The translations under genes and the position numbers were made by a program. Under the pieces are notes generated by a model, which searched no databases, was not told where the DNA came from, and saw nothing but the letters and a program-made list of their open reading frames with translations. A stretch of 59,196 nucleotides of DNA from Verrucomicrobiales bacterium (GTDB lineage Bacteria; Verrucomicrobiota; Verrucomicrobiia; Verrucomicrobiales; V1-33), in assembly GCA_044239025.1 (NCBI GenBank), contig JBIICE010000001.1, forward strand, positions 1-59,196, in the 5' to 3' direction. This document shows, piece by piece, positions 1-59,196 of the stretch (its first letter is position 1; each line of letters starts with the position of its first letter).

Positions 1-1331
1 CCGAAGGTATTGAGAGGTTTGCCGCGGAGGCTGAAGACCGCCTGGGTTTCGACCTGGCGGGCACTGGTGATCGAGCCCGAGGCGCTGTTGCCTTCCGTGA
101 TGAAGAGCGTGCTTTCCTCGCGGTTTCTGGCATTCGAATCGAGGTGCACGCGGCAGTCGCGCAGTTTCTTGTTGTGGACCTTGGCCTTGCGGGCGCGTTC
201 GCGGGCGATTTTGGCGACGCCGGCGAGTTCCTTCCGTTCCGATTCGTTCTGCTGGATCTTCTCGAGGAGGGCGCGGTCGGTTTCCCGGTTCCGGGCGAGG
301 TGGAGCTGGAGCTGCTTCTCGAGGAAGTCCGCCATGAAGGCGCGCACCGTGGCTCCGCCGGGTTCCATGACCGTGCTGCCGAGCTTGGTCTTGGTCTGTG
401 ATTCGAAGACAGGTTCGACGACCTTGACGGCGACGGCCGCGACGATCCCGCCGCGGATATCCGAGGGATCGAAGTCCTTTTTGTAGTGTTCGCGGAGGAC
501 CTTGACGACCGCCTCGCGGAAGGCAGCGAGGTGGGTGCCGCCCTGGGTCGTGTTCTGACCATTGACGAAGCTGAAGATGTCTTCGCCTGGCTGGTCCGCG
601 TGGGTGAGAGCGATTTCGATATCCGGCCCGGTGAGGTGGATGATGGGGTAGAGCGGATCCTGGGGAAGGTTTTCGCGCAGGAGGTCCTGAAGGCCGTCCT
701 TCGAGCGGAATTTCCGGCCATTGAAGGCAATCGTGAGTCCGGTATTCAGGTAGGAATAGTAACGGAACATCCGTTCGAGCACTTCGGGATCGAACTGGAA
801 CTTTGCCGAAAAGATCGAGGGGTCCGGGTGGAAGAGCAGACGCGTCCCATTTGGTTCCTGCGTCTTCTCCGTCTTCTTCATTTCCTCGCGGACCTTGCCG
901 CGGGAAAACGTGATGGCCTTCGTCTCGCCTTCGCGGTACGCCTGGATTTCAAAGCGGTCCGAGAGGGCATTGACCGCCTTGATGCCGACTCCGTTGAGAC
1001 CGACTGATTTCTTGAACGCCTTGGAATCGTATTTGGCACCCGTATTGATCTTGGCGGCACAGTCCATGAGCTTTCCGAGGGGAATGCCGCGGCCGAAGTC
1101 GCGCACCGCGAAGCGTCCGTCATCACTCAGGGTGACATCGATCTGTTTGCCGTGGCCCATCACGAATTCGTCGACCGAATTGTCGAGGGCCTCCTTCACG
1201 AGGATGTAGATACCATCGTCCGGCGAGCTGCCGTCGCCCAGTTTTCCGATGTACATGCCGGGCCGGAGCCGGATGTGATCGACCCAGTCGAGGGATTTGA
1301 TGCTGTCTTCGGTGTAGTCGTTTTCGGCCAT
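1..1331 (-). CDS. parE: Type IIA DNA topoisomerase subunit B (ParE/GyrB family), N-terminal ~443 codons; the 3' end runs off the window
   Basis: Absent from the ORF track because there is no in-window stop. My reverse-strand translation from the ATG at 1331-1329 reads [59 protein letters not shown] (GHKL ATPase), then [14 protein letters not shown], then the TOPRIM start [14 protein letters not shown], and stays open to position 1. The [21 protein letters not shown]-terminus matches what I remember of Bacteroidetes-type ParE rather than GyrB. The symbol is less certain than the family. Confidence 0.88.
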
Positions 1332-1420
1332 GAGGAACACAAAGGTTTTCTGGCCATCCTGATAATCCGGGAAAGCAAGGGAAGCAACCCCTCTCGGATG
1401 GCGGCGGCACGGCCGCCGGA

Positions 1421-4400
1421 TCAGGGAATGTCCGTGCGCAGGCGGAGGTAGCGTCGGCTGGCAGCGGAAACGGGGGCGGTGGTGCGCCAGATTTCGGTTT
1501 GGGAGCCGTCCGGGTTCGTGAGGATGGTGTGGCGGGCGAGTTGGTCGGGGGAATGGCTCCAGCCGAGGAGGTCCGGGGAGATTTCCGGGAGGGTGGGCAA
1601 GTCATCCGTGCGTGGGTCGCGCGGGAACGTGATGGTGAGGAAATCGGCCAGCACCTCCGGGAGGGCGGGGTCGGGCGGGAGAGTGATCAGCGCCGTGGTG
1701 ATGGCCGGCGTGCTGGCTGCGGATTTCGGGTTCGTGCCGAGAGTGAATTCCGAGGCATTGGCGAAGCCATCGCCGTCGTCGTCAGCCGTATCGCTGGTGA
1801 TGGCGTGCTGGGATTTCCAGTCGCTGAAGCGGATGAGGTCGTGTGATCCCGGGGATCCGTGGGCGGTGGCACTTGGGCGCCAGTTCTGGGCGAGGGCATG
1901 GTCCGGGTTCGTGGCCGGCCGGATGAGGACGAGGGAAGGACCGCGTCCGTCGGCGTCTTCGGGCCATGGATTGCGGTCATTGTAGCGGAAGCTGCGGATG
2001 GTGGCCCCGTTGGCGGCGAGGAGTTCGATGGTTTCGCCGGAGTCGGCGAGGCTGCTGCCGAGCTGGAACGATCCGGCGACAGGTTTGCCGGGTCCGTAGC
2101 GGAGGGCGAAGGCGGCTGGGTTGCTGACGATGACGGTGCGGGCACCGGGGGGCAGTTCACGGATCGGCGAGGTGGCATCGAAGGTGAAGTCGAGGCCTGC
2201 GCCGAAGCGGACGCCATCGAGTGATACAGTGGACCCGCCGATATTGAGGAGTTCGACGAATTCGAAGTCGCCCCGGCGGCTGAATCCGGCAGCGGCTTCC
2301 TGCGGGGAGGGTGGGGATGGCTGATAATGGAGTTCGCTCACGGCGAGGTTGGCGGCCGAGGCCGGCACGGTGGCGACGCTGAAGTAGGCATCGGCGAGCG
2401 CCGACCATGCGGAACCGTTGAGAATGCGGGCGCGGATCGTACCCGACGCCGTCAGAGGAACGGGACTGCTGTACGCCTGAGCAGCAGGCGACGGGACGTT
2501 ATCCCACGGGGTGCGGGGGTCGCTTCCGTCCATGGTGTAATAGATGGTTCCGGCGGCGACGGGATTGCTGATGCGGAGGGAGAAACCGGAGGGGACCGGT
2601 CCGCCGTGCTGCGGGGTGTTGCTGGAATCGCTGCGGAATTCCGGGGCAGCCACCGCCGGATACAGTGGCAGGGCGGTTCCGGAAACATTGAACGACCTCA
2701 GATTGGCGAGCGCCGCATTGCTGGAGGCCGTCAGACTTCCCCGGGCCGGGAGGATCGTGTTGAGGATACGGTTCTTCTCGCTGGTCCAGACGGGGGTGGG
2801 GAAGCTGCCGTTGGTGGTGTAGGCGTGCGGTTGTCCGGCCGTGCTGCGGTTGTCGCCCCAGCGGGCCGATTCGCCGCGGACGCCCCAGGGTTCGATTTCC
2901 GCGAAGCGCCGGCTGAAGGCCGCCTTGAGGCCATCGGTGCTGAGAATGCCACCGTTGAACAAGTGGCGGTGGGCGCGGTCGGCGAACTGGAGACGGAATT
3001 CCGGATTGCGGGCGAGGCGTCGCGTGATGGCTCCCGGGCCGCGGCTCGATGTTTCCCCGTCGCCTGTCCAGTTGGCCTGGGTGAAGGTGTTTTCCGATTC
3101 GATGCGGAAGACATGTTCCGCGTCCCATGAATGCCAGCGCCAGCGGGCCTGGGGGTCGTTGCGGCGGTAGCTGGCGTAATAGTTCTTGTGGGGCCAGTCG
3201 CCATTGGCGGCGACGCAGTTGAGAAGGATGTAATCGATGAACGCGGGAATGTCGATGCGGGCGGCGGCGGCTTCGTAGACACTCCGCGAGGCGAGGTCCG
3301 CGGTGGGATTCGGGGCGACGCGGCCGATGCCGAGGAGGTCGAGCATTTCCTCGTAATGGCGGAGAGTGGAACAATTGAAGTAGGCGGTGTCGTTGGCGCT
3401 GCCGAGTGGCAGGGCGGGATTGATGAGGCCCGAGGCGACGACCTGGCCGGCGACGGTGTTCCCATCGACCCCGGCGGCGGCGGAGTGCTTGAAAATGTCC
3501 CAGTCGTCCTGCGATCCACCGCGGTAATCGGCCATGAACTTCTCATCGGGTTGGTCGTGGAGCAGGTAGAGGCCCCAGTAGAGTCCATTGAGGAAGAGAT
3601 GGACCGGACGGGTACGGAAGCTGTGACCGCCCATGGCATTCTGGAGGTCGGCCATGACGTGGTCGCGCACGTAATCGCCGCGTTGCCGCTGCGTGGCATC
3701 GGAGTGGACCCACGCCTGATTGAGCCGGGCGTCGAGGATGAAGCGGTCGTGCGTGGGTGCGGCGTCATCGCCGTAGAGGGGGAAGGCGACATCGTCGTCC
3801 GCCTTGAAGTTCATGGACAGTTTGTAGCTCTTCCAGCGCTGCTGGCTCGTGCCGCCGAAGACATGGACCCGGCCATCCGTCTGGAAGCCGCGGCGTGCAT
3901 TGGGATCGCTGGCATTGCCATCCGGATTGATGAATTCGAGCGAGGCCGCGCGGGGCGAGCGTTCATTGGGGACGCCGACTTCAGCGCCCACGTAGACACC
4001 GCGGCGCTCGATGGGCGTGGCACCGTAGTCCGGGGCGGTGTTATTCGGCCCGAAGCATTCGCGCCACGGCATCACGACAGACATCACGGGAAGGCGGCGC
4101 AGGTCGTCGGCAGTGAAGCGGTTCGCGGGATTCGGGTACTGATTGCTTCCGGTTTCGACCGTCCAGTCCGGACCGGCCGGTGTCCGGATGGTGCCACCGG
4201 TGGTGCCCCATGGGAAGGTGTCGGCTGTTGTCAGGGCCATGCTTGGCAGCGGGCCTGACTGACCGAGGACCTGGGCTGCGAAGAGGTAGGTATGCGTATC
4301 GGGAGTGGAACTGCCGAGTCCTTGTTTCCATGCGAGGGCGCGGACAATCGTGGTTCCCGTGACGCTCAGCGTGGCCGTGGGTGGGGTCAGGGCATCCGGG

Positions 4401-5131
4401 GCGGGGACCTGTGTGCCGGAAGATGGGGAAGGCACGTTGCCGTTGAGGGTGTAGGCAATGGTGGCTCCGGGAGTGGCGCAGGTGATCGTGAGAGTGAAGG
4501 GAGCCTCGTGGAATCCGCGGTCGGTCGAAAACTTCGTATCGGCGCAGAAACCGGTGACTCCGCTGGACGGGTTGGCCGCTGCGGGTGTGTCTGCGGGAAA
4601 GAATTCCGGGGGGAGTGCCGGATTGTTGCCGGGGTATCCGTAGCTGACGCCGCGGCGCTGCGCCGGGTAAGGGGCTTCGGCTGATCCCATGCGGCTGACC
4701 GTGATCCATCCCCCCGAGCCATCGGGTTGGCTCAGCAGGAGGGCACCGGAGTTATCGATGCGGAAACTGGTGTGCGGCTCGACATTGGCAAGATTGCGCT
4801 TGAGGCCGCCGCAGAAGACGATGCGGTAGCCATTGGCCGGAATGGTGGTCGGTGTCACCGCCGGAGCCACGGGCCCTGCAAAGACCCACTTGCCGGGATT
4901 CGCCGGGTCGTCGCTGAGGGCCCAGCCCGTGAGATTCACCGCGGCCGCTCCGTCATTGTGCAGTTCGATCCAGCCCGGGCTGTTGCCATCCATGTCCAGC
5001 AGGGCGTTGGAATCATTGGGACGGCCCGGGTTGTCCTCCATGAATTCATTGATGCGGACCGCGGCGGTGGTCCCGCCAGCGAAGGCCAGCAGGCAGGCAG
5101 CCACAAGGATGGCAGATCGTTGCGTTTGCAT
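1421..5131 (-). CDS. Large secreted CotH-family protein with lamin-tail (LTD) domains
   Basis: A 1236-aa ORF with a signal peptide ([25 protein letters not shown]). It has LTD-like segments ([11 protein letters not shown]...; [11 protein letters not shown]...FEFVELLN), a CotH-like core ([46 protein letters not shown]) and a [12 protein letters not shown] module. Confidence 0.85.
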
Positions 5132-5326
5132 GGAAAAGGGGAAGGGAAGCGCCGGGCGCAGGACGGCCGTGAGAGGCTACCCTGTCGGGACCCTGCAAGT
5201 CAATATCCCCGTCACCCGATGCCATGCGGCACGCCGTGCTCCGCCATGCCTGCGCCTCCCGCGGGCCGCCCCGCCTTGAGCGTGGAGACGCCGTTCCCGG
5301 GATCTCCTGATCGGCCCGGGCTGCGT

Positions 5327-6526
5327 TCAGGAACGGCCGCGGGCCGCCGCGTAGAGCGCCCTGAATTCGGCTGCCGCCACCGGGGTCGGATTGAACTGAG
5401 CGGTCCACTGAGCGGCCGCCATCGCCGCGAGGTCCGGCAGGAGGGCATCGGGGTAGTCGATCCGCTGCGGAAGGCCAGCGGCTGCGAGCAGTTCCGTGAG
5501 GAAATCGGGCAGCGATCCGGCCGGGAGCTGGGCGGCTTCCGCCAGAGACCGGTAGGTGGCGGCCGTGGCTGGATGGGAGGAATTCAGCCGGACCACGTGA
5601 GGGAGCATGAGGCCGACGGCCTCGCCGTGCAGGGTGCCGAGGTGAGCCGTGAGCGGATTCGCGGCACTGTGCGCGGCACCGAGCATGGAATTCTCGATGG
5701 CCGTGCCGGCGAGAGCCGCGCCAAGGAGCATGGCCGCACGCGCTTCGGCATCGTCCGGCGTCTGGAGGACCCGCGGGAAGGCCCTTGCGAGCAGGGCAAA
5801 CGCCGTGCGGCTGTAGGCGAGGGATATTTCCGTATGGTTGCGGCTGACCGCGCTCTCGATGGCATGGGCGATCGCATCGATGCCCGTGAGGGCCGTGACC
5901 CGGCGAGGCTGGGAGAAGGTCAGCGAGGGGTCGAGGATGGCGATGCGGGCCGCCGCCTTGCGGTCGCCACAGGCCATTTTGGCGTGGGTGACGGCGTCCG
6001 AGATGAGGGCATAGCTCTGCATTTCGCTGCCCGTGCCGGCCGTCGTGGGGATGGCGATGCTGGGCAGCATGGGCTGCGTGGCTTTGCCCGAGCCCCAGTA
6101 GTCCTTCATGGATCCCCCGTTGCTGAGGAGGAAATTGCAGCCCTTGGCCGTGTCCATGCTGCTGCCGCCGCCGAGTCCGATCAGGAAGTCCGCCTGACAG
6201 GAACGGGCACTTTCCACGCAGGCATCGACCGTATCCGTGGTGGGATTCTCGATGACGCCCATGAAAGCCGACCACTCCAGTCCGGCTGCCGCGAGGCTCG
6301 CGACGACGCGGTCGAGGTGCCCTGCCTCGGCAATGCCGCGGTCCGTGACCACGAGGACGCGTTCCGCTTTCAGATGGCGCGCGAGGATTCCCGTCCGGTC
6401 GACTTCTCCATTTCCGAAGACCACGGCGGTGCCCGGGGTATGCTGGAAGGCCGGAACAAAGGCAGGGGAGTCCGGGCAGAAAGCCGAGACGAGACCCTCT
6501 GCGGTGAGGCGCGGGGGGAGAGGCAT
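5327..6526 (-). CDS. Iron-containing (group III) alcohol dehydrogenase
   Basis: Motifs LIGLGGGSSMDTAKG and LTGIDAIAHAIES. I moved the start to the internal ATG at 6526-6524 (MPLPPRLTAEG...), just downstream of the stop of the preceding gene at 6546. The track ORF extends to 6631. Confidence 0.85.
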   Translation of the reverse strand: MPLPPRLTAEGLVSAFCPDSPAFVPAFQHTPGTAVVFGNGEVDRTGILARHLKAERVLVVTDRGIAEAGHLDRVVASLAAAGLEWSAFMGVIENPTTDTVDACVESARSCQADFLIGLGGGSSMDTAKGCNFLLSNGGSMKDYWGSGKATQPMLPSIAIPTTAGTGSEMQSYALISDAVTHAKMACGDRKAAARIAILDPSLTFSQPRRVTALTGIDAIAHAIESAVSRNHTEISLAYSRTAFALLARAFPRVLQTPDDAEARAAMLLGAALAGTAIENSMLGAAHSAANPLTAHLGTLHGEAVGLMLPHVVRLNSSHPATAATYRSLAEAAQLPAGSLPDFLTELLAAAGLPQRIDYPDALLPDLAAMAAAQWTAQFNPTPVAAAEFRALYAAARGRS

Positions 6527-6545
6527 GCCGAAATGAGAGAGGAAG

Positions 6546-7988
6546 TCAGGCCGCTCCCGCAAGGCCGATGGAGCGCCGACGGTACAGGAACTCGAAAAGG
6601 TTGCCCTCGTGCGGTTGATCCCACTGGACACGGTTCGTGGGGTTCGGTCCGAGATTGAGGCGGTCGATGTCCGTCGATTCCAGCAATTCGTGGATCCAAT
6701 GCTGATCTTCCGTGATGGCCGTGACGACCAGGGAAGGGCCGATGAGACCGAGCATGTCCTTCTGAGCGACCTCCGTGACGCTGGCGAACGGGAAGAGGAA
6801 TTCCCGGTTGGCGAGCGGATGGTGGAAGTTCGGACAGTGCACGATGGTGGGAAGCAGGTAATTCATGCCATCAAGGCTCGCTTTCCGCGAGGTGCCACGG
6901 AGCGACAGGGAAACGTCGCGGGCTCCGACCGTGCCAAGGCCGTCTTCAATGGTGCCATCGATCCAGTCGGGCATGGCCGGATTCGCGAATCCGGAGAGGC
7001 GCGCCTCCGGATCGTCAGCGGCGCGCGGAGAAATCGAGAGCAGTTCGCGGGCGAGGGCATCGGCGATTTCACGGGCGTATTTCGGGACAAGAATCGCCGA
7101 GGCATTGATGCAGGAACGACCGCTGTTGGCGCTGACGCTCTCCACAAGGACCGGGAGAAAATCGCGCCAGTGCTCGATTTTGTCCTCGCCGATGAGGATC
7201 TTGCTGCGGCCGGATCCATGGACTTCCACGCGCGGGTCCGAGGCGTACTGGGCGACCGTGGTGTCGTCTCCGAACATCATGACGCGTCCGGCGTTGCGGA
7301 TGAGGACACCCGATCCGTCGTGACCGGTGGGGTAGAAACTGATCGCTTCGCGCGGAACGCCCGCCTTGAAGAGACTTTCAATGACGCGCCATGGGGTCCA
7401 TGGTTCCTCCCGTCCGGGTTTCAGGATGACCGGGACGCCGAGGGCGATGGAAGGAATCCAGAGGGCATTGACCGCCGGCGAATTGCTGGGGAGGATGACC
7501 GCGAGGTTATCCGTGACGCAGTGCCACGAGACCGGAGCTCCTCCCTGACTGCCGTAGCCGCGGTCGATGACATCGAGGTCCATGCCGCGGGTGAGACCGC
7601 GGAGAATGATGTCGATCTGGTCGAAGATGCCGCCGAGCCTTTTCAGGTTCATGCGGATGAGAGAATGGGGGAGACCGCTGGTGGTGCTCAGCTGGTGCAC
7701 ATAGTCCTCGGGTGACTGCGTGAGGCCATTGGTGCCGATCGGGAGGGTGTCGTGGAGAAAGATTTCGCCCGCGCGCTTGACCATGGCGGTCCGTTCCCGC
7801 GTGGGGATGCTCCGGAGGACGCTGCGGGCGTGCCGGGATTGCGCGAGGTCGCGCGAAATGAGGCCGCTGTTCGCCTGGCTGATGCGGATGACCGGTTGTC
7901 CGGTGGCGACATGTGGGATCTCCGCGACGTCGAGCGACTGATAAGGCTGGCCGTGGCGGAGGATGGGGAGTTCAGGAAGGGTGGACAT
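6546..7988 (-). CDS. Aldehyde dehydrogenase superfamily protein (possibly acyl-CoA reductase-like)
   Basis: ALDH-like length and layout. A catalytic-Cys-like region is present (NSGRSCINASAILV). The start is placed at MSTLPELPILRHGQPY (ATG 7988-7986); the track ORF starts at 8060. Confidence 0.75.
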   Translation of the reverse strand: MSTLPELPILRHGQPYQSLDVAEIPHVATGQPVIRISQANSGLISRDLAQSRHARSVLRSIPTRERTAMVKRAGEIFLHDTLPIGTNGLTQSPEDYVHQLSTTSGLPHSLIRMNLKRLGGIFDQIDIILRGLTRGMDLDVIDRGYGSQGGAPVSWHCVTDNLAVILPSNSPAVNALWIPSIALGVPVILKPGREEPWTPWRVIESLFKAGVPREAISFYPTGHDGSGVLIRNAGRVMMFGDDTTVAQYASDPRVEVHGSGRSKILIGEDKIEHWRDFLPVLVESVSANSGRSCINASAILVPKYAREIADALARELLSISPRAADDPEARLSGFANPAMPDWIDGTIEDGLGTVGARDVSLSLRGTSRKASLDGMNYLLPTIVHCPNFHHPLANREFLFPFASVTEVAQKDMLGLIGPSLVVTAITEDQHWIHELLESTDIDRLNLGPNPTNRVQWDQPHEGNLFEFLYRRRSIGLAGAA

Positions 7989-8060
7989 GAGGAAGGTAAA
8001 GGTACGAAACGCCGGCTGGGCCGTTGTGCAAGATACGCATGATACGCATGCGGGAGCCAA

Positions 8061-8840
8061 TCAGTCGCGCGGACCCGCAATTCCCCGCGAACCGGAGGCG
8101 GCAATGAATTCGAGGAATTCGCGGGCGGCCGGCGTCCACTCCGGTGAAGCAAGGGCTGCGGCGGCCGCCTTCACCGGTCCGGCCGGGTCGCGGAAAACCG
8201 TGGCGTAGGCAGATTTGAGGGCGGCGCGGGCCTCGCGGTCGAATCCATTCCGGCGGAGGCCCACGACATTGAGTCCGGCCACGAGATTTTCGCGGAAGGC
8301 GGTGCAGAACGGGGGAATGTCGCGGGAGAACGAGCCATTGCCCTGAACCATCGCAAAGGATCCCACGCGGATGAACTGATGGTAGACCGAGCCACCGCCG
8401 AGAAAGCAATGGTGGCCGATGGCAACGTGTCCGGCCACGAGGGCGGCATTGGCGACGACCGAGTGGTCGCCGAGCTTGGCATCGTGTCCGAGGTGGCAGG
8501 AAGCCATCAGAAAGGCGTGCGAACCGACCGTGGTGCAGCCGTTCTCGTACATGCTGCGGTGGATGGTCACGTGTTCCCGGAAGGTATTGCCCTCTCCGAT
8601 GCGGACACCGCTGGGAGTGGCGGGGTTGAAGGAAAGCGACTGGGGATTCCCGCCGATGATGGCAGCGCGGTCGATCGCATTGCGTGGTCCCATGACGGTG
8701 CCCCGGAGAATCTGGGCGTGGCCCGCGATCGAGCAGCCGTCGCCGATTTCGGTTTCCTCCTCGATGACAGTGAAGGGGCCGATGGTGACGTCCGAACCGA
8801 TCCGGGCCTTGGGGTGGATGATGGCGGTGGGGTGATGCAT
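8061..8840 (-). CDS. lpxA: Acyl-ACP--UDP-N-acetylglucosamine O-acyltransferase
   Basis: 259 aa with left-handed beta-helix hexapeptide repeats. The N-terminus is a typical LpxA one: IHPKARIGSDVTIGPFTVIEEETEIGDGCSI. Confidence 0.9.
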   Translation of the reverse strand: MHHPTAIIHPKARIGSDVTIGPFTVIEEETEIGDGCSIAGHAQILRGTVMGPRNAIDRAAIIGGNPQSLSFNPATPSGVRIGEGNTFREHVTIHRSMYENGCTTVGSHAFLMASCHLGHDAKLGDHSVVANAALVAGHVAIGHHCFLGGGSVYHQFIRVGSFAMVQGNGSFSRDIPPFCTAFRENLVAGLNVVGLRRNGFDREARAALKSAYATVFRDPAGPVKAAAAALASPEWTPAAREFLEFIAASGSRGIAGPRD

Positions 8841-8868
8841 GCGGGGTGAATGCGGCGTGGCCCGATGG

Positions 8869-9585
8869 TTACATCATGCCGTGCTCGCGGAAACTGAAAT
8901 ATCCCGGTGCCGTGGCGGTGGGCAGACCGATGATGACATGGTCGAGAAAGTTGAGGTGCAGCAGGCTGGCTCCGTCGCGGAGTCGGGACGTGAGGGCGCG
9001 GTCCGCGCTGCTCGGCGAGGGGTCGCCTCCCGGGTGATTGTGGACGAGGATGAAGCCCCAGGCGCGGCGTCGGATGACCGGAAGGAGTATTTCGCGGGGA
9101 TGGGCACTGGTTTCGGTGAGGGTGCCGCGGCTGATTTCCTCGACCCCGATGAGGGTGCAGCGGACCGTGAGCAGGACGACCTTGAGAACTTCGGTCGGTT
9201 CCAGGGTCAGGGATGGACCGAGCAGGGCAGCGACGGCGTCGGGTTTGTCGAGCGGGGTCGCATCCCACGTTTCCGAGGCAAGGCGTCGGCCCAGTTCGAA
9301 GGCCGCGGCGAGGTGAAGGGCTTTGACCTCGCCGATGGCCTTCTGTTCCATCAGGTCCTGCCAGGCGAGCCGCCCGAGGCTCGTGAAGCTCCGGTAGCGG
9401 CTGAAGAGGGCGTGTCCGACGTCGACGGCATTCAGCCCGACGGTCCCGGTGCCAAGGAAAATGCTGAGCAGTTCCGCCGGGGACAGCGCGGCAGGGCCGA
9501 GGCGCTTCATTTTCTCCCGGGGGCGTTCCGTCTCCGGAAGGTCATGAATGCGGGGGGCGGAAATGGGATCGTGTTCAGTTGTCAT
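8869..9585 (-). CDS. radC: RadC-family JAB/MPN domain protein
   Basis: HhH region ERPREKMKRLGPAALSPAELLSIFLGTG and JAB motif ILVHNHPGGDPSPS. The start is set at MTTEHDP (ATG 9585-9583); the track ORF starts at 9633. Confidence 0.88.
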   Translation of the reverse strand: MTTEHDPISAPRIHDLPETERPREKMKRLGPAALSPAELLSIFLGTGTVGLNAVDVGHALFSRYRSFTSLGRLAWQDLMEQKAIGEVKALHLAAAFELGRRLASETWDATPLDKPDAVAALLGPSLTLEPTEVLKVVLLTVRCTLIGVEEISRGTLTETSAHPREILLPVIRRRAWGFILVHNHPGGDPSPSSADRALTSRLRDGASLLHLNFLDHVIIGLPTATAPGYFSFREHGMM

Positions 9586-9695
9586 GGAGCCACCTACGCG
9601 GAGAGTCATGTTGGTAAACCACAAATGCGGCAAAGTAATGATTTTCCGACCGGCTTGCGTGTGGGGTCCGATGGGTGGAAAGGAATGGGGAAGCG

Positions 9696-10862
9696 ATGAT
9701 TTATCTCGATAACAATGCGACGACGCCGCTGGATGCGGAGGTGCGGGAGGCGATGCTGCCGTTTCTGGAGGGACATTTTGCGAATCCTTCCAGTGGCTAT
9801 GGATTGGCGCGGCCGGTGCGGCGGGCGGTGGAGCAGGCGCGGGAGCAGGTGGCCGCGCTGCTCGACTGTGAAGCGGAGGAAATTGTCTTCACGAGTGGCG
9901 GGACCGAGTCGGATAATGCGGCGATTCTATCCGCGCGGCGGCTGTATCCGGAGCGGGATCATTTTGTGACCTGTGCGGCCGAGCATGATGCGGTGCTGCG
10001 GTGCCTGCGGGTGCTGGAGGAACGGGAAGGATGCCGGGTGACCCGGCTGGGCACGCGTCGGGATGGAACGGTGGATCTGGAAGAACTGCGGTCGGTGCTG
10101 GAGCCCGGCAGAACCGCGCTGGTGTGCCTGATGCAGGCGAACAACGAGACCGGAGTGGTGCAGCCGGTGGCCGAGGCGGCCGCCGTGGCGGAATCATGCG
10201 GTGCCTTGTTTCATACCGATGCCGTCCAGGCCGCCGGAAAGCTGCCGATCCGGCTGCGTGGAGGCCATGTGCATACGCTTGCCCTGTCGGGGCATAAATT
10301 CCATGCGCCCAAGGGCGTGGGCGTGCTGTACGTGAACCGCCGGGTGGCCTTTGCGCCCATGCTCACCGGTGGCGGTCAGGAAGGCGGGCGTCGTGCCGGA
10401 ACCGAGAATGTGCCCGGGATTGTGGCCATCGGGATGGCGTGCGCATGCGGGCAGCGGCATCTGGACCGCGTGGCGGCGGGGGTCGACCCCGTGGGTTTGC
10501 TGCGCGATGAATTCGAGCGGCAGCTGAAGGCGCGGATCGAAGGAGTGGCGGTGAACGGGGCGGGGGCCGAACGGACCCCGAACACCAGCAGCCTGCGGAT
10601 CGCCGGGGTGGAGGCTGCGGCCATGATGGTGCTGCTTGACCAGCGGGGCGTCTGCGTAAGTGCGGGAAGTGCCTGCCATACGGGAACGCATGCCATTTCG
10701 CCCGTGCTCGCCGCGATGGGCCTGACGGCTGCCGAGGCGCGGGAAACCCTGCGGGTATCGCTCTCGCGGATGACCACAGCCGACGAAATCCGGGAAACCG
10801 TGGAGGCCTTCGTGTGGGCCGTGGGCCGGGTGCGGGAAGTACTGGGGCAGGTGACGCGCTGA
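9696..10862 (+). CDS. Cysteine desulfurase (NifS/IscS class V aminotransferase)
   Basis: MIYLDNNATTPLD N-terminus, the PLP-lysine region LALSGHKFHAPKGVG, and the active-site loop SAGSACHTG. The track ORF starts 21 nt upstream at 9675. Confidence 0.9.
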   Translation: MIYLDNNATTPLDAEVREAMLPFLEGHFANPSSGYGLARPVRRAVEQAREQVAALLDCEAEEIVFTSGGTESDNAAILSARRLYPERDHFVTCAAEHDAVLRCLRVLEEREGCRVTRLGTRRDGTVDLEELRSVLEPGRTALVCLMQANNETGVVQPVAEAAAVAESCGALFHTDAVQAAGKLPIRLRGGHVHTLALSGHKFHAPKGVGVLYVNRRVAFAPMLTGGGQEGGRRAGTENVPGIVAIGMACACGQRHLDRVAAGVDPVGLLRDEFERQLKARIEGVAVNGAGAERTPNTSSLRIAGVEAAAMMVLLDQRGVCVSAGSACHTGTHAISPVLAAMGLTAAEARETLRVSLSRMTTADEIRETVEAFVWAVGRVREVLGQVTR

Positions 10863-10865
10863 ATT

Positions 10866-12455
10866 TCAGCCGCGGTCGTCCGGCTCGTCCTCCGGGTGGA
10901 GGAGATGCTGTTTCTGCTTCCGGCGGTCCGCACGGTGTCCGATCTGGCGGATCTGCTTGGGCGACAGTTCGTCCTTGCGGCGTTTCCATGGAGCGGGGCC
11001 GGAGTCGCCTGCCATGAGCGAGCCGAGCGGCGTGATTTCCGCGGTGATGTCGGCGAGTCCGAACGATTCGATCTGGGAACGGACCTGCTGCGCCGGTTTG
11101 TAGCCGATCGGGGATTCCGTGATGTCCGGGGTGCCGCAGAACCAGCGGATGTCGAGCCCAGCCGTGGCCGCCGCAATGGCCTTGCGCACAAGTTCCGGAT
11201 CGGGTTGGCCGGTGCGGCGGTCCCGGAAGGGTCGGGCAATCGCGGTGCGCGAGAAGTTCCGCCCGGCTCCATGGGGAGCGAACGAGAGAAAGTCCTCGTT
11301 GCTGCGGCCGAGCACCATGAGGATGGGAGCCGCCATGTTGAGCGGGATGAGCCCGGGGAGTGGTCGGCCCAGCCCATCATGCCATGCCGGTGTGGCCCCC
11401 TTGCCATGCAGGAAGAGATCGCCGCGCTTCCAGACAAAGTTGTGCTCGTTGCTCATGGTGGCTGCGGCCGCCGCGCCGATGGCCTTGAGGAAGCGTTCGT
11501 GAATGGAGTGGTGATTGGCGAGGGTCCAGCGGCTCACGTACTGGAGGGCGTCCCAGTAGGCGAGGCCATCCGGTTCCGAAACATCGAGCCATGCGGCCGC
11601 GTCGGGGACGGCATGGGCGACCCGCCGGGTGTGCTCGAGGGCCGCCTGCTGACCGCGCTTGTAGAGGTGGGCTCCGAGACCGCGCGAACCATGATGCGTC
11701 ACCAGCGCGAGGAATTCGCGCGAATGCCGGGCATGGTCCGTGATGCGGCGGGCGAAATCGTCGTGTCCCGCCTCTTCATATTTCCGGACCACCTCCGGAG
11801 AGAAGGTCACCTTGCCCAGAAAAGCGAAGTGATTGCCGTCCCCCTGGTCCGCGAGGTGCATGGCCGCGTGGCGTTCCAGACCGCGCAGGAAGGGATTGTC
11901 CCAGACCGGTTCGCCGAGCACCGGGTGGTGCACCCATTGCTCTTCCGGTCGGCCCCCGAATCCGAACCGGGTGGAGGCGGCGAGCGCGTCGAGTTGCCGG
12001 GCGACGGGCAGGCTGGAGTGAAAGAACGAGGCATGCAGCGAGCAGCAGATGTCGGCGCTGTGAGCCGAGGGAATGATCGCCGAGCGGACCGCAATGGCTC
12101 CGCCGACCGGAATGGTGGCCGTCGCCGATCCCGCCGGACAGGCGTCCGGCATGAGGCTGCCGCGTTCAATCACCGGGACCCGCAGGAGGTCGCGCATGAA
12201 GCGGCGGCAGGCTGCCATATTGGCTTCGTCATCCGGTCCGGTCGCGGCGATGGCCTCCGCAAGGGGAGCGGGATCCGTGCGCAGTTGACGTTTCGGATCG
12301 GGCGGCGGGAAGGCACGGCGGAGGAGCTTGAGGGCGTATTCCGGATCGTGGATGCCGCGGGCTTCCATGGCCGCTGCTTCCTTGAGCATGGCCGCGATCC
12401 ATGGACCCGGGGGCCATCCGGCCGCAAGAAGGTCGTTTCCGTTGAAAAGAGACAT
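10866..12455 (-). CDS. RtcB-family protein (RNA 3'-phosphate ligase-like) with an extra N-terminal module
   Basis: RtcB-like blocks MPDACPAG, SADICCSLH, THHGSRGLG, SNEHNFVW and FAPHGAGRN. About 100 extra N-terminal residues begin GNDLLAAGWPPGPWIAAML. Confidence 0.8.
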   Translation of the reverse strand: MSLFNGNDLLAAGWPPGPWIAAMLKEAAAMEARGIHDPEYALKLLRRAFPPPDPKRQLRTDPAPLAEAIAATGPDDEANMAACRRFMRDLLRVPVIERGSLMPDACPAGSATATIPVGGAIAVRSAIIPSAHSADICCSLHASFFHSSLPVARQLDALAASTRFGFGGRPEEQWVHHPVLGEPVWDNPFLRGLERHAAMHLADQGDGNHFAFLGKVTFSPEVVRKYEEAGHDDFARRITDHARHSREFLALVTHHGSRGLGAHLYKRGQQAALEHTRRVAHAVPDAAAWLDVSEPDGLAYWDALQYVSRWTLANHHSIHERFLKAIGAAAAATMSNEHNFVWKRGDLFLHGKGATPAWHDGLGRPLPGLIPLNMAAPILMVLGRSNEDFLSFAPHGAGRNFSRTAIARPFRDRRTGQPDPELVRKAIAAATAGLDIRWFCGTPDITESPIGYKPAQQVRSQIESFGLADITAEITPLGSLMAGDSGPAPWKRRKDELSPKQIRQIGHRADRRKQKQHLLHPEDEPDDRG

Positions 12456-12625
12456 GATAGTTTCCGGCGGGGGCCGGGGATGATTCTGAAACTAGCGTAA
12501 ACAGCAGTGCCGTCGTGGGGCCCGGCCGCACCGCGGTTCCGGGCGTGCGGCGCAGGCATGCCTTGAACCTGCGGGTGGCGGGAACCCGTGGCAGAACGAT
12601 CCGGAGTCTGGCAGCGGCGGCCGCC

Positions 12626-13117
12626 TCAGAACGGAATCTCGTCTTCGTCGTCGAGCCCTGCCGGGTATTCCTGCGGAGCCTGCCGCTGCGGGGCTGCCTG
12701 ACTGCGCTGGCCCGACTGCGGAGGGCGGCTCTGCTGCCGCGGAGCACCGTCGTCTTCATCGCCGCCACCGGAAGCGCCTCCCTCGCGGCCACCGCCGAGG
12801 AACTGGAATTCGTCCCCGATGACCTTGAGTCGGCTCTTCTTCTGGCCCGTCGCCTTGTCTTCCCATGAATCCAGCTGGAGTCGGCCCTCGACATAGAGCG
12901 GTCGGCCTTTTTTCATGTACTGGCCGATGACTTCGGCACTGCGGCCCCAGAAGGTGACATCGATGAACGTCACTTCCTCGCGGGTTTCGTTCTCCACTTT
13001 GTAGCGACGGTTTACGGCAAGGCCGATATCAACGACAGCCTGTCCTTTGGGCGTGTAGCGCACTTCCGGATCGCGGGTCAGGTTGCCCATGATCATGACT
13101 TTGTTGAGGGAGGCCAT
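12626..13117 (-). CDS. ssb: Single-stranded DNA-binding protein
   Basis: OB-fold N-terminus MASLNKVMIMGNLTRDPEVRYTPKG, a Gly/Pro/Gln-rich linker, and the acidic tail DDEDEIPF. The start is ATG 13117-13115; the track ORF starts at 13177. Confidence 0.93.
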   Translation of the reverse strand: MASLNKVMIMGNLTRDPEVRYTPKGQAVVDIGLAVNRRYKVENETREEVTFIDVTFWGRSAEVIGQYMKKGRPLYVEGRLQLDSWEDKATGQKKSRLKVIGDEFQFLGGGREGGASGGGDEDDGAPRQQSRPPQSGQRSQAAPQRQAPQEYPAGLDDEDEIPF

Positions 13118-13191
13118 ACTGGTGGAGGGAAAAAGGTTTCGGGGAGAGAGTAGAAGCGATGGGGAACGGTCCGGCAATCGGGATTCGGTGC

Positions 13192-13506
13192 TTACTTGCC
13201 CGGGCCGGCGGCCGGGGAATCATCATCGCTCTCCTGCGGACCAGTGGTGCCGCGCGACCATCCGGCTCCCTCGTCGGGTCGGGTAAGGTACTGCCGGAGA
13301 TTCTGGTCGCCCCGGAAAAGCGCACCGAGACCGTAGGACGCGAGGCCGCCCGCGAAGAGGGCCATGATGGTGACCATCGTCATTTCGCCAAGGCCGGGAC
13401 GGAATCGGGGGTTCGGGCTCCGGCGCTGGTAGTAGAAAAGCACCGGGGTGATGGCGAGGCAGAAGACGCCGAAGAAGATGAGGTGGGGCAGGTAGAACTT
13501 GATCAT
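13192..13506 (-). CDS. Small membrane protein, unknown function
   Basis: A 104-aa ORF with two hydrophobic helices ([18 protein letters not shown]; [21 protein letters not shown]). It fills the gap between ssb and the divergent leuC promoter. No family recognised. Confidence 0.5.
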
Positions 13507-13676
13507 GGCGGCAGGCCTTCGCTGGGTCGGGTGGTCCCGGGGATGATGCGGGATCGCGCCGCGGCGTCAAGCTCCGACGGAGCCGGGGCATCTGCAACTT
13601 TTGCAGACCGCCCCTTGCCCGGGGCTGGCGGCGTGTTACGGAAATGCCATCCATTTCTTGCCTGCCACTTCATCAC

Positions 13677-15104
13677 ATGGGAAAAACACTTTTCGAGAAA
13701 GTCTGGGAAGCGCACACCGTCCGGAAGCTCCCCAATGGTCAGACCCAGCTCCTCATCGGGACACATCTGATTCATGAGGTGACCAGTCCGCAGGCATTCG
13801 GAATGCTGCGCGATCTGGGATTGCCCGTGAAGTATCCGCACCGGACCTTTGCCACGGTCGACCACATCGTGCCCACGGACAGTCAGGTCGAACCCTTTGC
13901 GGATCCGCTGGCGGCCGAGATGATCCGGGAACTGCGGCGCAACGCCGTCGACTTCGGAATCACCTACTTCGACCTGAGCAGTGGCAAGCAGGGCATCGTG
14001 CACGTGGTGGGACCCGAGCAGGGAATCACGCAGCCGGGCACGACCATTGCCTGCGGGGACAGCCACACGGCGACGCATGGAGCTTTCGGGGCGGTGGCCT
14101 TCGGGATCGGCACCACGCAGGTGCGCGATGTGCTCGCGACGCAGACGATGGCCATGAGCAAGCCGAAGGTGCGGCGCATCAATGTCGATGGCGCCCTGCG
14201 GCCGGGTGTCTACGCCAAGGACGTCATTCTTCACATCATCGCCCAGCTCGGGGCCAAGGGTGGGATTGGCTATGCCTACGAGTACGGCGGCGAAGTATTC
14301 GACCGCTTCTCGGTCGAGGAACGCATGACGGTGTGCAACATGTCGATCGAGGGCGGGGCCCGCTGCGGCTATGTCAATCCCGACGAGAAGACCTTTGCCT
14401 ATCTCAAGGGTCGTCCGTATTGCCCATCGGGAGCCGAATGGGATGCGGCGGTCGTGCGCTGGCATTCCTTCGCGAGCGATGCGGATGCGGTCTACGATGA
14501 CGTGGTCAATATCCGGGCCGAAGACATCGCTCCCACGGTCACCTGGGGCATCAGTCCCGATCAGGGCTTCAGCATTGACAGTTCTGTGCCTGATCCGGCG
14601 CAGGCGGAGAACGAAGCCGAGAGCGCCAGCATTGCCGAAGCCCTTGAATACATGAAGCTTCCCGCAGGCGCTCCCATCAAGGGCACGAAAATCGATGTCG
14701 CCTTCGTGGGGTCGTGCACGAATGGCCGTCTCAGTGACTTCCGCGAAGTCGCGAAGTACCTCGAAGGCCGCAGCGTGGCTCCCCATGTGAAGGCGATCGC
14801 CGTGCCCGGCAGCCAGATTGTCGATCACCTGTGCCGCCAGGAGGGCATCGACCGGATCTTCGCCGCGGCGGGCTTCGAGTGGCGCGGGGCCGGATGTTCC
14901 ATGTGCCTTGCGATGAATCCCGACAAGCTCGTCGGTGACCAGCTCTGCGCGTCGTCCTCGAACCGGAATTTCAAGGGCCGTCAGGGCAGTCCGACCGGCC
15001 GGACCATTCTGATGAGTCCTCTCATGGTCGCGGCCGCGGCCGTCACCGGGGTGGTTTCCGATGCCCGCGAAGTCTTCGGGGTCGGTGAACTGGCTGGCGT
15101 CTGA
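13677..15104 (+). CDS. leuC: 3-isopropylmalate dehydratase large subunit
   Basis: [13 protein letters not shown] start, [14 protein letters not shown], and the aconitase Cys ligand regions CGDSHT and GSCTNGR. The start is ATG 13677; the track ORF begins at 13644. Confidence 0.93.
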
Positions 15105-15140
15105 ACTCCCTCGCGGCCGCCTGCCATCCGCTGAAAACGT

Positions 15141-15165
15141 CAGGCCGGGCGCTCTGCCCGGCCTG
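15141..15165 (+). terminator. Candidate intrinsic terminator hairpin after leuC
   Basis: A perfect 10-bp stem, caggccgggc / gcccggcctg, with a 5-nt loop (gctct), 37 nt after the leuC stop. The downstream T-tract is weak (aatgctttg). Confidence 0.4.
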
Positions 15166-15222
15166 AATGCTTTGCGTCGCCACCCTCTGGCGGGAAGCGC
15201 CCGGAGTGGGAATGCGCCGAGT

Positions 15223-15273
15223 GAATCTGCCCGGGGAATCTGCCCGGGGAATCTGCCCGGGGAATCTGCCCGG
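15223..15273. repeat. 13-bp tandem repeat GAATCTGCCCGGG, about 3.9 copies
   Basis: Three perfect units (15223-15235, 15236-15248, 15249-15261) plus a fourth that ends in T instead of G. It lies in the convergent leuC/prfB intergenic region. Confidence 0.95.
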
Positions 15274-15300
15274 TCCGGCTTGCCGACGGAGCGGGCGCGT

Positions 15301-16438
15301 TCAGAGTTCGTCGTCGTCTCCGTCGGTGGTCTGGCCGCGCAGTTTCGCTTCGATGAAGGCATCGATGTCACCGTCCATGACGGCTGTGATATTGCCCGTT
15401 TTGCAGCCTGTGCGGTGATCCTTGACCATCTGATACGGCTGGAAGACGTAGGAACGGATCTGGCTGCCCCATGCGATTTCGCCCTTCTGGTCGTAGCTGC
15501 GTTCGACCTCGGCCTTTTTCTTGTCCTGTTCGATCTGGTAGAGCTTGGCCTTGAGCATCCCCATGGCGAGTTCCTTGTTCTTGCCCTGGGAACGTTCGTT
15601 CTGGCAGGCGACCACGACACCGGAAGGAGTGTGGGTGATGCGGACTGCGGTTTCGACCTTATTGACGTTCTGACCGCCCTTGCCTCCGGCGCGGTAGGTA
15701 TCGATTTCGAGATCGACGTCCCGGATTTCGATATTGATGGTGTCGTCGACTTCAGGAACGACATCGATGCTGCAGAAGGAGGTATGGCGACGGTTCTGCG
15801 AATCGAACGGAGAGATGCGCACGAGGCGGTGGACGCCGCGCTCGTTCTGCAGGTAGCCGTACGCATAGGGACCGCTGACCTTCATGGTGACCGAGCGGAA
15901 TCCGGCGCCTTCGCCTTCGGTGAAGTCGATCATTTCGGCCGTCAGTCCATGGAGGTCGGCCCAGCGGGCGAACATGCGGTAGAGCATTTCGGCCCAGTCG
16001 CAGGCTTCCGTGCCGCCGGCTCCGGCGTGGATCGTGAGGAAGGCATTGCAGTTGTCCATGGCCCCGGACATCAGGGTAAGGACCTCGAAATCGTCGAGAG
16101 CCTTGACGATTTTCGGGAATTCGCCGCGGGCTTCGAGCCTCAGTTCGGGGTCGCTCTCCGCGTATTCAAGCAGGACGTCGAAGTCATTGAGACGGCTTTC
16201 GATGTCGCGGAAGGTCTTGATTTTCTGGCCGATTGCCGAGCGTTCGGATCCGACCGTGCGGGCGAGGGAGGCATTGTCCCAGAAGTTCGGGGCGGACATT
16301 TTCTGCTCCAGTTCCGCGAAGCGGAGTTCAAGGGCAGGGAGGTCAAAGATACCTCCGGAGTTCGGCCATGCGCGCATGGAGGGCGCTGGTGCCGAACGCC
16401 TGGAGGTCGATCGTAAGTGCGTTGATAGAAGAATCCAT
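15301..16438 (-). CDS. prfB: Peptide chain release factor 2, expressed through a programmed +1 frameshift
   Basis: GGQ motif ([24 protein letters not shown]) and an RF2-like body. Frame-0 leader [31 protein letters not shown] ends at an in-frame TGA (16345-16343). The +1 frame continues [22 protein letters not shown] to the stop at 15301. The junction is codon CTT at 16348-16346. Confidence 0.92.
16342..16356 (-). promoter_or_regulatory. prfB: prfB +1 ribosomal frameshift site (SD-like GGAGG, spacer, CTT TGA C)
   Basis: The minus strand reads GGAGG TAT CTT TGA C. The E. coli prfB site is AGGGGG TAT CTT TGA C. Confidence 0.9.
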
Positions 16439-16719
16439 GAAAGAGAGCGGCCAAGGAGTGCTGCTGCCGACCTGGTGCAAGCGGGCTTTTTGCGTGTCGC
16501 GCCGGGACGTGTCAGCAGGCGCACTCATCTCTGGTGTTCAGGCGAACGCGCTCCACAGTCGCTGATGAGCCTGGGGCGGCACCGGGCCCGGCTGCGGATC
16601 CAGGTCAGGAAAGACTGGAAAGACTGGGAAGAGCGGCTGCGCCCCATGGCCTGGCGGACGGATCCCCTGCGGGCGGCGGGCCATTTTCCACAGGATTTCG
16701 TGGCGCCTCCGTCGCAGGT

Positions 16720-17544
16720 CTATGGCTGCATGAGCTGCTGGCGCACGAGTTCAAACGGGCCGGCATCGACCTTGAGCACGCCGCGGTACGGGTGGTCGAG
16801 GGCGGATATGATGAGGATCATGATACCGAGGAAGAAGGCAATGCTGGCCCCGAGGAAGTACTGGATGCCGGGGCGGACGCGGTAGCAGGTGACCAGCAGC
16901 AGCAGGAGACCGGCCCCGCTGGCGACGAGGAACCACATGAGCGAGGGCAGACCGGAAACGACGCTGCGCATGCGTTCCCGGCGGAACAGGGTGTTCTCGG
17001 TGAACATGCGGAGAGTTTCCGCGTGCAGGATTTCCTGTCCCTTGGTGGACGGTTCGAAGGAGGTGAGCTTCCGCTGAAAGCGGTTCATGATGGGAACGCC
17101 GGCTGTCGCAATGATCCCGCGCGACTGGAGTTCCCATGCCTCGTCGATGAGGAAGTTGGTGTACTCCCTGAGGTCATCCTGGAGAAGGGGGCGGATGTCT
17201 TCCGGGTACCCCGACACGGAGCGGTAAAGGGCGGCGAGCGACGAGGCTTCGCGGCCGACCATGTGGCGCACCGAGGTGAAGGTGGAGTAGGTGGCGATGG
17301 TGAGGAGTCCGACAAGCAGAGCGTAGAAAACCCCGAAGGCGAGAAGGGTGTAGCCGAAGAGTTCGCGCGTGTCCTTGTCGTCCTTGAGAAGCCGGCTGGC
17401 GATCGGAGAAAACGCGGCGACAAAAAAGCCCGTCCCGGCGGCGCAGCCGAGTCCGGTGACGGCAACGGCCGCCCAGATGGGCAAGCTGCTGATCCAGTTG
17501 AAGATGGACGAAGTCACGGACGGAAAAGGGAAGGCTCGGGACAC
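16720..17544 (-). CDS. Integral membrane protein (DUF4239-like from memory)
   Basis: A 274-aa ORF with N-terminal and C-terminal TM helix pairs around a soluble helical middle, ending LDHPYRGVLKVDAGPF. It is coherent coding on the strand opposite the spurious 5' part of track ORF 16534-20244. Confidence 0.7.
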   Translation of the reverse strand: MSRAFPFPSVTSSIFNWISSLPIWAAVAVTGLGCAAGTGFFVAAFSPIASRLLKDDKDTRELFGYTLLAFGVFYALLVGLLTIATYSTFTSVRHMVGREASSLAALYRSVSGYPEDIRPLLQDDLREYTNFLIDEAWELQSRGIIATAGVPIMNRFQRKLTSFEPSTKGQEILHAETLRMFTENTLFRRERMRSVVSGLPSLMWFLVASGAGLLLLLVTCYRVRPGIQYFLGASIAFFLGIMILIISALDHPYRGVLKVDAGPFELVRQQLMQP

Positions 17545-17649
17545 TGGGGTTGCGTTTCATCATCCGCAAGGCGGTATCGTCGAGGCGTTGGCGGTTGGCC
17601 GGAGATTCTGCTGGCAGTGTGGAGGGGTCGTGGTTTTGACTGTCGCTGC

Positions 17650-20244
17650 ATGGAAGCTTTCAAGAAACCATGGGTGGCAGCATTGCTGCGGGCTCTGCTG
17701 GTCGTGCTGGCGGCCGCAGGAGTCAGGCAGTCGCTGCGCTGGACGGAAGCGCAGCGTGGTCGGGCGGTCACGCTTGCCGAGGCTCGCATGGTCTTTCCGG
17801 ACGCCGGATCGGTTGGCCTGCGGGAGCCGGGGCCCGGGATGCAGGAGGTGCGGGATGACGGCGGCGGCATCCTTGGGAAGGTGCTGCTGACGCAGCCGGA
17901 CCAGCGGGACGTGAAGGGCTACGCGGGACCGACGCAGGTTGTGGCGGGGATCCGTCCCGACGGGAGTCTCGCGGCATGGGAGATTCTATCGAGTGCGGAC
18001 ACCGGGGAGCATGTGTCACAGGTCAGAGCCGACGCGGCTTTCCGGGGTCATCTCCATGGATGGAAGCGCGGGGCGGCGGCTCCGGATCTGGCCGTGGCCG
18101 GGTCGACCCTGACGTCGCGGGCGGTGCGGGAATCGTTGCTGCGGAGGCTGGGCGGGGTGGCGGCGGGGGAATCGGTGCGGTTTGCGGAACCAGTGAGCCT
18201 TGCGGACGTGCGGACGCTGTTCCCGGCGGCGGAAAGCATGGTGGCGGAGGGCGGAGGCTGGCGGGTGCTGGGCGGGGCTGGTGCCGTGTTGGGACAGGTG
18301 CTGCGCAGTGCCCCATGGGCCGATGCGGTGCGTGGCTATCAGGGTGCCAGCGAAGTGCTCATCGGTCTGGATGCGGCTGGGGAGAAACTGCTCGATGTGA
18401 AGCTGCGCCGCAGCGAGGACAACGAACCCTATGTGGGATATGTGCGGGAAGACGAGGGGTGGCTCGGGGTATTCCGGGGAAAAACCGTCCGGGAGGTGGC
18501 GGCGATGGATTTCGCGAAGGCCGGGGTTGAGGGAGTGAGCGGTGCCACGCTGACAAGTTTTGCGGTGGCCGAGAGCGTGCGGGTGCGTTGTGCGGAGGCC
18601 GGGAGGGCGGCGGGCGCGGTACCGTCCCCGGAATCCGGCGGGGCATGGTGGCGGGCGGCCGACGTGGTGCTGGCGCTGATCGCCCTTGGTGGCGTGGGCA
18701 TGGCGTTTTCCGGATGGCGGGGAAGGAAGTGGCTGCGGAGGGGCTGGCAGTTGCTGCTGGTGCTGGTTCCGGGCGTCTGGCTGGGATCGCTGCTGGCGCT
18801 GCCCCTGCTGGAAGGCTGGGTGGTGCACGGAGTGGGATGGCGGGTGATGCCCGGGATGGTGCTGCTCGCGGCGGTGGCCCTGCTCATGCCCGTGGCGACG
18901 GGCCGTCAGGTGTACTGCCACCAGATCTGTCCGCACGGGGCCCTGCAGGAATGGCTGGGTGGCTGGCTGCGGCCACGGCCCCTGCCGGCACGGTGGGACC
19001 GGTGGCTGCGACTGGTGCCCGGGGCCCTGCTCGTGGGGGCTTTTGTTTCCGTGGCGCTTTCGTGGGGCTGGCCGCTCGCGGATTTCGAGGCCTTTGATGC
19101 ATGGGTGCCGCGCGCGGCTGGAATGGCTTCGTGGCTTCTGGCCGTCCTCGGGTTGGGGGCGGCCCTTGTGATTCCGCAGGCGTACTGCCGCTACGGTTGT
19201 CCCACGGGTGCCTTGCTGCGGTTCCTGCGCCGCTCCGGGGGACGATCTCCGGGCTGGGCAGAAGCGGTGGCGGTGGCCTGCGTGCTCCTCGCGTGGTTTC
19301 CGTGGCTGCGGCTTCAGGCCCGCTGGGACCAGACGCCTGCCGCGGCATCCCCGGGAAATCGGATCAGTGGAACGGCTCTGGGTACGTCGTGGTCGCTGCA
19401 GCTGCGGGAACCGCTGCCCGATGGCCTGCGGGAAACGCTGGAGACGCAACTGGCCCGGATCGACGCGGGAATTTCCGCGTGGCGGGCGGATTCCGTGGTC
19501 TCGGCGTGCAATGCCGCCGCCGCAGGCCGCAATTTTCCCGTGCCACTCTGGGTGGCGGAATTGACCGGGGAAGCGCGGCGGCTCAGTGAAGCGACCGGAG
19601 GAGCCTTTGATGCGACGGTGGGACCGTTGGTGGCGGCATGGGGTTTCGGAGCCGCGGCCCGGGAAGGCAGGGAACCAGCCGAGGCGGAACTAGCGCGGCT
19701 GCGGAACCGCTGCGGATGGTGGAAGGTGCAGGCGGGTCCCGGATGGCTGCGGCGTGACGATCCGGCCGTGCAGCTCGACCTTACTCCGCTGGGAGAAGGC
19801 GCGGCCCTTGATGCCATGGCGTCGGTTCTCGAGAAATCCGTGAACAATCCGTGGCTGCTCTCGCTCGGCGGCGAACTGCGGGCCCGGGGACGATGGACCG
19901 TGCGCCTCGAATCCGCCGGATGCGACCTCGTCCTCGCCGACGAATCAGTTTCCACCAGCGGAACCAACCGGGCGCGCCAGGGAAGCCGCTCCCATCTCAT
20001 CGACGCGCGGAACGGCCGTCCAGTAGTTCACGACACGGTCAGTGTCAGCGTGCGGCATGCATCGGCGGCGCAGGCCGACGGCTGGGCGACCGCGCTGGCC
20101 GTGCTCGGGGCGGCAGATGGGAAACCCCTGGCCGACCGCATGGGGTTGGCCGCCCTCTTTGTGCGGGAGACTCCCCGGGGCCGGAAAGTGGAAGCGTCAG
20201 CAGCGTGGCATGATCCCCCGCAGCTCACCAGAAACGCTCCATGA
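17650..20244 (+). CDS. Fusion protein: two FMN-binding domains, polytopic CxxxCP (Fer4_5/NapH/NosR-like) membrane module, and C-terminal ApbE flavin transferase
   Basis: Start MEAFKKPWVAALLRALLVVLAAAG (signal/TM). FMN_bind-like repeats have flavinylation-type motifs AGST (18097-18108) and SGAT (18538-18549). The TM region carries CHQICPHGALQEW and CRYGCPTGALLRF. The C-terminal ~290 aa are ApbE-like (GTALGTSWSLQL...ISAWRADSVVSACN...). Only the 3' two thirds of the 1236-aa track ORF are taken as real. Confidence 0.75.
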   Translation: MEAFKKPWVAALLRALLVVLAAAGVRQSLRWTEAQRGRAVTLAEARMVFPDAGSVGLREPGPGMQEVRDDGGGILGKVLLTQPDQRDVKGYAGPTQVVAGIRPDGSLAAWEILSSADTGEHVSQVRADAAFRGHLHGWKRGAAAPDLAVAGSTLTSRAVRESLLRRLGGVAAGESVRFAEPVSLADVRTLFPAAESMVAEGGGWRVLGGAGAVLGQVLRSAPWADAVRGYQGASEVLIGLDAAGEKLLDVKLRRSEDNEPYVGYVREDEGWLGVFRGKTVREVAAMDFAKAGVEGVSGATLTSFAVAESVRVRCAEAGRAAGAVPSPESGGAWWRAADVVLALIALGGVGMAFSGWRGRKWLRRGWQLLLVLVPGVWLGSLLALPLLEGWVVHGVGWRVMPGMVLLAAVALLMPVATGRQVYCHQICPHGALQEWLGGWLRPRPLPARWDRWLRLVPGALLVGAFVSVALSWGWPLADFEAFDAWVPRAAGMASWLLAVLGLGAALVIPQAYCRYGCPTGALLRFLRRSGGRSPGWAEAVAVACVLLAWFPWLRLQARWDQTPAAASPGNRISGTALGTSWSLQLREPLPDGLRETLETQLARIDAGISAWRADSVVSACNAAAAGRNFPVPLWVAELTGEARRLSEATGGAFDATVGPLVAAWGFGAAAREGREPAEAELARLRNRCGWWKVQAGPGWLRRDDPAVQLDLTPLGEGAALDAMASVLEKSVNNPWLLSLGGELRARGRWTVRLESAGCDLVLADESVSTSGTNRARQGSRSHLIDARNGRPVVHDTVSVSVRHASAAQADGWATALAVLGAADGKPLADRMGLAALFVRETPRGRKVEASAAWHDPPQLTRNAP

Positions 20245-21025
20245 GCTTCGAGAACGGACCCTTCTCCGAATACTTCTGCGTGGCGCGCTGATTCAGGCGC
20301 TCCGGCTGCAGTTCCGGGCTGTCCGGCGGAACAAGGCGGATGCTGCGGATTTCGAAACGGCGGGTCGGGCAATCATTCGTGTCCACCGCCATGCCGGCGA
20401 TCGCTTCCAGGGCTTCCAGACCGTAGGTCACCTTCCCGAAAACCGTATACTTTCCATCGAGCGCCTTGGCCGACCGCAGCATCACGTAGAACTGGCTGCC
20501 GCTCGACTGCTTGTCCGGGGAATCGATGGGACCCTGACGGGCCATGGCAATGGCGCCCTTGTCGTGGATGCCCGACAGTTCCGGGGCGAGCCGGTACCCG
20601 GCATCCGTGAGGCCCCATTCAGTGCGGCGGCCATCATCGCGCGAGGCCGGGTCACCCGTCTGCACAAGGTACCCCTGCATGGCCCGGTGGAAGGCCTGGC
20701 GATCGTAGAATTTCGCGTGCACGAGCTTCTGGAAATTGGCGACGGTCTTCGGAGCAATGTCCGGGCGCAGTTCCATGACAATCTTGCGCGCGTTGCCGTT
20801 GATGTCGACCACCATGACGGCATTCCGGTAAGCTGCACCCGGCCGGAGCGGCGTGCCCGGGGCGGCGGGGTCGCCGGCCAGTTCTTCCGGGCTGGCGGCC
20901 TGACGGGGCCGGAAGATGCCCATGGTCTTGTCCGCGGCGGTATTGACGGCGTTCGTGACCGTGCTGCAGGAACTCAGCGCGGCGGCGGCCGACACCGCGA
21001 GGAGGATCCGGAGTGGAAAAATCAT
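20225..21025 (-). CDS. Cyclophilin-type peptidyl-prolyl cis-trans isomerase, lipoprotein
   Basis: Lipobox-like signal (LLAVSAAAALSSCS). Cyclophilin blocks MELRPDIAPKTVANFQKLV, FHRAMQGYLVQTGDP and SGSQFYVML. Confidence 0.88.
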   Translation of the reverse strand: MIFPLRILLAVSAAAALSSCSTVTNAVNTAADKTMGIFRPRQAASPEELAGDPAAPGTPLRPGAAYRNAVMVVDINGNARKIVMELRPDIAPKTVANFQKLVHAKFYDRQAFHRAMQGYLVQTGDPASRDDGRRTEWGLTDAGYRLAPELSGIHDKGAIAMARQGPIDSPDKQSSGSQFYVMLRSAKALDGKYTVFGKVTYGLEALEAIAGMAVDTNDCPTRRFEIRSIRLVPPDSPELQPERLNQRATQKYSEKGPFSKLMERFW

Positions 21026-21094
21026 ACGGCGGAGACGATTGAATCGCTCGCCCGAAGGTCAAGGGGCATTCCACCTCCGCGATGGGGGGCGCGG

Positions 21095-22843
21095 TCAGGG
21101 AGCCGGGGCGGCTTCCGATTCGTCGGCAAGGAAGGCCGTCTGGCAGAGTTCCGCGTAGAGGCCCCCGGCGGCCAGCAGTTCCGCGTGCGTTCCCTGTTCC
21201 GTGACTTCGCCGAGATTGAGCACGTAGATGCGGTCGGCATGGCGGACGGTCGAGAGGCGGTGCGCGATCACGAACGAGGTGCGGTTCACCATGAGGCGCT
21301 CGAGGGCCTGCTGGATGAGGCGTTCCGTTTCGGTGTCGACGCTCGCCGTGGCTTCGTCGAGCAGCAGGATCGGTGGATTGCGGAGAAGCGCACGGGCAAT
21401 GGAAAGGCGCTGTTTTTCGCCGACGCTGAGCCGGACGCCGCGTTCACCGACCTGCGTGTCGAGGGTCTCGGGCAGGCGTTCCACGAATCCGCGGGCGTTG
21501 GCTGCCGCAAGGACCCGCCAGAGATCCTCGTCGCTGGCGTCACGCCTGGCAATGCGGAGGTTGTCGCGCACCGTGCCATTGAAGAGGAAACTTTCCTGGG
21601 TGACGTAGCCGATGTGGCTCCGGAGACTCCGCTTGTCGATGTCGCGCAGGCTCTGCCCATCGATGCGGATGTCGCCACCGTCCCATTCGTAAAAGCGCGT
21701 CAGCAGATTGATGATCGTCGATTTTCCCGCTCCCGTGGGGCCGACGAGGGCCACCACCTGCCCGGGCCTGGCTTCCAGTGAGACGCCTTTGAGGGTGGCC
21801 TGTTTGCCGGAATAGGTGAAGGTGACACCTTCGAATTCCACATGACCAGCCGTCAGCCGGAGCGGTTGGCCCGACGCGGCATTCTTTTCCGGTTCGGCAT
21901 CGAGTACGTCAAAGACGCGGTCGGCGGCGGCCCGGCCCGCCTGGAGGATCTGGTTGAGCTGATGCAGGGCTCCGATGGGTTCGTAGAGGAACGGCATCAG
22001 AAAGAGGAATCCGCCCGTGAAATCCCCCAGCGACAGCGTGCCGGCAAGGACGCGCTGACCTCCGAAATAAAGCACGAGAATCGTTCCCGTGGCCCCGAGG
22101 AAATTCATGGACGGCCGGTAGAGGGACCACGCCCGCATGACGCGGAGCGTGGCGCTGCGGAGGCGGTCGCTGAATTCATTGAAGCGCCCGTGCTCCGCTG
22201 TTTCCATGCCGAAGGCCTTGATCTGACGGATGCCGCTGATGTTGTCGTGCAGCATGCTGTTCATCTCGCTGGTCGCTTTGCGGACGTGCTTGTAACGGCC
22301 CCGTGCGGTCATGGTGTACCAGAGCGCCCCGGCGGCGAGGAAGGGGATCGGAATCAGGGCGACCGATGCCAGCAGCGGGTCTTTCCAGAACATGGCCGCA
22401 CTCACCACGGCAATCTGCAGGATGGCGACCAATCCCTGCTCCACGCCGTCGATGAGCACGCGTTCCATGCTCGTGACATCTTCCGCCACGGTCGTCATGA
22501 GGTCACCGGTCGGTTTCTGGTCGAACCATGGCAGCGGGAGCTGCTGGAGCCGCTCATAGAGGTCGCTCCGGATATCGAAGATGACATGCTGCTCGAGCGT
22601 GTTGTTGCAGCGGATGCGCAGCGCGTTGAAGAAATCGCGGCCGAAATAAGCGGCGGCGGCCAGCAGTACCCACGGCAGCAGCAGTTCGCTCCGGCCCCCT
22701 TTGATGACATCGTCAATGATCACGCTGACCGCCTTGGGCGGAACGAGAACGACGAGTGTGCCCGCGATGGCAAAGACAATCTGGGCGGCTGCCAGCCAGG
22801 GATGGCGCCGCAGCCACGGCAGCACTCTCAGGATCGTTTTCAT
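21095..22843 (-). CDS. ABC transporter, fused permease/ATPase (MsbA-like exporter)
   Basis: Six-TM exporter domain followed by Walker A GPTGAGKST, signature LSVGEKQRLSIARAL and Walker B ILLLDEATS. The start is set at MKTILRVLPWLRRHPW (ATG 22843-22841); the track ORF starts at 22993. Confidence 0.88.
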   Translation of the reverse strand: MKTILRVLPWLRRHPWLAAAQIVFAIAGTLVVLVPPKAVSVIIDDVIKGGRSELLLPWVLLAAAAYFGRDFFNALRIRCNNTLEQHVIFDIRSDLYERLQQLPLPWFDQKPTGDLMTTVAEDVTSMERVLIDGVEQGLVAILQIAVVSAAMFWKDPLLASVALIPIPFLAAGALWYTMTARGRYKHVRKATSEMNSMLHDNISGIRQIKAFGMETAEHGRFNEFSDRLRSATLRVMRAWSLYRPSMNFLGATGTILVLYFGGQRVLAGTLSLGDFTGGFLFLMPFLYEPIGALHQLNQILQAGRAAADRVFDVLDAEPEKNAASGQPLRLTAGHVEFEGVTFTYSGKQATLKGVSLEARPGQVVALVGPTGAGKSTIINLLTRFYEWDGGDIRIDGQSLRDIDKRSLRSHIGYVTQESFLFNGTVRDNLRIARRDASDEDLWRVLAAANARGFVERLPETLDTQVGERGVRLSVGEKQRLSIARALLRNPPILLLDEATASVDTETERLIQQALERLMVNRTSFVIAHRLSTVRHADRIYVLNLGEVTEQGTHAELLAAGGLYAELCQTAFLADESEAAPAP

Positions 22844-22904
22844 GGGTCGTTTGACAGCCCGCGATGCGTAGCTGAAGCGGCAGTAAGTCGCCCACCCCCC
22901 CTGA

Positions 22905-23573
22905 ATGCAACGGAAGAACAGTCGTCCTGCGAAAAGCACCATCCTTGCCCGGTGGCTGCTCACCGCAGGACTTGCCGCCGCCGTGGGGGTCAATGTGTGG
23001 ATGACTCAGCGCAGCGCGCGCCGGGTGCATTACGACGCGGCGGATGTCCCGCCGACCGCGGTCGGTGTGGTCCTCGGAACAAGCCGGATGGTCGGTGGCC
23101 GCGAGAATGCCCACTTCCGGGTCCGCATCGATGCGGCTGCCGAACTGTACCGCGCCGGCAAGGTCCGGCATCTGCTGCTCAGCGGCGATAATCAGCGGCC
23201 CGATTACAACGAACCCCGGGACATGAAGGAGGCCCTCATGGAAATGGGGGTGCCCGGCGACAGCATGACCCTCGATGCGCGCGGCCTGCGCACGCTGGAT
23301 TCCATGATCCGGGCCCGGCGGAAGTTCGGAGTGACGGAGTGCGTGATCATTTCCGATGACTTCCATCTGCCCCGGGCCGTCTGGCTCGCGGATCGCCATG
23401 GGATCGAGGCGACGGCCTTCGTGGGGCGACGGCTGCCGTGGTCCATTTCAGGGAAGACAAGGGTGCGCGAATGGCTCGCGCGGCTGGGAGCGGTGGTTGA
23501 TGAAGTGAGCGGATCCGAGCCGTTCATCGAGGGGGAAGCGGTGAGTCTGCCGGTCACGGGACCACGGGGTTGA
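22905..23573 (+). CDS. sanA: SanA/YdcF (DUF218) family envelope protein
   Basis: An N-terminal TM helix followed by VVLGTS...RIDAAAELYRAGKVRHLLLSGDN...YNEPRDMKEALMEMGVP...DSMIRARRKFG, as in SanA. Confidence 0.8.
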   Translation: MQRKNSRPAKSTILARWLLTAGLAAAVGVNVWMTQRSARRVHYDAADVPPTAVGVVLGTSRMVGGRENAHFRVRIDAAAELYRAGKVRHLLLSGDNQRPDYNEPRDMKEALMEMGVPGDSMTLDARGLRTLDSMIRARRKFGVTECVIISDDFHLPRAVWLADRHGIEATAFVGRRLPWSISGKTRVREWLARLGAVVDEVSGSEPFIEGEAVSLPVTGPRG

Positions 23574-23650
23574 GGGAGCTTTCCTTTCCGGACGCCGGAG
23601 GGTGCAATGGGCGATTGCCTTTCGCAGCCGGGGCCGCAGGATGGCGGCCC

Positions 23651-25135
23651 ATGAGATTTCCGTGGTTTCTTGCGCTGCGGTACCTGAAGCCGAAGCGCAC
23701 TTTCATTTCCATCATCACCGTGATTTCGGTGGTGGGGGTCGCGCTTGGAGTGGCTGTGCTCCTCATCGTGATTGCCGTGATGAGCGGCTTCGAAAAGCGC
23801 ATCAAGGAGGAATGGCTGAAGGTCGAGCCGCCACTCATGCTCGAGGACACCACACGGCAGTTTTTCGCCGGCGCGGATGCTCCCGGCGATGACGGGGTCC
23901 CGGTCTGGCGGGAACTGCTCACGGGCGTCATGCAGCACCCCGGGGTGACCGGCGCTTCGCCCTACCTCAATGTGACCACGCTCATGCAGCTGGCCCCGGA
24001 GGGATCGCTCGACGCCGCCAGCATCGAAATCAAGCCAGACAGCGGCGAGGCCGCGCCGGTCGAATCTCCCGCTGCCACGGAAACGCCGGCCAGCGGCGGC
24101 GGACCCGACCCGAAACGCCCCGTGGCCAATGCCATGATCGTGGGCGTGGATCCCGACGACGCCGTGCAGATGGAACGGCTGCAGCGCCGCTTCTCGGAAA
24201 GCAATCCCGATGGCCATTTCGACATCACGGGCACCTCGCTCGTCCTCAGTATCGAACTGGTCGACCGGCTCCTCCGCGGCAGCGATGCCGGATTCACGGC
24301 CGGGGAAAGCCGCGTCAATGTCTTCGGCCCCAGCTACATCAACGAAGTCGTCAGCTACAGCGAGGAAAAACGGGCGGCCCAGGGCGACGCTCAGAGGGAA
24401 GCCGCCGTCGATCAGAAGGAACGCGAGTACCCTCTGCCGGCTGAGCTGACCGTCACGGGCATCTATTCCGACGCCAAGCAGGCCGGCCTCGGCTTCGTCT
24501 CGCTGAAGACCGCGCAGCGGCTGGCGGGATCGGGCACGGCCGTGGATGGTCTCATGGTGGACATTGCCGATCCATTCAAGGCAGGAGAAATGGCGCAGTC
24601 GCTCGAGCAATCCGGTCTCCTGCCGCCGGGCTGGCAGACGGTCACGTGGATGGAACGTCACCGCGAACTCTTCGATGCGGTCGCCAATGAACGGGGCATG
24701 ATGTACATCGTGCTGGGCTTCATTTCGGTGGTCGCCGCCTTCTGCATCATGAACACCATGATCACCATGGCGGTGCAGAAGCGCCGGGAAATCGGCATGA
24801 TGCGGGCCCTCGGGGCGCGGACTTCCCAGATTGTCGCGGTCTTCGTGGCCCAGGGCCTCGTGGTGGCCACGCTGGGGGTCGGGCTCGGTTACGCGCTCGG
24901 CATGGCGGTGCTCACCTGGCGCAATGAACTGCGGCGCTTCATCAACGATCACTTCGCATGGAAGATCTTTGATGAACGGATCTACGGGCTCCGGGAAATT
25001 CCGGCGGAACTGCGGCCCATCGATGTGATCATCATCTGCGGCATTGCCTTCATTCTCTGCACGCTGGCGGCGGTCCCGCCGGCTCTTGCCGTGGGCAGGA
25101 TGGCTCCGGCTCGGGCGCTGCGCAACGACCGCTGA
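23651..25135 (+). CDS. LolC/LolE-type (FtsX/MacB-like) ABC transporter permease with an enlarged periplasmic domain
   Basis: MRFPWFLALRYLKPKRTFISIITVISVVGVALGV N-terminus and an FtsX-type C-terminal 3-TM bundle (MRALGARTSQIVAVFVAQG...). No cognate ATPase gene lies next to it. The start is ATG 23651; the track ORF starts at 23570. Confidence 0.85.
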   Translation: MRFPWFLALRYLKPKRTFISIITVISVVGVALGVAVLLIVIAVMSGFEKRIKEEWLKVEPPLMLEDTTRQFFAGADAPGDDGVPVWRELLTGVMQHPGVTGASPYLNVTTLMQLAPEGSLDAASIEIKPDSGEAAPVESPAATETPASGGGPDPKRPVANAMIVGVDPDDAVQMERLQRRFSESNPDGHFDITGTSLVLSIELVDRLLRGSDAGFTAGESRVNVFGPSYINEVVSYSEEKRAAQGDAQREAAVDQKEREYPLPAELTVTGIYSDAKQAGLGFVSLKTAQRLAGSGTAVDGLMVDIADPFKAGEMAQSLEQSGLLPPGWQTVTWMERHRELFDAVANERGMMYIVLGFISVVAAFCIMNTMITMAVQKRREIGMMRALGARTSQIVAVFVAQGLVVATLGVGLGYALGMAVLTWRNELRRFINDHFAWKIFDERIYGLREIPAELRPIDVIIICGIAFILCTLAAVPPALAVGRMAPARALRNDR

Positions 25136-25145
25136 CCCCTGAGGA

Positions 25146-26552
25146 TTGCCTCTGCCGCGCATGAACACATCTCCCGGAGCCGTGGCGGAACGCAACATCC
25201 GGGCCTTCCTGTGGTTCCGCGTCCTCTTCAATTCCCGGTTCTATTATCCGGTCTACACAATCCTCTTTCTCGATTTCGGACTGAGCCTCGAGCAGTTCGC
25301 CATGCTCAATCTTGTCTGGGCGGCGAGCATTGTTGTTTTCGAAGTTCCCAGTGGAGCGCTGGCCGACCGCATGGGACGCCGCCGTCTCGTCATTTTCTCG
25401 GCGCTGCTCATGGTGGTGGAAATGCTGCTGCTCTGTCTCATGCCGGTCAATGGCGGGGCGCTCACGTTTTCGCTCTTTCTGGTCAACCGGGTGATCAGTG
25501 GCATGGCGGAAGCCTGCTGCAGCGGCGCGGATGAATCCCTCGTCTACGATTCGCTTCCGGAAAATGGCCGCCACGAGGCATGGACCCGCGTGCTGGCAAG
25601 GCTCATGCGCTGGCAGTCGCTCACGTTCATGCTGGTGGCGCTCACGGGGGCGGTGCTCTACGATCCGGCTCCGTCGCGCGGTGGCTGGGATCTGCGCCCG
25701 GATTGGCTCACGGGAATGTCCCGCGAGGCGCACATGCGGCTGCCGCTCTGGGCGAATTTTGCCATGGCGCTGGGCACGGTGGCGGTCAGTCTGCGGTTCG
25801 TGGACACGCATGCCGTCACGGCGGGCCGGCGGAAACTGGGCGAAGTGCTGGCGGGCAGCTTCCGGCAGATGGCTTCCGCGGCGGCTTTCATTCTGCGGTC
25901 GCCGGCTGCCCTCGTGCTCATCCTCACGGGCATGCTCTACGATGGCTTCATGCGGCTATTCTATACGGTGGGGAGCAATTATTACCGGCTCCTTGGCATC
26001 CCGGAGGCCTGCAATGGCATCATCCTTGCCGGTAGTTCAGTCATCGGGATCGGTACGGCCCTCGTTGTGGAGAAGCTCGCCGGAACTCTCCGGCCTTCCC
26101 AGAATCTCGGCATGGTGGCGGTCTTCATCCTGGCGGGACTGACGGGTCTCGCGCTCCAGATCACGGCGTGGCAGGGCTGGGCGGGGGTCCTCTTCGTGGT
26201 GCCTTTCTGGCTGGGCATGCGCTCGCTGCATTACTTCCTGAGTCAGTACCTGCACCGGGTCACGGGGTCGGCGCACCGCGCCACGGTCATCAGCTTCAAG
26301 GGGCTGGCCATGAATCTGGCCTACGGGGCCGCCATGTGGGGGTACGGCACGCAGACGGCATGGCTGCGCCATCAGCACGCCGGGGAACTCGCTCCGCTCG
26401 GCAAGGAGGCCACGGATGTCCGCCTGCTCTCCCTCGCCATGCCCGCATGGCCATGGCTCTTTGCGATCCTTGCCATCCTGCTCGTCCTCTGGATCCGGCT
26501 GCGCTGGGGAAGGGGACTCTCGGGGTTGCTCGCCGCCGCCTCGACGGACTGA
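25146..26552 (+). CDS. MFS transporter
   Basis: About 12 predicted TM helices and an MFS loop motif (GALADRMGRRRLVIF). The start could instead be the MNTSPG Met 15 nt downstream. Confidence 0.8.
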   Translation: MPLPRMNTSPGAVAERNIRAFLWFRVLFNSRFYYPVYTILFLDFGLSLEQFAMLNLVWAASIVVFEVPSGALADRMGRRRLVIFSALLMVVEMLLLCLMPVNGGALTFSLFLVNRVISGMAEACCSGADESLVYDSLPENGRHEAWTRVLARLMRWQSLTFMLVALTGAVLYDPAPSRGGWDLRPDWLTGMSREAHMRLPLWANFAMALGTVAVSLRFVDTHAVTAGRRKLGEVLAGSFRQMASAAAFILRSPAALVLILTGMLYDGFMRLFYTVGSNYYRLLGIPEACNGIILAGSSVIGIGTALVVEKLAGTLRPSQNLGMVAVFILAGLTGLALQITAWQGWAGVLFVVPFWLGMRSLHYFLSQYLHRVTGSAHRATVISFKGLAMNLAYGAAMWGYGTQTAWLRHQHAGELAPLGKEATDVRLLSLAMPAWPWLFAILAILLVLWIRLRWGRGLSGLLAAASTD

Positions 26553-26645
26553 GGCTCGGGGAAGGGCGGGAGGAAATCGGTGGACAGGGGCGTGGTCCCT
26601 TGGTAAGCGCCCCCTTTCATTCACTTCCTACCAACGACACCAGCC

Positions 26646-27914
26646 ATGGCCTATACCACGTGCACTGTTCCTTCCGGCGGCAAGATCTCCATCAGTGGAG
26701 GCAAACTCTCCGTTCCTGCGAATCCCATTGTGCCGTTCATCCGCGGCGATGGCACGGGCCCGGACATCTGGGCGTCGAGCGTGCGCGTTCTCGATGCGGC
26801 CGTCGCAAAGGCCTACCACGGGGAACGGAAAATCGCTTGGATGGAGGTCTTCGCAGGGGAAGAAAGCTTCAAGCGCTTCAATAACTGGCTGCCGGACGAT
26901 ACGGTGGAGGCCTTCCGCGAATTCCTCGTGGGCATCAAAGGCCCGCTCACCACGCCGGTCGGCGGTGGCATCCGCTCGCTCAATGTCGCCCTCCGCCAGT
27001 TGCTCGACCTCTACGTCTGCCTCCGCCCGGTGCAGTACTTCACGGGCGTTCCTTCCCCGGTGAAGCGTCCGGAAAAGGTGGACATGGTCATCTTCCGCGA
27101 GAATACCGAGGACATCTACGCGGGCATCGATTTCCAGGCGGGAGCCGAAGCCGCCACCAAAACACTCGAATTCCTCAAGGCTTCCTTTCCGAAGGAATTC
27201 TCCAAAATCCGCTTCGGCGCGGAATCACCGGACCTCGTCGGCATCGGCATCAAGCCGGTCTCGCAGCCAGGCACGGAACGGCTCATCCGCTCGGCCATCG
27301 AGTACGCCATCATCAATAACCGGAAATCGGTCACCCTCGTCCACAAGGGGAACATCATGAAGTTCACGGAAGGTGCCTTCCGCGACTGGGGCTACGAACT
27401 CGCCAAGAAGGAATTCGGAGCCGAGGAAATCGACGGCGGTCCATGGTGCCGCATCCCGGATGGCAAACCGGGAGCCGGCATCATCATCAAGGACGCCATC
27501 GCGGACATCACGCTACAGCAGGTGCTCACCCGCCCGACGGATTTCGACGTCATCGCCACCCTCAACCTCAATGGCGACTACCTGAGCGACGCCCTCGCGG
27601 CTCAGGTCGGCGGCATCGGCATCGCCCCGGGCGGTAATATCAATTACGTGTCGGGCCACGCCATCTTCGAAGCCACCCACGGCACGGCCCCGAAATACGC
27701 CGACAAGGATGTCGTCAACCCGGGTTCGGTGGTCCTCAGCGGCGAAATGATGCTCCGCTACATGGGCTGGACGGAAGCCGCCGACCTCATCCTCAAGGGC
27801 CTCAATGGAGCCATCGGCAGCCGCAAGGTCACCTATGACTTCGCCCGACTCATGGAGGGAGCCACGGAAATCAAGTGCTCGGCCTTCGGTCAGAACATCA
27901 TCGACCACATGTAA
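26646..27914 (+). CDS. icd: NADP-dependent isocitrate dehydrogenase
   Basis: 422 aa with [33 protein letters not shown] and [23 protein letters not shown]. Confidence 0.93.
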
Positions 27915-27925
27915 GGGCCTTTGCC

Positions 27926-28438
27926 ATGCAGCGCCGCGCTTTCTGCCGTCTGGCCACTCTCGCGGGTGCGGGAGCCACGGTTTCGTGTTCCTCCACCCCG
28001 GAGGTCCCCTCGGAGTCATGGCCGGGCACGGCCTTCGATTCGGTCCGGGCTTTCGTCTATGCCTGCGAAGCGGATAAGGATAAGACGTTTGTCCGACCCA
28101 ATGGCTCGCTCCATCCGGGCGTGCTCAATGGCAAGGGCGTGGCACTCAGCCGCACCCAGACCGACCGCCTCGTCGCGGCGGGCCGACGCTACGTGAAGCC
28201 GACGAGCCGTTCGGCCTGCTACGTCCCGCATCACGCCTTCGTGTTCTACTCTGCCGGCCGCCCGGTCGCCTGCATGGAAATCTGCTTCACTTGCCACCGC
28301 CACAATTCCTCGCCATCCGGCCTGCCGCAGGCCATGGATTACGACGCCATCTGGACGCTCCTGCACGAACTGGGCGTCTACGCGGACACCACCCCCGGTT
28401 GCTACCTGCGCCAGTGGAACCAGCGCCCCGCCCGCTGA
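27926..28438 (+). CDS. Hypothetical lipoprotein
   Basis: Signal plus lipobox (MQRRAFCRLATLAGAGATVSCSS). Cys/His-containing segments CYVPHHAF and CMEICFTCHRH. No family recognised. Confidence 0.55.
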   Translation: MQRRAFCRLATLAGAGATVSCSSTPEVPSESWPGTAFDSVRAFVYACEADKDKTFVRPNGSLHPGVLNGKGVALSRTQTDRLVAAGRRYVKPTSRSACYVPHHAFVFYSAGRPVACMEICFTCHRHNSSPSGLPQAMDYDAIWTLLHELGVYADTTPGCYLRQWNQRPAR

Positions 28439-28462
28439 AGCAAGGCGACTCCTCCCCCCACC

Positions 28463-29773
28463 ATGGATTACCAGCAGACCCTCGCGAAACCGGCCAGCCT
28501 CACGGGCACCAGCCTCCACACAGGAGCCAGTGTCACGCTCACCATGAAGCCGGCCCCGCCAGGGCACGGCATCAAATTCCGCCGCATCGACCTCGAGGAC
28601 CAGCCGTTCATCCCGGCCAGCGTCGACAAGGTCCAGATGGTGGAACGTGCCACCACCCTCGCGGAGGGCTCGGTCAAGGTCCACACGGTCGAACACGTCA
28701 TCTCGGCCCTCGCGGGCATGGGCGTCGATAACGCCCTCATCGAAATGGATGCCAACGAACCGCCCATCGGCGATGGCTCGGCGGCTCCCTACGTCGAATG
28801 CATCAAGGCCGCCGGTATCCAGAAGCAGGACCAACTCCGTTCGGTCTACGAGGTCCGCGAACCCATCCACGTGGAAACCGCAGGCGGTAGTCTCATCACC
28901 ATCGTCCCGGACCGCAAGTTCCGCATCTCCTGTACCCAGGTCGGCCCGGATGGTCGCTACACTCAATACTTCAGCACGGAAATCACCCCGGAAACCTACG
29001 AGAAGGAAATCGCCCCAGCCCGCACCTTCGTCTTCTACGAGGACGTCAAGGGCCTCCTCGAAAAGGGCCTCATCAAGGGCGGAAGCCTCGAAAACGCCGT
29101 CGTCATCCGCGACGACAGCGTCATGAGCAAGGAACCCCTCCGCTTCCGCGACGAATTCGTCCGACACAAGATCCTCGATATCGTCGGCGACCTCATGCTG
29201 TTCGGAAAACGCATCATGGGCCACGTCATCGCCGTCAAACCCGGCCACGGCCCGAACACGGAAATGGCCCGCCGACTCAAGGCGGAACACGCCCGCATGC
29301 TCAGCATGGTCCCCATGTCCGTCAGCATCCCCCACGGGGAAGCCGTCCTCGACATCAATGAGGTCATGCGCATCCTCCCGCACCGCTACCCTTTCCTCAT
29401 GGTCGACCGCATCGTCGGCTTCGAAGGCGATTCCAAATGCACGGGCGTCAAGGCGGTCACCATCAACGAACCCTTCTTCCAGGGGCACTTCCCTGGCCAC
29501 CCGGTCATGCCCGGTGTCCTCCAGGTCGAAGCCATGGCCCAGGTCGCCAGCATCCTCATGCTCCGTAAACCGGAAAATCAGGGGAAAATCGGCTACTTCA
29601 TGAGCGCCAATGAAGTCAAATTCCGCCGCCCCGTCGTCCCCGGCGACATGCTCTTCATCGAAGCCGAAATCCTCAAGGTGAAACGCAACATCGGCGTCGC
29701 CCGCGGCCGCTGCACCGTGAACGGCGAAACCACCAGCGAAGGCGAACTCATGTTCAGCCTCATCGGAAAGTAA
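28463..29773 (+). CDS. lpxC: Bifunctional UDP-3-O-acyl-GlcNAc deacetylase / 3-hydroxyacyl-ACP dehydratase (LpxC-FabZ fusion)
   Basis: The N-terminal half is LpxC-like (SLTGTSLHTGASVTLTMKPAP..., HTVEHVISALAGMGVDN). The C-terminal half is FabZ-like (LPHRYPFLMVDRI, FFQGHFPGHPVMPGVLQVEAMAQ). Confidence 0.92.
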   Translation: MDYQQTLAKPASLTGTSLHTGASVTLTMKPAPPGHGIKFRRIDLEDQPFIPASVDKVQMVERATTLAEGSVKVHTVEHVISALAGMGVDNALIEMDANEPPIGDGSAAPYVECIKAAGIQKQDQLRSVYEVREPIHVETAGGSLITIVPDRKFRISCTQVGPDGRYTQYFSTEITPETYEKEIAPARTFVFYEDVKGLLEKGLIKGGSLENAVVIRDDSVMSKEPLRFRDEFVRHKILDIVGDLMLFGKRIMGHVIAVKPGHGPNTEMARRLKAEHARMLSMVPMSVSIPHGEAVLDINEVMRILPHRYPFLMVDRIVGFEGDSKCTGVKAVTINEPFFQGHFPGHPVMPGVLQVEAMAQVASILMLRKPENQGKIGYFMSANEVKFRRPVVPGDMLFIEAEILKVKRNIGVARGRCTVNGETTSEGELMFSLIGK

Positions 29774-29852
29774 CACCACCACGTTCTTTTCCTTGCACTC
29801 CTCCGGTTCCAGGGTATCCCACCCCCGTCACCTCCACGGAAGACCAAATCAC

Positions 29853-29943
29853 GGACAGATGGCAGAGTGGTCGAATGCGCACGCTTGGAAAGCGTGTGTG
29901 CGCTAAAACCGCACCGAGGGTTCGAATCCCTCTCTGTCCGCCA
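29853..29943 (+). tRNA. tRNA-Ser (anticodon GGA), class II with long variable arm, CCA encoded
   Basis: Acceptor stem GGACAGA/TCTGTCC, anticodon stem-loop CACGC-TTGGAAA-GCGTG, T arm GAGGG-TTCGAATC-CCTC, discriminator G, then CCA. It is closely similar to the E. coli tRNA-Ser(GGA) as I remember it. Confidence 0.93.
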
Positions 29944-29995
29944 TTCCTCCCAGTTGCCCCGGACCCGGCACACGGGTGAATCCGCCGACGTGAAA

Positions 29996-30148
29996 GGGCC
30001 CGACTACCCGTCCGAAACCTTCCGTGTCCTCAAGGAAAAGGAAAACCGCCAGTACGGCGAGTACCGCACCCGCCGCCTCGTCCTCGAAGCCTGGGACCGG
30101 ATGGAGGGTGAGGGGGCTTTCGCTGCACTCGACCTGACCCTCTGTTGA
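29996..30148 (+). pseudogene. Orphan 3'-terminal stub of a larger gene (RM-type/defence-enzyme C-terminal tail)
   Basis: Reads GPDYPSETFRVLKEKENRQYGEYRTRRLVLEAWDRMEGEGAFAALDLTLC*. The GEYRT+RL+LEAWD ending is one I remember from the C-termini of large type IIG/methyltransferase-type enzymes. The upstream reading frame runs straight into the tRNA, so no functional N-terminus can exist. Confidence 0.5.
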
Positions 30149-30162
30149 GTATAAGATCCGCC

Positions 30163-31551
30163 ATGCTCACGTCACTCCGCATCCAAAACTTCAAAGCCTG
30201 GAAAGACACGGGGTCCGTACGTCTTGCGCCGCTTACGGTGATTTTCGGAGCGAACAGTGCGGGCAAAAGCAGCTTGGGGCACCTGATGCTGGCGCTCAAG
30301 CAGACAGCGCAGGCAACGGATCGCCGCCGTGCGCTTCATCTGGGGGATGAAAAATCACTGATTGACCTCGGCACCTTCGAGGACTGCCTCCACGGTCACC
30401 ATACGAAGAATCCGCTGGAATTTGAATTGAAGTGGCGACCACCCGGAGGGTTTCACACCAAGGACCCACTCTCCCGGACCACGTACCGGGGAGACACGCT
30501 CACCCTGCTTTCGAGTCTGGAGGCGGACAACACATCACAGCCCCAGGTTTCCCGCATACACTATGCCGTCACAGAGGACGAGGGATGCAGACTGGGAGTG
30601 GAATTTCACCGTTCTGCGAAGGGCGATTTCTCGCTGAAATCTGACCAGTACAAATTCGTCAAGACCCCGGGACGGCAATGGCCTCTGGACGCGCCGGAGA
30701 AATTCTACCGGATTTCCGACACCAGCCGTGCGAGGTTTCAGAATGCAGGATTTCTGGCGGACTTGGCGCTGGCCACCGAGGACCTGCTGAATCACTTCTA
30801 CTATCTTGGCCCGCTGCGTGACCATCCGCGCCGTACCTATCAGTGGTCCGGCGACACGCCGGAAGATGTTGGAGCGAAAGGAGAGTTGACCGTGCCCGCC
30901 ATCCTTGCCGCCGATGCTCAGAACCGAAAGCTCAATCGGGGGCCGAAGCAGAGGCTGCAAACCTTCCAAGCCTTCATCGCTGCCTGGCTCAAGGATCTCG
31001 GAGTGATTCACGATTTCACGGTGAAGCAGATCGCCAGCGGGAGGAAAGAATACGAGGTTCTGATCAAGTCCAGTTCCAGCGCACCGGAAGTGAAGATCAC
31101 GGACGTGGGCTTCGGGGTTTCCCAGGTCCTGCCGGCCCTCGTGCTGCCGTTCTACTGCCCGGCGAATTCGATTGTCTGGATGGAGCAGCCGGAGATCCAT
31201 CTCCACCCACAGGTTCAGGCGGAACTGGCGGACGTATTCATCTGTGCTGTCAAGGCACGGGAGAACAATCATGAACGCAATGTTCAGCTCATCGTCGAAA
31301 GTCATTCCGAGCATTTCCTGAATCGCCTGCAACGCCGCCTTGCCGAAGGGGTCCTGACCCCCGATGACGTGGCGGTTTATTTCTGCAGAAAAAACACAAG
31401 GGGCGGCACTGATTTGGAACCGCTGAGGGTCAATGTGTTTGGTGATATTGAAAACTGGCCGGAGAATTTCTTTGGCGATGAAATGGCGGATCTGACCGCC
31501 CGCACTGTCGCTGCGGCGAAAAAGCGCAGGGACCAGATCCGGAAATCATGA
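30163..31551 (+). CDS. ABC/AAA_21-type (SMC-like) ATPase with a DUF3696-like C-terminus
   Basis: MLTSLRIQNFKAWKD..., Walker A FGANSAGKSS, Walker B/D-loop VWMEQPEIHLHPQ, H-loop IVESHSEHF, and tail FGDIENWPENFFGDE. The ATG is at 30163; the track uses an upstream TTG at 30145. Its stop overlaps the next start (ATGA at 31548-31551). Confidence 0.85.
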   Translation: MLTSLRIQNFKAWKDTGSVRLAPLTVIFGANSAGKSSLGHLMLALKQTAQATDRRRALHLGDEKSLIDLGTFEDCLHGHHTKNPLEFELKWRPPGGFHTKDPLSRTTYRGDTLTLLSSLEADNTSQPQVSRIHYAVTEDEGCRLGVEFHRSAKGDFSLKSDQYKFVKTPGRQWPLDAPEKFYRISDTSRARFQNAGFLADLALATEDLLNHFYYLGPLRDHPRRTYQWSGDTPEDVGAKGELTVPAILAADAQNRKLNRGPKQRLQTFQAFIAAWLKDLGVIHDFTVKQIASGRKEYEVLIKSSSSAPEVKITDVGFGVSQVLPALVLPFYCPANSIVWMEQPEIHLHPQVQAELADVFICAVKARENNHERNVQLIVESHSEHFLNRLQRRLAEGVLTPDDVAVYFCRKNTRGGTDLEPLRVNVFGDIENWPENFFGDEMADLTARTVAAAKKRRDQIRKS

Positions 31552-32054
31552 CTGCCATCATTGATACCAATGTGGTCCTCGTGGCCAATGGGCAGCATCC
31601 GGACGTCTCTCCTGAATGCATGGCTGCGTGCGCACGGCGGCTTGAGGCCATCATGAAGACTGGGAGAATCGCCGTCGATGACGGGTATGAAGTCCTCAGG
31701 GAATATCAGCATAAGACACAACCAAAGGCGGGCAACAGGCCCGGCGACGCCTTTGTGAAGTGGGCTCTCCGGAACCATGCCACGGCTGCGAAATGTGATC
31801 GGGTACCGATCACGGAACATGCCGACCGCGGATATGAGGAGTTCCCTGAGGACGCTCGTTTGGCGGATTTTGACGCCCCGGACCGCAAGTTTGTCGCTGT
31901 TGCTGCCGCCCATGCGGATCGTCCGCCGATTCTGCAGGCCGCCGACTCCAAATGGCTCGACTGGCAGGACGCTTTGAAGGAACACGGAATCACGGTCGAG
32001 TTGCTCTGCCCTCAGGACATCCGGCGTTTTCATGCGAATAAGTTCGGCCCATGA
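31548..32054 (+). CDS. PIN-domain-like nuclease
   Basis: 168 aa with a PIN-type acidic pattern: AIIDTNVVLVANG, an E in the RRLEAIMKTG/YEVLREY region, DRKFVAVAAAHADRPPILQAADSKW. ATGA overlaps join it to both neighbours. Confidence 0.7.
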   Translation: MTAIIDTNVVLVANGQHPDVSPECMAACARRLEAIMKTGRIAVDDGYEVLREYQHKTQPKAGNRPGDAFVKWALRNHATAAKCDRVPITEHADRGYEEFPEDARLADFDAPDRKFVAVAAAHADRPPILQAADSKWLDWQDALKEHGITVELLCPQDIRRFHANKFGP

Positions 32055-32761
32055 GCAGCTTCTTCCGCTTCCCGCATACTCCGCACCTTGAATGGCTCGG
32101 GGAGGGCTCGCCGCGCGACGACAAGGTGCTGTCGCCAGCTGAAGCAAAGGACTTGCTCGCCGGCGAGGTGGTGGTCGAGGAGAAGCTCGATGGTGCCAAT
32201 GTGGGATTTTCCATCGGATCCGATGGTGGTGTCCGTGTGCAGAACCGGGGCCAGTATCTGGAGGAGCCGTTCCATGGGCAGTTCTCGCGTCTGACTCCTT
32301 GGCTGGCGCAGCATCGGGAGACGCTTGAGGCCTTGTTGACGCTTGGGCTCATTCTGTTTGGCGAGTGGTGCGCCGCAAAGCACTCAGTGGCTTACCGGAG
32401 TCTGCCTGACTGGTTTCTGGGGTTCGATGTTTATGATCGGGCGGAGGGAAGGTTCTGGAGCACCCGGCGCCGCAATGATCTTCTGGGGTCGCTGGGATTC
32501 GCAGCGGTGCCTTGCCGATTCCGTGGCCATGCCGACTTGCCTCTGCTGACCGAATTGCTGCGCACAGAGGCAAGCCAATATGATTCCGGCCCGATGGAGG
32601 GTGTAGTCATCCGAAGCGAGGATTCCAGTTGGCTTCTCAGGCGGGCCAAGCTGGTCCGAGCGGATTTCACACAGTCAATCGCCGAACACTGGTCGCGACG
32701 AAGTATCGAGTGGAATCGGGTATCGCCCGAAATCAACGCACCCCTTCTTCATGAAAACTGA
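32051..32761 (+). CDS. ATP-dependent RNA ligase family protein (Rnl2/DRB0094-type nucleotidyltransferase)
   Basis: Motif I EEKLDGANVG (KxDG lysine), ILFGEW (motif III/IIIa), FLGFDVY (motif IV), EGVVIRS...RRAKLVR (motif V). N-terminal FPHTPHL. Confidence 0.78.
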   Translation: MSSFFRFPHTPHLEWLGEGSPRDDKVLSPAEAKDLLAGEVVVEEKLDGANVGFSIGSDGGVRVQNRGQYLEEPFHGQFSRLTPWLAQHRETLEALLTLGLILFGEWCAAKHSVAYRSLPDWFLGFDVYDRAEGRFWSTRRRNDLLGSLGFAAVPCRFRGHADLPLLTELLRTEASQYDSGPMEGVVIRSEDSSWLLRRAKLVRADFTQSIAEHWSRRSIEWNRVSPEINAPLLHEN

Positions 32762-33149
32762 TAGGGATGCAGGGCATTCCTTCATCATCCGCGAGGACAG
32801 CCAGAAGGCAGCCTGGCATCACGGTTTCCGCCGGGAACTGGGCGAGTCGGATGGTTGGGCGGCGTTCGAGTCCACGACGGCGCAGGGAACAATCTGGCTC
32901 GCAGCGGATGCTCCCCATGGGCCTTGGTATCTGGCCATCGATCATCGCGGGGCACATGATTGCTTCCCATTCCGCGTTGGTCGTGACGAGACCCAGCTGT
33001 GCAACTGTATCGACTGTTCTCTTGTTGAGCCCACGTGTTCCCAGTTCCAGCTTCGGTTGCTCCAAATCGAGGCGGGACCTGTCTGCGTGGCGGATGAGGC
33101 CAGATTGTCTGAACTCTGGGAAAAGGCCGGACTTCGCCACGCTGAATAA
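32751..33149 (+). CDS. Hypothetical protein, possible fourth gene of the islet operon
   Basis: A 132-aa ORF whose ATG overlaps the ligase stop by 11 nt. Its codon third-position bias resembles the three upstream genes. It contains a Cys cluster (LCNCIDCSLVEPTC). No family recognised. An antisense ORF (32733-33140) is an alternative that I consider less likely. Confidence 0.45.
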   Translation: MKTDRDAGHSFIIREDSQKAAWHHGFRRELGESDGWAAFESTTAQGTIWLAADAPHGPWYLAIDHRGAHDCFPFRVGRDETQLCNCIDCSLVEPTCSQFQLRLLQIEAGPVCVADEARLSELWEKAGLRHAE

Positions 33150-33172
33150 ATGCCTCGTGAATCGAGAATTTT

Positions 33173-33274
33173 ATGGAAATCCAACCTGACAAGCAGAACA
33201 TCGACCGCCTGTTTTCCACCACGGTCTACTACATCGACTTCTACCAACGCGACTACCCCCGTGTGTCAGGATAG
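33173..33274 (+). pseudogene. 5' stub of a DUF262 (GmrSD/ParB-nuclease-like) gene, truncated by IS insertion
   Basis: MEIQPDKQNIDRLFSTTVYYIDFYQRDY matches the remembered DUF262 N-terminal signature (..YYIDFYQR.YKW). It then reads PRVSG* as it enters the IS inverted repeat at 33264. Confidence 0.6.
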
Positions 33275-33627
33275 TTGTCCATGCTGCGCAGTTGTGATTC
33301 CAAATCGGGTGTGCTGCTGCTGCGGCTGACCAGACCCAATCCCATGAACCCCATTCCACCTGAACGCCGGGAGGCCATTCTTGGCCGCCTCAGCTGGCCG
33401 GCACGTGAACCTGTCGCCCGGGTTGCTGCCCAGGAGGGCATTAGTTCCGCAACCCTCTACCTGTGGCGCAGGAAGGCCCTTCGGTCCGGGGCTCTGCTGC
33501 CGGACCATGACGAGGCTCCCGAGGGCTGGTCCGCGGTGTGATCCGCTACTCTCAATCCAGTCTCTCCGCGCACCGTCGAATCAATCGCCAAACGCGCCGC
33601 ATGATCCATTGGGGAACTACCCTGACA
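33264..33627 (+). mobile_element. Internally deleted IS3-family-like element (about 364 bp) with terminal inverted repeats
   Basis: Left end gTGTCAGGATAGTTGTCC (33263-33280) versus the reverse complement of the right end GGGGAACTACCCTGACAg (33611-33628). 14 of 18 positions match, with TG...CA termini. The interior holds only a truncated HTH transposase OrfA. Confidence 0.65.
33344..33541 (+). pseudogene. Truncated IS3-type transposase OrfA (HTH_Tnp_1-like)
   Basis: MNPIPPERREAILGRLSWPAREPVARVAAQEGISSATLYLWRRKALRSGALLPDHDEAPEGWSAV*. The HTH and the ISxxTLYxWRRK motif are present. The rest of OrfA and all of OrfB are missing. Confidence 0.65.
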
Positions 33628-33685
33628 GCTATCGATAGAACGACTGGACGAGGGTTTGCCGGTGGGCGGGGTTGGGAGGCGGGGG

Positions 33686-35680
33686 TCAGGGGAGTTTTGA
33701 TGTGAAGGAGTGGCCACCGGCGGTGACGGAGAGGGTGCCGGATTTCCAGCCGAGTTGGACGGGGGACTGAGGGCCGCCCCAGAGGTCGCGGTGCTGGTTC
33801 CATGCGTGTTCCTTGCCATCGCGGAGGATGGCGGGAAGGGCGTCGGGATTTGGGGTGATAGCGACCGAGGTTCCCGAGTTGGCGTGGAAGACGAAGGTAT
33901 GATTGGCCGTTTTTTCGAGTCGCGAACGGGAAGTGCAGGCGCGGCGGAACGCGTCGAACGAGCCATGGGTTTCCGGTTCACCGATTTCCATGGCGAGGGC
34001 GCAGGGGGAGTTGCCTTCGGCCGGGAAGGTCCACACCTGAGCGTCCGGGAAGCGGGGAGTTTCGCCTTCTTTCCGGGGGCCGCAGGCCTTTGCGGTCAGT
34101 TCCGGGTTCAGGCTGCCGGTGCCGACGTGGAAGCGGTGCAGAGCGATCCATGTTTTTTCGAACTCGAGGAAAGAGATGTTATCCGAGTGCGAGAGCGAGA
34201 CTGCTTTGGGCAGGAAGAAATGGAATTCGGGCGGCTTGGCGGTGCTGGTCCAGACGAGGGCAGGGCCATGCTGGGCGAGGTGGTCATGGCCACTGGAGGC
34301 GGTGGCATGGCTATGATTCCATGAGCGGCCCGTGAAGCAGATGAGGGTATCCGCTCCGTGGCTCTGGTTTTCCGCAAGGATCCGGAAGCCATTGAGGTTC
34401 ATGCCTGGGGCATCGGCGTGACCGCGTGGCAGCGAGCCCATTTGGCTGTGATGACCGATCCAGGTGGTTTCGTGGTAGGCGGGATTCTGCTCGCCGCCGG
34501 GTTGCTGCCAGCCCGTGTAGGACGGTTTTGCCGCGAAGATTTCCGCGGGGCGGGGAAACTGCCGTCGGGCCACGGCGACGACCGCAGCCGGCGGGCGGTA
34601 GGCGCTGGCCATGACGTGCACGAAATCGCGGTATGGTTCGCGCGCTGGTTCCGAGAGTTCCCCGAAGTAGTGCCAGAATTCTCCGGCGGCACCGGCATGC
34701 GGTCCGATGTTCCCATAATCGCGGAGGCCCGGGCCGGCCCACGAGCCACGGAAGTACTTGAGGGCCGCGGCGGTGCAGATGTGATCGAGCATGGCCTTGG
34801 CGAGCGCGCGGACATTCCGTTCCCTTGCGAAATCGTAGAGCGGCAGCCATGCCGTGAGCGCGTGATTCAGGTAGTTGGGGCTATCCCATTCCGGCATGCC
34901 CGTCAGGTAGAGAGCCTCCGCGTAGGCGCGGATGCGCTGCAGGGAAGCGGCGGCGGTCTCCTTGTTTCCGGTTTCCATGGCCATGAGATAAATGGCCTGT
35001 TCGCGCATGGCGCGGAGGTTGTCCGTTCCGCGGATATCGACCCATGAATTGTGGTACTCCGGCGTCCATCCTTCGCCGCCCATGCCCTTGGCCTTGCGGT
35101 CCTCCGGCCGGATCCAGAAGGGATTCGCCCGGCCGAGGGGATCGGACGACGTCCATGCCGCCGCGGAATCCTTCATTTTCTGGCGATAGGCCGGGTCGAG
35201 AAGTGCGCCGAACTGGAAGTACTTGCGCGTCTGCGACCGGATGGTGAACGACGGGAACCAGTCGACCCCCATGGTCAGCTGGCGGCTCCACTGGGCGTCG
35301 TCGTCAGCCTGCAGAAAGGCGAGTGCCTCCTTCGTCTGTCCCTTGAGCAGGCCGATGAAGGCATTGGGGTAGCTGGACTTCTCGTTTTCGAAGAAAGTGC
35401 CACCGTAACGGCCAGGAGCGATCTGCGAAGCGCGGAGGCTTGCATTGGTTCGCTCCACGAATTCCGCTTCCCATGCCTCTGGCCATGCATTCCGGAGGTC
35501 GGCTGGGATTTCGGGATGACGGAAGACCACATGGCCGCGGGCATCGGTTTCGAACGGGGGAATGGCAGAGCAGAGCCTGGGAAAGAAGACCGCGAGGCCG
35601 AGCAGAAGTGCGATCCAGGGACGCAAGGGGTGCATGGGATGCGGGGAAGTCAGGGAAGTCAGGGAAGTCAGGGAAGTCAT
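33686..35680 (-). CDS. Secreted hypothetical protein (large alpha-rich, PVC-type)
   Basis: A 664-aa ORF with the signal peptide MHPLRPWIALLLGLAVFFPRLCSA. The start is either ATG 35680 (ATGA overlap with the upstream stop, adding MTSLTSLTSLTSPHP) or ATG 35635. No family recognised with confidence. Confidence 0.75.
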   Translation of the reverse strand: MTSLTSLTSLTSPHPMHPLRPWIALLLGLAVFFPRLCSAIPPFETDARGHVVFRHPEIPADLRNAWPEAWEAEFVERTNASLRASQIAPGRYGGTFFENEKSSYPNAFIGLLKGQTKEALAFLQADDDAQWSRQLTMGVDWFPSFTIRSQTRKYFQFGALLDPAYRQKMKDSAAAWTSSDPLGRANPFWIRPEDRKAKGMGGEGWTPEYHNSWVDIRGTDNLRAMREQAIYLMAMETGNKETAAASLQRIRAYAEALYLTGMPEWDSPNYLNHALTAWLPLYDFARERNVRALAKAMLDHICTAAALKYFRGSWAGPGLRDYGNIGPHAGAAGEFWHYFGELSEPAREPYRDFVHVMASAYRPPAAVVAVARRQFPRPAEIFAAKPSYTGWQQPGGEQNPAYHETTWIGHHSQMGSLPRGHADAPGMNLNGFRILAENQSHGADTLICFTGRSWNHSHATASSGHDHLAQHGPALVWTSTAKPPEFHFFLPKAVSLSHSDNISFLEFEKTWIALHRFHVGTGSLNPELTAKACGPRKEGETPRFPDAQVWTFPAEGNSPCALAMEIGEPETHGSFDAFRRACTSRSRLEKTANHTFVFHANSGTSVAITPNPDALPAILRDGKEHAWNQHRDLWGGPQSPVQLGWKSGTLSVTAGGHSFTSKLP
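35644..35679. repeat. 9-bp tandem repeat GGGAAGTCA, 4 perfect copies
   Basis: The four copies are at 35644-35652, 35653-35661, 35662-35670 and 35671-35679. On the minus strand they encode (TSL)x3-TS if the upstream start is used. Confidence 0.95.
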
Positions 35681-37977
35681 CGGGTTCCGGGAGTCAGGTC
35701 GATCTGGTGGGGATTGGATTCCCTGTTTCCGGCGGCGTCGGTGGCCTCGGCCGTGAGCGCAGCATAGGCGGTTAGGGAGAGTTCCCAGTCAGCGACGCCG
35801 TGCTGTTGGCTGGTGATGGTGGCGGGGGTTCCATTGACCGAGATGGAAGCGATGGATTCATTGTCGTGCGAGACACCGCGGACGGTGAGTTTTCCTTCGC
35901 TGCGGTGGATCTCGGTGATCATGGTGGCGGGCGGGAGGTCGTCTGCCGGGCTGAGCAATTCCGGGAATTCGTAGTTCAGGGTGCGCGACGCGACGACGTC
36001 CGGGCCAGTGAAACCATCCATGGGAGCGTAGCCGCGTTTGGCGAGCTGATCCGGAAAGTGACGGCTGACCACTTCGATGGTTTGGCCGCCCGTGGCCTTG
36101 CCGGGATGGAAGATGTAGACGACCGGGTGATCGCGGGTTTCGCTGCGGGGGCCGCCGCCGAGGTCGACGATCTGCGATTCCGATCGGCAGTTTTCGATGA
36201 CGAGGCCGCGGAAATGGCCCGTGACGGTTTCCGGGGCCGTGCAGGCCAGCTGGATGAGGGGGTCGCGTCCCGTGCGGCAATTGCGCAGCGTGACATCATC
36301 CATGGTGAAGTTCCCGTACTGGATGCTTTCATCGTCGTGGCCGCGGTTGATGGGTTCGCTTTCGACCGTGTCGAGGGTGATGTGGCGGTAGACGTGCGCG
36401 TCGTAATCCGGGTGGTAGATGCCGTAGACCGCGCGCTGCACGTGGAGTCCGTCGCAGAGGAAGAAGCGGAGATTCGGACGGAGCGAGTAATGGGTTTCCC
36501 ATGCGCGCAGCTGACGGACGATGAAGGGATGGTGGTGGTCTCCGCTGGTGTGGCGACCCTCGTCGTCGCCCAGATTGAAGCTGTAGAGGCCTTCGGTGTG
36601 CGATTCATTGGCCTCGAAGCGCAGGAAGGGAAGGCGGCGCACGTCCGTGTCCTGCAGCATTCCGTCCGGCTGCGGCAGCGACAGGACCGGGCTGAAGCCA
36701 CTCGACTGGCGGACCTCGAAACGGAAGCCATAGCGGTCATTTTCGCAGGCGACATTCCGGGTGAAGGCATTGCGGCCATTGGCCCACCAGAAGCCCGCTC
36801 CGTCATTGGGATCGAAGGGGAGGGCCTGCTTCGGGAGGCGCGGGGCTGCGGTCGCCTGGACAGCGAGATTGCGGTCGAGGAGATTCCATTGTTCCGTGGC
36901 GTCCTCGAGGAAGAAGCCATGGCCTTTGGACTGATAACCGACGCAGTCGCGCACGAGAAGGTGGTCCGTGCCGTGGATCGTGATCCAGCGGTTATGGCTA
37001 TCCCAGATGCTGGCTCCGGTGACGCCGCTGCCGCGCATGGTGCTTCCGGCGAGGTGGAAATGGATCGCGTATTTGCCGAGAACACCCTTTTTTCCGAGGT
37101 GACGGAATTCGGCGTAGCTGATGCCACCGGCGGAATCGCGGTGGTACATGGTGTGGCCACGGATGCCATCGGGATCCGCGCTTTCGATGACGACATTGCG
37201 GCTGAGCAGGGCGGCCTCGCACTGACGGAAGGATTCGCCGAGGTGGTGATTTTCGAGGGGCCGGTCGAGTGTCAGGCGCTGCCCCTCGATGGCGGAAATG
37301 AGACGGCGTTCCGTGGCTCCGCCGGCTGCGGTTGCCTGCGCCTTCGTAAATTCCGGTTCGAGCGACCCAGTCACGATGATTTGCTGTCCGGGCCGCCAGC
37401 CGGTGGGTTCCGTTTCGAGCAGAATCTCCGTGGAACCTGGTTTGGCCGTGGCTGCCAGCTTGAGCCATGTGCGCGGCGTGGGACTGCCATGGACATCCCA
37501 GCGGCCGCCGCAGGCGACGATCGCGGGCAGGGTTTCGGGATTCATGCCCGGGAAATGGCGGAGGCGGATCCGCGCGGTGATTCCCGATGGGATGGGGCGA
37601 TCGCGCGATCCGATTTCGAGGGTCGGCAGCGTTTCGTCCCCGGCGGCATCCGGGGCCTCATCATGGCAATCGAAGCCATCTTCCGAGCATTGTTCGCCCG
37701 GGGAAATGCGGATGAGTCCAGCGGTCATCAGCGTGCTGCGGTCGCGTGCGAACGTGAGCGAGCCCGCCACGTGAACGACCCGGTAGGCGTCGGTGGAATC
37801 CATGTCGTAGACCACCGCATGCCCCTTGCGGATCTGGACCGACTGACCGTCGCGGGGAGGATTTCCATTCCATGTGGCTGGGTCCGACCATGGGCCGCTG
37901 CGGGCTGAGGCGGTGTCGAAGGCGACTGGATCGGCGTGGACGATCGAGGCTACCGCGAAAAAAAGCAGGGCGCGCAT
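35677..37977 (-). CDS. G8 domain / right-handed beta-helix secreted protein
   Basis: Signal MRALLFFAVASIVHA, then a G8-like start (SGPWSDPATWNGNPPRDGQSVQIRKGHAVVYD). The body is parallel beta-helix style. The start is set at ATG 37977; the track ORF starts at 38019. Confidence 0.8.
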   Translation of the reverse strand: MRALLFFAVASIVHADPVAFDTASARSGPWSDPATWNGNPPRDGQSVQIRKGHAVVYDMDSTDAYRVVHVAGSLTFARDRSTLMTAGLIRISPGEQCSEDGFDCHDEAPDAAGDETLPTLEIGSRDRPIPSGITARIRLRHFPGMNPETLPAIVACGGRWDVHGSPTPRTWLKLAATAKPGSTEILLETEPTGWRPGQQIIVTGSLEPEFTKAQATAAGGATERRLISAIEGQRLTLDRPLENHHLGESFRQCEAALLSRNVVIESADPDGIRGHTMYHRDSAGGISYAEFRHLGKKGVLGKYAIHFHLAGSTMRGSGVTGASIWDSHNRWITIHGTDHLLVRDCVGYQSKGHGFFLEDATEQWNLLDRNLAVQATAAPRLPKQALPFDPNDGAGFWWANGRNAFTRNVACENDRYGFRFEVRQSSGFSPVLSLPQPDGMLQDTDVRRLPFLRFEANESHTEGLYSFNLGDDEGRHTSGDHHHPFIVRQLRAWETHYSLRPNLRFFLCDGLHVQRAVYGIYHPDYDAHVYRHITLDTVESEPINRGHDDESIQYGNFTMDDVTLRNCRTGRDPLIQLACTAPETVTGHFRGLVIENCRSESQIVDLGGGPRSETRDHPVVYIFHPGKATGGQTIEVVSRHFPDQLAKRGYAPMDGFTGPDVVASRTLNYEFPELLSPADDLPPATMITEIHRSEGKLTVRGVSHDNESIASISVNGTPATITSQQHGVADWELSLTAYAALTAEATDAAGNRESNPHQIDLTPGTR

Positions 37978-38058
37978 GATGACCGGAAGATCCGGCAGAG
38001 CATGCGCGCCCGGCAACACCGCAGGTGCGTGGACCTTGCGGCGTACGGTGGTGACAGC

Positions 38059-38913
38059 TTACTTCGCCGCCGCGGTGGCGGGGGCGTAGCCCGGCACGGG
38101 ATTGCCGGCTTCATCCAGTTTGCCGCAGGCCCACAGCAGGCCGCGGGTGACGAGATCGAGGTAGCGGTCGTCGCCCACGGTTTCGTTATTGTGACCGAGG
38201 CTCGTGCTGAAGATGCGCGTCTTCTTTTCGCCGTATTCGTGCGACCAGACGACCACGGTTTCCTGATTGTCCTGCTTCCCTTTGGCGAGCGTGGCCGCCG
38301 TTGGATACACCTGGATGTTGTTGTAGAGTTCCTCCTTGATGGTCGTCCAGTTGGCGAGGCCCTTGGTGACGGGATGCTTGTCGTCCGTGTAGGTCACATC
38401 GATCGGCTTCTGGGGACCGTGGCCGGTGCTCTGGAGACCGAGCATGTCGAACCACATGGCGTCCGTCGACCCCGGGGTGACCGGTTTGGCGATTTGTCCG
38501 ACGCGGTAGCAATGCATGGCGCAGTGCAGATTGACGGCGGGGACACCATTCTTGTGAGCGTCGAGGATATTCTGGACGTAGGCGGTGTCCTTGATGTCCG
38601 CCGAGCATTCGTCATGGATGACGACGTCGTAGTTCTTCGCCCAGTCCTTGCCTTCGTAGCAGGGGAACGTGGCCTTGGTGCTGGAGTCAGGGGAAAAGCA
38701 CACCGTGACCTCGATGTTGCCCCGGCTTTCAATGCCCGCCTTGAGGAGATCCTTCTGCGTCTTGTAGTCGTGGCAGCAGCCTCCGATCACGAGAAGTGCC
38801 TTGAGCGGCCTGGGGGCGGATTTGGTTTCGGCGACCGAGGGCATGCTCAGGAAGGCAGCGCATCCGAGAGCGAGCGAAGCGGCGGCGAAGGGGAGGAGAT
38901 GACGTTTTTTCAT
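38059..38913 (-). CDS. ThuA domain-containing protein, secreted
   Basis: Signal peptide, then KALLVIGGCCHDYKTQKD...VIHDECSADI...VNLHCAMHCY...WSHEYGKKTRIFSTSLGH. This is typical of ThuA-like class I glutamine amidotransferase folds. Confidence 0.82.
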   Translation of the reverse strand: MKKRHLLPFAAASLALGCAAFLSMPSVAETKSAPRPLKALLVIGGCCHDYKTQKDLLKAGIESRGNIEVTVCFSPDSSTKATFPCYEGKDWAKNYDVVIHDECSADIKDTAYVQNILDAHKNGVPAVNLHCAMHCYRVGQIAKPVTPGSTDAMWFDMLGLQSTGHGPQKPIDVTYTDDKHPVTKGLANWTTIKEELYNNIQVYPTAATLAKGKQDNQETVVVWSHEYGEKKTRIFSTSLGHNNETVGDDRYLDLVTRGLLWACGKLDEAGNPVPGYAPATAAAK

Positions 38914-38946
38914 GGAGATTCGGGGTGTGAGGACGGAGAGGTAGGC

Positions 38947-40416
<1,470 letters not shown>

Positions 40417-40542
40417 GGGTATTAAGGGGCTGCGGTGGAGTTGGATGGAGCGGATGGGAATCCGGAGGAAACGGTGGGGAGACTATCCGTGGATTGCGGT
40501 CAGCGGAAACTACGGAAACGCGTGGCGGATGGGGCGGATGGG

Positions 40543-41853
40543 TCAGTGGCCGGGCCACCATTGGTCGAGGCGCTGACGGAGCCGGGCGACTTCATCCGGT
40601 TTCTGCGCGGCGAGATTCTGCTGTTCCGAGGGATCGCTGGCGAGGTTGTAGAGTTCCGCGGGTGCGTCCGGCTCGTTGGGACCCGGGAGCATGAGTTTCC
40701 AGTGGCCGTCGATGGTCCAGCGCCAGCGGAGACTCGATGATGGTTTCTGGAGGTCGACAGCATTGTGGGTGAAGCAGGAACCGAAGACGCCGTTGCGCTG
40801 GGTGACGGCTGCGGTGTCGCGCAGGTCGAGTCCCGGCATGGACTCCGGCGGGGTGATTCCGGTGCAGCGGAGCAGAGTGGGTGCAAGGTCGATGGAACTC
40901 ACGGGTACGTCCGGCTGGGCAGGCGCGATTTTTCCTTTCCAGCGGATCATGATGGGGGTGCGCAGACCGCCATCGTACTGGGACTGTTTCGAGCGCGGGG
41001 CGTAGCGTGGGTTGCCGGGCGACTGGATCCAGCCATTGTCGGCGACGTAGGCGACGATGGTATTTTCATCGAGGCCACTGGAGGTGAGGTGATCCATGAG
41101 TTGGCCGATGGTTTCGTCGAACCATGCGACCATGGCCCAGTAGCGGGCGATGTGGATGGACGGGGTTTTGTCGAGGTATTTCTGCAGCAGGCGCTGCGGA
41201 GGCGTGTGGGGGTCGTGCGGAAGAAGCGGTGCGTACCAGACGAAGAAGGGCTTCTGCTGAGCGCGGGCGTTGCTGATGAAATCGAAGATTGGCTGCATGG
41301 ACTTGCGTCCGATTTCGAGTCCCTGATCGCCATGGCGGCCCCCGGTCTGCGGGTCGCCTTTGGTCATGCCGTGGGTGAAGCCACCGCGTTTGAAGTTCCC
41401 CTGCCACCATTTGCCGGTCTGAAGGGACAGGTAGCCATCGGCACCAAGGATTCTGGGAAGCGACGGCGCTTGGTCCATGAACTGGTTCATGATTTCGCGT
41501 CCGGCGGCGAACTGTGGATTCCGGAGTTTCGGGACACCGGGTTTCTCTGCGGTGGTGAGCGGCGGATCGTTGGAGGTGATGCGGTGCTGGTGCGGGTACT
41601 GGCCGGTGAGAATGGTGGCGAGGCTGGGGCAGCAGAGGCTTGAGGTGACGTAGCCGCGCCGGAAGCAGAGGCTTTCGGCGGCAAGCCGGTCGAGGTGGGG
41701 CGTCTGGATATGGGGATGACCCATGAAACCGTAGTCGGTCCATGCGTGGTCATCCGAGACGATCAGGATGACATTGGGCCGGTCGGCTGATTGGCTGAGC
41801 GGGCGAATCAAGCAGAGGGCGATGCCGATCAGGAGAAGGAAGGGGATTCGCAT
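40543..41853 (-). CDS. Sulfatase-family protein with a non-canonical active-site motif
   Basis: Signal MRIPFLLLIGIALCLIRP, then RPNVILIVSDDHAWTDYGFMGHP. The active-site region is SSLCCPSLATILTG (C-x-P-x-L instead of C-x-P-x-R). The start is ATG 41853; the track ORF starts at 42024. Confidence 0.85.
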   Translation of the reverse strand: MRIPFLLLIGIALCLIRPLSQSADRPNVILIVSDDHAWTDYGFMGHPHIQTPHLDRLAAESLCFRRGYVTSSLCCPSLATILTGQYPHQHRITSNDPPLTTAEKPGVPKLRNPQFAAGREIMNQFMDQAPSLPRILGADGYLSLQTGKWWQGNFKRGGFTHGMTKGDPQTGGRHGDQGLEIGRKSMQPIFDFISNARAQQKPFFVWYAPLLPHDPHTPPQRLLQKYLDKTPSIHIARYWAMVAWFDETIGQLMDHLTSSGLDENTIVAYVADNGWIQSPGNPRYAPRSKQSQYDGGLRTPIMIRWKGKIAPAQPDVPVSSIDLAPTLLRCTGITPPESMPGLDLRDTAAVTQRNGVFGSCFTHNAVDLQKPSSSLRWRWTIDGHWKLMLPGPNEPDAPAELYNLASDPSEQQNLAAQKPDEVARLRQRLDQWWPGH

Positions 41854-41911
41854 GGGATGACTCTGAGGGGTCCGGAGCGGTGGGGAAGATCCGTCTTTGC
41901 GGGGACGTGCT

Positions 41912-42247
41912 TCAGAAGGGTTTGCGGGGGAAGAGGAAGTAGTAAGTGGCCACGGCGGCTCCGGCGAAGAGCAGGACGAGGCCGAGCCATGTGAGGATCC
42001 GGCCCGTCCATTTGGCGCGGTCATTCAGGCGTTCCGCTGGATTGAGAAACGGGGTCGCGAGGGCGAGCAGGAAAGCTGTCATGATGGGGACGATGACCGG
42101 AGAGCCGCCGAGCAGCATGATGGCCGGGAAGAGGAAGACCCCGATGAGCAGGAGGAAGAGCATGAGGAGGCAGCCCTTGTCCGCAGTGTCGTGCACGGGT
42201 GTGCCCTTGTCCGCCGGAGCGGGGGAATGGTTTGGTGAATCAGGCAT
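41912..42247 (-). CDS. Small membrane protein, unknown function
   Basis: A 111-aa ORF with three hydrophobic helices. Its start overlaps the fmt stop by 8 nt. Confidence 0.45.
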   Translation of the reverse strand: MPDSPNHSPAPADKGTPVHDTADKGCLLMLFLLLIGVFLFPAIMLLGGSPVIVPIMTAFLLALATPFLNPAERLNDRAKWTGRILTWLGLVLLFAGAAVATYYFLFPRKPF

Positions 42248-43208
42248 GGGTTGACGGGAGTGGAGGGGGTGCGGAATTCATGCGTGCGCCGGTGCGGATG
42301 GGGTGTCCGCTGAGGAAGGCGCTGACGGGCAGGCGGCGGCGGCCCTCCAGCTGGAGTTCATGGATGGTGAGGGAGCCCGAACCGCAGGCGATCCGGATGC
42401 CATCGGATCCCGCGTGGAGGATGGTGCCCGGCAGCGGGCAACCCGTGCTGTGGGGATCGCAGTCGACCGGTGGGAACAGTTTGGCGCGGGAGCCGTCCGG
42501 CAGGGTCGTGGTGGTGCCTGGCCACGGATCGAAGGCGCGGATGCGGCGTTCCAGTTCGTGGGCTGGCTGGTTCCAGTCGATTTCGCCGTCGTGGCGGGTG
42601 AGTTTGCCGCAGTGGGTAGCAAGCCGGGCATCCTGGGGACGCGGGACGGCAGAACCATTGGCGATGGCAGGAAGGATGGCCAGCAGCGCCCCCGGCGTGA
42701 GTTCCGCGAGTCGATCGTGGAGAGAGCCCCCGGTTTCTCCGGAACCGAGAGGAATGGCCTGCTGATGAAGGATCGCTCCGGTATCAAGTCCGGCATCCAT
42801 CTGCATCACCGTGATGCCACTTTCCGGATCACCCGCGAGGATGGCCGACTGAATGGGCGAGGCACCGCGATGGCGGGGGAGGAGGGAGGCGTGGAGATTG
42901 ATGCAGCCGAGCCTTGGGATACCGAGGATGCTGCTGGGCAGGATCTGACCGTAGGCCATCACCATCATGAGGTCGGGTTCCAAAGCGGCGATCGCGTCGG
43001 GAATCTGGCGGATGCGTTCCGGCTGGAGGACGGGGAGTCCGGCGGCCAGCGCGGCGGTTTTCGTGGCGGGCGGCGTGAGGATCTGTTTACGGCCCACGGG
43101 TTTGTCAGGCTGGCAGATGACGGCTGCCAGCGTGACAGTGGGTTCCTTGAGGAGGGCCGAGAGCAGGGGGAGTCCGATGTCGCCGGTTCCGGTGAAGATG
43201 ACGCGCAT
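42240..43208 (-). CDS. fmt: Methionyl-tRNA formyltransferase
   Basis: MRVIFTGTGDIGLPLL N-terminus and the HASLLPRHRGASPIQ motif. The start is ATG 43208; the track ORF starts at 43334. Confidence 0.92.
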   Translation of the reverse strand: MRVIFTGTGDIGLPLLSALLKEPTVTLAAVICQPDKPVGRKQILTPPATKTAALAAGLPVLQPERIRQIPDAIAALEPDLMMVMAYGQILPSSILGIPRLGCINLHASLLPRHRGASPIQSAILAGDPESGITVMQMDAGLDTGAILHQQAIPLGSGETGGSLHDRLAELTPGALLAILPAIANGSAVPRPQDARLATHCGKLTRHDGEIDWNQPAHELERRIRAFDPWPGTTTTLPDGSRAKLFPPVDCDPHSTGCPLPGTILHAGSDGIRIACGSGSLTIHELQLEGRRRLPVSAFLSGHPIRTGARMNSAPPPLPSTHA

Positions 43209-43342
43209 GAAAACCGATGGCGCAGGCATGGCGGGATCCCAATCGCAAAATGAAGGGAACGGCATCCGGTCTGCAAATGGGTGCGAAGAAGTCTTGCCGC
43301 GTGCGGTGGACCGCGCCATGGTCAGGAAGATCACTTCGACAC

Positions 43343-44047
43343 ATGCTGCCCGAACTGGAACAATTGCTCATTCTGCAGGACAAAGATCAGCACCTGCGGA
43401 GACTGCGGCTCGAGCTGAAGAAACTGCCGGGTGAGGAAGAACGGGCGCGCGCCAAACTGGCCGGCGACACCGAGGCCGTCCGCGTCGCCAAGGAAGCGGT
43501 GCAGCAGAACGAGGTCGCCGTGAAGAACCTGGAACTGCAGATCCAGACCCGGCGGGACACGATCACGAAACTCAAGATCCAGCAGTTCGAGACAAGGAAG
43601 AACGAGGAATTTCAGGCCATCGGTCACGAAATCGAGCGCTACACCGCAGAAGTGAGCCGCCTCGAGGACGAAGAACTCGCCCTCATGGAGAAGGGTGAAG
43701 TCCTCAAGTCGGCCCACGCGGCGGCAGTCGCCGGGCAGAAGGCCACGGAGTCACTCGTGGAGGAAGAACTGGGGAGAATCGGGGAACGCCGGAGCAACCT
43801 GCAAGGCCAGGCGGCTGAATTTGAAGCTGTGCGGTTGGCGCAGTCGGCGAAGCTGCCCGGGGAACTGCTGGAGCGGTACGACCGGATTTTCCAGCACCGT
43901 GGCGATGCTGCGGTGGTGCCGCTGGAGCACGGTGTGTGCGGTGGCTGTCATATGAAAGTGACCGCTTCCTGCGTGGCTACGGCGAGGACCCGGAAGGTGA
44001 TCACGACCTGTCCCAACTGCGCGCGGTTTGTGTATCTCGGCGACTGA
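43343..44047 (+). CDS. Coiled-coil protein with a C4 zinc ribbon (zf-RING_7/DUF164-like)
   Basis: A long heptad-rich body followed by VCGGCHMKV...CPNCARFVYLGD. The start is MLPELEQLLILQ (ATG 43343). Confidence 0.8.
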   Translation: MLPELEQLLILQDKDQHLRRLRLELKKLPGEEERARAKLAGDTEAVRVAKEAVQQNEVAVKNLELQIQTRRDTITKLKIQQFETRKNEEFQAIGHEIERYTAEVSRLEDEELALMEKGEVLKSAHAAAVAGQKATESLVEEELGRIGERRSNLQGQAAEFEAVRLAQSAKLPGELLERYDRIFQHRGDAAVVPLEHGVCGGCHMKVTASCVATARTRKVITTCPNCARFVYLGD

Positions 44048-44057
44048 GCCGTCGGGT

Positions 44058-45146
44058 TCAGTGCAGACCGAGGACGGTCAGTTGCCATGGGAGCAGCAGG
44101 TCCGGAGCACGCGATTCGTCATCGGCAATTTCTTCGAGTACGGCACGTGAGCCGAGCAGGGCGGGGTCGAGATCCAGTTCAGCGCCCTTGCGGTCGCGGA
44201 TTTCCTTGAGGGCATCGAAGCGCTTCTCCGCTTCCGGATTCCGTTCGTGTCTGCGCCGGGTTGGCCGTTTGGGCCAGTCGGACTCCGCAACCTCGCGGGC
44301 GTCTTTGAGGGCCTTGTAGAAGCGGCGGTGAAAGGGCGGGGGGTAGCGGTCCGGAAGGCGGACGTCATTGCCTTCCTGAAGGGCTTCGGCGAAATTGAGC
44401 AGGTCCTGGTTGCCGATCACTTTGAACGTGGGGCGGTCGAGCCGTTCCGCTTCGCTGTCGCGCCAGCGCCACAGCGCCCGGAGGAAATTCAGGCCGGCTG
44501 GCCGGAGTTTACCGCTTCCCGTGATGCGCCACATTTCGTCCGGGTCGGGCGGGGGACGGTGCAGGACCGAGAGGCGGGCGTCTTCACACGACTGCAGGAA
44601 CCATTCCTCGCGGTCCAGTTCGCGCAGGCGGGCGAGGAATTTGTCGGCCAGCGGAATGATGAAATGCACGTCGTTGAGGGCGTACTCGATCATGCGGTCG
44701 GTGAGCGGGCGGCGGCCCCAGTCGGCACGCTGCGACTGCTTCGAGAGGGCGACTCCGAAATTCGATTCCACGAGATGGGCGAGGCCGAACTGGCGTTCGC
44801 CACAGAGGCGGGCCGCCACCTGGGTGTCGAAGATGCGGACGGGAATGTGGCCGTAGGTACGCCTCATCAGCGACATGTCGAGGTCGGCACCGTGGAGCCA
44901 GATCTCCGAGGAATCGAGGTAGCTCAGCAATGGGCTGAGGTCAGCGATCCCGAGTGGGTCGATGAGCACCTTGCGGTCGCCCACCCCCATCTGGATCAGG
45001 CAGAGTTTTTCCCGGTAGGAATGGAGGGAGTCGGCCTCGGTATCGAGGGCCACACGGACTCCGTCGCCATTGGGAATGGCGTTGAGGAAGCCATGGAGGG
45101 CTTCAGGAGTAGTGATGAAGTGGTCGGAGGCAGCGGAATCAGGCAC
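44058..45146 (-). CDS. rnd: Ribonuclease D
   Basis: DEDD exonuclease motifs (VALDTEADSLHSY, LHGADLDM, YALNDVHF) plus an HRDC-like C-terminus. Confidence 0.88.
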   Translation of the reverse strand: MPDSAASDHFITTPEALHGFLNAIPNGDGVRVALDTEADSLHSYREKLCLIQMGVGDRKVLIDPLGIADLSPLLSYLDSSEIWLHGADLDMSLMRRTYGHIPVRIFDTQVAARLCGERQFGLAHLVESNFGVALSKQSQRADWGRRPLTDRMIEYALNDVHFIIPLADKFLARLRELDREEWFLQSCEDARLSVLHRPPPDPDEMWRITGSGKLRPAGLNFLRALWRWRDSEAERLDRPTFKVIGNQDLLNFAEALQEGNDVRLPDRYPPPFHRRFYKALKDAREVAESDWPKRPTRRRHERNPEAEKRFDALKEIRDRKGAELDLDPALLGSRAVLEEIADDESRAPDLLLPWQLTVLGLH

Positions 45147-45181
45147 TGATGGACTCAGGGAAAAGGTGAATGGGGAATCGA

Positions 45182-46555
45182 TTACTGCCGCAGCCCCGTG
45201 AGGAGCAGTTCGGCGTTGGTGGCGGTGGCCCTGATGCTGCGGATCAGCAATTCAAGGGCTTCGCCGGCCGGCATCTGAGCCATCTGGCGGCGGATGGCGC
45301 TGATGCGGCGGAATTCGTCCGGATGGTACAGGAGGTCGTCCTTCCGGGTTCCGGACTTCTGCACATGGATGGCGGGGTAGATCCGGCGTTCCACGAGTTC
45401 ACGGTCGAGCTGGATCTCGAGGTTTCCGGTACCTTTGAATTCCTCGAAGATGACTTCGTCCATGCGGCTGTCGGTCTCGATGAGAGCGGTGGCGAGAATC
45501 GTGAGGCTGCCGCCTTCTTCCACCTTGCGGGCCGAGCCGAAGAATTTCCGGACTTTCTGGAGGGCGTTATGGTCGACGCCACCCGAGCCGGAGGGGCCTT
45601 TGCCACCCTGGGTTGAATTGTAGCCGCGGGCCAGACGGGTGAGGCTATCGAGGAGAATGACCACGTCCCGGCCTTTCTCGACGAGTCGTTTGCCGCGTTC
45701 GAGAACCAGTTCCGATACCTGGATGTGGCGGGAGGCCGCTTCGTCGAAGGTGGAACTGAAGACCTGACAGTCGACGGTTTCGCGGAAGTCAGTGACCTCT
45801 TCCGGGCGCTCGTTGATGAGCAGAACGATGAGTTCGATTTCCGGATGGTTGCGTCGGATGGAGGCGGCGATGTCCTTGAGGAGCACGGTTTTCCCACCGC
45901 GCGGAGGAGCGCAGATCAGTCCGCGCTGACCTTTGCCGAGCGGGGAAACAATATCGACGACGCGCGGGCCAACCGAACGGGTCGATGAGTTTTCCAGAAT
46001 GATGCGTTCGCTCGGGAACAGGGCGGTCAGTTTGTCAAAATGGAGCGGGGGCTGCCAGTCGGCGGCGGGTACGCCCTCGATGGCAACGATCTGGTCACTG
46101 CAGAGGCATTTCTCGCGGGGATCGCGGGGAGCGCGGGCAGTGACCGTGAGTTCAAGGCCAGGCCGCAGATTGAAGCGGCGGACGACGGGGATGGCGACGA
46201 AGATGTCGTCCTGGAAAGGGGCGAAATTGAAGAGCGGGTCTCTGATCAGCCCGAAGCCATCGCGGGTGATGTCGAGAATGCCGGTGGCATGGATGACGGA
46301 ACCCTTCCGGCTGTAGTGGCAGAGGATTTCGAAGACCAACTGGTGGCGGGAGCGGACCCCACCGATACGGAGACCGAGTCTGGTGCCGAGGTCGTAGAGG
46401 TCCTGCACCGGCATCCGGAGGAACTCATTGAGGGAAACGGACTCCGGGACAGGAGACGCCGTGTCTCCAGCCGATCCAGCGACGGAATGGGGAAGGCTGT
46501 TGTCCTCGGGTTGGGCTGGCAGTTCGGTCACTGCCGAAGGGTTTTCTTCAACCAT
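45182..46555 (-). CDS. rho: Transcription termination factor Rho
   Basis: Rho N-terminal and cold-shock-like RNA-binding region ([15 protein letters not shown]), Walker [19 protein letters not shown], and the C-terminal [12 protein letters not shown]. Confidence 0.95.
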
Positions 46556-47136
46556 ACGATAAAGTGTTGGGTTTGGCGTGCGAGGCTGTCGGGCAGGCCG
46601 CCATTCCAGATGACGACGTCGGCGCGTCTGACTTTCTCCGCAATCGGAAGCTGAGCGGAAAGCATGCGGTCCGCGGTCTCGGGAGGCAGGGAATTCCGGG
46701 TGATGAGTCGGCTTTTCTGGGTTTGGGGACCGCAGGCGACAACGAGTTCGAGGTCACGGGCAATGGGAAAATTGGATTCGTAGAGCAGGGGGACGTCCAT
46801 GAGGAACCAGGGCTCCATGGAGGATCTGGCGGAATCGAGTGAGGCCGAGCATTCCGCCCGGACCATCGGGTGAAGGATCGCCTCGAGTGCCTGGCGGGCC
46901 CTCGCATCACTGAAGACGAGATCGCGCAGCCGGGATTTCACAAGGTCGCCGGATTCATCCAGCAGATTCCCCCCGAGAGACGCATTGATGGTGGCAGCGA
47001 CTGCGGGGCTTGTCAAGAACCGTGAGACGGCGGCATCGCTGTCGAAGAACGCTGTCCTCGGTTCCAACTGCAGGAAATGGCGGGCAAAGGTGGACTTGCC
47101 GGTGGCGATGCCTCCAGTGAGAGCGATGACCTTCAT
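46528..47136 (-). CDS. coaE: Dephospho-CoA kinase
   Basis: MKVIALTGGIATGKST P-loop start. The start is set at ATG 47136 because the terminator at 47197-47228 sits inside the longer track ORF (to 47232). Confidence 0.88.
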   Translation of the reverse strand: MKVIALTGGIATGKSTFARHFLQLEPRTAFFDSDAAVSRFLTSPAVAATINASLGGNLLDESGDLVKSRLRDLVFSDARARQALEAILHPMVRAECSASLDSARSSMEPWFLMDVPLLYESNFPIARDLELVVACGPQTQKSRLITRNSLPPETADRMLSAQLPIAEKVRRADVVIWNGGLPDSLARQTQHFIVWLKKTLRQ

Positions 47137-47196
47137 GGGGGGCGTGGAGTTGCCGCTGGGGGTGAAGCTGCGGGATGAGAGCAAGGGGATGGCAAG

Positions 47197-47228
47197 AAAA
47201 AAGGGGCGGAGTTGCCTCCGCCCCTTTT
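47197..47228 (-). terminator. Intrinsic terminator after the secretin gene (potentially bidirectional)
   Basis: Perfect 9-bp GC stem ggggcggag / ctccgcccc with loop ttgc. On the minus strand it is followed by TTTTTT (plus-strand aaaaaa at 47197-47202). It lies about 30 nt below the secretin stop at 47256. Confidence 0.8.
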
Positions 47229-47255
47229 CCAAGGGATTTCCGGAAAACCGGAAGA

Positions 47256-49787
47256 TTACTTCTGGATGATCGGCAGCAAGTCCGTGGACGGTCCTGGCGG
47301 GATGTCACTCGGAACCACTTCCGGATCAGGCTCGGCCGAACCGTGCAGATCCTGACCGGACGGATCGATGAGGCGACCAGTCACGTAGATCATGAGGTTC
47401 TTCTTGTAGTGCTCCTCGGCCTTCGTCTTGAAGAGGCGGCCGATGAGCGGGATGCTCGAGAAGATGGGGACTTTGTCCTCAACGGACTGCACATCCTCGC
47501 GCATGAGGCCACCGATACCGACCGTCTGACGGTCCCAGATGAGCACCTGGGTCGACAGTTTCCGGGTGGCGAACACCGGCTGGAGGATCTTGTTCTCCGT
47601 GAGCACCACGGGCTCCGACTGACCGAGGGCATTGGTGCCGGTGGTCTGAATGGGGCTTCCGTAGTTGATGAACCCTTCGAACTCGATGATTTCGGGGGCC
47701 AGCTGGAGGTCGATCGTGTAGCCGTCGTCGCCGACGGTAGCCTCGACTTCCATCGTGACTCCGGTGTTGCGGAACTGGAAGCTGTTCGGGTTGGCGGGAG
47801 TCACCGGGAAGGAGCCGCCCTGCTGGGCTCCACCACCGAGTCCACCACCACCACCGATGCCGATACCGCCACCGAAGTTCTGCGGGATCTGTGGAGGGTC
47901 ATACTCCGTGGGGTACGGGAACTCTCGGATGATCTCGATCTTCGAGCGTTGTCCGCCGCGCACAATCACGCTCGGAGCCGTCATCAGGTCCACGCCCTTC
48001 TTCTGAGAGAGGGCACGCATGACCATCTGGAACTGCGGGTCGGTGAAGACGCCGGCCAGCGCAAAGGTGGCAGGGGAGACCGAACCAGCCGCCGTGGCTG
48101 ATCCACCGCCGAGGAGTGCGTCGATAGCACCGCGGGAGATGGCATCGGATCCGAAACGGAGGCCGCGGGTGAGCGGGTTGCTGCCGACCGGGGATCCGCC
48201 GAGGCCTGGATTGACGAAGCTGTAGTCACCGGAATCGAGCGGGCTGGCATTGCCGCTGGTGCCGCCACCTGCGAAGACGCCGTCGCCGCCCACGTTGAAG
48301 GCGCCGACGAGCCAGTCGAAGCCGAGTTCATCGGTGTTGCGCTGGCTGACTTCCACGAACTTGGTCGTGATGAAGACCTGCTTCACGGAACCCGAGACCA
48401 CCATACCATCGACCAGGGTTTCCACGAGGTCGAGTTGCTCAAAGGTATTGCGGACGATCAGGCGGCCCGTGGAAGGATCGAACGAGGCCATGGTTCCTTC
48501 CGGGAACTGAACACCGAGGGAGGAAAGGACCTCCTTGGCATTCGGTTTGCCCTTCAGTTTGGGACCGGAATCGGCTTCGGCACCACCGCCTGCGAATGGA
48601 TCGGCAGGACCAGCGGCATCCGCTTCGCCACCACCACCGGCACCACGGCTCAGGAAGTCCGGGGGAGCGCGGAACGTGCGGGTCGTCATGCTGCCACCCG
48701 TGCCTTCGGCAGCGGGGACGATCACGACGGCATTCGGCTGAATGTCGTAGCGCATGTTGGCGACTTCCGCGATGCTCTTGATGGCATCGAGGAGTTTGAC
48801 GCTGCGCAGTTCAAGCGTCACCGGCTTGGCTCCGGTGGTGCTCTTCACGATGAAGTCCACGCCGCGCTGATTCGGATCGGCGCTGGTGGTGTCCGACTCG
48901 ATGCTCTTGCGCTTCAGGTAGCTGATGACTTCGTCGATGGCCGCTTCGTTGAATTGAATGCGGTCGATGGTGATGTTGTTCAGCTTGAAGGTGATCGGGG
49001 CGGAATTGGCGTCATCGATCACGTCGCCCTGAACCTTGGGAATGTTGGCTCCGCCGGGGACTGGGGTGACCCACATGGCATCGACCTCATTGAGCATCTT
49101 GATGCGGGTGTGGTCGCGGGCCGAGCGGTAGTAATTCGACTTCTCGCGTTCCGTGCGCTCGAGCTGGCGGCGGGCAGCGGTGTTGTACGGGTCGATGGCG
49201 AGGACACGGTTGAACTGGTCTTCGGCCTGCTTGTACTGGCCGAGTTCGTAGTATCCGAGGCCCATGCGGAGGAGACGGCGCACTTCTTCCGTGTTCTGGT
49301 AGTGCTTCTCGCTCATCGCCTGATTGAAGATGTCCGGATCGTCGAGATCCTTCATCAGCTTCTTGGCTTCCGCGTTGTTTGGATCGACATTTTCGGCGAG
49401 GACTTCGTTGAGGAGTCCTTTCGCTTTGTCGACGCCGCCACGGTGACCGAGGTCACGGGCGTGATTCACCGCGGCGCGGGAGAATTTGGCGATGACGCGG
49501 TTGCGGTCGACGGCGTTGACGGATCCCAGCGGGATGAGCTGGAGGGCTGTGCGGTACTTGCCGACAGCGCCTTCGTAATCCTGGTCGAGCATCATCTGAT
49601 CGCCCTCGGCTTCCGCGGAGAGCGCCTCAGCGACCCGCTGCTGGCGTTTGATGATTTCCAACTCAACGATGGACGAACCGCCGTAGCTACCTCCCGTGCC
49701 GGCAACGGAGACCGATGGGCACGCGGTGGCGCAGGCTAGTCCGGCAATCATTGCCTGACGATGCAGATTCAGCACTGGCTTTCTCAT
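47256..49787 (-). CDS. Secretin (PilQ/GspD family) with N-terminal TPR region
   Basis: An 843-aa ORF with a signal peptide and TPR-like repeats near the N-terminus. The secretin C-domain ends ...VEDKVPIFSSIPLIGRLFKTKAEEHYKKNLMIYVTGRLI. Confidence 0.88.
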   Translation of the reverse strand: MRKPVLNLHRQAMIAGLACATACPSVSVAGTGGSYGGSSIVELEIIKRQQRVAEALSAEAEGDQMMLDQDYEGAVGKYRTALQLIPLGSVNAVDRNRVIAKFSRAAVNHARDLGHRGGVDKAKGLLNEVLAENVDPNNAEAKKLMKDLDDPDIFNQAMSEKHYQNTEEVRRLLRMGLGYYELGQYKQAEDQFNRVLAIDPYNTAARRQLERTEREKSNYYRSARDHTRIKMLNEVDAMWVTPVPGGANIPKVQGDVIDDANSAPITFKLNNITIDRIQFNEAAIDEVISYLKRKSIESDTTSADPNQRGVDFIVKSTTGAKPVTLELRSVKLLDAIKSIAEVANMRYDIQPNAVVIVPAAEGTGGSMTTRTFRAPPDFLSRGAGGGGEADAAGPADPFAGGGAEADSGPKLKGKPNAKEVLSSLGVQFPEGTMASFDPSTGRLIVRNTFEQLDLVETLVDGMVVSGSVKQVFITTKFVEVSQRNTDELGFDWLVGAFNVGGDGVFAGGGTSGNASPLDSGDYSFVNPGLGGSPVGSNPLTRGLRFGSDAISRGAIDALLGGGSATAAGSVSPATFALAGVFTDPQFQMVMRALSQKKGVDLMTAPSVIVRGGQRSKIEIIREFPYPTEYDPPQIPQNFGGGIGIGGGGGLGGGAQQGGSFPVTPANPNSFQFRNTGVTMEVEATVGDDGYTIDLQLAPEIIEFEGFINYGSPIQTTGTNALGQSEPVVLTENKILQPVFATRKLSTQVLIWDRQTVGIGGLMREDVQSVEDKVPIFSSIPLIGRLFKTKAEEHYKKNLMIYVTGRLIDPSGQDLHGSAEPDPEVVPSDIPPGPSTDLLPIIQK

Positions 49788-49889
49788 GAGTTCAAAGAGG
49801 TTATCAGGGTTGGGGAGTAAAATTCAATGAAAACTTAGGGTTGTTGGGAATTTCCGTGGATATTTATGGCAGACGAGGCGGGCAGGTGG

Positions 49890-50882
49890 TCATTTAAGTT
49901 CAAGAGAAAACTGGGTTTTTTCGGTTTTCCCGGGTTCCATGTATTCGAGGTCGACCTGCTGGTCGGTGACTTTGAGGATGGTGTATTTGACATCCGGCAC
50001 GGAGGGGAAAGTGATTTCTGCGCCTTCGCCGCCTTCGACCAGTTCCTCTTTGCCGAGGGTATTGGCGATTTTGGCTCTGAGGGTGGGCAATTCGGCGACT
50101 GTTCCCAGGACAATCTCGAGTGGTTTCGCCTTGGGGTTTTTGAGGTCGGTGAGGATGACAACCGGTTTGACGTCCGTGACGCCGCCGTCCTTGACTTCGC
50201 GTTTCTCGACCTTGGAGATCTGGTAGGTGGGTTCGCCGCCTTTTTCGATGGCGAACTTGTCACCGACCTTGGTGAAGGCCGTGTACTTCTTGGCGACCGG
50301 GGCCGTGCGTTGGATCTGGAGGTCCGAATCGCTGATGTAGGAGACGAACTTCAGACTTAGTTCGTCCTTGAGGATTTCCTTGAACGCCAGTTTGGTGTGG
50401 GCGGCCGGGAGGCTGCGGGCATCCTTGGGATTGCTTTTTCCGATGAATTCCTCGGCATTGCTGAAGCCATCGCCATCGGTATCGATTTCAGCGATGTCCT
50501 GGCGGGTGATGTCGAGGCCGTAGCGGTAGAGCCATTCGTTATCGATGGGGGCCCGAACCTGTTTGGCGTCGGTGGCGAGGATGGGGATGACGTTGCCGTC
50601 GACTGTCTTGAGGACAGGAGCAGAAACGAAGAGGCTGACGGGCTTTCCTTTGATCACCGGGGGTTTGAATTCGGCGCTTTCCGCGAGGCGGGCGATGGCA
50701 GCGTCGACGCGGGTGGAGGAGGTATCCTCTCCGAAGTTGGCGTTCTGTCGGACCTCGTCTTCGGGCGGGAACTGCTGGGCGAAGCCGAGCACCTTGGAGA
50801 TGAGAAGTCCGCCGGTGAGCACCGCGATGGCCCCGAAGAGGCCAAGGAGGAGTCGGTCGTATTTAGCTTTGAGCCATTCCAT
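49890..50882 (-). CDS. Membrane-anchored hypothetical protein of the pilus-like cluster
   Basis: N-terminal TM helix (LLLGLFGAIAVLTGGLLI) and a DTDGDGFSNAEEF calcium-binding-type motif. It occupies the position between secretin and the Amuc_1100-like gene. Confidence 0.7.
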   Translation of the reverse strand: MEWLKAKYDRLLLGLFGAIAVLTGGLLISKVLGFAQQFPPEDEVRQNANFGEDTSSTRVDAAIARLAESAEFKPPVIKGKPVSLFVSAPVLKTVDGNVIPILATDAKQVRAPIDNEWLYRYGLDITRQDIAEIDTDGDGFSNAEEFIGKSNPKDARSLPAAHTKLAFKEILKDELSLKFVSYISDSDLQIQRTAPVAKKYTAFTKVGDKFAIEKGGEPTYQISKVEKREVKDGGVTDVKPVVILTDLKNPKAKPLEIVLGTVAELPTLRAKIANTLGKEELVEGGEGAEITFPSVPDVKYTILKVTDQQVDLEYMEPGKTEKTQFSLELK

Positions 50883-50906
50883 GAGAAGCGTGCGTGGAGA
50901 GATCGG

Positions 50907-51932
50907 TTACTTTGACGGGGTGGCTGCTGCGGGGGCGGCCTCGGTGGTGGGGTCAAGGAAGCGGATCAGGTCGACGTCGAGATAGAGAGTGACGGATTCG
51001 TTTCCGAGGATGTATTTGGCATCCCGTTTCACGGTGGTTTTGGTTTCCGGGTCCTCCTTTTCCTCCATGGTGACGGTGACGGTCTTGTCCGGGCCGTCCT
51101 TCATGGAGTTTTCGACCTTGAGGGTGCGGATGGTGTAGAAGTGCGCCCCGGCTTCGCCTGGTTTGATATTGGCGAGGGCCGAGAGGAACTGGGTGATGGC
51201 GATATTGGAGCCCGTGACGGTCAGCTGCATGGGCTGGCGTTCGAGCACCTTCGATTCCTCGACGGCGGGGCCGGCGGGGGCTTTGCCCGTGGTCTTGACG
51301 GTTGGGCTGCCTGGAGCCGGTTTTGGAGTCGGTTTGGGCTGGACACCCGGTTTACCGGCGGCGGGCGCCGGGGCGGCATCCGCTTTGGCCGCTTCCACCG
51401 TGAGGGGGGCCCGCTTGAAGGATTCGAGAGAGGAAACTCCCGAAGCCATGGCGGTGTTGAGTAGGTAGGTTACGGCGTCCAGTTGGGCTGCCAGCTGGGG
51501 AGCGGCTTCGGTGGAGGCGAAGGAATCGCTGTACTTGTCGAATCCGATATCGAATTTCTCGCCGAGCGTGACCTTCCGTTCCTTGGCAGCCTCGGTGATG
51601 GCGGCCGTGGCGGCTACCAGTTTCTTCTGGAAGCTCTCGCCGGTTTCGGCGGCATTGATGGGCGACTGGTAGGCGGAGACGCCATCGACGAGCGTCTTCA
51701 CCTTGGCGGCGAGGGCATCGACGAGTTGCTTCTTCTTGGCCTCGTTCGCTTCGTTGGGGAAGATGGATCCCCGCTGCATTGACTCGAGGGTATTGCGTTT
51801 GGCTTCGTAGCTTTCCTTGGCTCCGGTGGCGGCCGAGCTGGCGGACCAGGCGAGGTAGCCGAGGCCGAGAGTTCCGATTCCGAGCACGGCGAAATATCCG
51901 GGCAGGAACGAATTGAATTTTCCTTTGCTCAT
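50907..51932 (-). CDS. Membrane-anchored PilO-like protein (Amuc_1100-like by position and architecture)
   Basis: N-terminal TM helix (FLPGYFAVLGIGTLGLGYLAW), a coiled-coil region, a Pro/Ala-rich linker, and a C-terminal alpha/beta domain (MQLTVTGSNIAITQFLSALANI...YTIRTLKVEN). Confidence 0.7.
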   Translation of the reverse strand: MSKGKFNSFLPGYFAVLGIGTLGLGYLAWSASSAATGAKESYEAKRNTLESMQRGSIFPNEANEAKKKQLVDALAAKVKTLVDGVSAYQSPINAAETGESFQKKLVAATAAITEAAKERKVTLGEKFDIGFDKYSDSFASTEAAPQLAAQLDAVTYLLNTAMASGVSSLESFKRAPLTVEAAKADAAPAPAAGKPGVQPKPTPKPAPGSPTVKTTGKAPAGPAVEESKVLERQPMQLTVTGSNIAITQFLSALANIKPGEAGAHFYTIRTLKVENSMKDGPDKTVTVTMEEKEDPETKTTVKRDAKYILGNESVTLYLDVDLIRFLDPTTEAAPAAATPSK

Positions 51933-51958
51933 GATGGGCGGGGGTCCGGGACTACGGT

Positions 51959-53779
51959 TTACTTCTTGGTGGAGGGGACGATCTGCACCTTGCGTTTGAG
52001 GGGCAGTTTCATGTGGAAGGCGTAGCCGTCCTTGGCGTCCAGAGCACCGACCTCGTGCTTCACGTATTCCTGGAGGAACGTGGTTTCGTCCTTGGCGTTG
52101 AATTCAAAGTACTTGGCCATGGGGCTGGCGGGGTCCTGAGTGCCATCCTCCTTATAGCCGGCCACTTCCTTGATGAACTTGAGGGCCAGTTCTCCGGCAT
52201 TCTCACCGCTCCGGCTCACGCCGATGAGGTGGAGGGCGTCGACTGGCTTCTTGTCATCCTTGGCAGCGCCGGGAGCCGAGGTGGAGCGCCCGAGGTCAAA
52301 TGGGTTCCCGGGGTCATCGCCCTCGCTGAGTTGGGGGAGCATTTCCTTGCCGTCGGCGTCGAGGGGGCTCAGCTGCACGATCCACATCTGATCGTCCTTG
52401 ATCAGGTTATTGAGATCATTGAGCATGGACACCCAGTACTTCTGGTCGACGATCGTGTCGGCGATGTAGTCGACGCGGGCTTTTTCGACGGCTTCGCGGG
52501 TCGTGGCGGCTTTGATGCCCTTGTCGAAGCGGTCGAGGTCGGCGATTTTCGATTCCAGCTCATCTTGCTTGCGCTGGTAGCTGCCGGCTGCGGAGCTATT
52601 GTAGGCCCAGGTGCCGAGGAGTGTGGAGAAGAGGGCAGCAGCGGCCCCGTAGAGGTAGGGCTTGCGTGAACCCACGTCGCGGGAGGCCTGTACGGCCTTG
52701 GGCGAGAGGTCCAGTTCCATGGGGCAGGCCATTTCGCGGAGCGCGAGGCCTACGAGTTCACCGAGGGTGTGGGCTTCCGCCGAAACCTGTTCCACATCGA
52801 TCTTTGGTCCCACGCTGACATTGCGCAGGGCATTGAAGTAGTGAACCGGGATGCGGAGTTTTTCCTCGAACACCTCTTTCACGAAGGGCAGGGAAGCGCC
52901 GGCACCGGCGAGGTAGACTTCCGTGGGGGCGGCACCGCCCTGCTGCTGCCGGTAGGCATTGGTGCGGCGGGCGATTTCGCCATGGATCCGGGCGAGGGCA
53001 TTGCGGATGACCTTGGACATCGCATCGATTTCCGGGTCCTCGTGGTCGGCGTAGTTGCCGCCGAGGTTGACAAACCCTTCCGTGGCCTTGCGGGTCTCGG
53101 CGGTTTCGAAGTCCATGCCCATTTCCTTGGCGATGCTCTGCGTGATTGAGGCTCCGCCCGTCTGGAACGACGAGATGTACGCCCGGGATCCTTCGATGAA
53201 GATGAGGTTGGTGGTACGGGCACCAAGGTCCACGAGGAGCACGCACTCCGAAACATCCGGGTAGTTGTACCGGAACGCGTTGTAGAGGGCGACGGGGGCG
53301 GCGTCGACGATGGCAGTCTTGAGACCACCTCCCTCGACCGCACCGTTGAGGTCGTTGAGGTGTTCCGAGCGCACCGCGACGATACCCACTTCCAGTTCGC
53401 CTCCGCTTTTGCCCATCAGCTGGTAATCCCAGACCGTTTCCGAGAGCGGGAAGGGGACAGCCTGCTGGGCTTCAAAGCCGACGATTTTGTCGACCTGGTC
53501 TTCTCCGAGGGGCGGAAGCTTGACGAACTTGGCGATGAGGAACTGGCCGGGCACGGCGTAGTTCACCGGTTGGTTGGCCGCCTTGAGAGCTCCCGACAGG
53601 GCGCGGACCGCATCCGTGAGGGCGGGTCGGCGCGTACCATCGGCAGTTGGATCTCCTGGCATTTCCGAGAAGGCATAATCCTTCAGCAGCAAGGCTCCTT
53701 TGGAACCCAGTCCGAAGCGTGCCATGCCGGCGCGCTGGGAACCAAGGTTGAGAGTCAGAACAGATTTTTTTTCCGCCAT
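51959..53779 (-). CDS. PilM-like actin-fold ATPase fused to a PilN-like TM/periplasmic segment
   Basis: Actin-like fold blocks LNLGSQRAGMARF, VDLGARTTNLIFIEG and YLAGAGASLPFV. These are followed by a TM helix (YLYGAAAALFSTLLGTWAY) and a periplasmic extension. Confidence 0.82.
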   Translation of the reverse strand: MAEKKSVLTLNLGSQRAGMARFGLGSKGALLLKDYAFSEMPGDPTADGTRRPALTDAVRALSGALKAANQPVNYAVPGQFLIAKFVKLPPLGEDQVDKIVGFEAQQAVPFPLSETVWDYQLMGKSGGELEVGIVAVRSEHLNDLNGAVEGGGLKTAIVDAAPVALYNAFRYNYPDVSECVLLVDLGARTTNLIFIEGSRAYISSFQTGGASITQSIAKEMGMDFETAETRKATEGFVNLGGNYADHEDPEIDAMSKVIRNALARIHGEIARRTNAYRQQQGGAAPTEVYLAGAGASLPFVKEVFEEKLRIPVHYFNALRNVSVGPKIDVEQVSAEAHTLGELVGLALREMACPMELDLSPKAVQASRDVGSRKPYLYGAAAALFSTLLGTWAYNSSAAGSYQRKQDELESKIADLDRFDKGIKAATTREAVEKARVDYIADTIVDQKYWVSMLNDLNNLIKDDQMWIVQLSPLDADGKEMLPQLSEGDDPGNPFDLGRSTSAPGAAKDDKKPVDALHLIGVSRSGENAGELALKFIKEVAGYKEDGTQDPASPMAKYFEFNAKDETTFLQEYVKHEVGALDAKDGYAFHMKLPLKRKVQIVPSTKK

Positions 53780-53846
53780 CGTGGGTGGTGTTTAGAGCGG
53801 CGATTGAGATTTCCGTCAAATAGAAAAGCGATTCGTTCCTGAGGAA

Positions 53847-54515
53847 TCAACGTGGCTTGACTTCCAGGTGGAAGTCGCCCCAGAGGGGAGCGAAGGGAGT
53901 TTCCGGTTTGCTGAGCAGCGCGGCCTCCTGGGGAGGGAGCGAGGGATTGGTCCACCACTCCTTGTTGGCTTCGCTGGTTTTGCGTCCGACGAGGTTGCCA
54001 TCGATGAAGACCTGCACGCCCCAAGCCTTGACCATGGTGGGGTTGGCTGGACCAGTGGCCGTCGAGTCGGTGACCTTCTGGAGTTGCGGCGGCGAGATGT
54101 AGGCGACCGAGTGGACCTTCTCCTTGATGGGGACGTTGGTGTGGATGATTTTTGCGGTGAGCACGCGGCTCTTTTCCTTCGTGGCTCCCGCGAGGTAGGC
54201 GAAGTACTCGAAGGTCACTTCGTCATAGGCTTTGCGCGTCTTGTCCTTTTCGGTTTTCGAGAGTTCGGCGGTGGCTTCGACTTCGATTTCGATCCAGTCC
54301 TTGGGAGTCCAGCGTTTGTCCTTGACGTTGATGGCCTGGATCTGAGGAGTTTTCTGGACGTTGATGTCGACCTTGGCGATGTCGACGAGTTTTTCCTTGC
54401 CGGCCGGGGTTGCCGCGGCAGGTGCGGCGCCTGCGGCAGCGCCATCCTGGGCGGAAGCGAGGATGGGGGTGGAGGCGATGGCGAGGAGGGCTGGGATGAA
54501 GGAAGAGCGCTTCAT
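53847..54515 (-). CDS. Secreted hypothetical protein, first gene of the pilus-like cluster (Amuc_1102-like by position)
   Basis: A 222-aa ORF with the signal peptide MKRSSFIPALLAIASTPILASA and a beta-rich body. Confidence 0.7.
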   Translation of the reverse strand: MKRSSFIPALLAIASTPILASAQDGAAAGAAPAAATPAGKEKLVDIAKVDINVQKTPQIQAINVKDKRWTPKDWIEIEVEATAELSKTEKDKTRKAYDEVTFEYFAYLAGATKEKSRVLTAKIIHTNVPIKEKVHSVAYISPPQLQKVTDSTATGPANPTMVKAWGVQVFIDGNLVGRKTSEANKEWWTNPSLPPQEAALLSKPETPFAPLWGDFHLEVKPR

Positions 54516-54773
54516 GATGGGAGAGAGGGTTGGAGAGCGGACGGAAGGGATTCTGCTGGATGTGGTTGTGCGGGAGTCGCTTCAGAAAGCCGCGCGATTG
54601 CCGCGGGCAGGGTAGTGATGTGGGGAATGGATGGCAGAACTTGAGTGAATTGGTGGCGTGGCGTCAAGGATTTCCCAAAGAAACACCAGGGGAAAATACG
54701 ATGGCCTCTCGGGAATCGGAATTTCGCGAGGACCGTAGTGTGCGGCAGAGACCACGGCAACTCTAAAACCGAA

Positions 54774-54789
54774 TTTTTTCCGGAAAAAA
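54774..54789. promoter_or_regulatory. Perfect 16-bp AT-rich palindrome TTTTTTCCGGAAAAAA in a divergent promoter region
   Basis: Located between the minus-strand pilus-like cluster (start 54515) and the plus-strand sulfatase (start 54882). It is a conspicuous AT block in a GC-rich genome. Confidence 0.35.
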
Positions 54790-54881
54790 ACTGCAGACGG
54801 TGTCGCTTGGCCGCATTGGCACCCGAGACACGTAGGGAGGAAGCGCTGGCGGCGAGGGGAAGAGGCGTGAGGTTTGCTGGC

Positions 54882-56699
54882 ATGAGGCTGATACTGATCG
54901 CAATGATGCTGGCGGCGGCGTGTGGCTATGGGGCGGAGCGGCCCAACGTGCTGTGGATCACGAGCGAGGACAATGGTCCGCAGCTGGGATGTTATGGGGA
55001 CAAGGATGCGGTCACTCCGAATCTGGACCGTCTGGCGTCGCGCGGGGTCCGGTTCCGGCGGGCGTGGTCGGTGGCACCGGTTTGTGCGCCGGCGCGGACG
55101 GCCTTGATTTCCGGGGTGTATCCGAATTCGAGCGGTGGTCTGCACATGCGGAGCGGGGTGGCAGTGCCGGGGGAGTGGCGCATGTATCCGCAGTTGCTGC
55201 GGGAGGCCGGTATTTACTGCACGAACAATGCGAAAGAGGACTACAACGTCGAGGTCAGGGGCAAGGTGTGGGATGAATCATCGAAGCGGGCTCATTGGCG
55301 TCAGCGTGGGGCTGGGCAGGCGTTTTTTGCGGTCTTCAACATTGAACTGACGCATGAGGGGCAGGTGCGGAAGCGGCCGCATGAGCCCGTGCATGCCCCT
55401 GAGGCTGTGCGGCTTCCGGCGTACTGGCCGGACATTCCCGAGGTGAGGACCGACTGGGCGCAGTATCATGATCAGATGAGTGCGATGGATGCGCGGGTGG
55501 GGGCGCTGCTGCGGGAGCTGGAGGAAGCGGGGCTGGCTGGGGAAACCATTGTGATTTACTGTGGCGACCACGGACCTGGGCTGCCGCGCTGCAAGCGGAC
55601 GCCGTGTGATTCCGGGCTGCGGGTGCCGTTGCTGATGCATTTTCCCGCGAAGTGGCGGCATCTCGCTCCTCGTGGCTATGAGGAGGGCCGGGAACTGGCC
55701 CAGTTGGTGGATTTCACGGATTTTGCGCCGACGTTCCTGAGTCTCTACGGCATTGCAATTCCTGGCTGGATGCAGGGGAAGGCGTTTGCCGGAGAGGGCA
55801 GAGCCGAGGAGAGACGCTACATCTTCGGGATGAGGGATCGGATGGATGAGCGGTACGATCCGGTGCGGTCGGTGACCGATGGCCGCTGGGTGTACGTCCG
55901 GAATTTCTTCACGCACCGCCCGGCCGGGCAGCGGGTGGCCTACCAGTTCGAGACCCCGATGACGCGGGCGTGGCACCGGTTGGCGGGCGAGCAGAAGCTG
56001 CCCCCGGCGCAGGCCGCTTTCTGGGAACCGCATCCTGCCGAAGAACTCCATGATCTGGAGGCAGATCCGGATGAAGTGAGGAATCTCGCGGGCGACCCCG
56101 GCAGCCGGGCGGCACTGGATCGCATGAGAGAGGCGCTGCGGACCCATGTGGATTCCATCGGAGACGTCTGTCTGCTGCCCGAGGCGGAGATGCTGCGGCT
56201 GAGTGCGGGGAGTTCCCCATATGAAATGGCGCGACGGGATGGGAAATTCCGCTTTGGGGAAGTCGTGAGGGCGGCATTTGCGGCCAGTGGGCCGGGATTG
56301 GCCGGAGAGGAATGCCGGCAGCTGCTGCGGCACCCGGAGGCCTCCGTGCGCTGGTGGGGGGCGATGGGGTGCCGCATGAACCCGGCCCTGGCCGAGGCGC
56401 AGCACGGTCGGCTCGCGGAACTGCTGACGGATGAGAATCCGAGCGTCCGGGTGGCGGCAGCCGAAGCCCTCCGGGACACGGAGGCGGCGACGGCTGTGCT
56501 GCTGAAGGCCGCCGACCTGATGGAGTCGGACTACTTTGACGCCCTGCGGGCGCTCAATGCGATCGAGGATCTGGGGAAGGAGCGGGTGGGGGCACTACGC
56601 CGTCAACTCACGGAGCTTCCCGTGAAATACGGTCGGCCGATTCCGCGGGGAGGCGACTACATCGAGCGCATGCTGAGTCATCTTGGCGTGCTTCCGTGA
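54882..56699 (+). CDS. Sulfatase with C-terminal HEAT-repeat region
   Basis: Signal MRLILIAMMLAAACGYG, then RPNVLWITSEDNGPQLGCYG and the canonical formylglycine motif VCAPARTALISG. The C-terminus has HEAT-like repeats (HPEASVRWWGAMG, DENPSVRVAAAEAL). The start is ATG 54882; the track ORF starts at 54645. Confidence 0.88.
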   Translation: MRLILIAMMLAAACGYGAERPNVLWITSEDNGPQLGCYGDKDAVTPNLDRLASRGVRFRRAWSVAPVCAPARTALISGVYPNSSGGLHMRSGVAVPGEWRMYPQLLREAGIYCTNNAKEDYNVEVRGKVWDESSKRAHWRQRGAGQAFFAVFNIELTHEGQVRKRPHEPVHAPEAVRLPAYWPDIPEVRTDWAQYHDQMSAMDARVGALLRELEEAGLAGETIVIYCGDHGPGLPRCKRTPCDSGLRVPLLMHFPAKWRHLAPRGYEEGRELAQLVDFTDFAPTFLSLYGIAIPGWMQGKAFAGEGRAEERRYIFGMRDRMDERYDPVRSVTDGRWVYVRNFFTHRPAGQRVAYQFETPMTRAWHRLAGEQKLPPAQAAFWEPHPAEELHDLEADPDEVRNLAGDPGSRAALDRMREALRTHVDSIGDVCLLPEAEMLRLSAGSSPYEMARRDGKFRFGEVVRAAFAASGPGLAGEECRQLLRHPEASVRWWGAMGCRMNPALAEAQHGRLAELLTDENPSVRVAAAEALRDTEAATAVLLKAADLMESDYFDALRALNAIEDLGKERVGALRRQLTELPVKYGRPIPRGGDYIERMLSHLGVLP

Positions 56700-57079
56700 C
56701 CCACCAGCCGGGGTGGGGCTGGATGCTGCAGAAAACCGCGGGGGCCCGTCGATTTGGAGCCTTCCGAAGGGGGGAGCCTCCCGACGGGGAACCGCCCGAC
56801 AGGGAACCGCGTCCCTGCCGGGCTGCCGTTCCGGGCGGGTGCGATGTCTGGCCGCGGGGCAAAACGCCGCTTGCAGCGAGGGGAATTGATGGTAGTTCCG
56901 TATTCTTCCGGGAGATTGTGCTGTGGACTGGCGGGTGCCATGCCGGTGCGGTCGGCCGGAATTTCCAGGATTTCCCATCCGTCACGATGGTTCCGCCGAA
57001 GATTGTGCCATTTCCGTCAGGGTTGCCGGAGAACCGGTCGCCGGCGGGTCACGTGGCTTCCCCCCAAGAGTTTACTGCC

Positions 57080-57304
57080 ATGAAGACTGATCTCATCGAA
57101 AAAGCTGCCCGCGTCATTCCGAATCCCCCGGTTCTTGTGAATCTGGTATCGCGTCGGGTCCGCCAGTTGAATCAGGGCCGGGCTCCGCTGATCAATCCGG
57201 CGGCCTACGGGATGCGGTTGGGACAGGGAGACATCGCGCTGCTGGAGATCATCGAAGGAAAGATTTCCGCGGAATTTGCGGACGCGCCTGCGGAGCCTTC
57301 CTGA
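57080..57304 (+). CDS. rpoZ: DNA-directed RNA polymerase subunit omega
   Basis: A 74-aa reading frame: MKTDLIEKAARVIPNPPVLVNLVSRRVRQLNQGRAP...GDIALLEIIEGKI. It is the 3' part of track ORF 56696-57304. Confidence 0.75.
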   Translation: MKTDLIEKAARVIPNPPVLVNLVSRRVRQLNQGRAPLINPAAYGMRLGQGDIALLEIIEGKISAEFADAPAEPS

Positions 57305-57337
57305 GTGGGAAGGTGGGGCTGACGCACGGTCTGCCGG

Positions 57338-57844
57338 ATGGTTCCGGTGAACCCGTTGGCAGACCGTATCAATTTCATGGGAGCCGCGAGCGGGGACATT
57401 GCCGTCAACCGGAAGGCACTGCACGAGTACCACATCCTCGAGAAGTTCGAGGCCGGGGTGGAACTCAAGGGTACCGAGGTGAAGTCCGTGCGCGAAGGGC
57501 GCATCAACCTGCGCGACGCCTTTGCGCGCGTCGACGGCGGGCAGTGTCTGCTCTATGGCTGTGACATTCAACCGTATGAGAAAGCGAGCTGGGAACAGCA
57601 CGATCCGCGGCGGGTCCGCCGGCTGCTGCTGCACCGGAAGGAAATCATGCGGCTCTACGGAATCTGCCAGGTCAAGGGTCATGCCCTCGTGGCACTGCGC
57701 GCGTACTGGAAAGGTCCCCGGGTGAAGATTGAGCTGGCCGTGGGGAGGGGCAAGGATGCCGGGGACAAGCGGGAGGCGCTCAAGGGGAAGGAAGCGAAGC
57801 GGGAAATCGAGCGGGAGGTGGCGAGGTTCAACCGCCGCAAGTGA
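57338..57844 (+). CDS. smpB: SsrA-binding protein
   Basis: AVNRKALHEYHILEKFEAGVELKGTEVKSVREGRINLRDAF..., RRLLLHRKEI, and a basic C-terminal tail. Confidence 0.93.
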   Translation: MVPVNPLADRINFMGAASGDIAVNRKALHEYHILEKFEAGVELKGTEVKSVREGRINLRDAFARVDGGQCLLYGCDIQPYEKASWEQHDPRRVRRLLLHRKEIMRLYGICQVKGHALVALRAYWKGPRVKIELAVGRGKDAGDKREALKGKEAKREIEREVARFNRRK

Positions 57845-57901
57845 GTGCAGGCGGGGCAAAATGGGTTTGAAATGACGGGAAGGAGCGGCCAGGGGAAGGG
57901 A

Positions 57902-59196
57902 ATGGCAGTATCCCGGAGAGATTTGATGGCATCCCTGCTGGCGGTCGTTCCGTCGGTGCTGCTGCCGATGCCGGGGCGGGCGCGTGAGCCGCTCACGGCC
58001 GCAGAGGGCGAGCGGTTGGCGAAACTGATTCCGCGGACGTATGCGAAGCTGCAGCGGCGCGATCCACTCTACGTGGCTGTCTTCGGCGATGATGTGAGCA
58101 CCTTTTACCAGCCGTCGGCGCAGGAGGGGGCCTACGATGCGGCCTTCGCGTGGCACGGTCGCTTTCTGGACCGGTTGGGCGGCGATTTCCATTATCATGG
58201 CGGGGTGACCGATCTGGATCCGGCGTCCGCGGTGAAGCGTGCCGACGCCGACATTGTGCGTCAGTGGCAGGAATACCGGGCGCTGGTGGCGGCGCGGGAG
58301 AAGTCGGGCAAGGGAGCCGAGCCGTCCCTGCCCGGAGCGATCGGATCGCAGAAGGAAGCACCCCAGCGTGTGTTTTCGGTGAACGACCTCCTGAGGCGCG
58401 GGTTGCCGCCGTCGCGCCGGCCGCTGAGTGCGTCGGCCATCTTTGTGCGGAACTATTCGCGGGACGGGGCAGTGGCGGTGCAGGCGATGGAGCCGCTCAC
58501 GAGTGAGGTTTTTCTGAGTGAGGCCGGGGCCGAAACCGACCTTGTGCTGCTGAGCTGCGGCGGGAGGGATGCGCTCGCGGGGACCTCACTGGCATCGTTC
58601 CGGGAGGCCATGGAGAAAGCGGTGGCGTACTGCCGGGAGAAAGGGGCGGATGTGGTGCTCGCGGCGGTGCCGCCGTCATTGGAAGGCGGTGATCCCCGGG
58701 TGACGCTGGGCCGGGCCCGTCCGTTTGCGGCGGTGCTCCGTGAGATTGCCGCGAGGGCGGGTGTGTACTTTGCCGACCTCGGCAACGCGCTCGTGCGGCG
58801 GCCATCCGATCTGATCAACCTGAATGCGCGCGATGCCTTTGCGGCAGCGCTGGACGTGCTGCGGCCGCATTTCGATCATCCCGGCAGTGATCCGGCGGGG
58901 GTTTCGTGGCATCCGAACGGGGCCGCTCACCGGAGGATGGGCGACACGGTGGCGGATTGGCTGGTGCGGGGCGAGCCAGTGCCGCAGCTGGAGCTTTCCG
59001 CGTTTCTCGATCTTGGTTCCGTTCCGGAGGGCGAGGCCCTGCTGACGCTGCGGTTATTCAATGCGGGCACGGTGCCGGTTTCGGCGGTGGTGAGTCCGCT
59101 CGTGCTGACTGGCTACCGGGTGAAGGAAGGGATCGCCGATGCGGCCGTGGTGGTGGGACCCGGGAAGGCGAAGCGGCTGGCGGTGCCGCTGGTCCG
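57902..59196 (+). CDS. SGNH/GDSL-like hydrolase family protein, Tat-type signal; the 3' end runs off the window
   Basis: Absent from the ORF track because there is no in-window stop. My translation from ATG 57902 is open for about 431 codons: MAVSRRDLMASLLAVVPSVLLPMPGRA..., YVAVFGDDVST (GDS-like block I), VLLSCGGRD, WHPNGAAHRRMGD (block V-like). GC3 is high throughout. Confidence 0.6.
   Translation, partial: MAVSRRDLMASLLAVVPSVLLPMPGRAREPLTAAEGERLAKLIPRTYAKLQRRDPLYVAVFGDDVSTFYQPSAQEGAYDAAFAWHGRFLDRLGGDFHYHGGVTDLDPASAVKRADADIVRQWQEYRALVAAREKSGKGAEPSLPGAIGSQKEAPQRVFSVNDLLRRGLPPSRRPLSASAIFVRNYSRDGAVAVQAMEPLTSEVFLSEAGAETDLVLLSCGGRDALAGTSLASFREAMEKAVAYCREKGADVVLAAVPPSLEGGDPRVTLGRARPFAAVLREIAARAGVYFADLGNALVRRPSDLINLNARDAFAAALDVLRPHFDHPGSDPAGVSWHPNGAAHRRMGDTVADWLVRGEPVPQLELSAFLDLGSVPEGEALLTLRLFNAGTVPVSAVVSPLVLTGYRVKEGIADAAVVVGPGKAKRLAVPLV

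Follow-up and report, generated by a model that had tools for sequence, protein, structure and literature searches.

The stretch of DNA analysed here, called the window, is 59,196 nucleotides long and carries the gene for tRNA-Ser(GGA) at 29853–29943 on the forward strand (ARAGORN). The tRNA is native, with 100% identity in the nearest genome (G003) and in G012, and orthologues in 12 of 13 congeners; G numbers denote the compared genomes, G000 being the genome under study, and L numbers the compared cassette loci. A variable segment begins at the 3′ end of the tRNA, its left boundary. The alignment with G003 (88.7% nucleotide identity over 5.9 kb, with lpxC-fabZ 99% identical in amino acids) ends at 29944, the end of the tRNA, and then diverges. 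The sequence directly past the tRNA in G003 is a dispersed repeat, which runs into the contig end 562 nt past the tRNA. Synteny resumes at 35683, where G003 contig C9 (46428–60650) matches window positions 35683–49900 with 85% identity, and the strain-specific segment relative to G003, reaching to 35682, is 5.7 kb. A preliminary description of the sequence had proposed a variable islet anchored at this tRNA, and all the elements that it listed after the tRNA are present, in place to within a few bases; each check that it suggested came out for its reading.

The first of these elements, at 29966–30148 on the forward strand, was identified by tblastn as the 3′ stub of a gene for a large Eco57I/MmeI/DrmMI-type N6-adenine DNA methyltransferase. 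The stub, which lacks a start codon, consists of the last ~48–60 codons and the stop, and no more than 22 nt lie between it and the tRNA. Its homology spans 29966–30145 and thus starts earlier than position 29996, where the gene stub had first been placed. The stub is 69% identical over 48 residues (E = 9e-20) to the C-terminal end of a 1291-residue methylase from a Nostoc plasmid, which matches PADLOC DrmMI / type IIG and Pfam Eco57I. A tblastn search with the stub against plasmids returned 54 records, the best with 73% identity over 44 residues at the C-terminal end of a 1291-residue methylase.

Three intact genes follow on the same strand. The first (30163–31551) encodes an ABC-type ATPase with a C-terminal DUF3696 helix, the predicted HEC-03 ATPase (HEC-03B in PADLOC). 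It matches PADLOC model PDLC04148 over residues 1–452 of 458 (2.1e-135), the NsnB HMM (7e-62), and Pfam AAA_15, AAA_21 and DUF3696. All 118 columns invariant across eight homologues are present in it, by construction, including the G29-x4-GKS motif. The second gene (31548–32054), which shares its first 4 nt with the end of the ATPase gene, encodes a PIN-like nuclease, the predicted HEC-03 PIN (HEC-03A in PADLOC). It matches PDLC04147 over residues 1–154 of 159 (3.2e-25), and a Pfam scan of the frame gave no match. Residues D6, D44, D109, D112 and D133 are invariant among 63 homologues, and E52 is kept in at least 90% of them. The AF2 model of the protein has a pLDDT of 96, and its best PDB folds are PIN proteins (PAE0151, SMG6, VapC21 and HARP), matched weakly (E 0.035–0.3, TM 0.33–0.47).

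The third gene (32051–32761) likewise shares 4 nt with the end of the PIN gene and encodes a minimal ATP-dependent RNA ligase of 236 residues, with the adenylyltransferase domain only. It matches Pfam RNA_ligase PF09414 (1e-36), and K45-x-D47-G48 (motif I), F103-G-E-W (III), E183-G (IV) and K200 (V) are invariant across 46 homologues. With its AF2 model (pLDDT 89), the top Foldseek matches are REL1, Rnl3, NgrRnl and T4 Rnl2 (E 2e-7 to 1e-6, probability 1.0, TM ~0.6). Of the 80 best-matching loci, 52 have a ligase gene beside the HEC-03 pair, in more than 15 phyla. With their frames intact, as the preliminary description had it for this operon, and all catalytic motifs present, the three genes form a candidate defence cassette, a putative HEC-03 family member with an added RNA ligase.

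Four overlapping co-directional genes had been proposed between 30163 and 33149. The frames exist, with overlaps of 4, 4 and 11 nt, but only the first three are conserved. The fourth, orf4, is an open frame of 132 codons (32751–33149, forward strand) that overlaps the ligase gene end by 11 nt and shows homology only in residues 6–68 (32766–32972). Among 5.8 billion proteins it has five homologues, a family of small hypothetical proteins, with 62–71% identity over 44–48% of the query. Beyond residues 6–68 no match was found in any frame by alignment or tblastn, and neither the 87 other cassette loci examined nor the remainder of its own genome contain orf4. The most likely reading of orf4 is the 5′ part of a gene, running on into unrelated DNA.

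Downstream of orf4 lies the 5′ stub of a DUF262 (GmrSD/ParB-like) gene (33173–33274, forward strand), recognised by tblastn and PADLOC. It has 28 native codons, to 33255, followed by five junction codons and a stop inside the end of an insertion sequence. The stub is 64% identical over 28 residues to residues 1–28 of a 613-residue DUF262 protein (tblastn, E = 2e-5), and gives weak PADLOC matches to the N-terminus of a ~600-residue model (E = 1e-3). The homology stops at 33255, the exact start of the left end of the insertion sequence.

That element, an IS remnant of 364 bp (33264–33627, the element extending from 33256), was recognised by its repeats and a helix-turn-helix fragment, and is a miniature non-autonomous derivative. 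Its terminal inverted repeats, TGTCAGGATAGTTGTCC and TGTCAGGGTAGTTCCCC, agree at 14 of 17 positions. The interior holds a 65-codon HTH fragment (IS3/IS66 OrfA-like; HTH_Tnp_1 at 1.2e-4, below the curated cut-off), and neither a transposase nor a target-site duplication is visible. The left end CCCCCTGTGTCAGGATAGTTGTCC is common to copies of the family, which differ in length, and right-end copies exist too. There are 7–9 partial copies in G000 and 17 in G003, and among the 14 genomes of the genus searched the family occurs only in these two, G005 and G004. It is thus a multi-copy, clade-restricted family, and no full transposase of it is assembled in G000.

Past the IS, at 33686–35680 on the reverse strand, is a gene for a 664-residue secreted protein with no NCBIfam match. 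Core-type genes had been said to resume here; the composition is indeed native (GC3 0.76), but the gene is not syntenic with G003. It lies inside the segment that is absent from G003 at the same site, and its G003 homologue, on another contig, is only 77% identical in amino acids. The right edge of the strain-specific segment (35644–35682) is a tandem repeat of four 9-bp units, GGGAAGTCA, located at the stop/start junction of the 780-residue and 664-residue protein genes.

The islet has a GC content of 58.5% (3.3 kb), whereas the genome averages 64.0%; this value (z = −2.7, 1.5th percentile of genome windows) is the minimum of the contig, and GC3 is 0.63–0.68 in the islet against 0.76–0.83 in flanking genes. 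The dip seen in both profiles is real but modest. The GC values first counted on single lines (0.55, 0.55 and 0.70) are exact, yet they overstate the contrast.

The distribution of the cassette is sporadic. Strong matches to the HEC-03 ATPase occur in two of 38 family genomes, G000 and G004, and in 10 of 401 genomes of the phylum, and 11 of 13 congeners have none; the cassette is absent altogether from G003 in a search of its genome. The G004 cassette is a sister copy with 72, 67 and 60% amino acid identity. In the ATPase tree G000 and G004 group together (support 98) within a clade of 39 rows (support 100%) that holds 29 Pseudomonadota, and a distant clade contains six other copies from Verrucomicrobiota. 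The composition, the sporadic distribution and the ATPase phylogeny point to a foreign origin of 29944–33627.

The loci of related cassettes bear on the source of this DNA. In three of them (L096, L099 and L110) a methylase gene ends −6 to +17 nt from the ATPase start, and its tail is 67–71% identical to the stub. Two others (L103 and L125) have tblastn matches to the stub (59–62%) just upstream of the ATPase, and the L105 cassette also directly follows an Eco57I/DrmMI-type methylase. Other copies lie between PglXI and BrxHI (G038, BREX), directly after PglXI (G389, BREX) and after HsdM-HsdS (G411). Across the 80 loci, methylases make up only 3–4 of 73 upstream neighbours, and embedding after a methylase therefore characterises the closest relatives but not the whole family. 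The truncated genes described earlier as defence-gene debris are present, but the methyltransferase stub appears to be the original upstream neighbour of the cassette. Since stub and cassette are colinear with the loci of the closest relatives, the islet would be a fragment of one methyltransferase-led defence locus and not random debris. For the right side, a 19-kb metagenome contig places a member of the orf4 family after GmrSD and before DUF2971, within an island that has an Eco57I-type methylase at its head.

The islet is an ordinary kind of genomic islet, probably the remnant of a larger phage-defence locus. Our reading, to which we give a probability of about 0.8, is that 29944–33627 is part of a defence locus that was acquired horizontally and then partly demolished, situated at a recombination-prone spot immediately 3′ of the native tRNA-Ser(GGA). 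In the source locus the embedded ATPase/PIN/RNA ligase cassette would have come directly after the gene for a large N6 methyltransferase of a type IIG/DISARM-like kind, with further defence genes behind it, one small and of the orf4 family, the other DUF262/GmrSD-like. A deletion on the left would have removed all between the tRNA and the last ~50–60 methyltransferase codons. On the right, an IS may have inserted in codon 29 of the DUF262 gene, the remainder of the gene then being lost, and the IS itself would have shrunk to the 364-bp miniature, leaving the translationally coupled cassette as the survivor. The erosion is seen in the three truncated genes, in the DUF262 homology that ends at the IS left end and in the IS without a transposase, and it suggests that the islet is old.

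How the segment entered is a separate question. As the preliminary description stated, no integrase and no clean att repeat are left: none of the frames scanned with Pfam and NCBIfam (the 664-residue protein gene by NCBIfam) has an integrase domain, and the best repeats of the tRNA 3′ end, 9 nt exact and 17 of 25 against up to 18 of 25 in shuffles, are not above chance. Because integrase, att repeat and target-site duplication are all missing, the entry route can only be inferred. The segment shares with tRNA-linked genomic islands the exact start at a tRNA 3′ end, deviant composition, sporadic distribution, defence cargo and mobile-element genes after the same tRNA in congeners. It differs from them in having neither integrase nor duplicated tRNA end and in its size of only 3.7 kb, as befits a remnant and not a functional island.

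It is conceivable, with odds of about one in three, that the segment was never an integrase-borne tRNA island, and that IS-mediated or illegitimate recombination brought it to, or reshuffled it at, a general synteny breakpoint where the tRNA is incidental. Besides the lack of integrase and att repeat, both flanks of the tRNA are rearranged within the genus: lpxC-fabZ adjoins it only in G000 and G003, with a different upstream neighbour elsewhere, and the right flank is rearranged between these two genomes. The site may thus be a general synteny breakpoint instead of a tRNA-targeted attachment site. The right break with G003 (35683) falls at the tandem repeat, near rearranged contigs, a multi-copy IS family lies at the islet edge, and a tRNA gene within 6 kb is seen at only five of 80 cassette loci. 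However, the G003 break falls exactly on the last base of the tRNA. The same tRNA is also followed by a serine-recombinase fragment and low-GC DNA in G004, and by an IS5-type transposase and low-GC accessory genes in G010, a pattern typical of tRNA-targeted elements.

The polarity of the change may also be questioned. The segment could be ancestral to the G000/G003 lineage and have been deleted or replaced in G003, which we consider somewhat unlikely. The dispersed repeat and contig break directly after the tRNA in G003, the sister copy in G004 and the heavy erosion, which implies long residence, are consistent with loss. Yet the G004 copy is at an unrelated locus, most congeners lack a strong match and the composition is still clearly deviant. 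Under either polarity the segment is an accessory, foreign-derived islet.

Within the acquired defence-locus piece, the cassette itself may be dead cargo, its promoter lost with the methyltransferase gene, or be inactive despite its intact frames. The ATPase start follows the stub stop by just 15 nt, a scan with the sigma-70 consensus (uncalibrated for this phylum) showed no promoter-like site upstream on the forward strand, and all surroundings of the cassette are degraded. We hold inactivity to be improbable, as the three long frames have stayed open and kept every invariant catalytic residue amid decayed neighbours, and the interval from the tRNA to the ATPase contains no terminator-like site, making read-through from the tRNA promoter possible. 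A contig made chimeric at the repeated IS or the tRNA, with the islet misplaced, is very improbable: although the assembly has 375 contigs with 127-nt overlaps between contig ends and a repeat family at 33256–33627, no other copy of the repeat exceeds 96% identity or an aligned length of 166 nt, and unique k-mers therefore span the element, both flanks are of one lineage (85–89% nucleotide identity to G003 on each side), and the junction of the methylase stub 22 nt past the tRNA has no repeat.

HEC-03, Hma-embedded candidate 03 (PADLOC-DB v2 PDLC04147/PDLC04148), was described by Payne, Hughes, Fineran and Jackson (2024, bioRxiv 10.1101/2024.01.29.577857) as a two-gene system, with no mention of an RNA ligase, and both genes were needed for phage defence in E. 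coli. The present locus has the same adjacent, co-directional ABC ATPase and VapC-like PIN genes, both matching the PADLOC models end to end, and its methylase stub and relatives place the pair in methylase-based defence loci, as in the published examples. Such placement in Hma, BREX, DISARM and type I RM operons was termed "guilt by embedding" by Payne et al. The differences are the third gene, the translationally coupled RNA ligase, and the embedding system, which is gone here save ~50–60 codons at its 3′ end, so that the cassette stands alone.

The ATPase has the architecture of NsnB, an ABC ATPase with a DUF3696 tail, from Menshen (NsnABC), and a DUF262 gene fragment is nearby. In models of Menshen the DUF3696 tail binds the PIN-like domain of its partner, which has no catalytic residues and forms a fusion with a separate nuclease (PMC12065111); the PIN here is free-standing and keeps its acidic residues. 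A DUF262 gene beside the cassette is not conserved in any of the 87 other loci, and the fragment is therefore not an NsnA-like component.

The ATPase may sense infection and, by way of its DUF3696 tail, control the PIN RNase, which would cut RNA to give 5′-phosphate and 3′-OH ends, and the ligase, which would require exactly these ends, may reseal them or limit self-damage. PrrC and RloC are RNases regulated by ABC ATPases, whose RNA cleavage serves as defence and is countered by ligation with T4 Pnk and Rnl1. There the ligase is phage-encoded and acts against the host, whereas here nuclease and ligase are both host-encoded. The present cassette also has no end-healing kinase/phosphatase, in keeping with the ends expected from a PIN-type nuclease.

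The same logic of nuclease, ATPase and RNA ligase had been proposed from comparative genomics for the PIN_3/ATP-grasp ligase/ATPase/HNH operons of Burroughs and Aravind (2016, as summarised in PMC5499597), in which the ligase would neutralise damage by the nuclease toxin. Compared with these operons, the cassette here has no HNH protein, its PIN belongs to another family, and its ligase is of the covalent nucleotidyltransferase/Rnl type and not of the ATP-grasp fold.

Directly behind tRNA-Ser(GGA) (29853-29943, forward strand), which ARAGORN finds to be the only tRNA in the window, lies a small patch of accessory genes, and every element that the preliminary description placed there was recovered in the ORF and tRNA layout. 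Its observation is confirmed, and its reading of an eroded defence islet with an intact ATPase-PIN-ligase cargo is supported; catalytic residues are kept in all three proteins. That reading is refined here by a larger strain-specific segment, a fragmentary orf4, a shared origin of the methyltransferase remnant and the cassette, and a MITE-like IS piece.

The first two cassette genes (30163-31551 and 31548-32054, forward strand, overlapping by 4 nt) match both PADLOC models of HEC-03. The ATPase matches PDLC04148 at 2.1e-135 (residues 1-455 on profile positions 1-452 of 458), carries the Pfam domains AAA_15, AAA_21 and DUF3696, and keeps all 118 columns that are invariant across eight ATPases, the P-loop included. 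The PIN protein matches PDLC04147 at 3.2e-25 (residues 1-157 on positions 1-154 of 159). Its residues D6, D44, D109/D112 and D133 do not vary among the homologues, at least 90% of which also have E52. With full-length profile matches encoded by adjacent, co-directional genes, the two are predicted to form an HEC-03 pair. The third gene (32051-32761, forward strand, overlapping the PIN ORF by 4 nt) matches PF09414 RNA_ligase at 1e-36 in Pfam, with invariant K45, D47 and G48 (KxDG, motif I), F103-G-E-W (motif III), E183-G (motif IV) and K200 (motif V). A PDB search by sequence gave nothing useful for the PIN protein or the ligase, and a fold search was then used for both. The AlphaFold model of the PIN protein has a pLDDT of 96, and its top PDB fold matches, weak ones, are PIN proteins. 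The ligase model (pLDDT 89) matches REL1, Rnl3, NgrRnl and T4 Rnl2 in Foldseek with a probability of 1.0. Motifs and modelled fold point to an Rnl-type ATP-dependent RNA ligase.

An HEC-03 pair protects E. coli from phages, both genes are required, and expression is toxic (Payne et al., bioRxiv 10.1101/2024.01.29.577857). The protection was demonstrated for the representative tested in E. coli only, and the ligase is not mentioned with HEC-03 in that report. The ATPase also matches NsnB of Menshen (NsnABC) at 7e-62, and models of Menshen suggest docking of a PIN-like partner by the DUF3696 tail (PMC12065111). Membership in Menshen was nevertheless rejected. NsnA, a ParB-DUF262 plus ParBDB protein, is encoded with the ATPase in that system, whereas here DUF262 is a 28-codon stub lying downstream, and it is not conserved beside the cassette elsewhere. 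In NsnC an inactive PIN is joined to an effector nuclease, whereas the PIN here is free-standing with conserved acidic residues.

A scan with the ATPase, one genome per species, gave at least 569 related loci, and the best 80, from more than 15 phyla, were analysed. Among these best 80 of at least 569, the PIN gene follows the ATPase gene in 77, the ligase follows PIN in 52 (more than 15 phyla), and the ligase is absent despite room in 22. Its presence is clade-structured, one 16-row clade being entirely without it. No description of the ATPase-PIN-Rnl triad was found in the literature searched.

Metal-dependent PIN cleavage generates 5′-phosphate and 3′-hydroxyl ends. An ATP-dependent Rnl-type ligase acts directly on such ends and could reseal or cap self-damage. 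The ATPase would gate the PIN RNase, the RNase would cut RNA, and the ligase would repair the breaks. We tentatively propose, with a probability of roughly one in three, that the cassette is a putative self-repairing, RNA-targeting immunity system, in which infection frees the PIN RNase, the ligase reseals its cuts, and growth arrest is reversible, not suicidal. A similar nuclease-ATPase-ligase concept was put forward by Burroughs and Aravind, according to the summary in PMC5499597; the enzyme there is an ATP-grasp ligase, whereas the one here is of the Rnl type. The triad poses the question of whether an abortive-infection-type RNase system can bring its own repair enzyme, and the window adds one independent, phylogenetically foreign occurrence of HEC-03 with an RNA ligase.

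Of 38 genomes of the family, 2 have a strong match to the HEC-03 ATPase, the window's own genome (G000) and G004; across the phylum the figure is 10 of 401. The G004 cassette is 72, 67 and 60% identical in amino acids and sits at an unrelated site beside an RT-trypsin gene, without the methyltransferase stub or orf4. In a FastTree phylogeny of 88 ATPases, the G000 and G004 proteins are sisters (support 98) inside a 39-row clade (support 100) that includes 29 Pseudomonadota; six other Verrucomicrobiota ATPases fall in a distant clade. Judged from this phylogeny, the cassette appears foreign, and the islet of foreign origin. The RT-trypsin gene of G004 (L068; contig C7, 9621-11951, reverse strand) encodes a 776-aa fusion of RVT_1 (PADLOC RT/DRT-like) and a trypsin-like protease and is convergent to the ATPase-PIN-ligase cassette.

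The GC content over 29944-33263 is 58.5%, against 64.0% for the genome and 63.5% for the contig. The islet falls at the 1.5th percentile (z = -2.67) of 6,419 genome-wide 3.3-kb windows and is the lowest-GC point of the contig at that window size. The GC3 values of its four ORFs are, in order, 0.68, 0.65, 0.67 and 0.63; the two genes upstream reach 0.83 and 0.81, and the two downstream 0.76 and 0.77. The composition dip suspected earlier is therefore borne out by the computed profile; it is real and at gene level, but moderate. The single-line counts on which the suspicion was based (0.55, 0.55 and 0.70) were reproduced exactly, although they overstate the contrast. In 7 of 7 related loci examined, the cassette is likewise lower in GC than its surroundings.

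The remnant between the tRNA and the ATPase gene tells where the cassette came from. It ends at 30148 on the strand of the tRNA and can be aligned with homologues from 29966 on, no more than 22 nt past the tRNA. Once translated, it corresponds to the extreme C-terminus of large N6 methyltransferases in 54 plasmid records. The highest-scoring of these is a 1291-aa Nostoc gene flanked by helicase genes, with 73% over 44 aa and an alignment that runs to its stop; the product is DrmMI / type IIG in PADLOC and Eco57I/MmeI_Mtase in Pfam. In the closest relatives of the ATPase (loci L096, L099 and L110), a methylase gene lies upstream, its end at -6 to +17 nt relative to the start of the ATPase gene and its C-terminus 67-71% identical to the stub. 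In two further loci, L103 and L125, tblastn finds stub matches of 59-62% immediately ahead of the ATPase gene. The stub is thus what is left of the gene that originally preceded the cassette, truncated close to its end. The islet is a piece of a single defence locus led by a methylase. It offers a worked example of defence-locus decay, in which an embedded cassette outlives its restriction-type host system and the last ~50-60 methyltransferase codons alone reveal its origin.

It might be asked whether the methyltransferase tail serves as a recombination handle for swapping embedded cassettes between methylase-led loci. The closest relatives do keep this tail ahead of the cassette, yet this possibility finds little support because the tail is no more conserved than the ATPase (66-73% versus 63-69% in amino acids). 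Embedding after a methylase was rejected as a general rule, since 3-4 of the 73 upstream neighbours in the best 80 loci are methylases; it is confined to the closest relatives. Within the phylum, some cassettes do lie in BREX loci, in the order PglXI-[cassette]-BrxHI-PglZ in G038 and directly after PglXI in G389, and another follows HsdM-HsdS in G411. A PglX/BREX origin of the stub was rejected, because the PglXI proteins preceding the G038 and G389 cassettes show no similarity to it; Eco57I/DrmMI-type tails match. In G389 (L085; contig C25, 10440-13313), a Schlafen/AlbA_2 protein and an HEC-01-type ATPase (3e-199) are encoded directly after the cassette, and the region is a stack of embedded defence candidates.

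Orf4 (32751-33149, forward strand) overlaps the ligase ORF by 11 nt. Among 5.8 billion proteins it has five homologues, which match residues 6-68 only, and the C-terminal half conserved in the family is not encoded downstream in any frame. Orf4 thus appears to be a 5′ gene fragment whose frame is open by chance. The preliminary description counted four overlapping co-directional genes at 30163-33149; the ORFs are present and overlap, but the fourth is fragmentary. It was rejected as a fourth cassette component, being absent from all other cassette loci and having homologues for its first half only. One family member was found in a 19-kb JGI metagenome contig (L176, holding P0006), where a gene of ~127 aa without a Pfam match overlaps the GmrSD stop codon and is followed by DUF2971. 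That island is led by a 1320-aa Eco57I-type methylase and also contains DuOB, two DUF488 proteins, a KAP NTPase and an HNH protein. Proteins of the orf4 family may be small partners associated with GmrSD.

The short ORF at 33173-33274 (forward strand) corresponds to residues 1-28 of a 613-aa DUF262 protein (64%, E = 2e-5). The match stops at 33255, where the repeated IS element begins. A role as an NsnA-like component of the cassette was rejected, as DUF262 adjoins 0 of 87 other cassettes.

The IS piece (364 bp, 33264-33627) has terminal inverted repeats matching at 14 of 17 positions. G000 carries 7-9 partial copies, the nearest genome, G003, has 17 and G005 has 3; among 14 genomes of the genus, the family is limited to these three and marginally G004. 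The copies share a left end and vary in length, and separate right-end copies exist. The interior is a 65-codon HTH fragment (HTH_Tnp_1, 22.7 bits, under the 24.1-bit cut-off) with weak IS66/IS3 OrfA matches. The piece holds no transposase gene, and neither a full-length parent IS nor a full transposase was found assembled in G000 or the genus. It is MITE-like. The flanks, ...CCCCCGTG and CTATCGAT..., show no target-site duplication, consistent with an adjacent deletion.

The islet starts directly at the tRNA 3′ end and is absent from that position in G003, whose alignment ends at 29944. As had been stated before, no integrase is present and no clean att repeat remains. Pfam, NCBIfam and PADLOC reveal no integrase or recombinase among the ORFs of 29944-33627, and NCBIfam none in the 664-aa gene beyond. 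A general repeat search, followed by blastn-short and a shuffle test, gave nothing above chance for the tRNA 3′ end at the far border: the longest exact match is 9 nt, and the best score 17/25 versus up to 18/25 in shuffles. The same search revealed no att repeats after tRNA-Ser(GGA) in five congeners. In other congeners lpxC-fabZ is not followed by a tRNA, and their tRNA-Ser(GGA) has other upstream neighbours. In G004 (L092; contig C35, 3535-9538) the region 3′ of this tRNA has a 407-aa ORF whose product bears a serine-recombinase 'Recombinase' domain, 6 kb of low-GC unique DNA, and a 1292-aa protein without a Pfam match. In G010 (L094; contig C5, 6000-12173) an IS4/IS5-type transposase and genes of low GC3, one with a weak DAC-like match, come after the tRNA, and in G001 and G012 it is 3 kb without a counterpart in G000. 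The 3′ flank of tRNA-Ser(GGA) is a hotspot for accessory DNA, and the islet itself is an ordinary small, decayed defence patch at such a site.

G003 is the closest genome compared (99% amino acid identity in LpxC-FabZ). It aligns to 24002-29944, the last tRNA base, at 88.7% nucleotide identity, with unrelated DNA beyond. Synteny picks up again only at 35683 (G003 contig C9, 85% over 14 kb), the stop codon of a gene for a 780-aa G8/CEMIP-beta-helix protein. The G000-specific segment is therefore 29944-35682, the gene for a 664-aa secreted protein (33686-35680, reverse strand) included, and the cassette was not found in G003. The earlier view that core-type genes resume at 33686 is right as to composition, but synteny does not bear it out. 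At 35644-35682, coinciding with the point where synteny resumes, lies a perfect 4 x 9-bp tandem repeat, GGGAAGTCA; it sits on the overlapping stop and start of the 780-aa and 664-aa genes and may be a recombination scar.

The 664-aa protein has no NCBIfam match. Its gene is unevenly distributed across the genus, in 7 of 13 genomes, and its sole G003 homologue, on another contig, is 77% identical in amino acids, compared with 92-99% for orthologues here. It is therefore an accessory gene with native composition that relocates or evolves fast. Next to the 780-aa gene, G003 carries DNA that corresponds to contigs C256 and C268 of G000; in G000 these join C47, and the genomes would therefore be rearranged here. 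The three contigs share end overlaps of exactly 127 nt, the k-mer of the assembly; the difference is a rearrangement or an assembly-graph branch.

In G003 the DNA after the tRNA consists of 562 nt (contig C14, 1-562) of a dispersed ~350-nt repeat, inside which the contig ends. This repeat family also flanks the G003 homologue of the 664-aa gene and occurs in contig C37 (6026-6305). It is common in both genomes and tandem in places, with a period of 347-352 nt; its G000 sites include C117 (2083-2899), C253 (10985-11541), C352, C260, C245, C93, C5 and C267.
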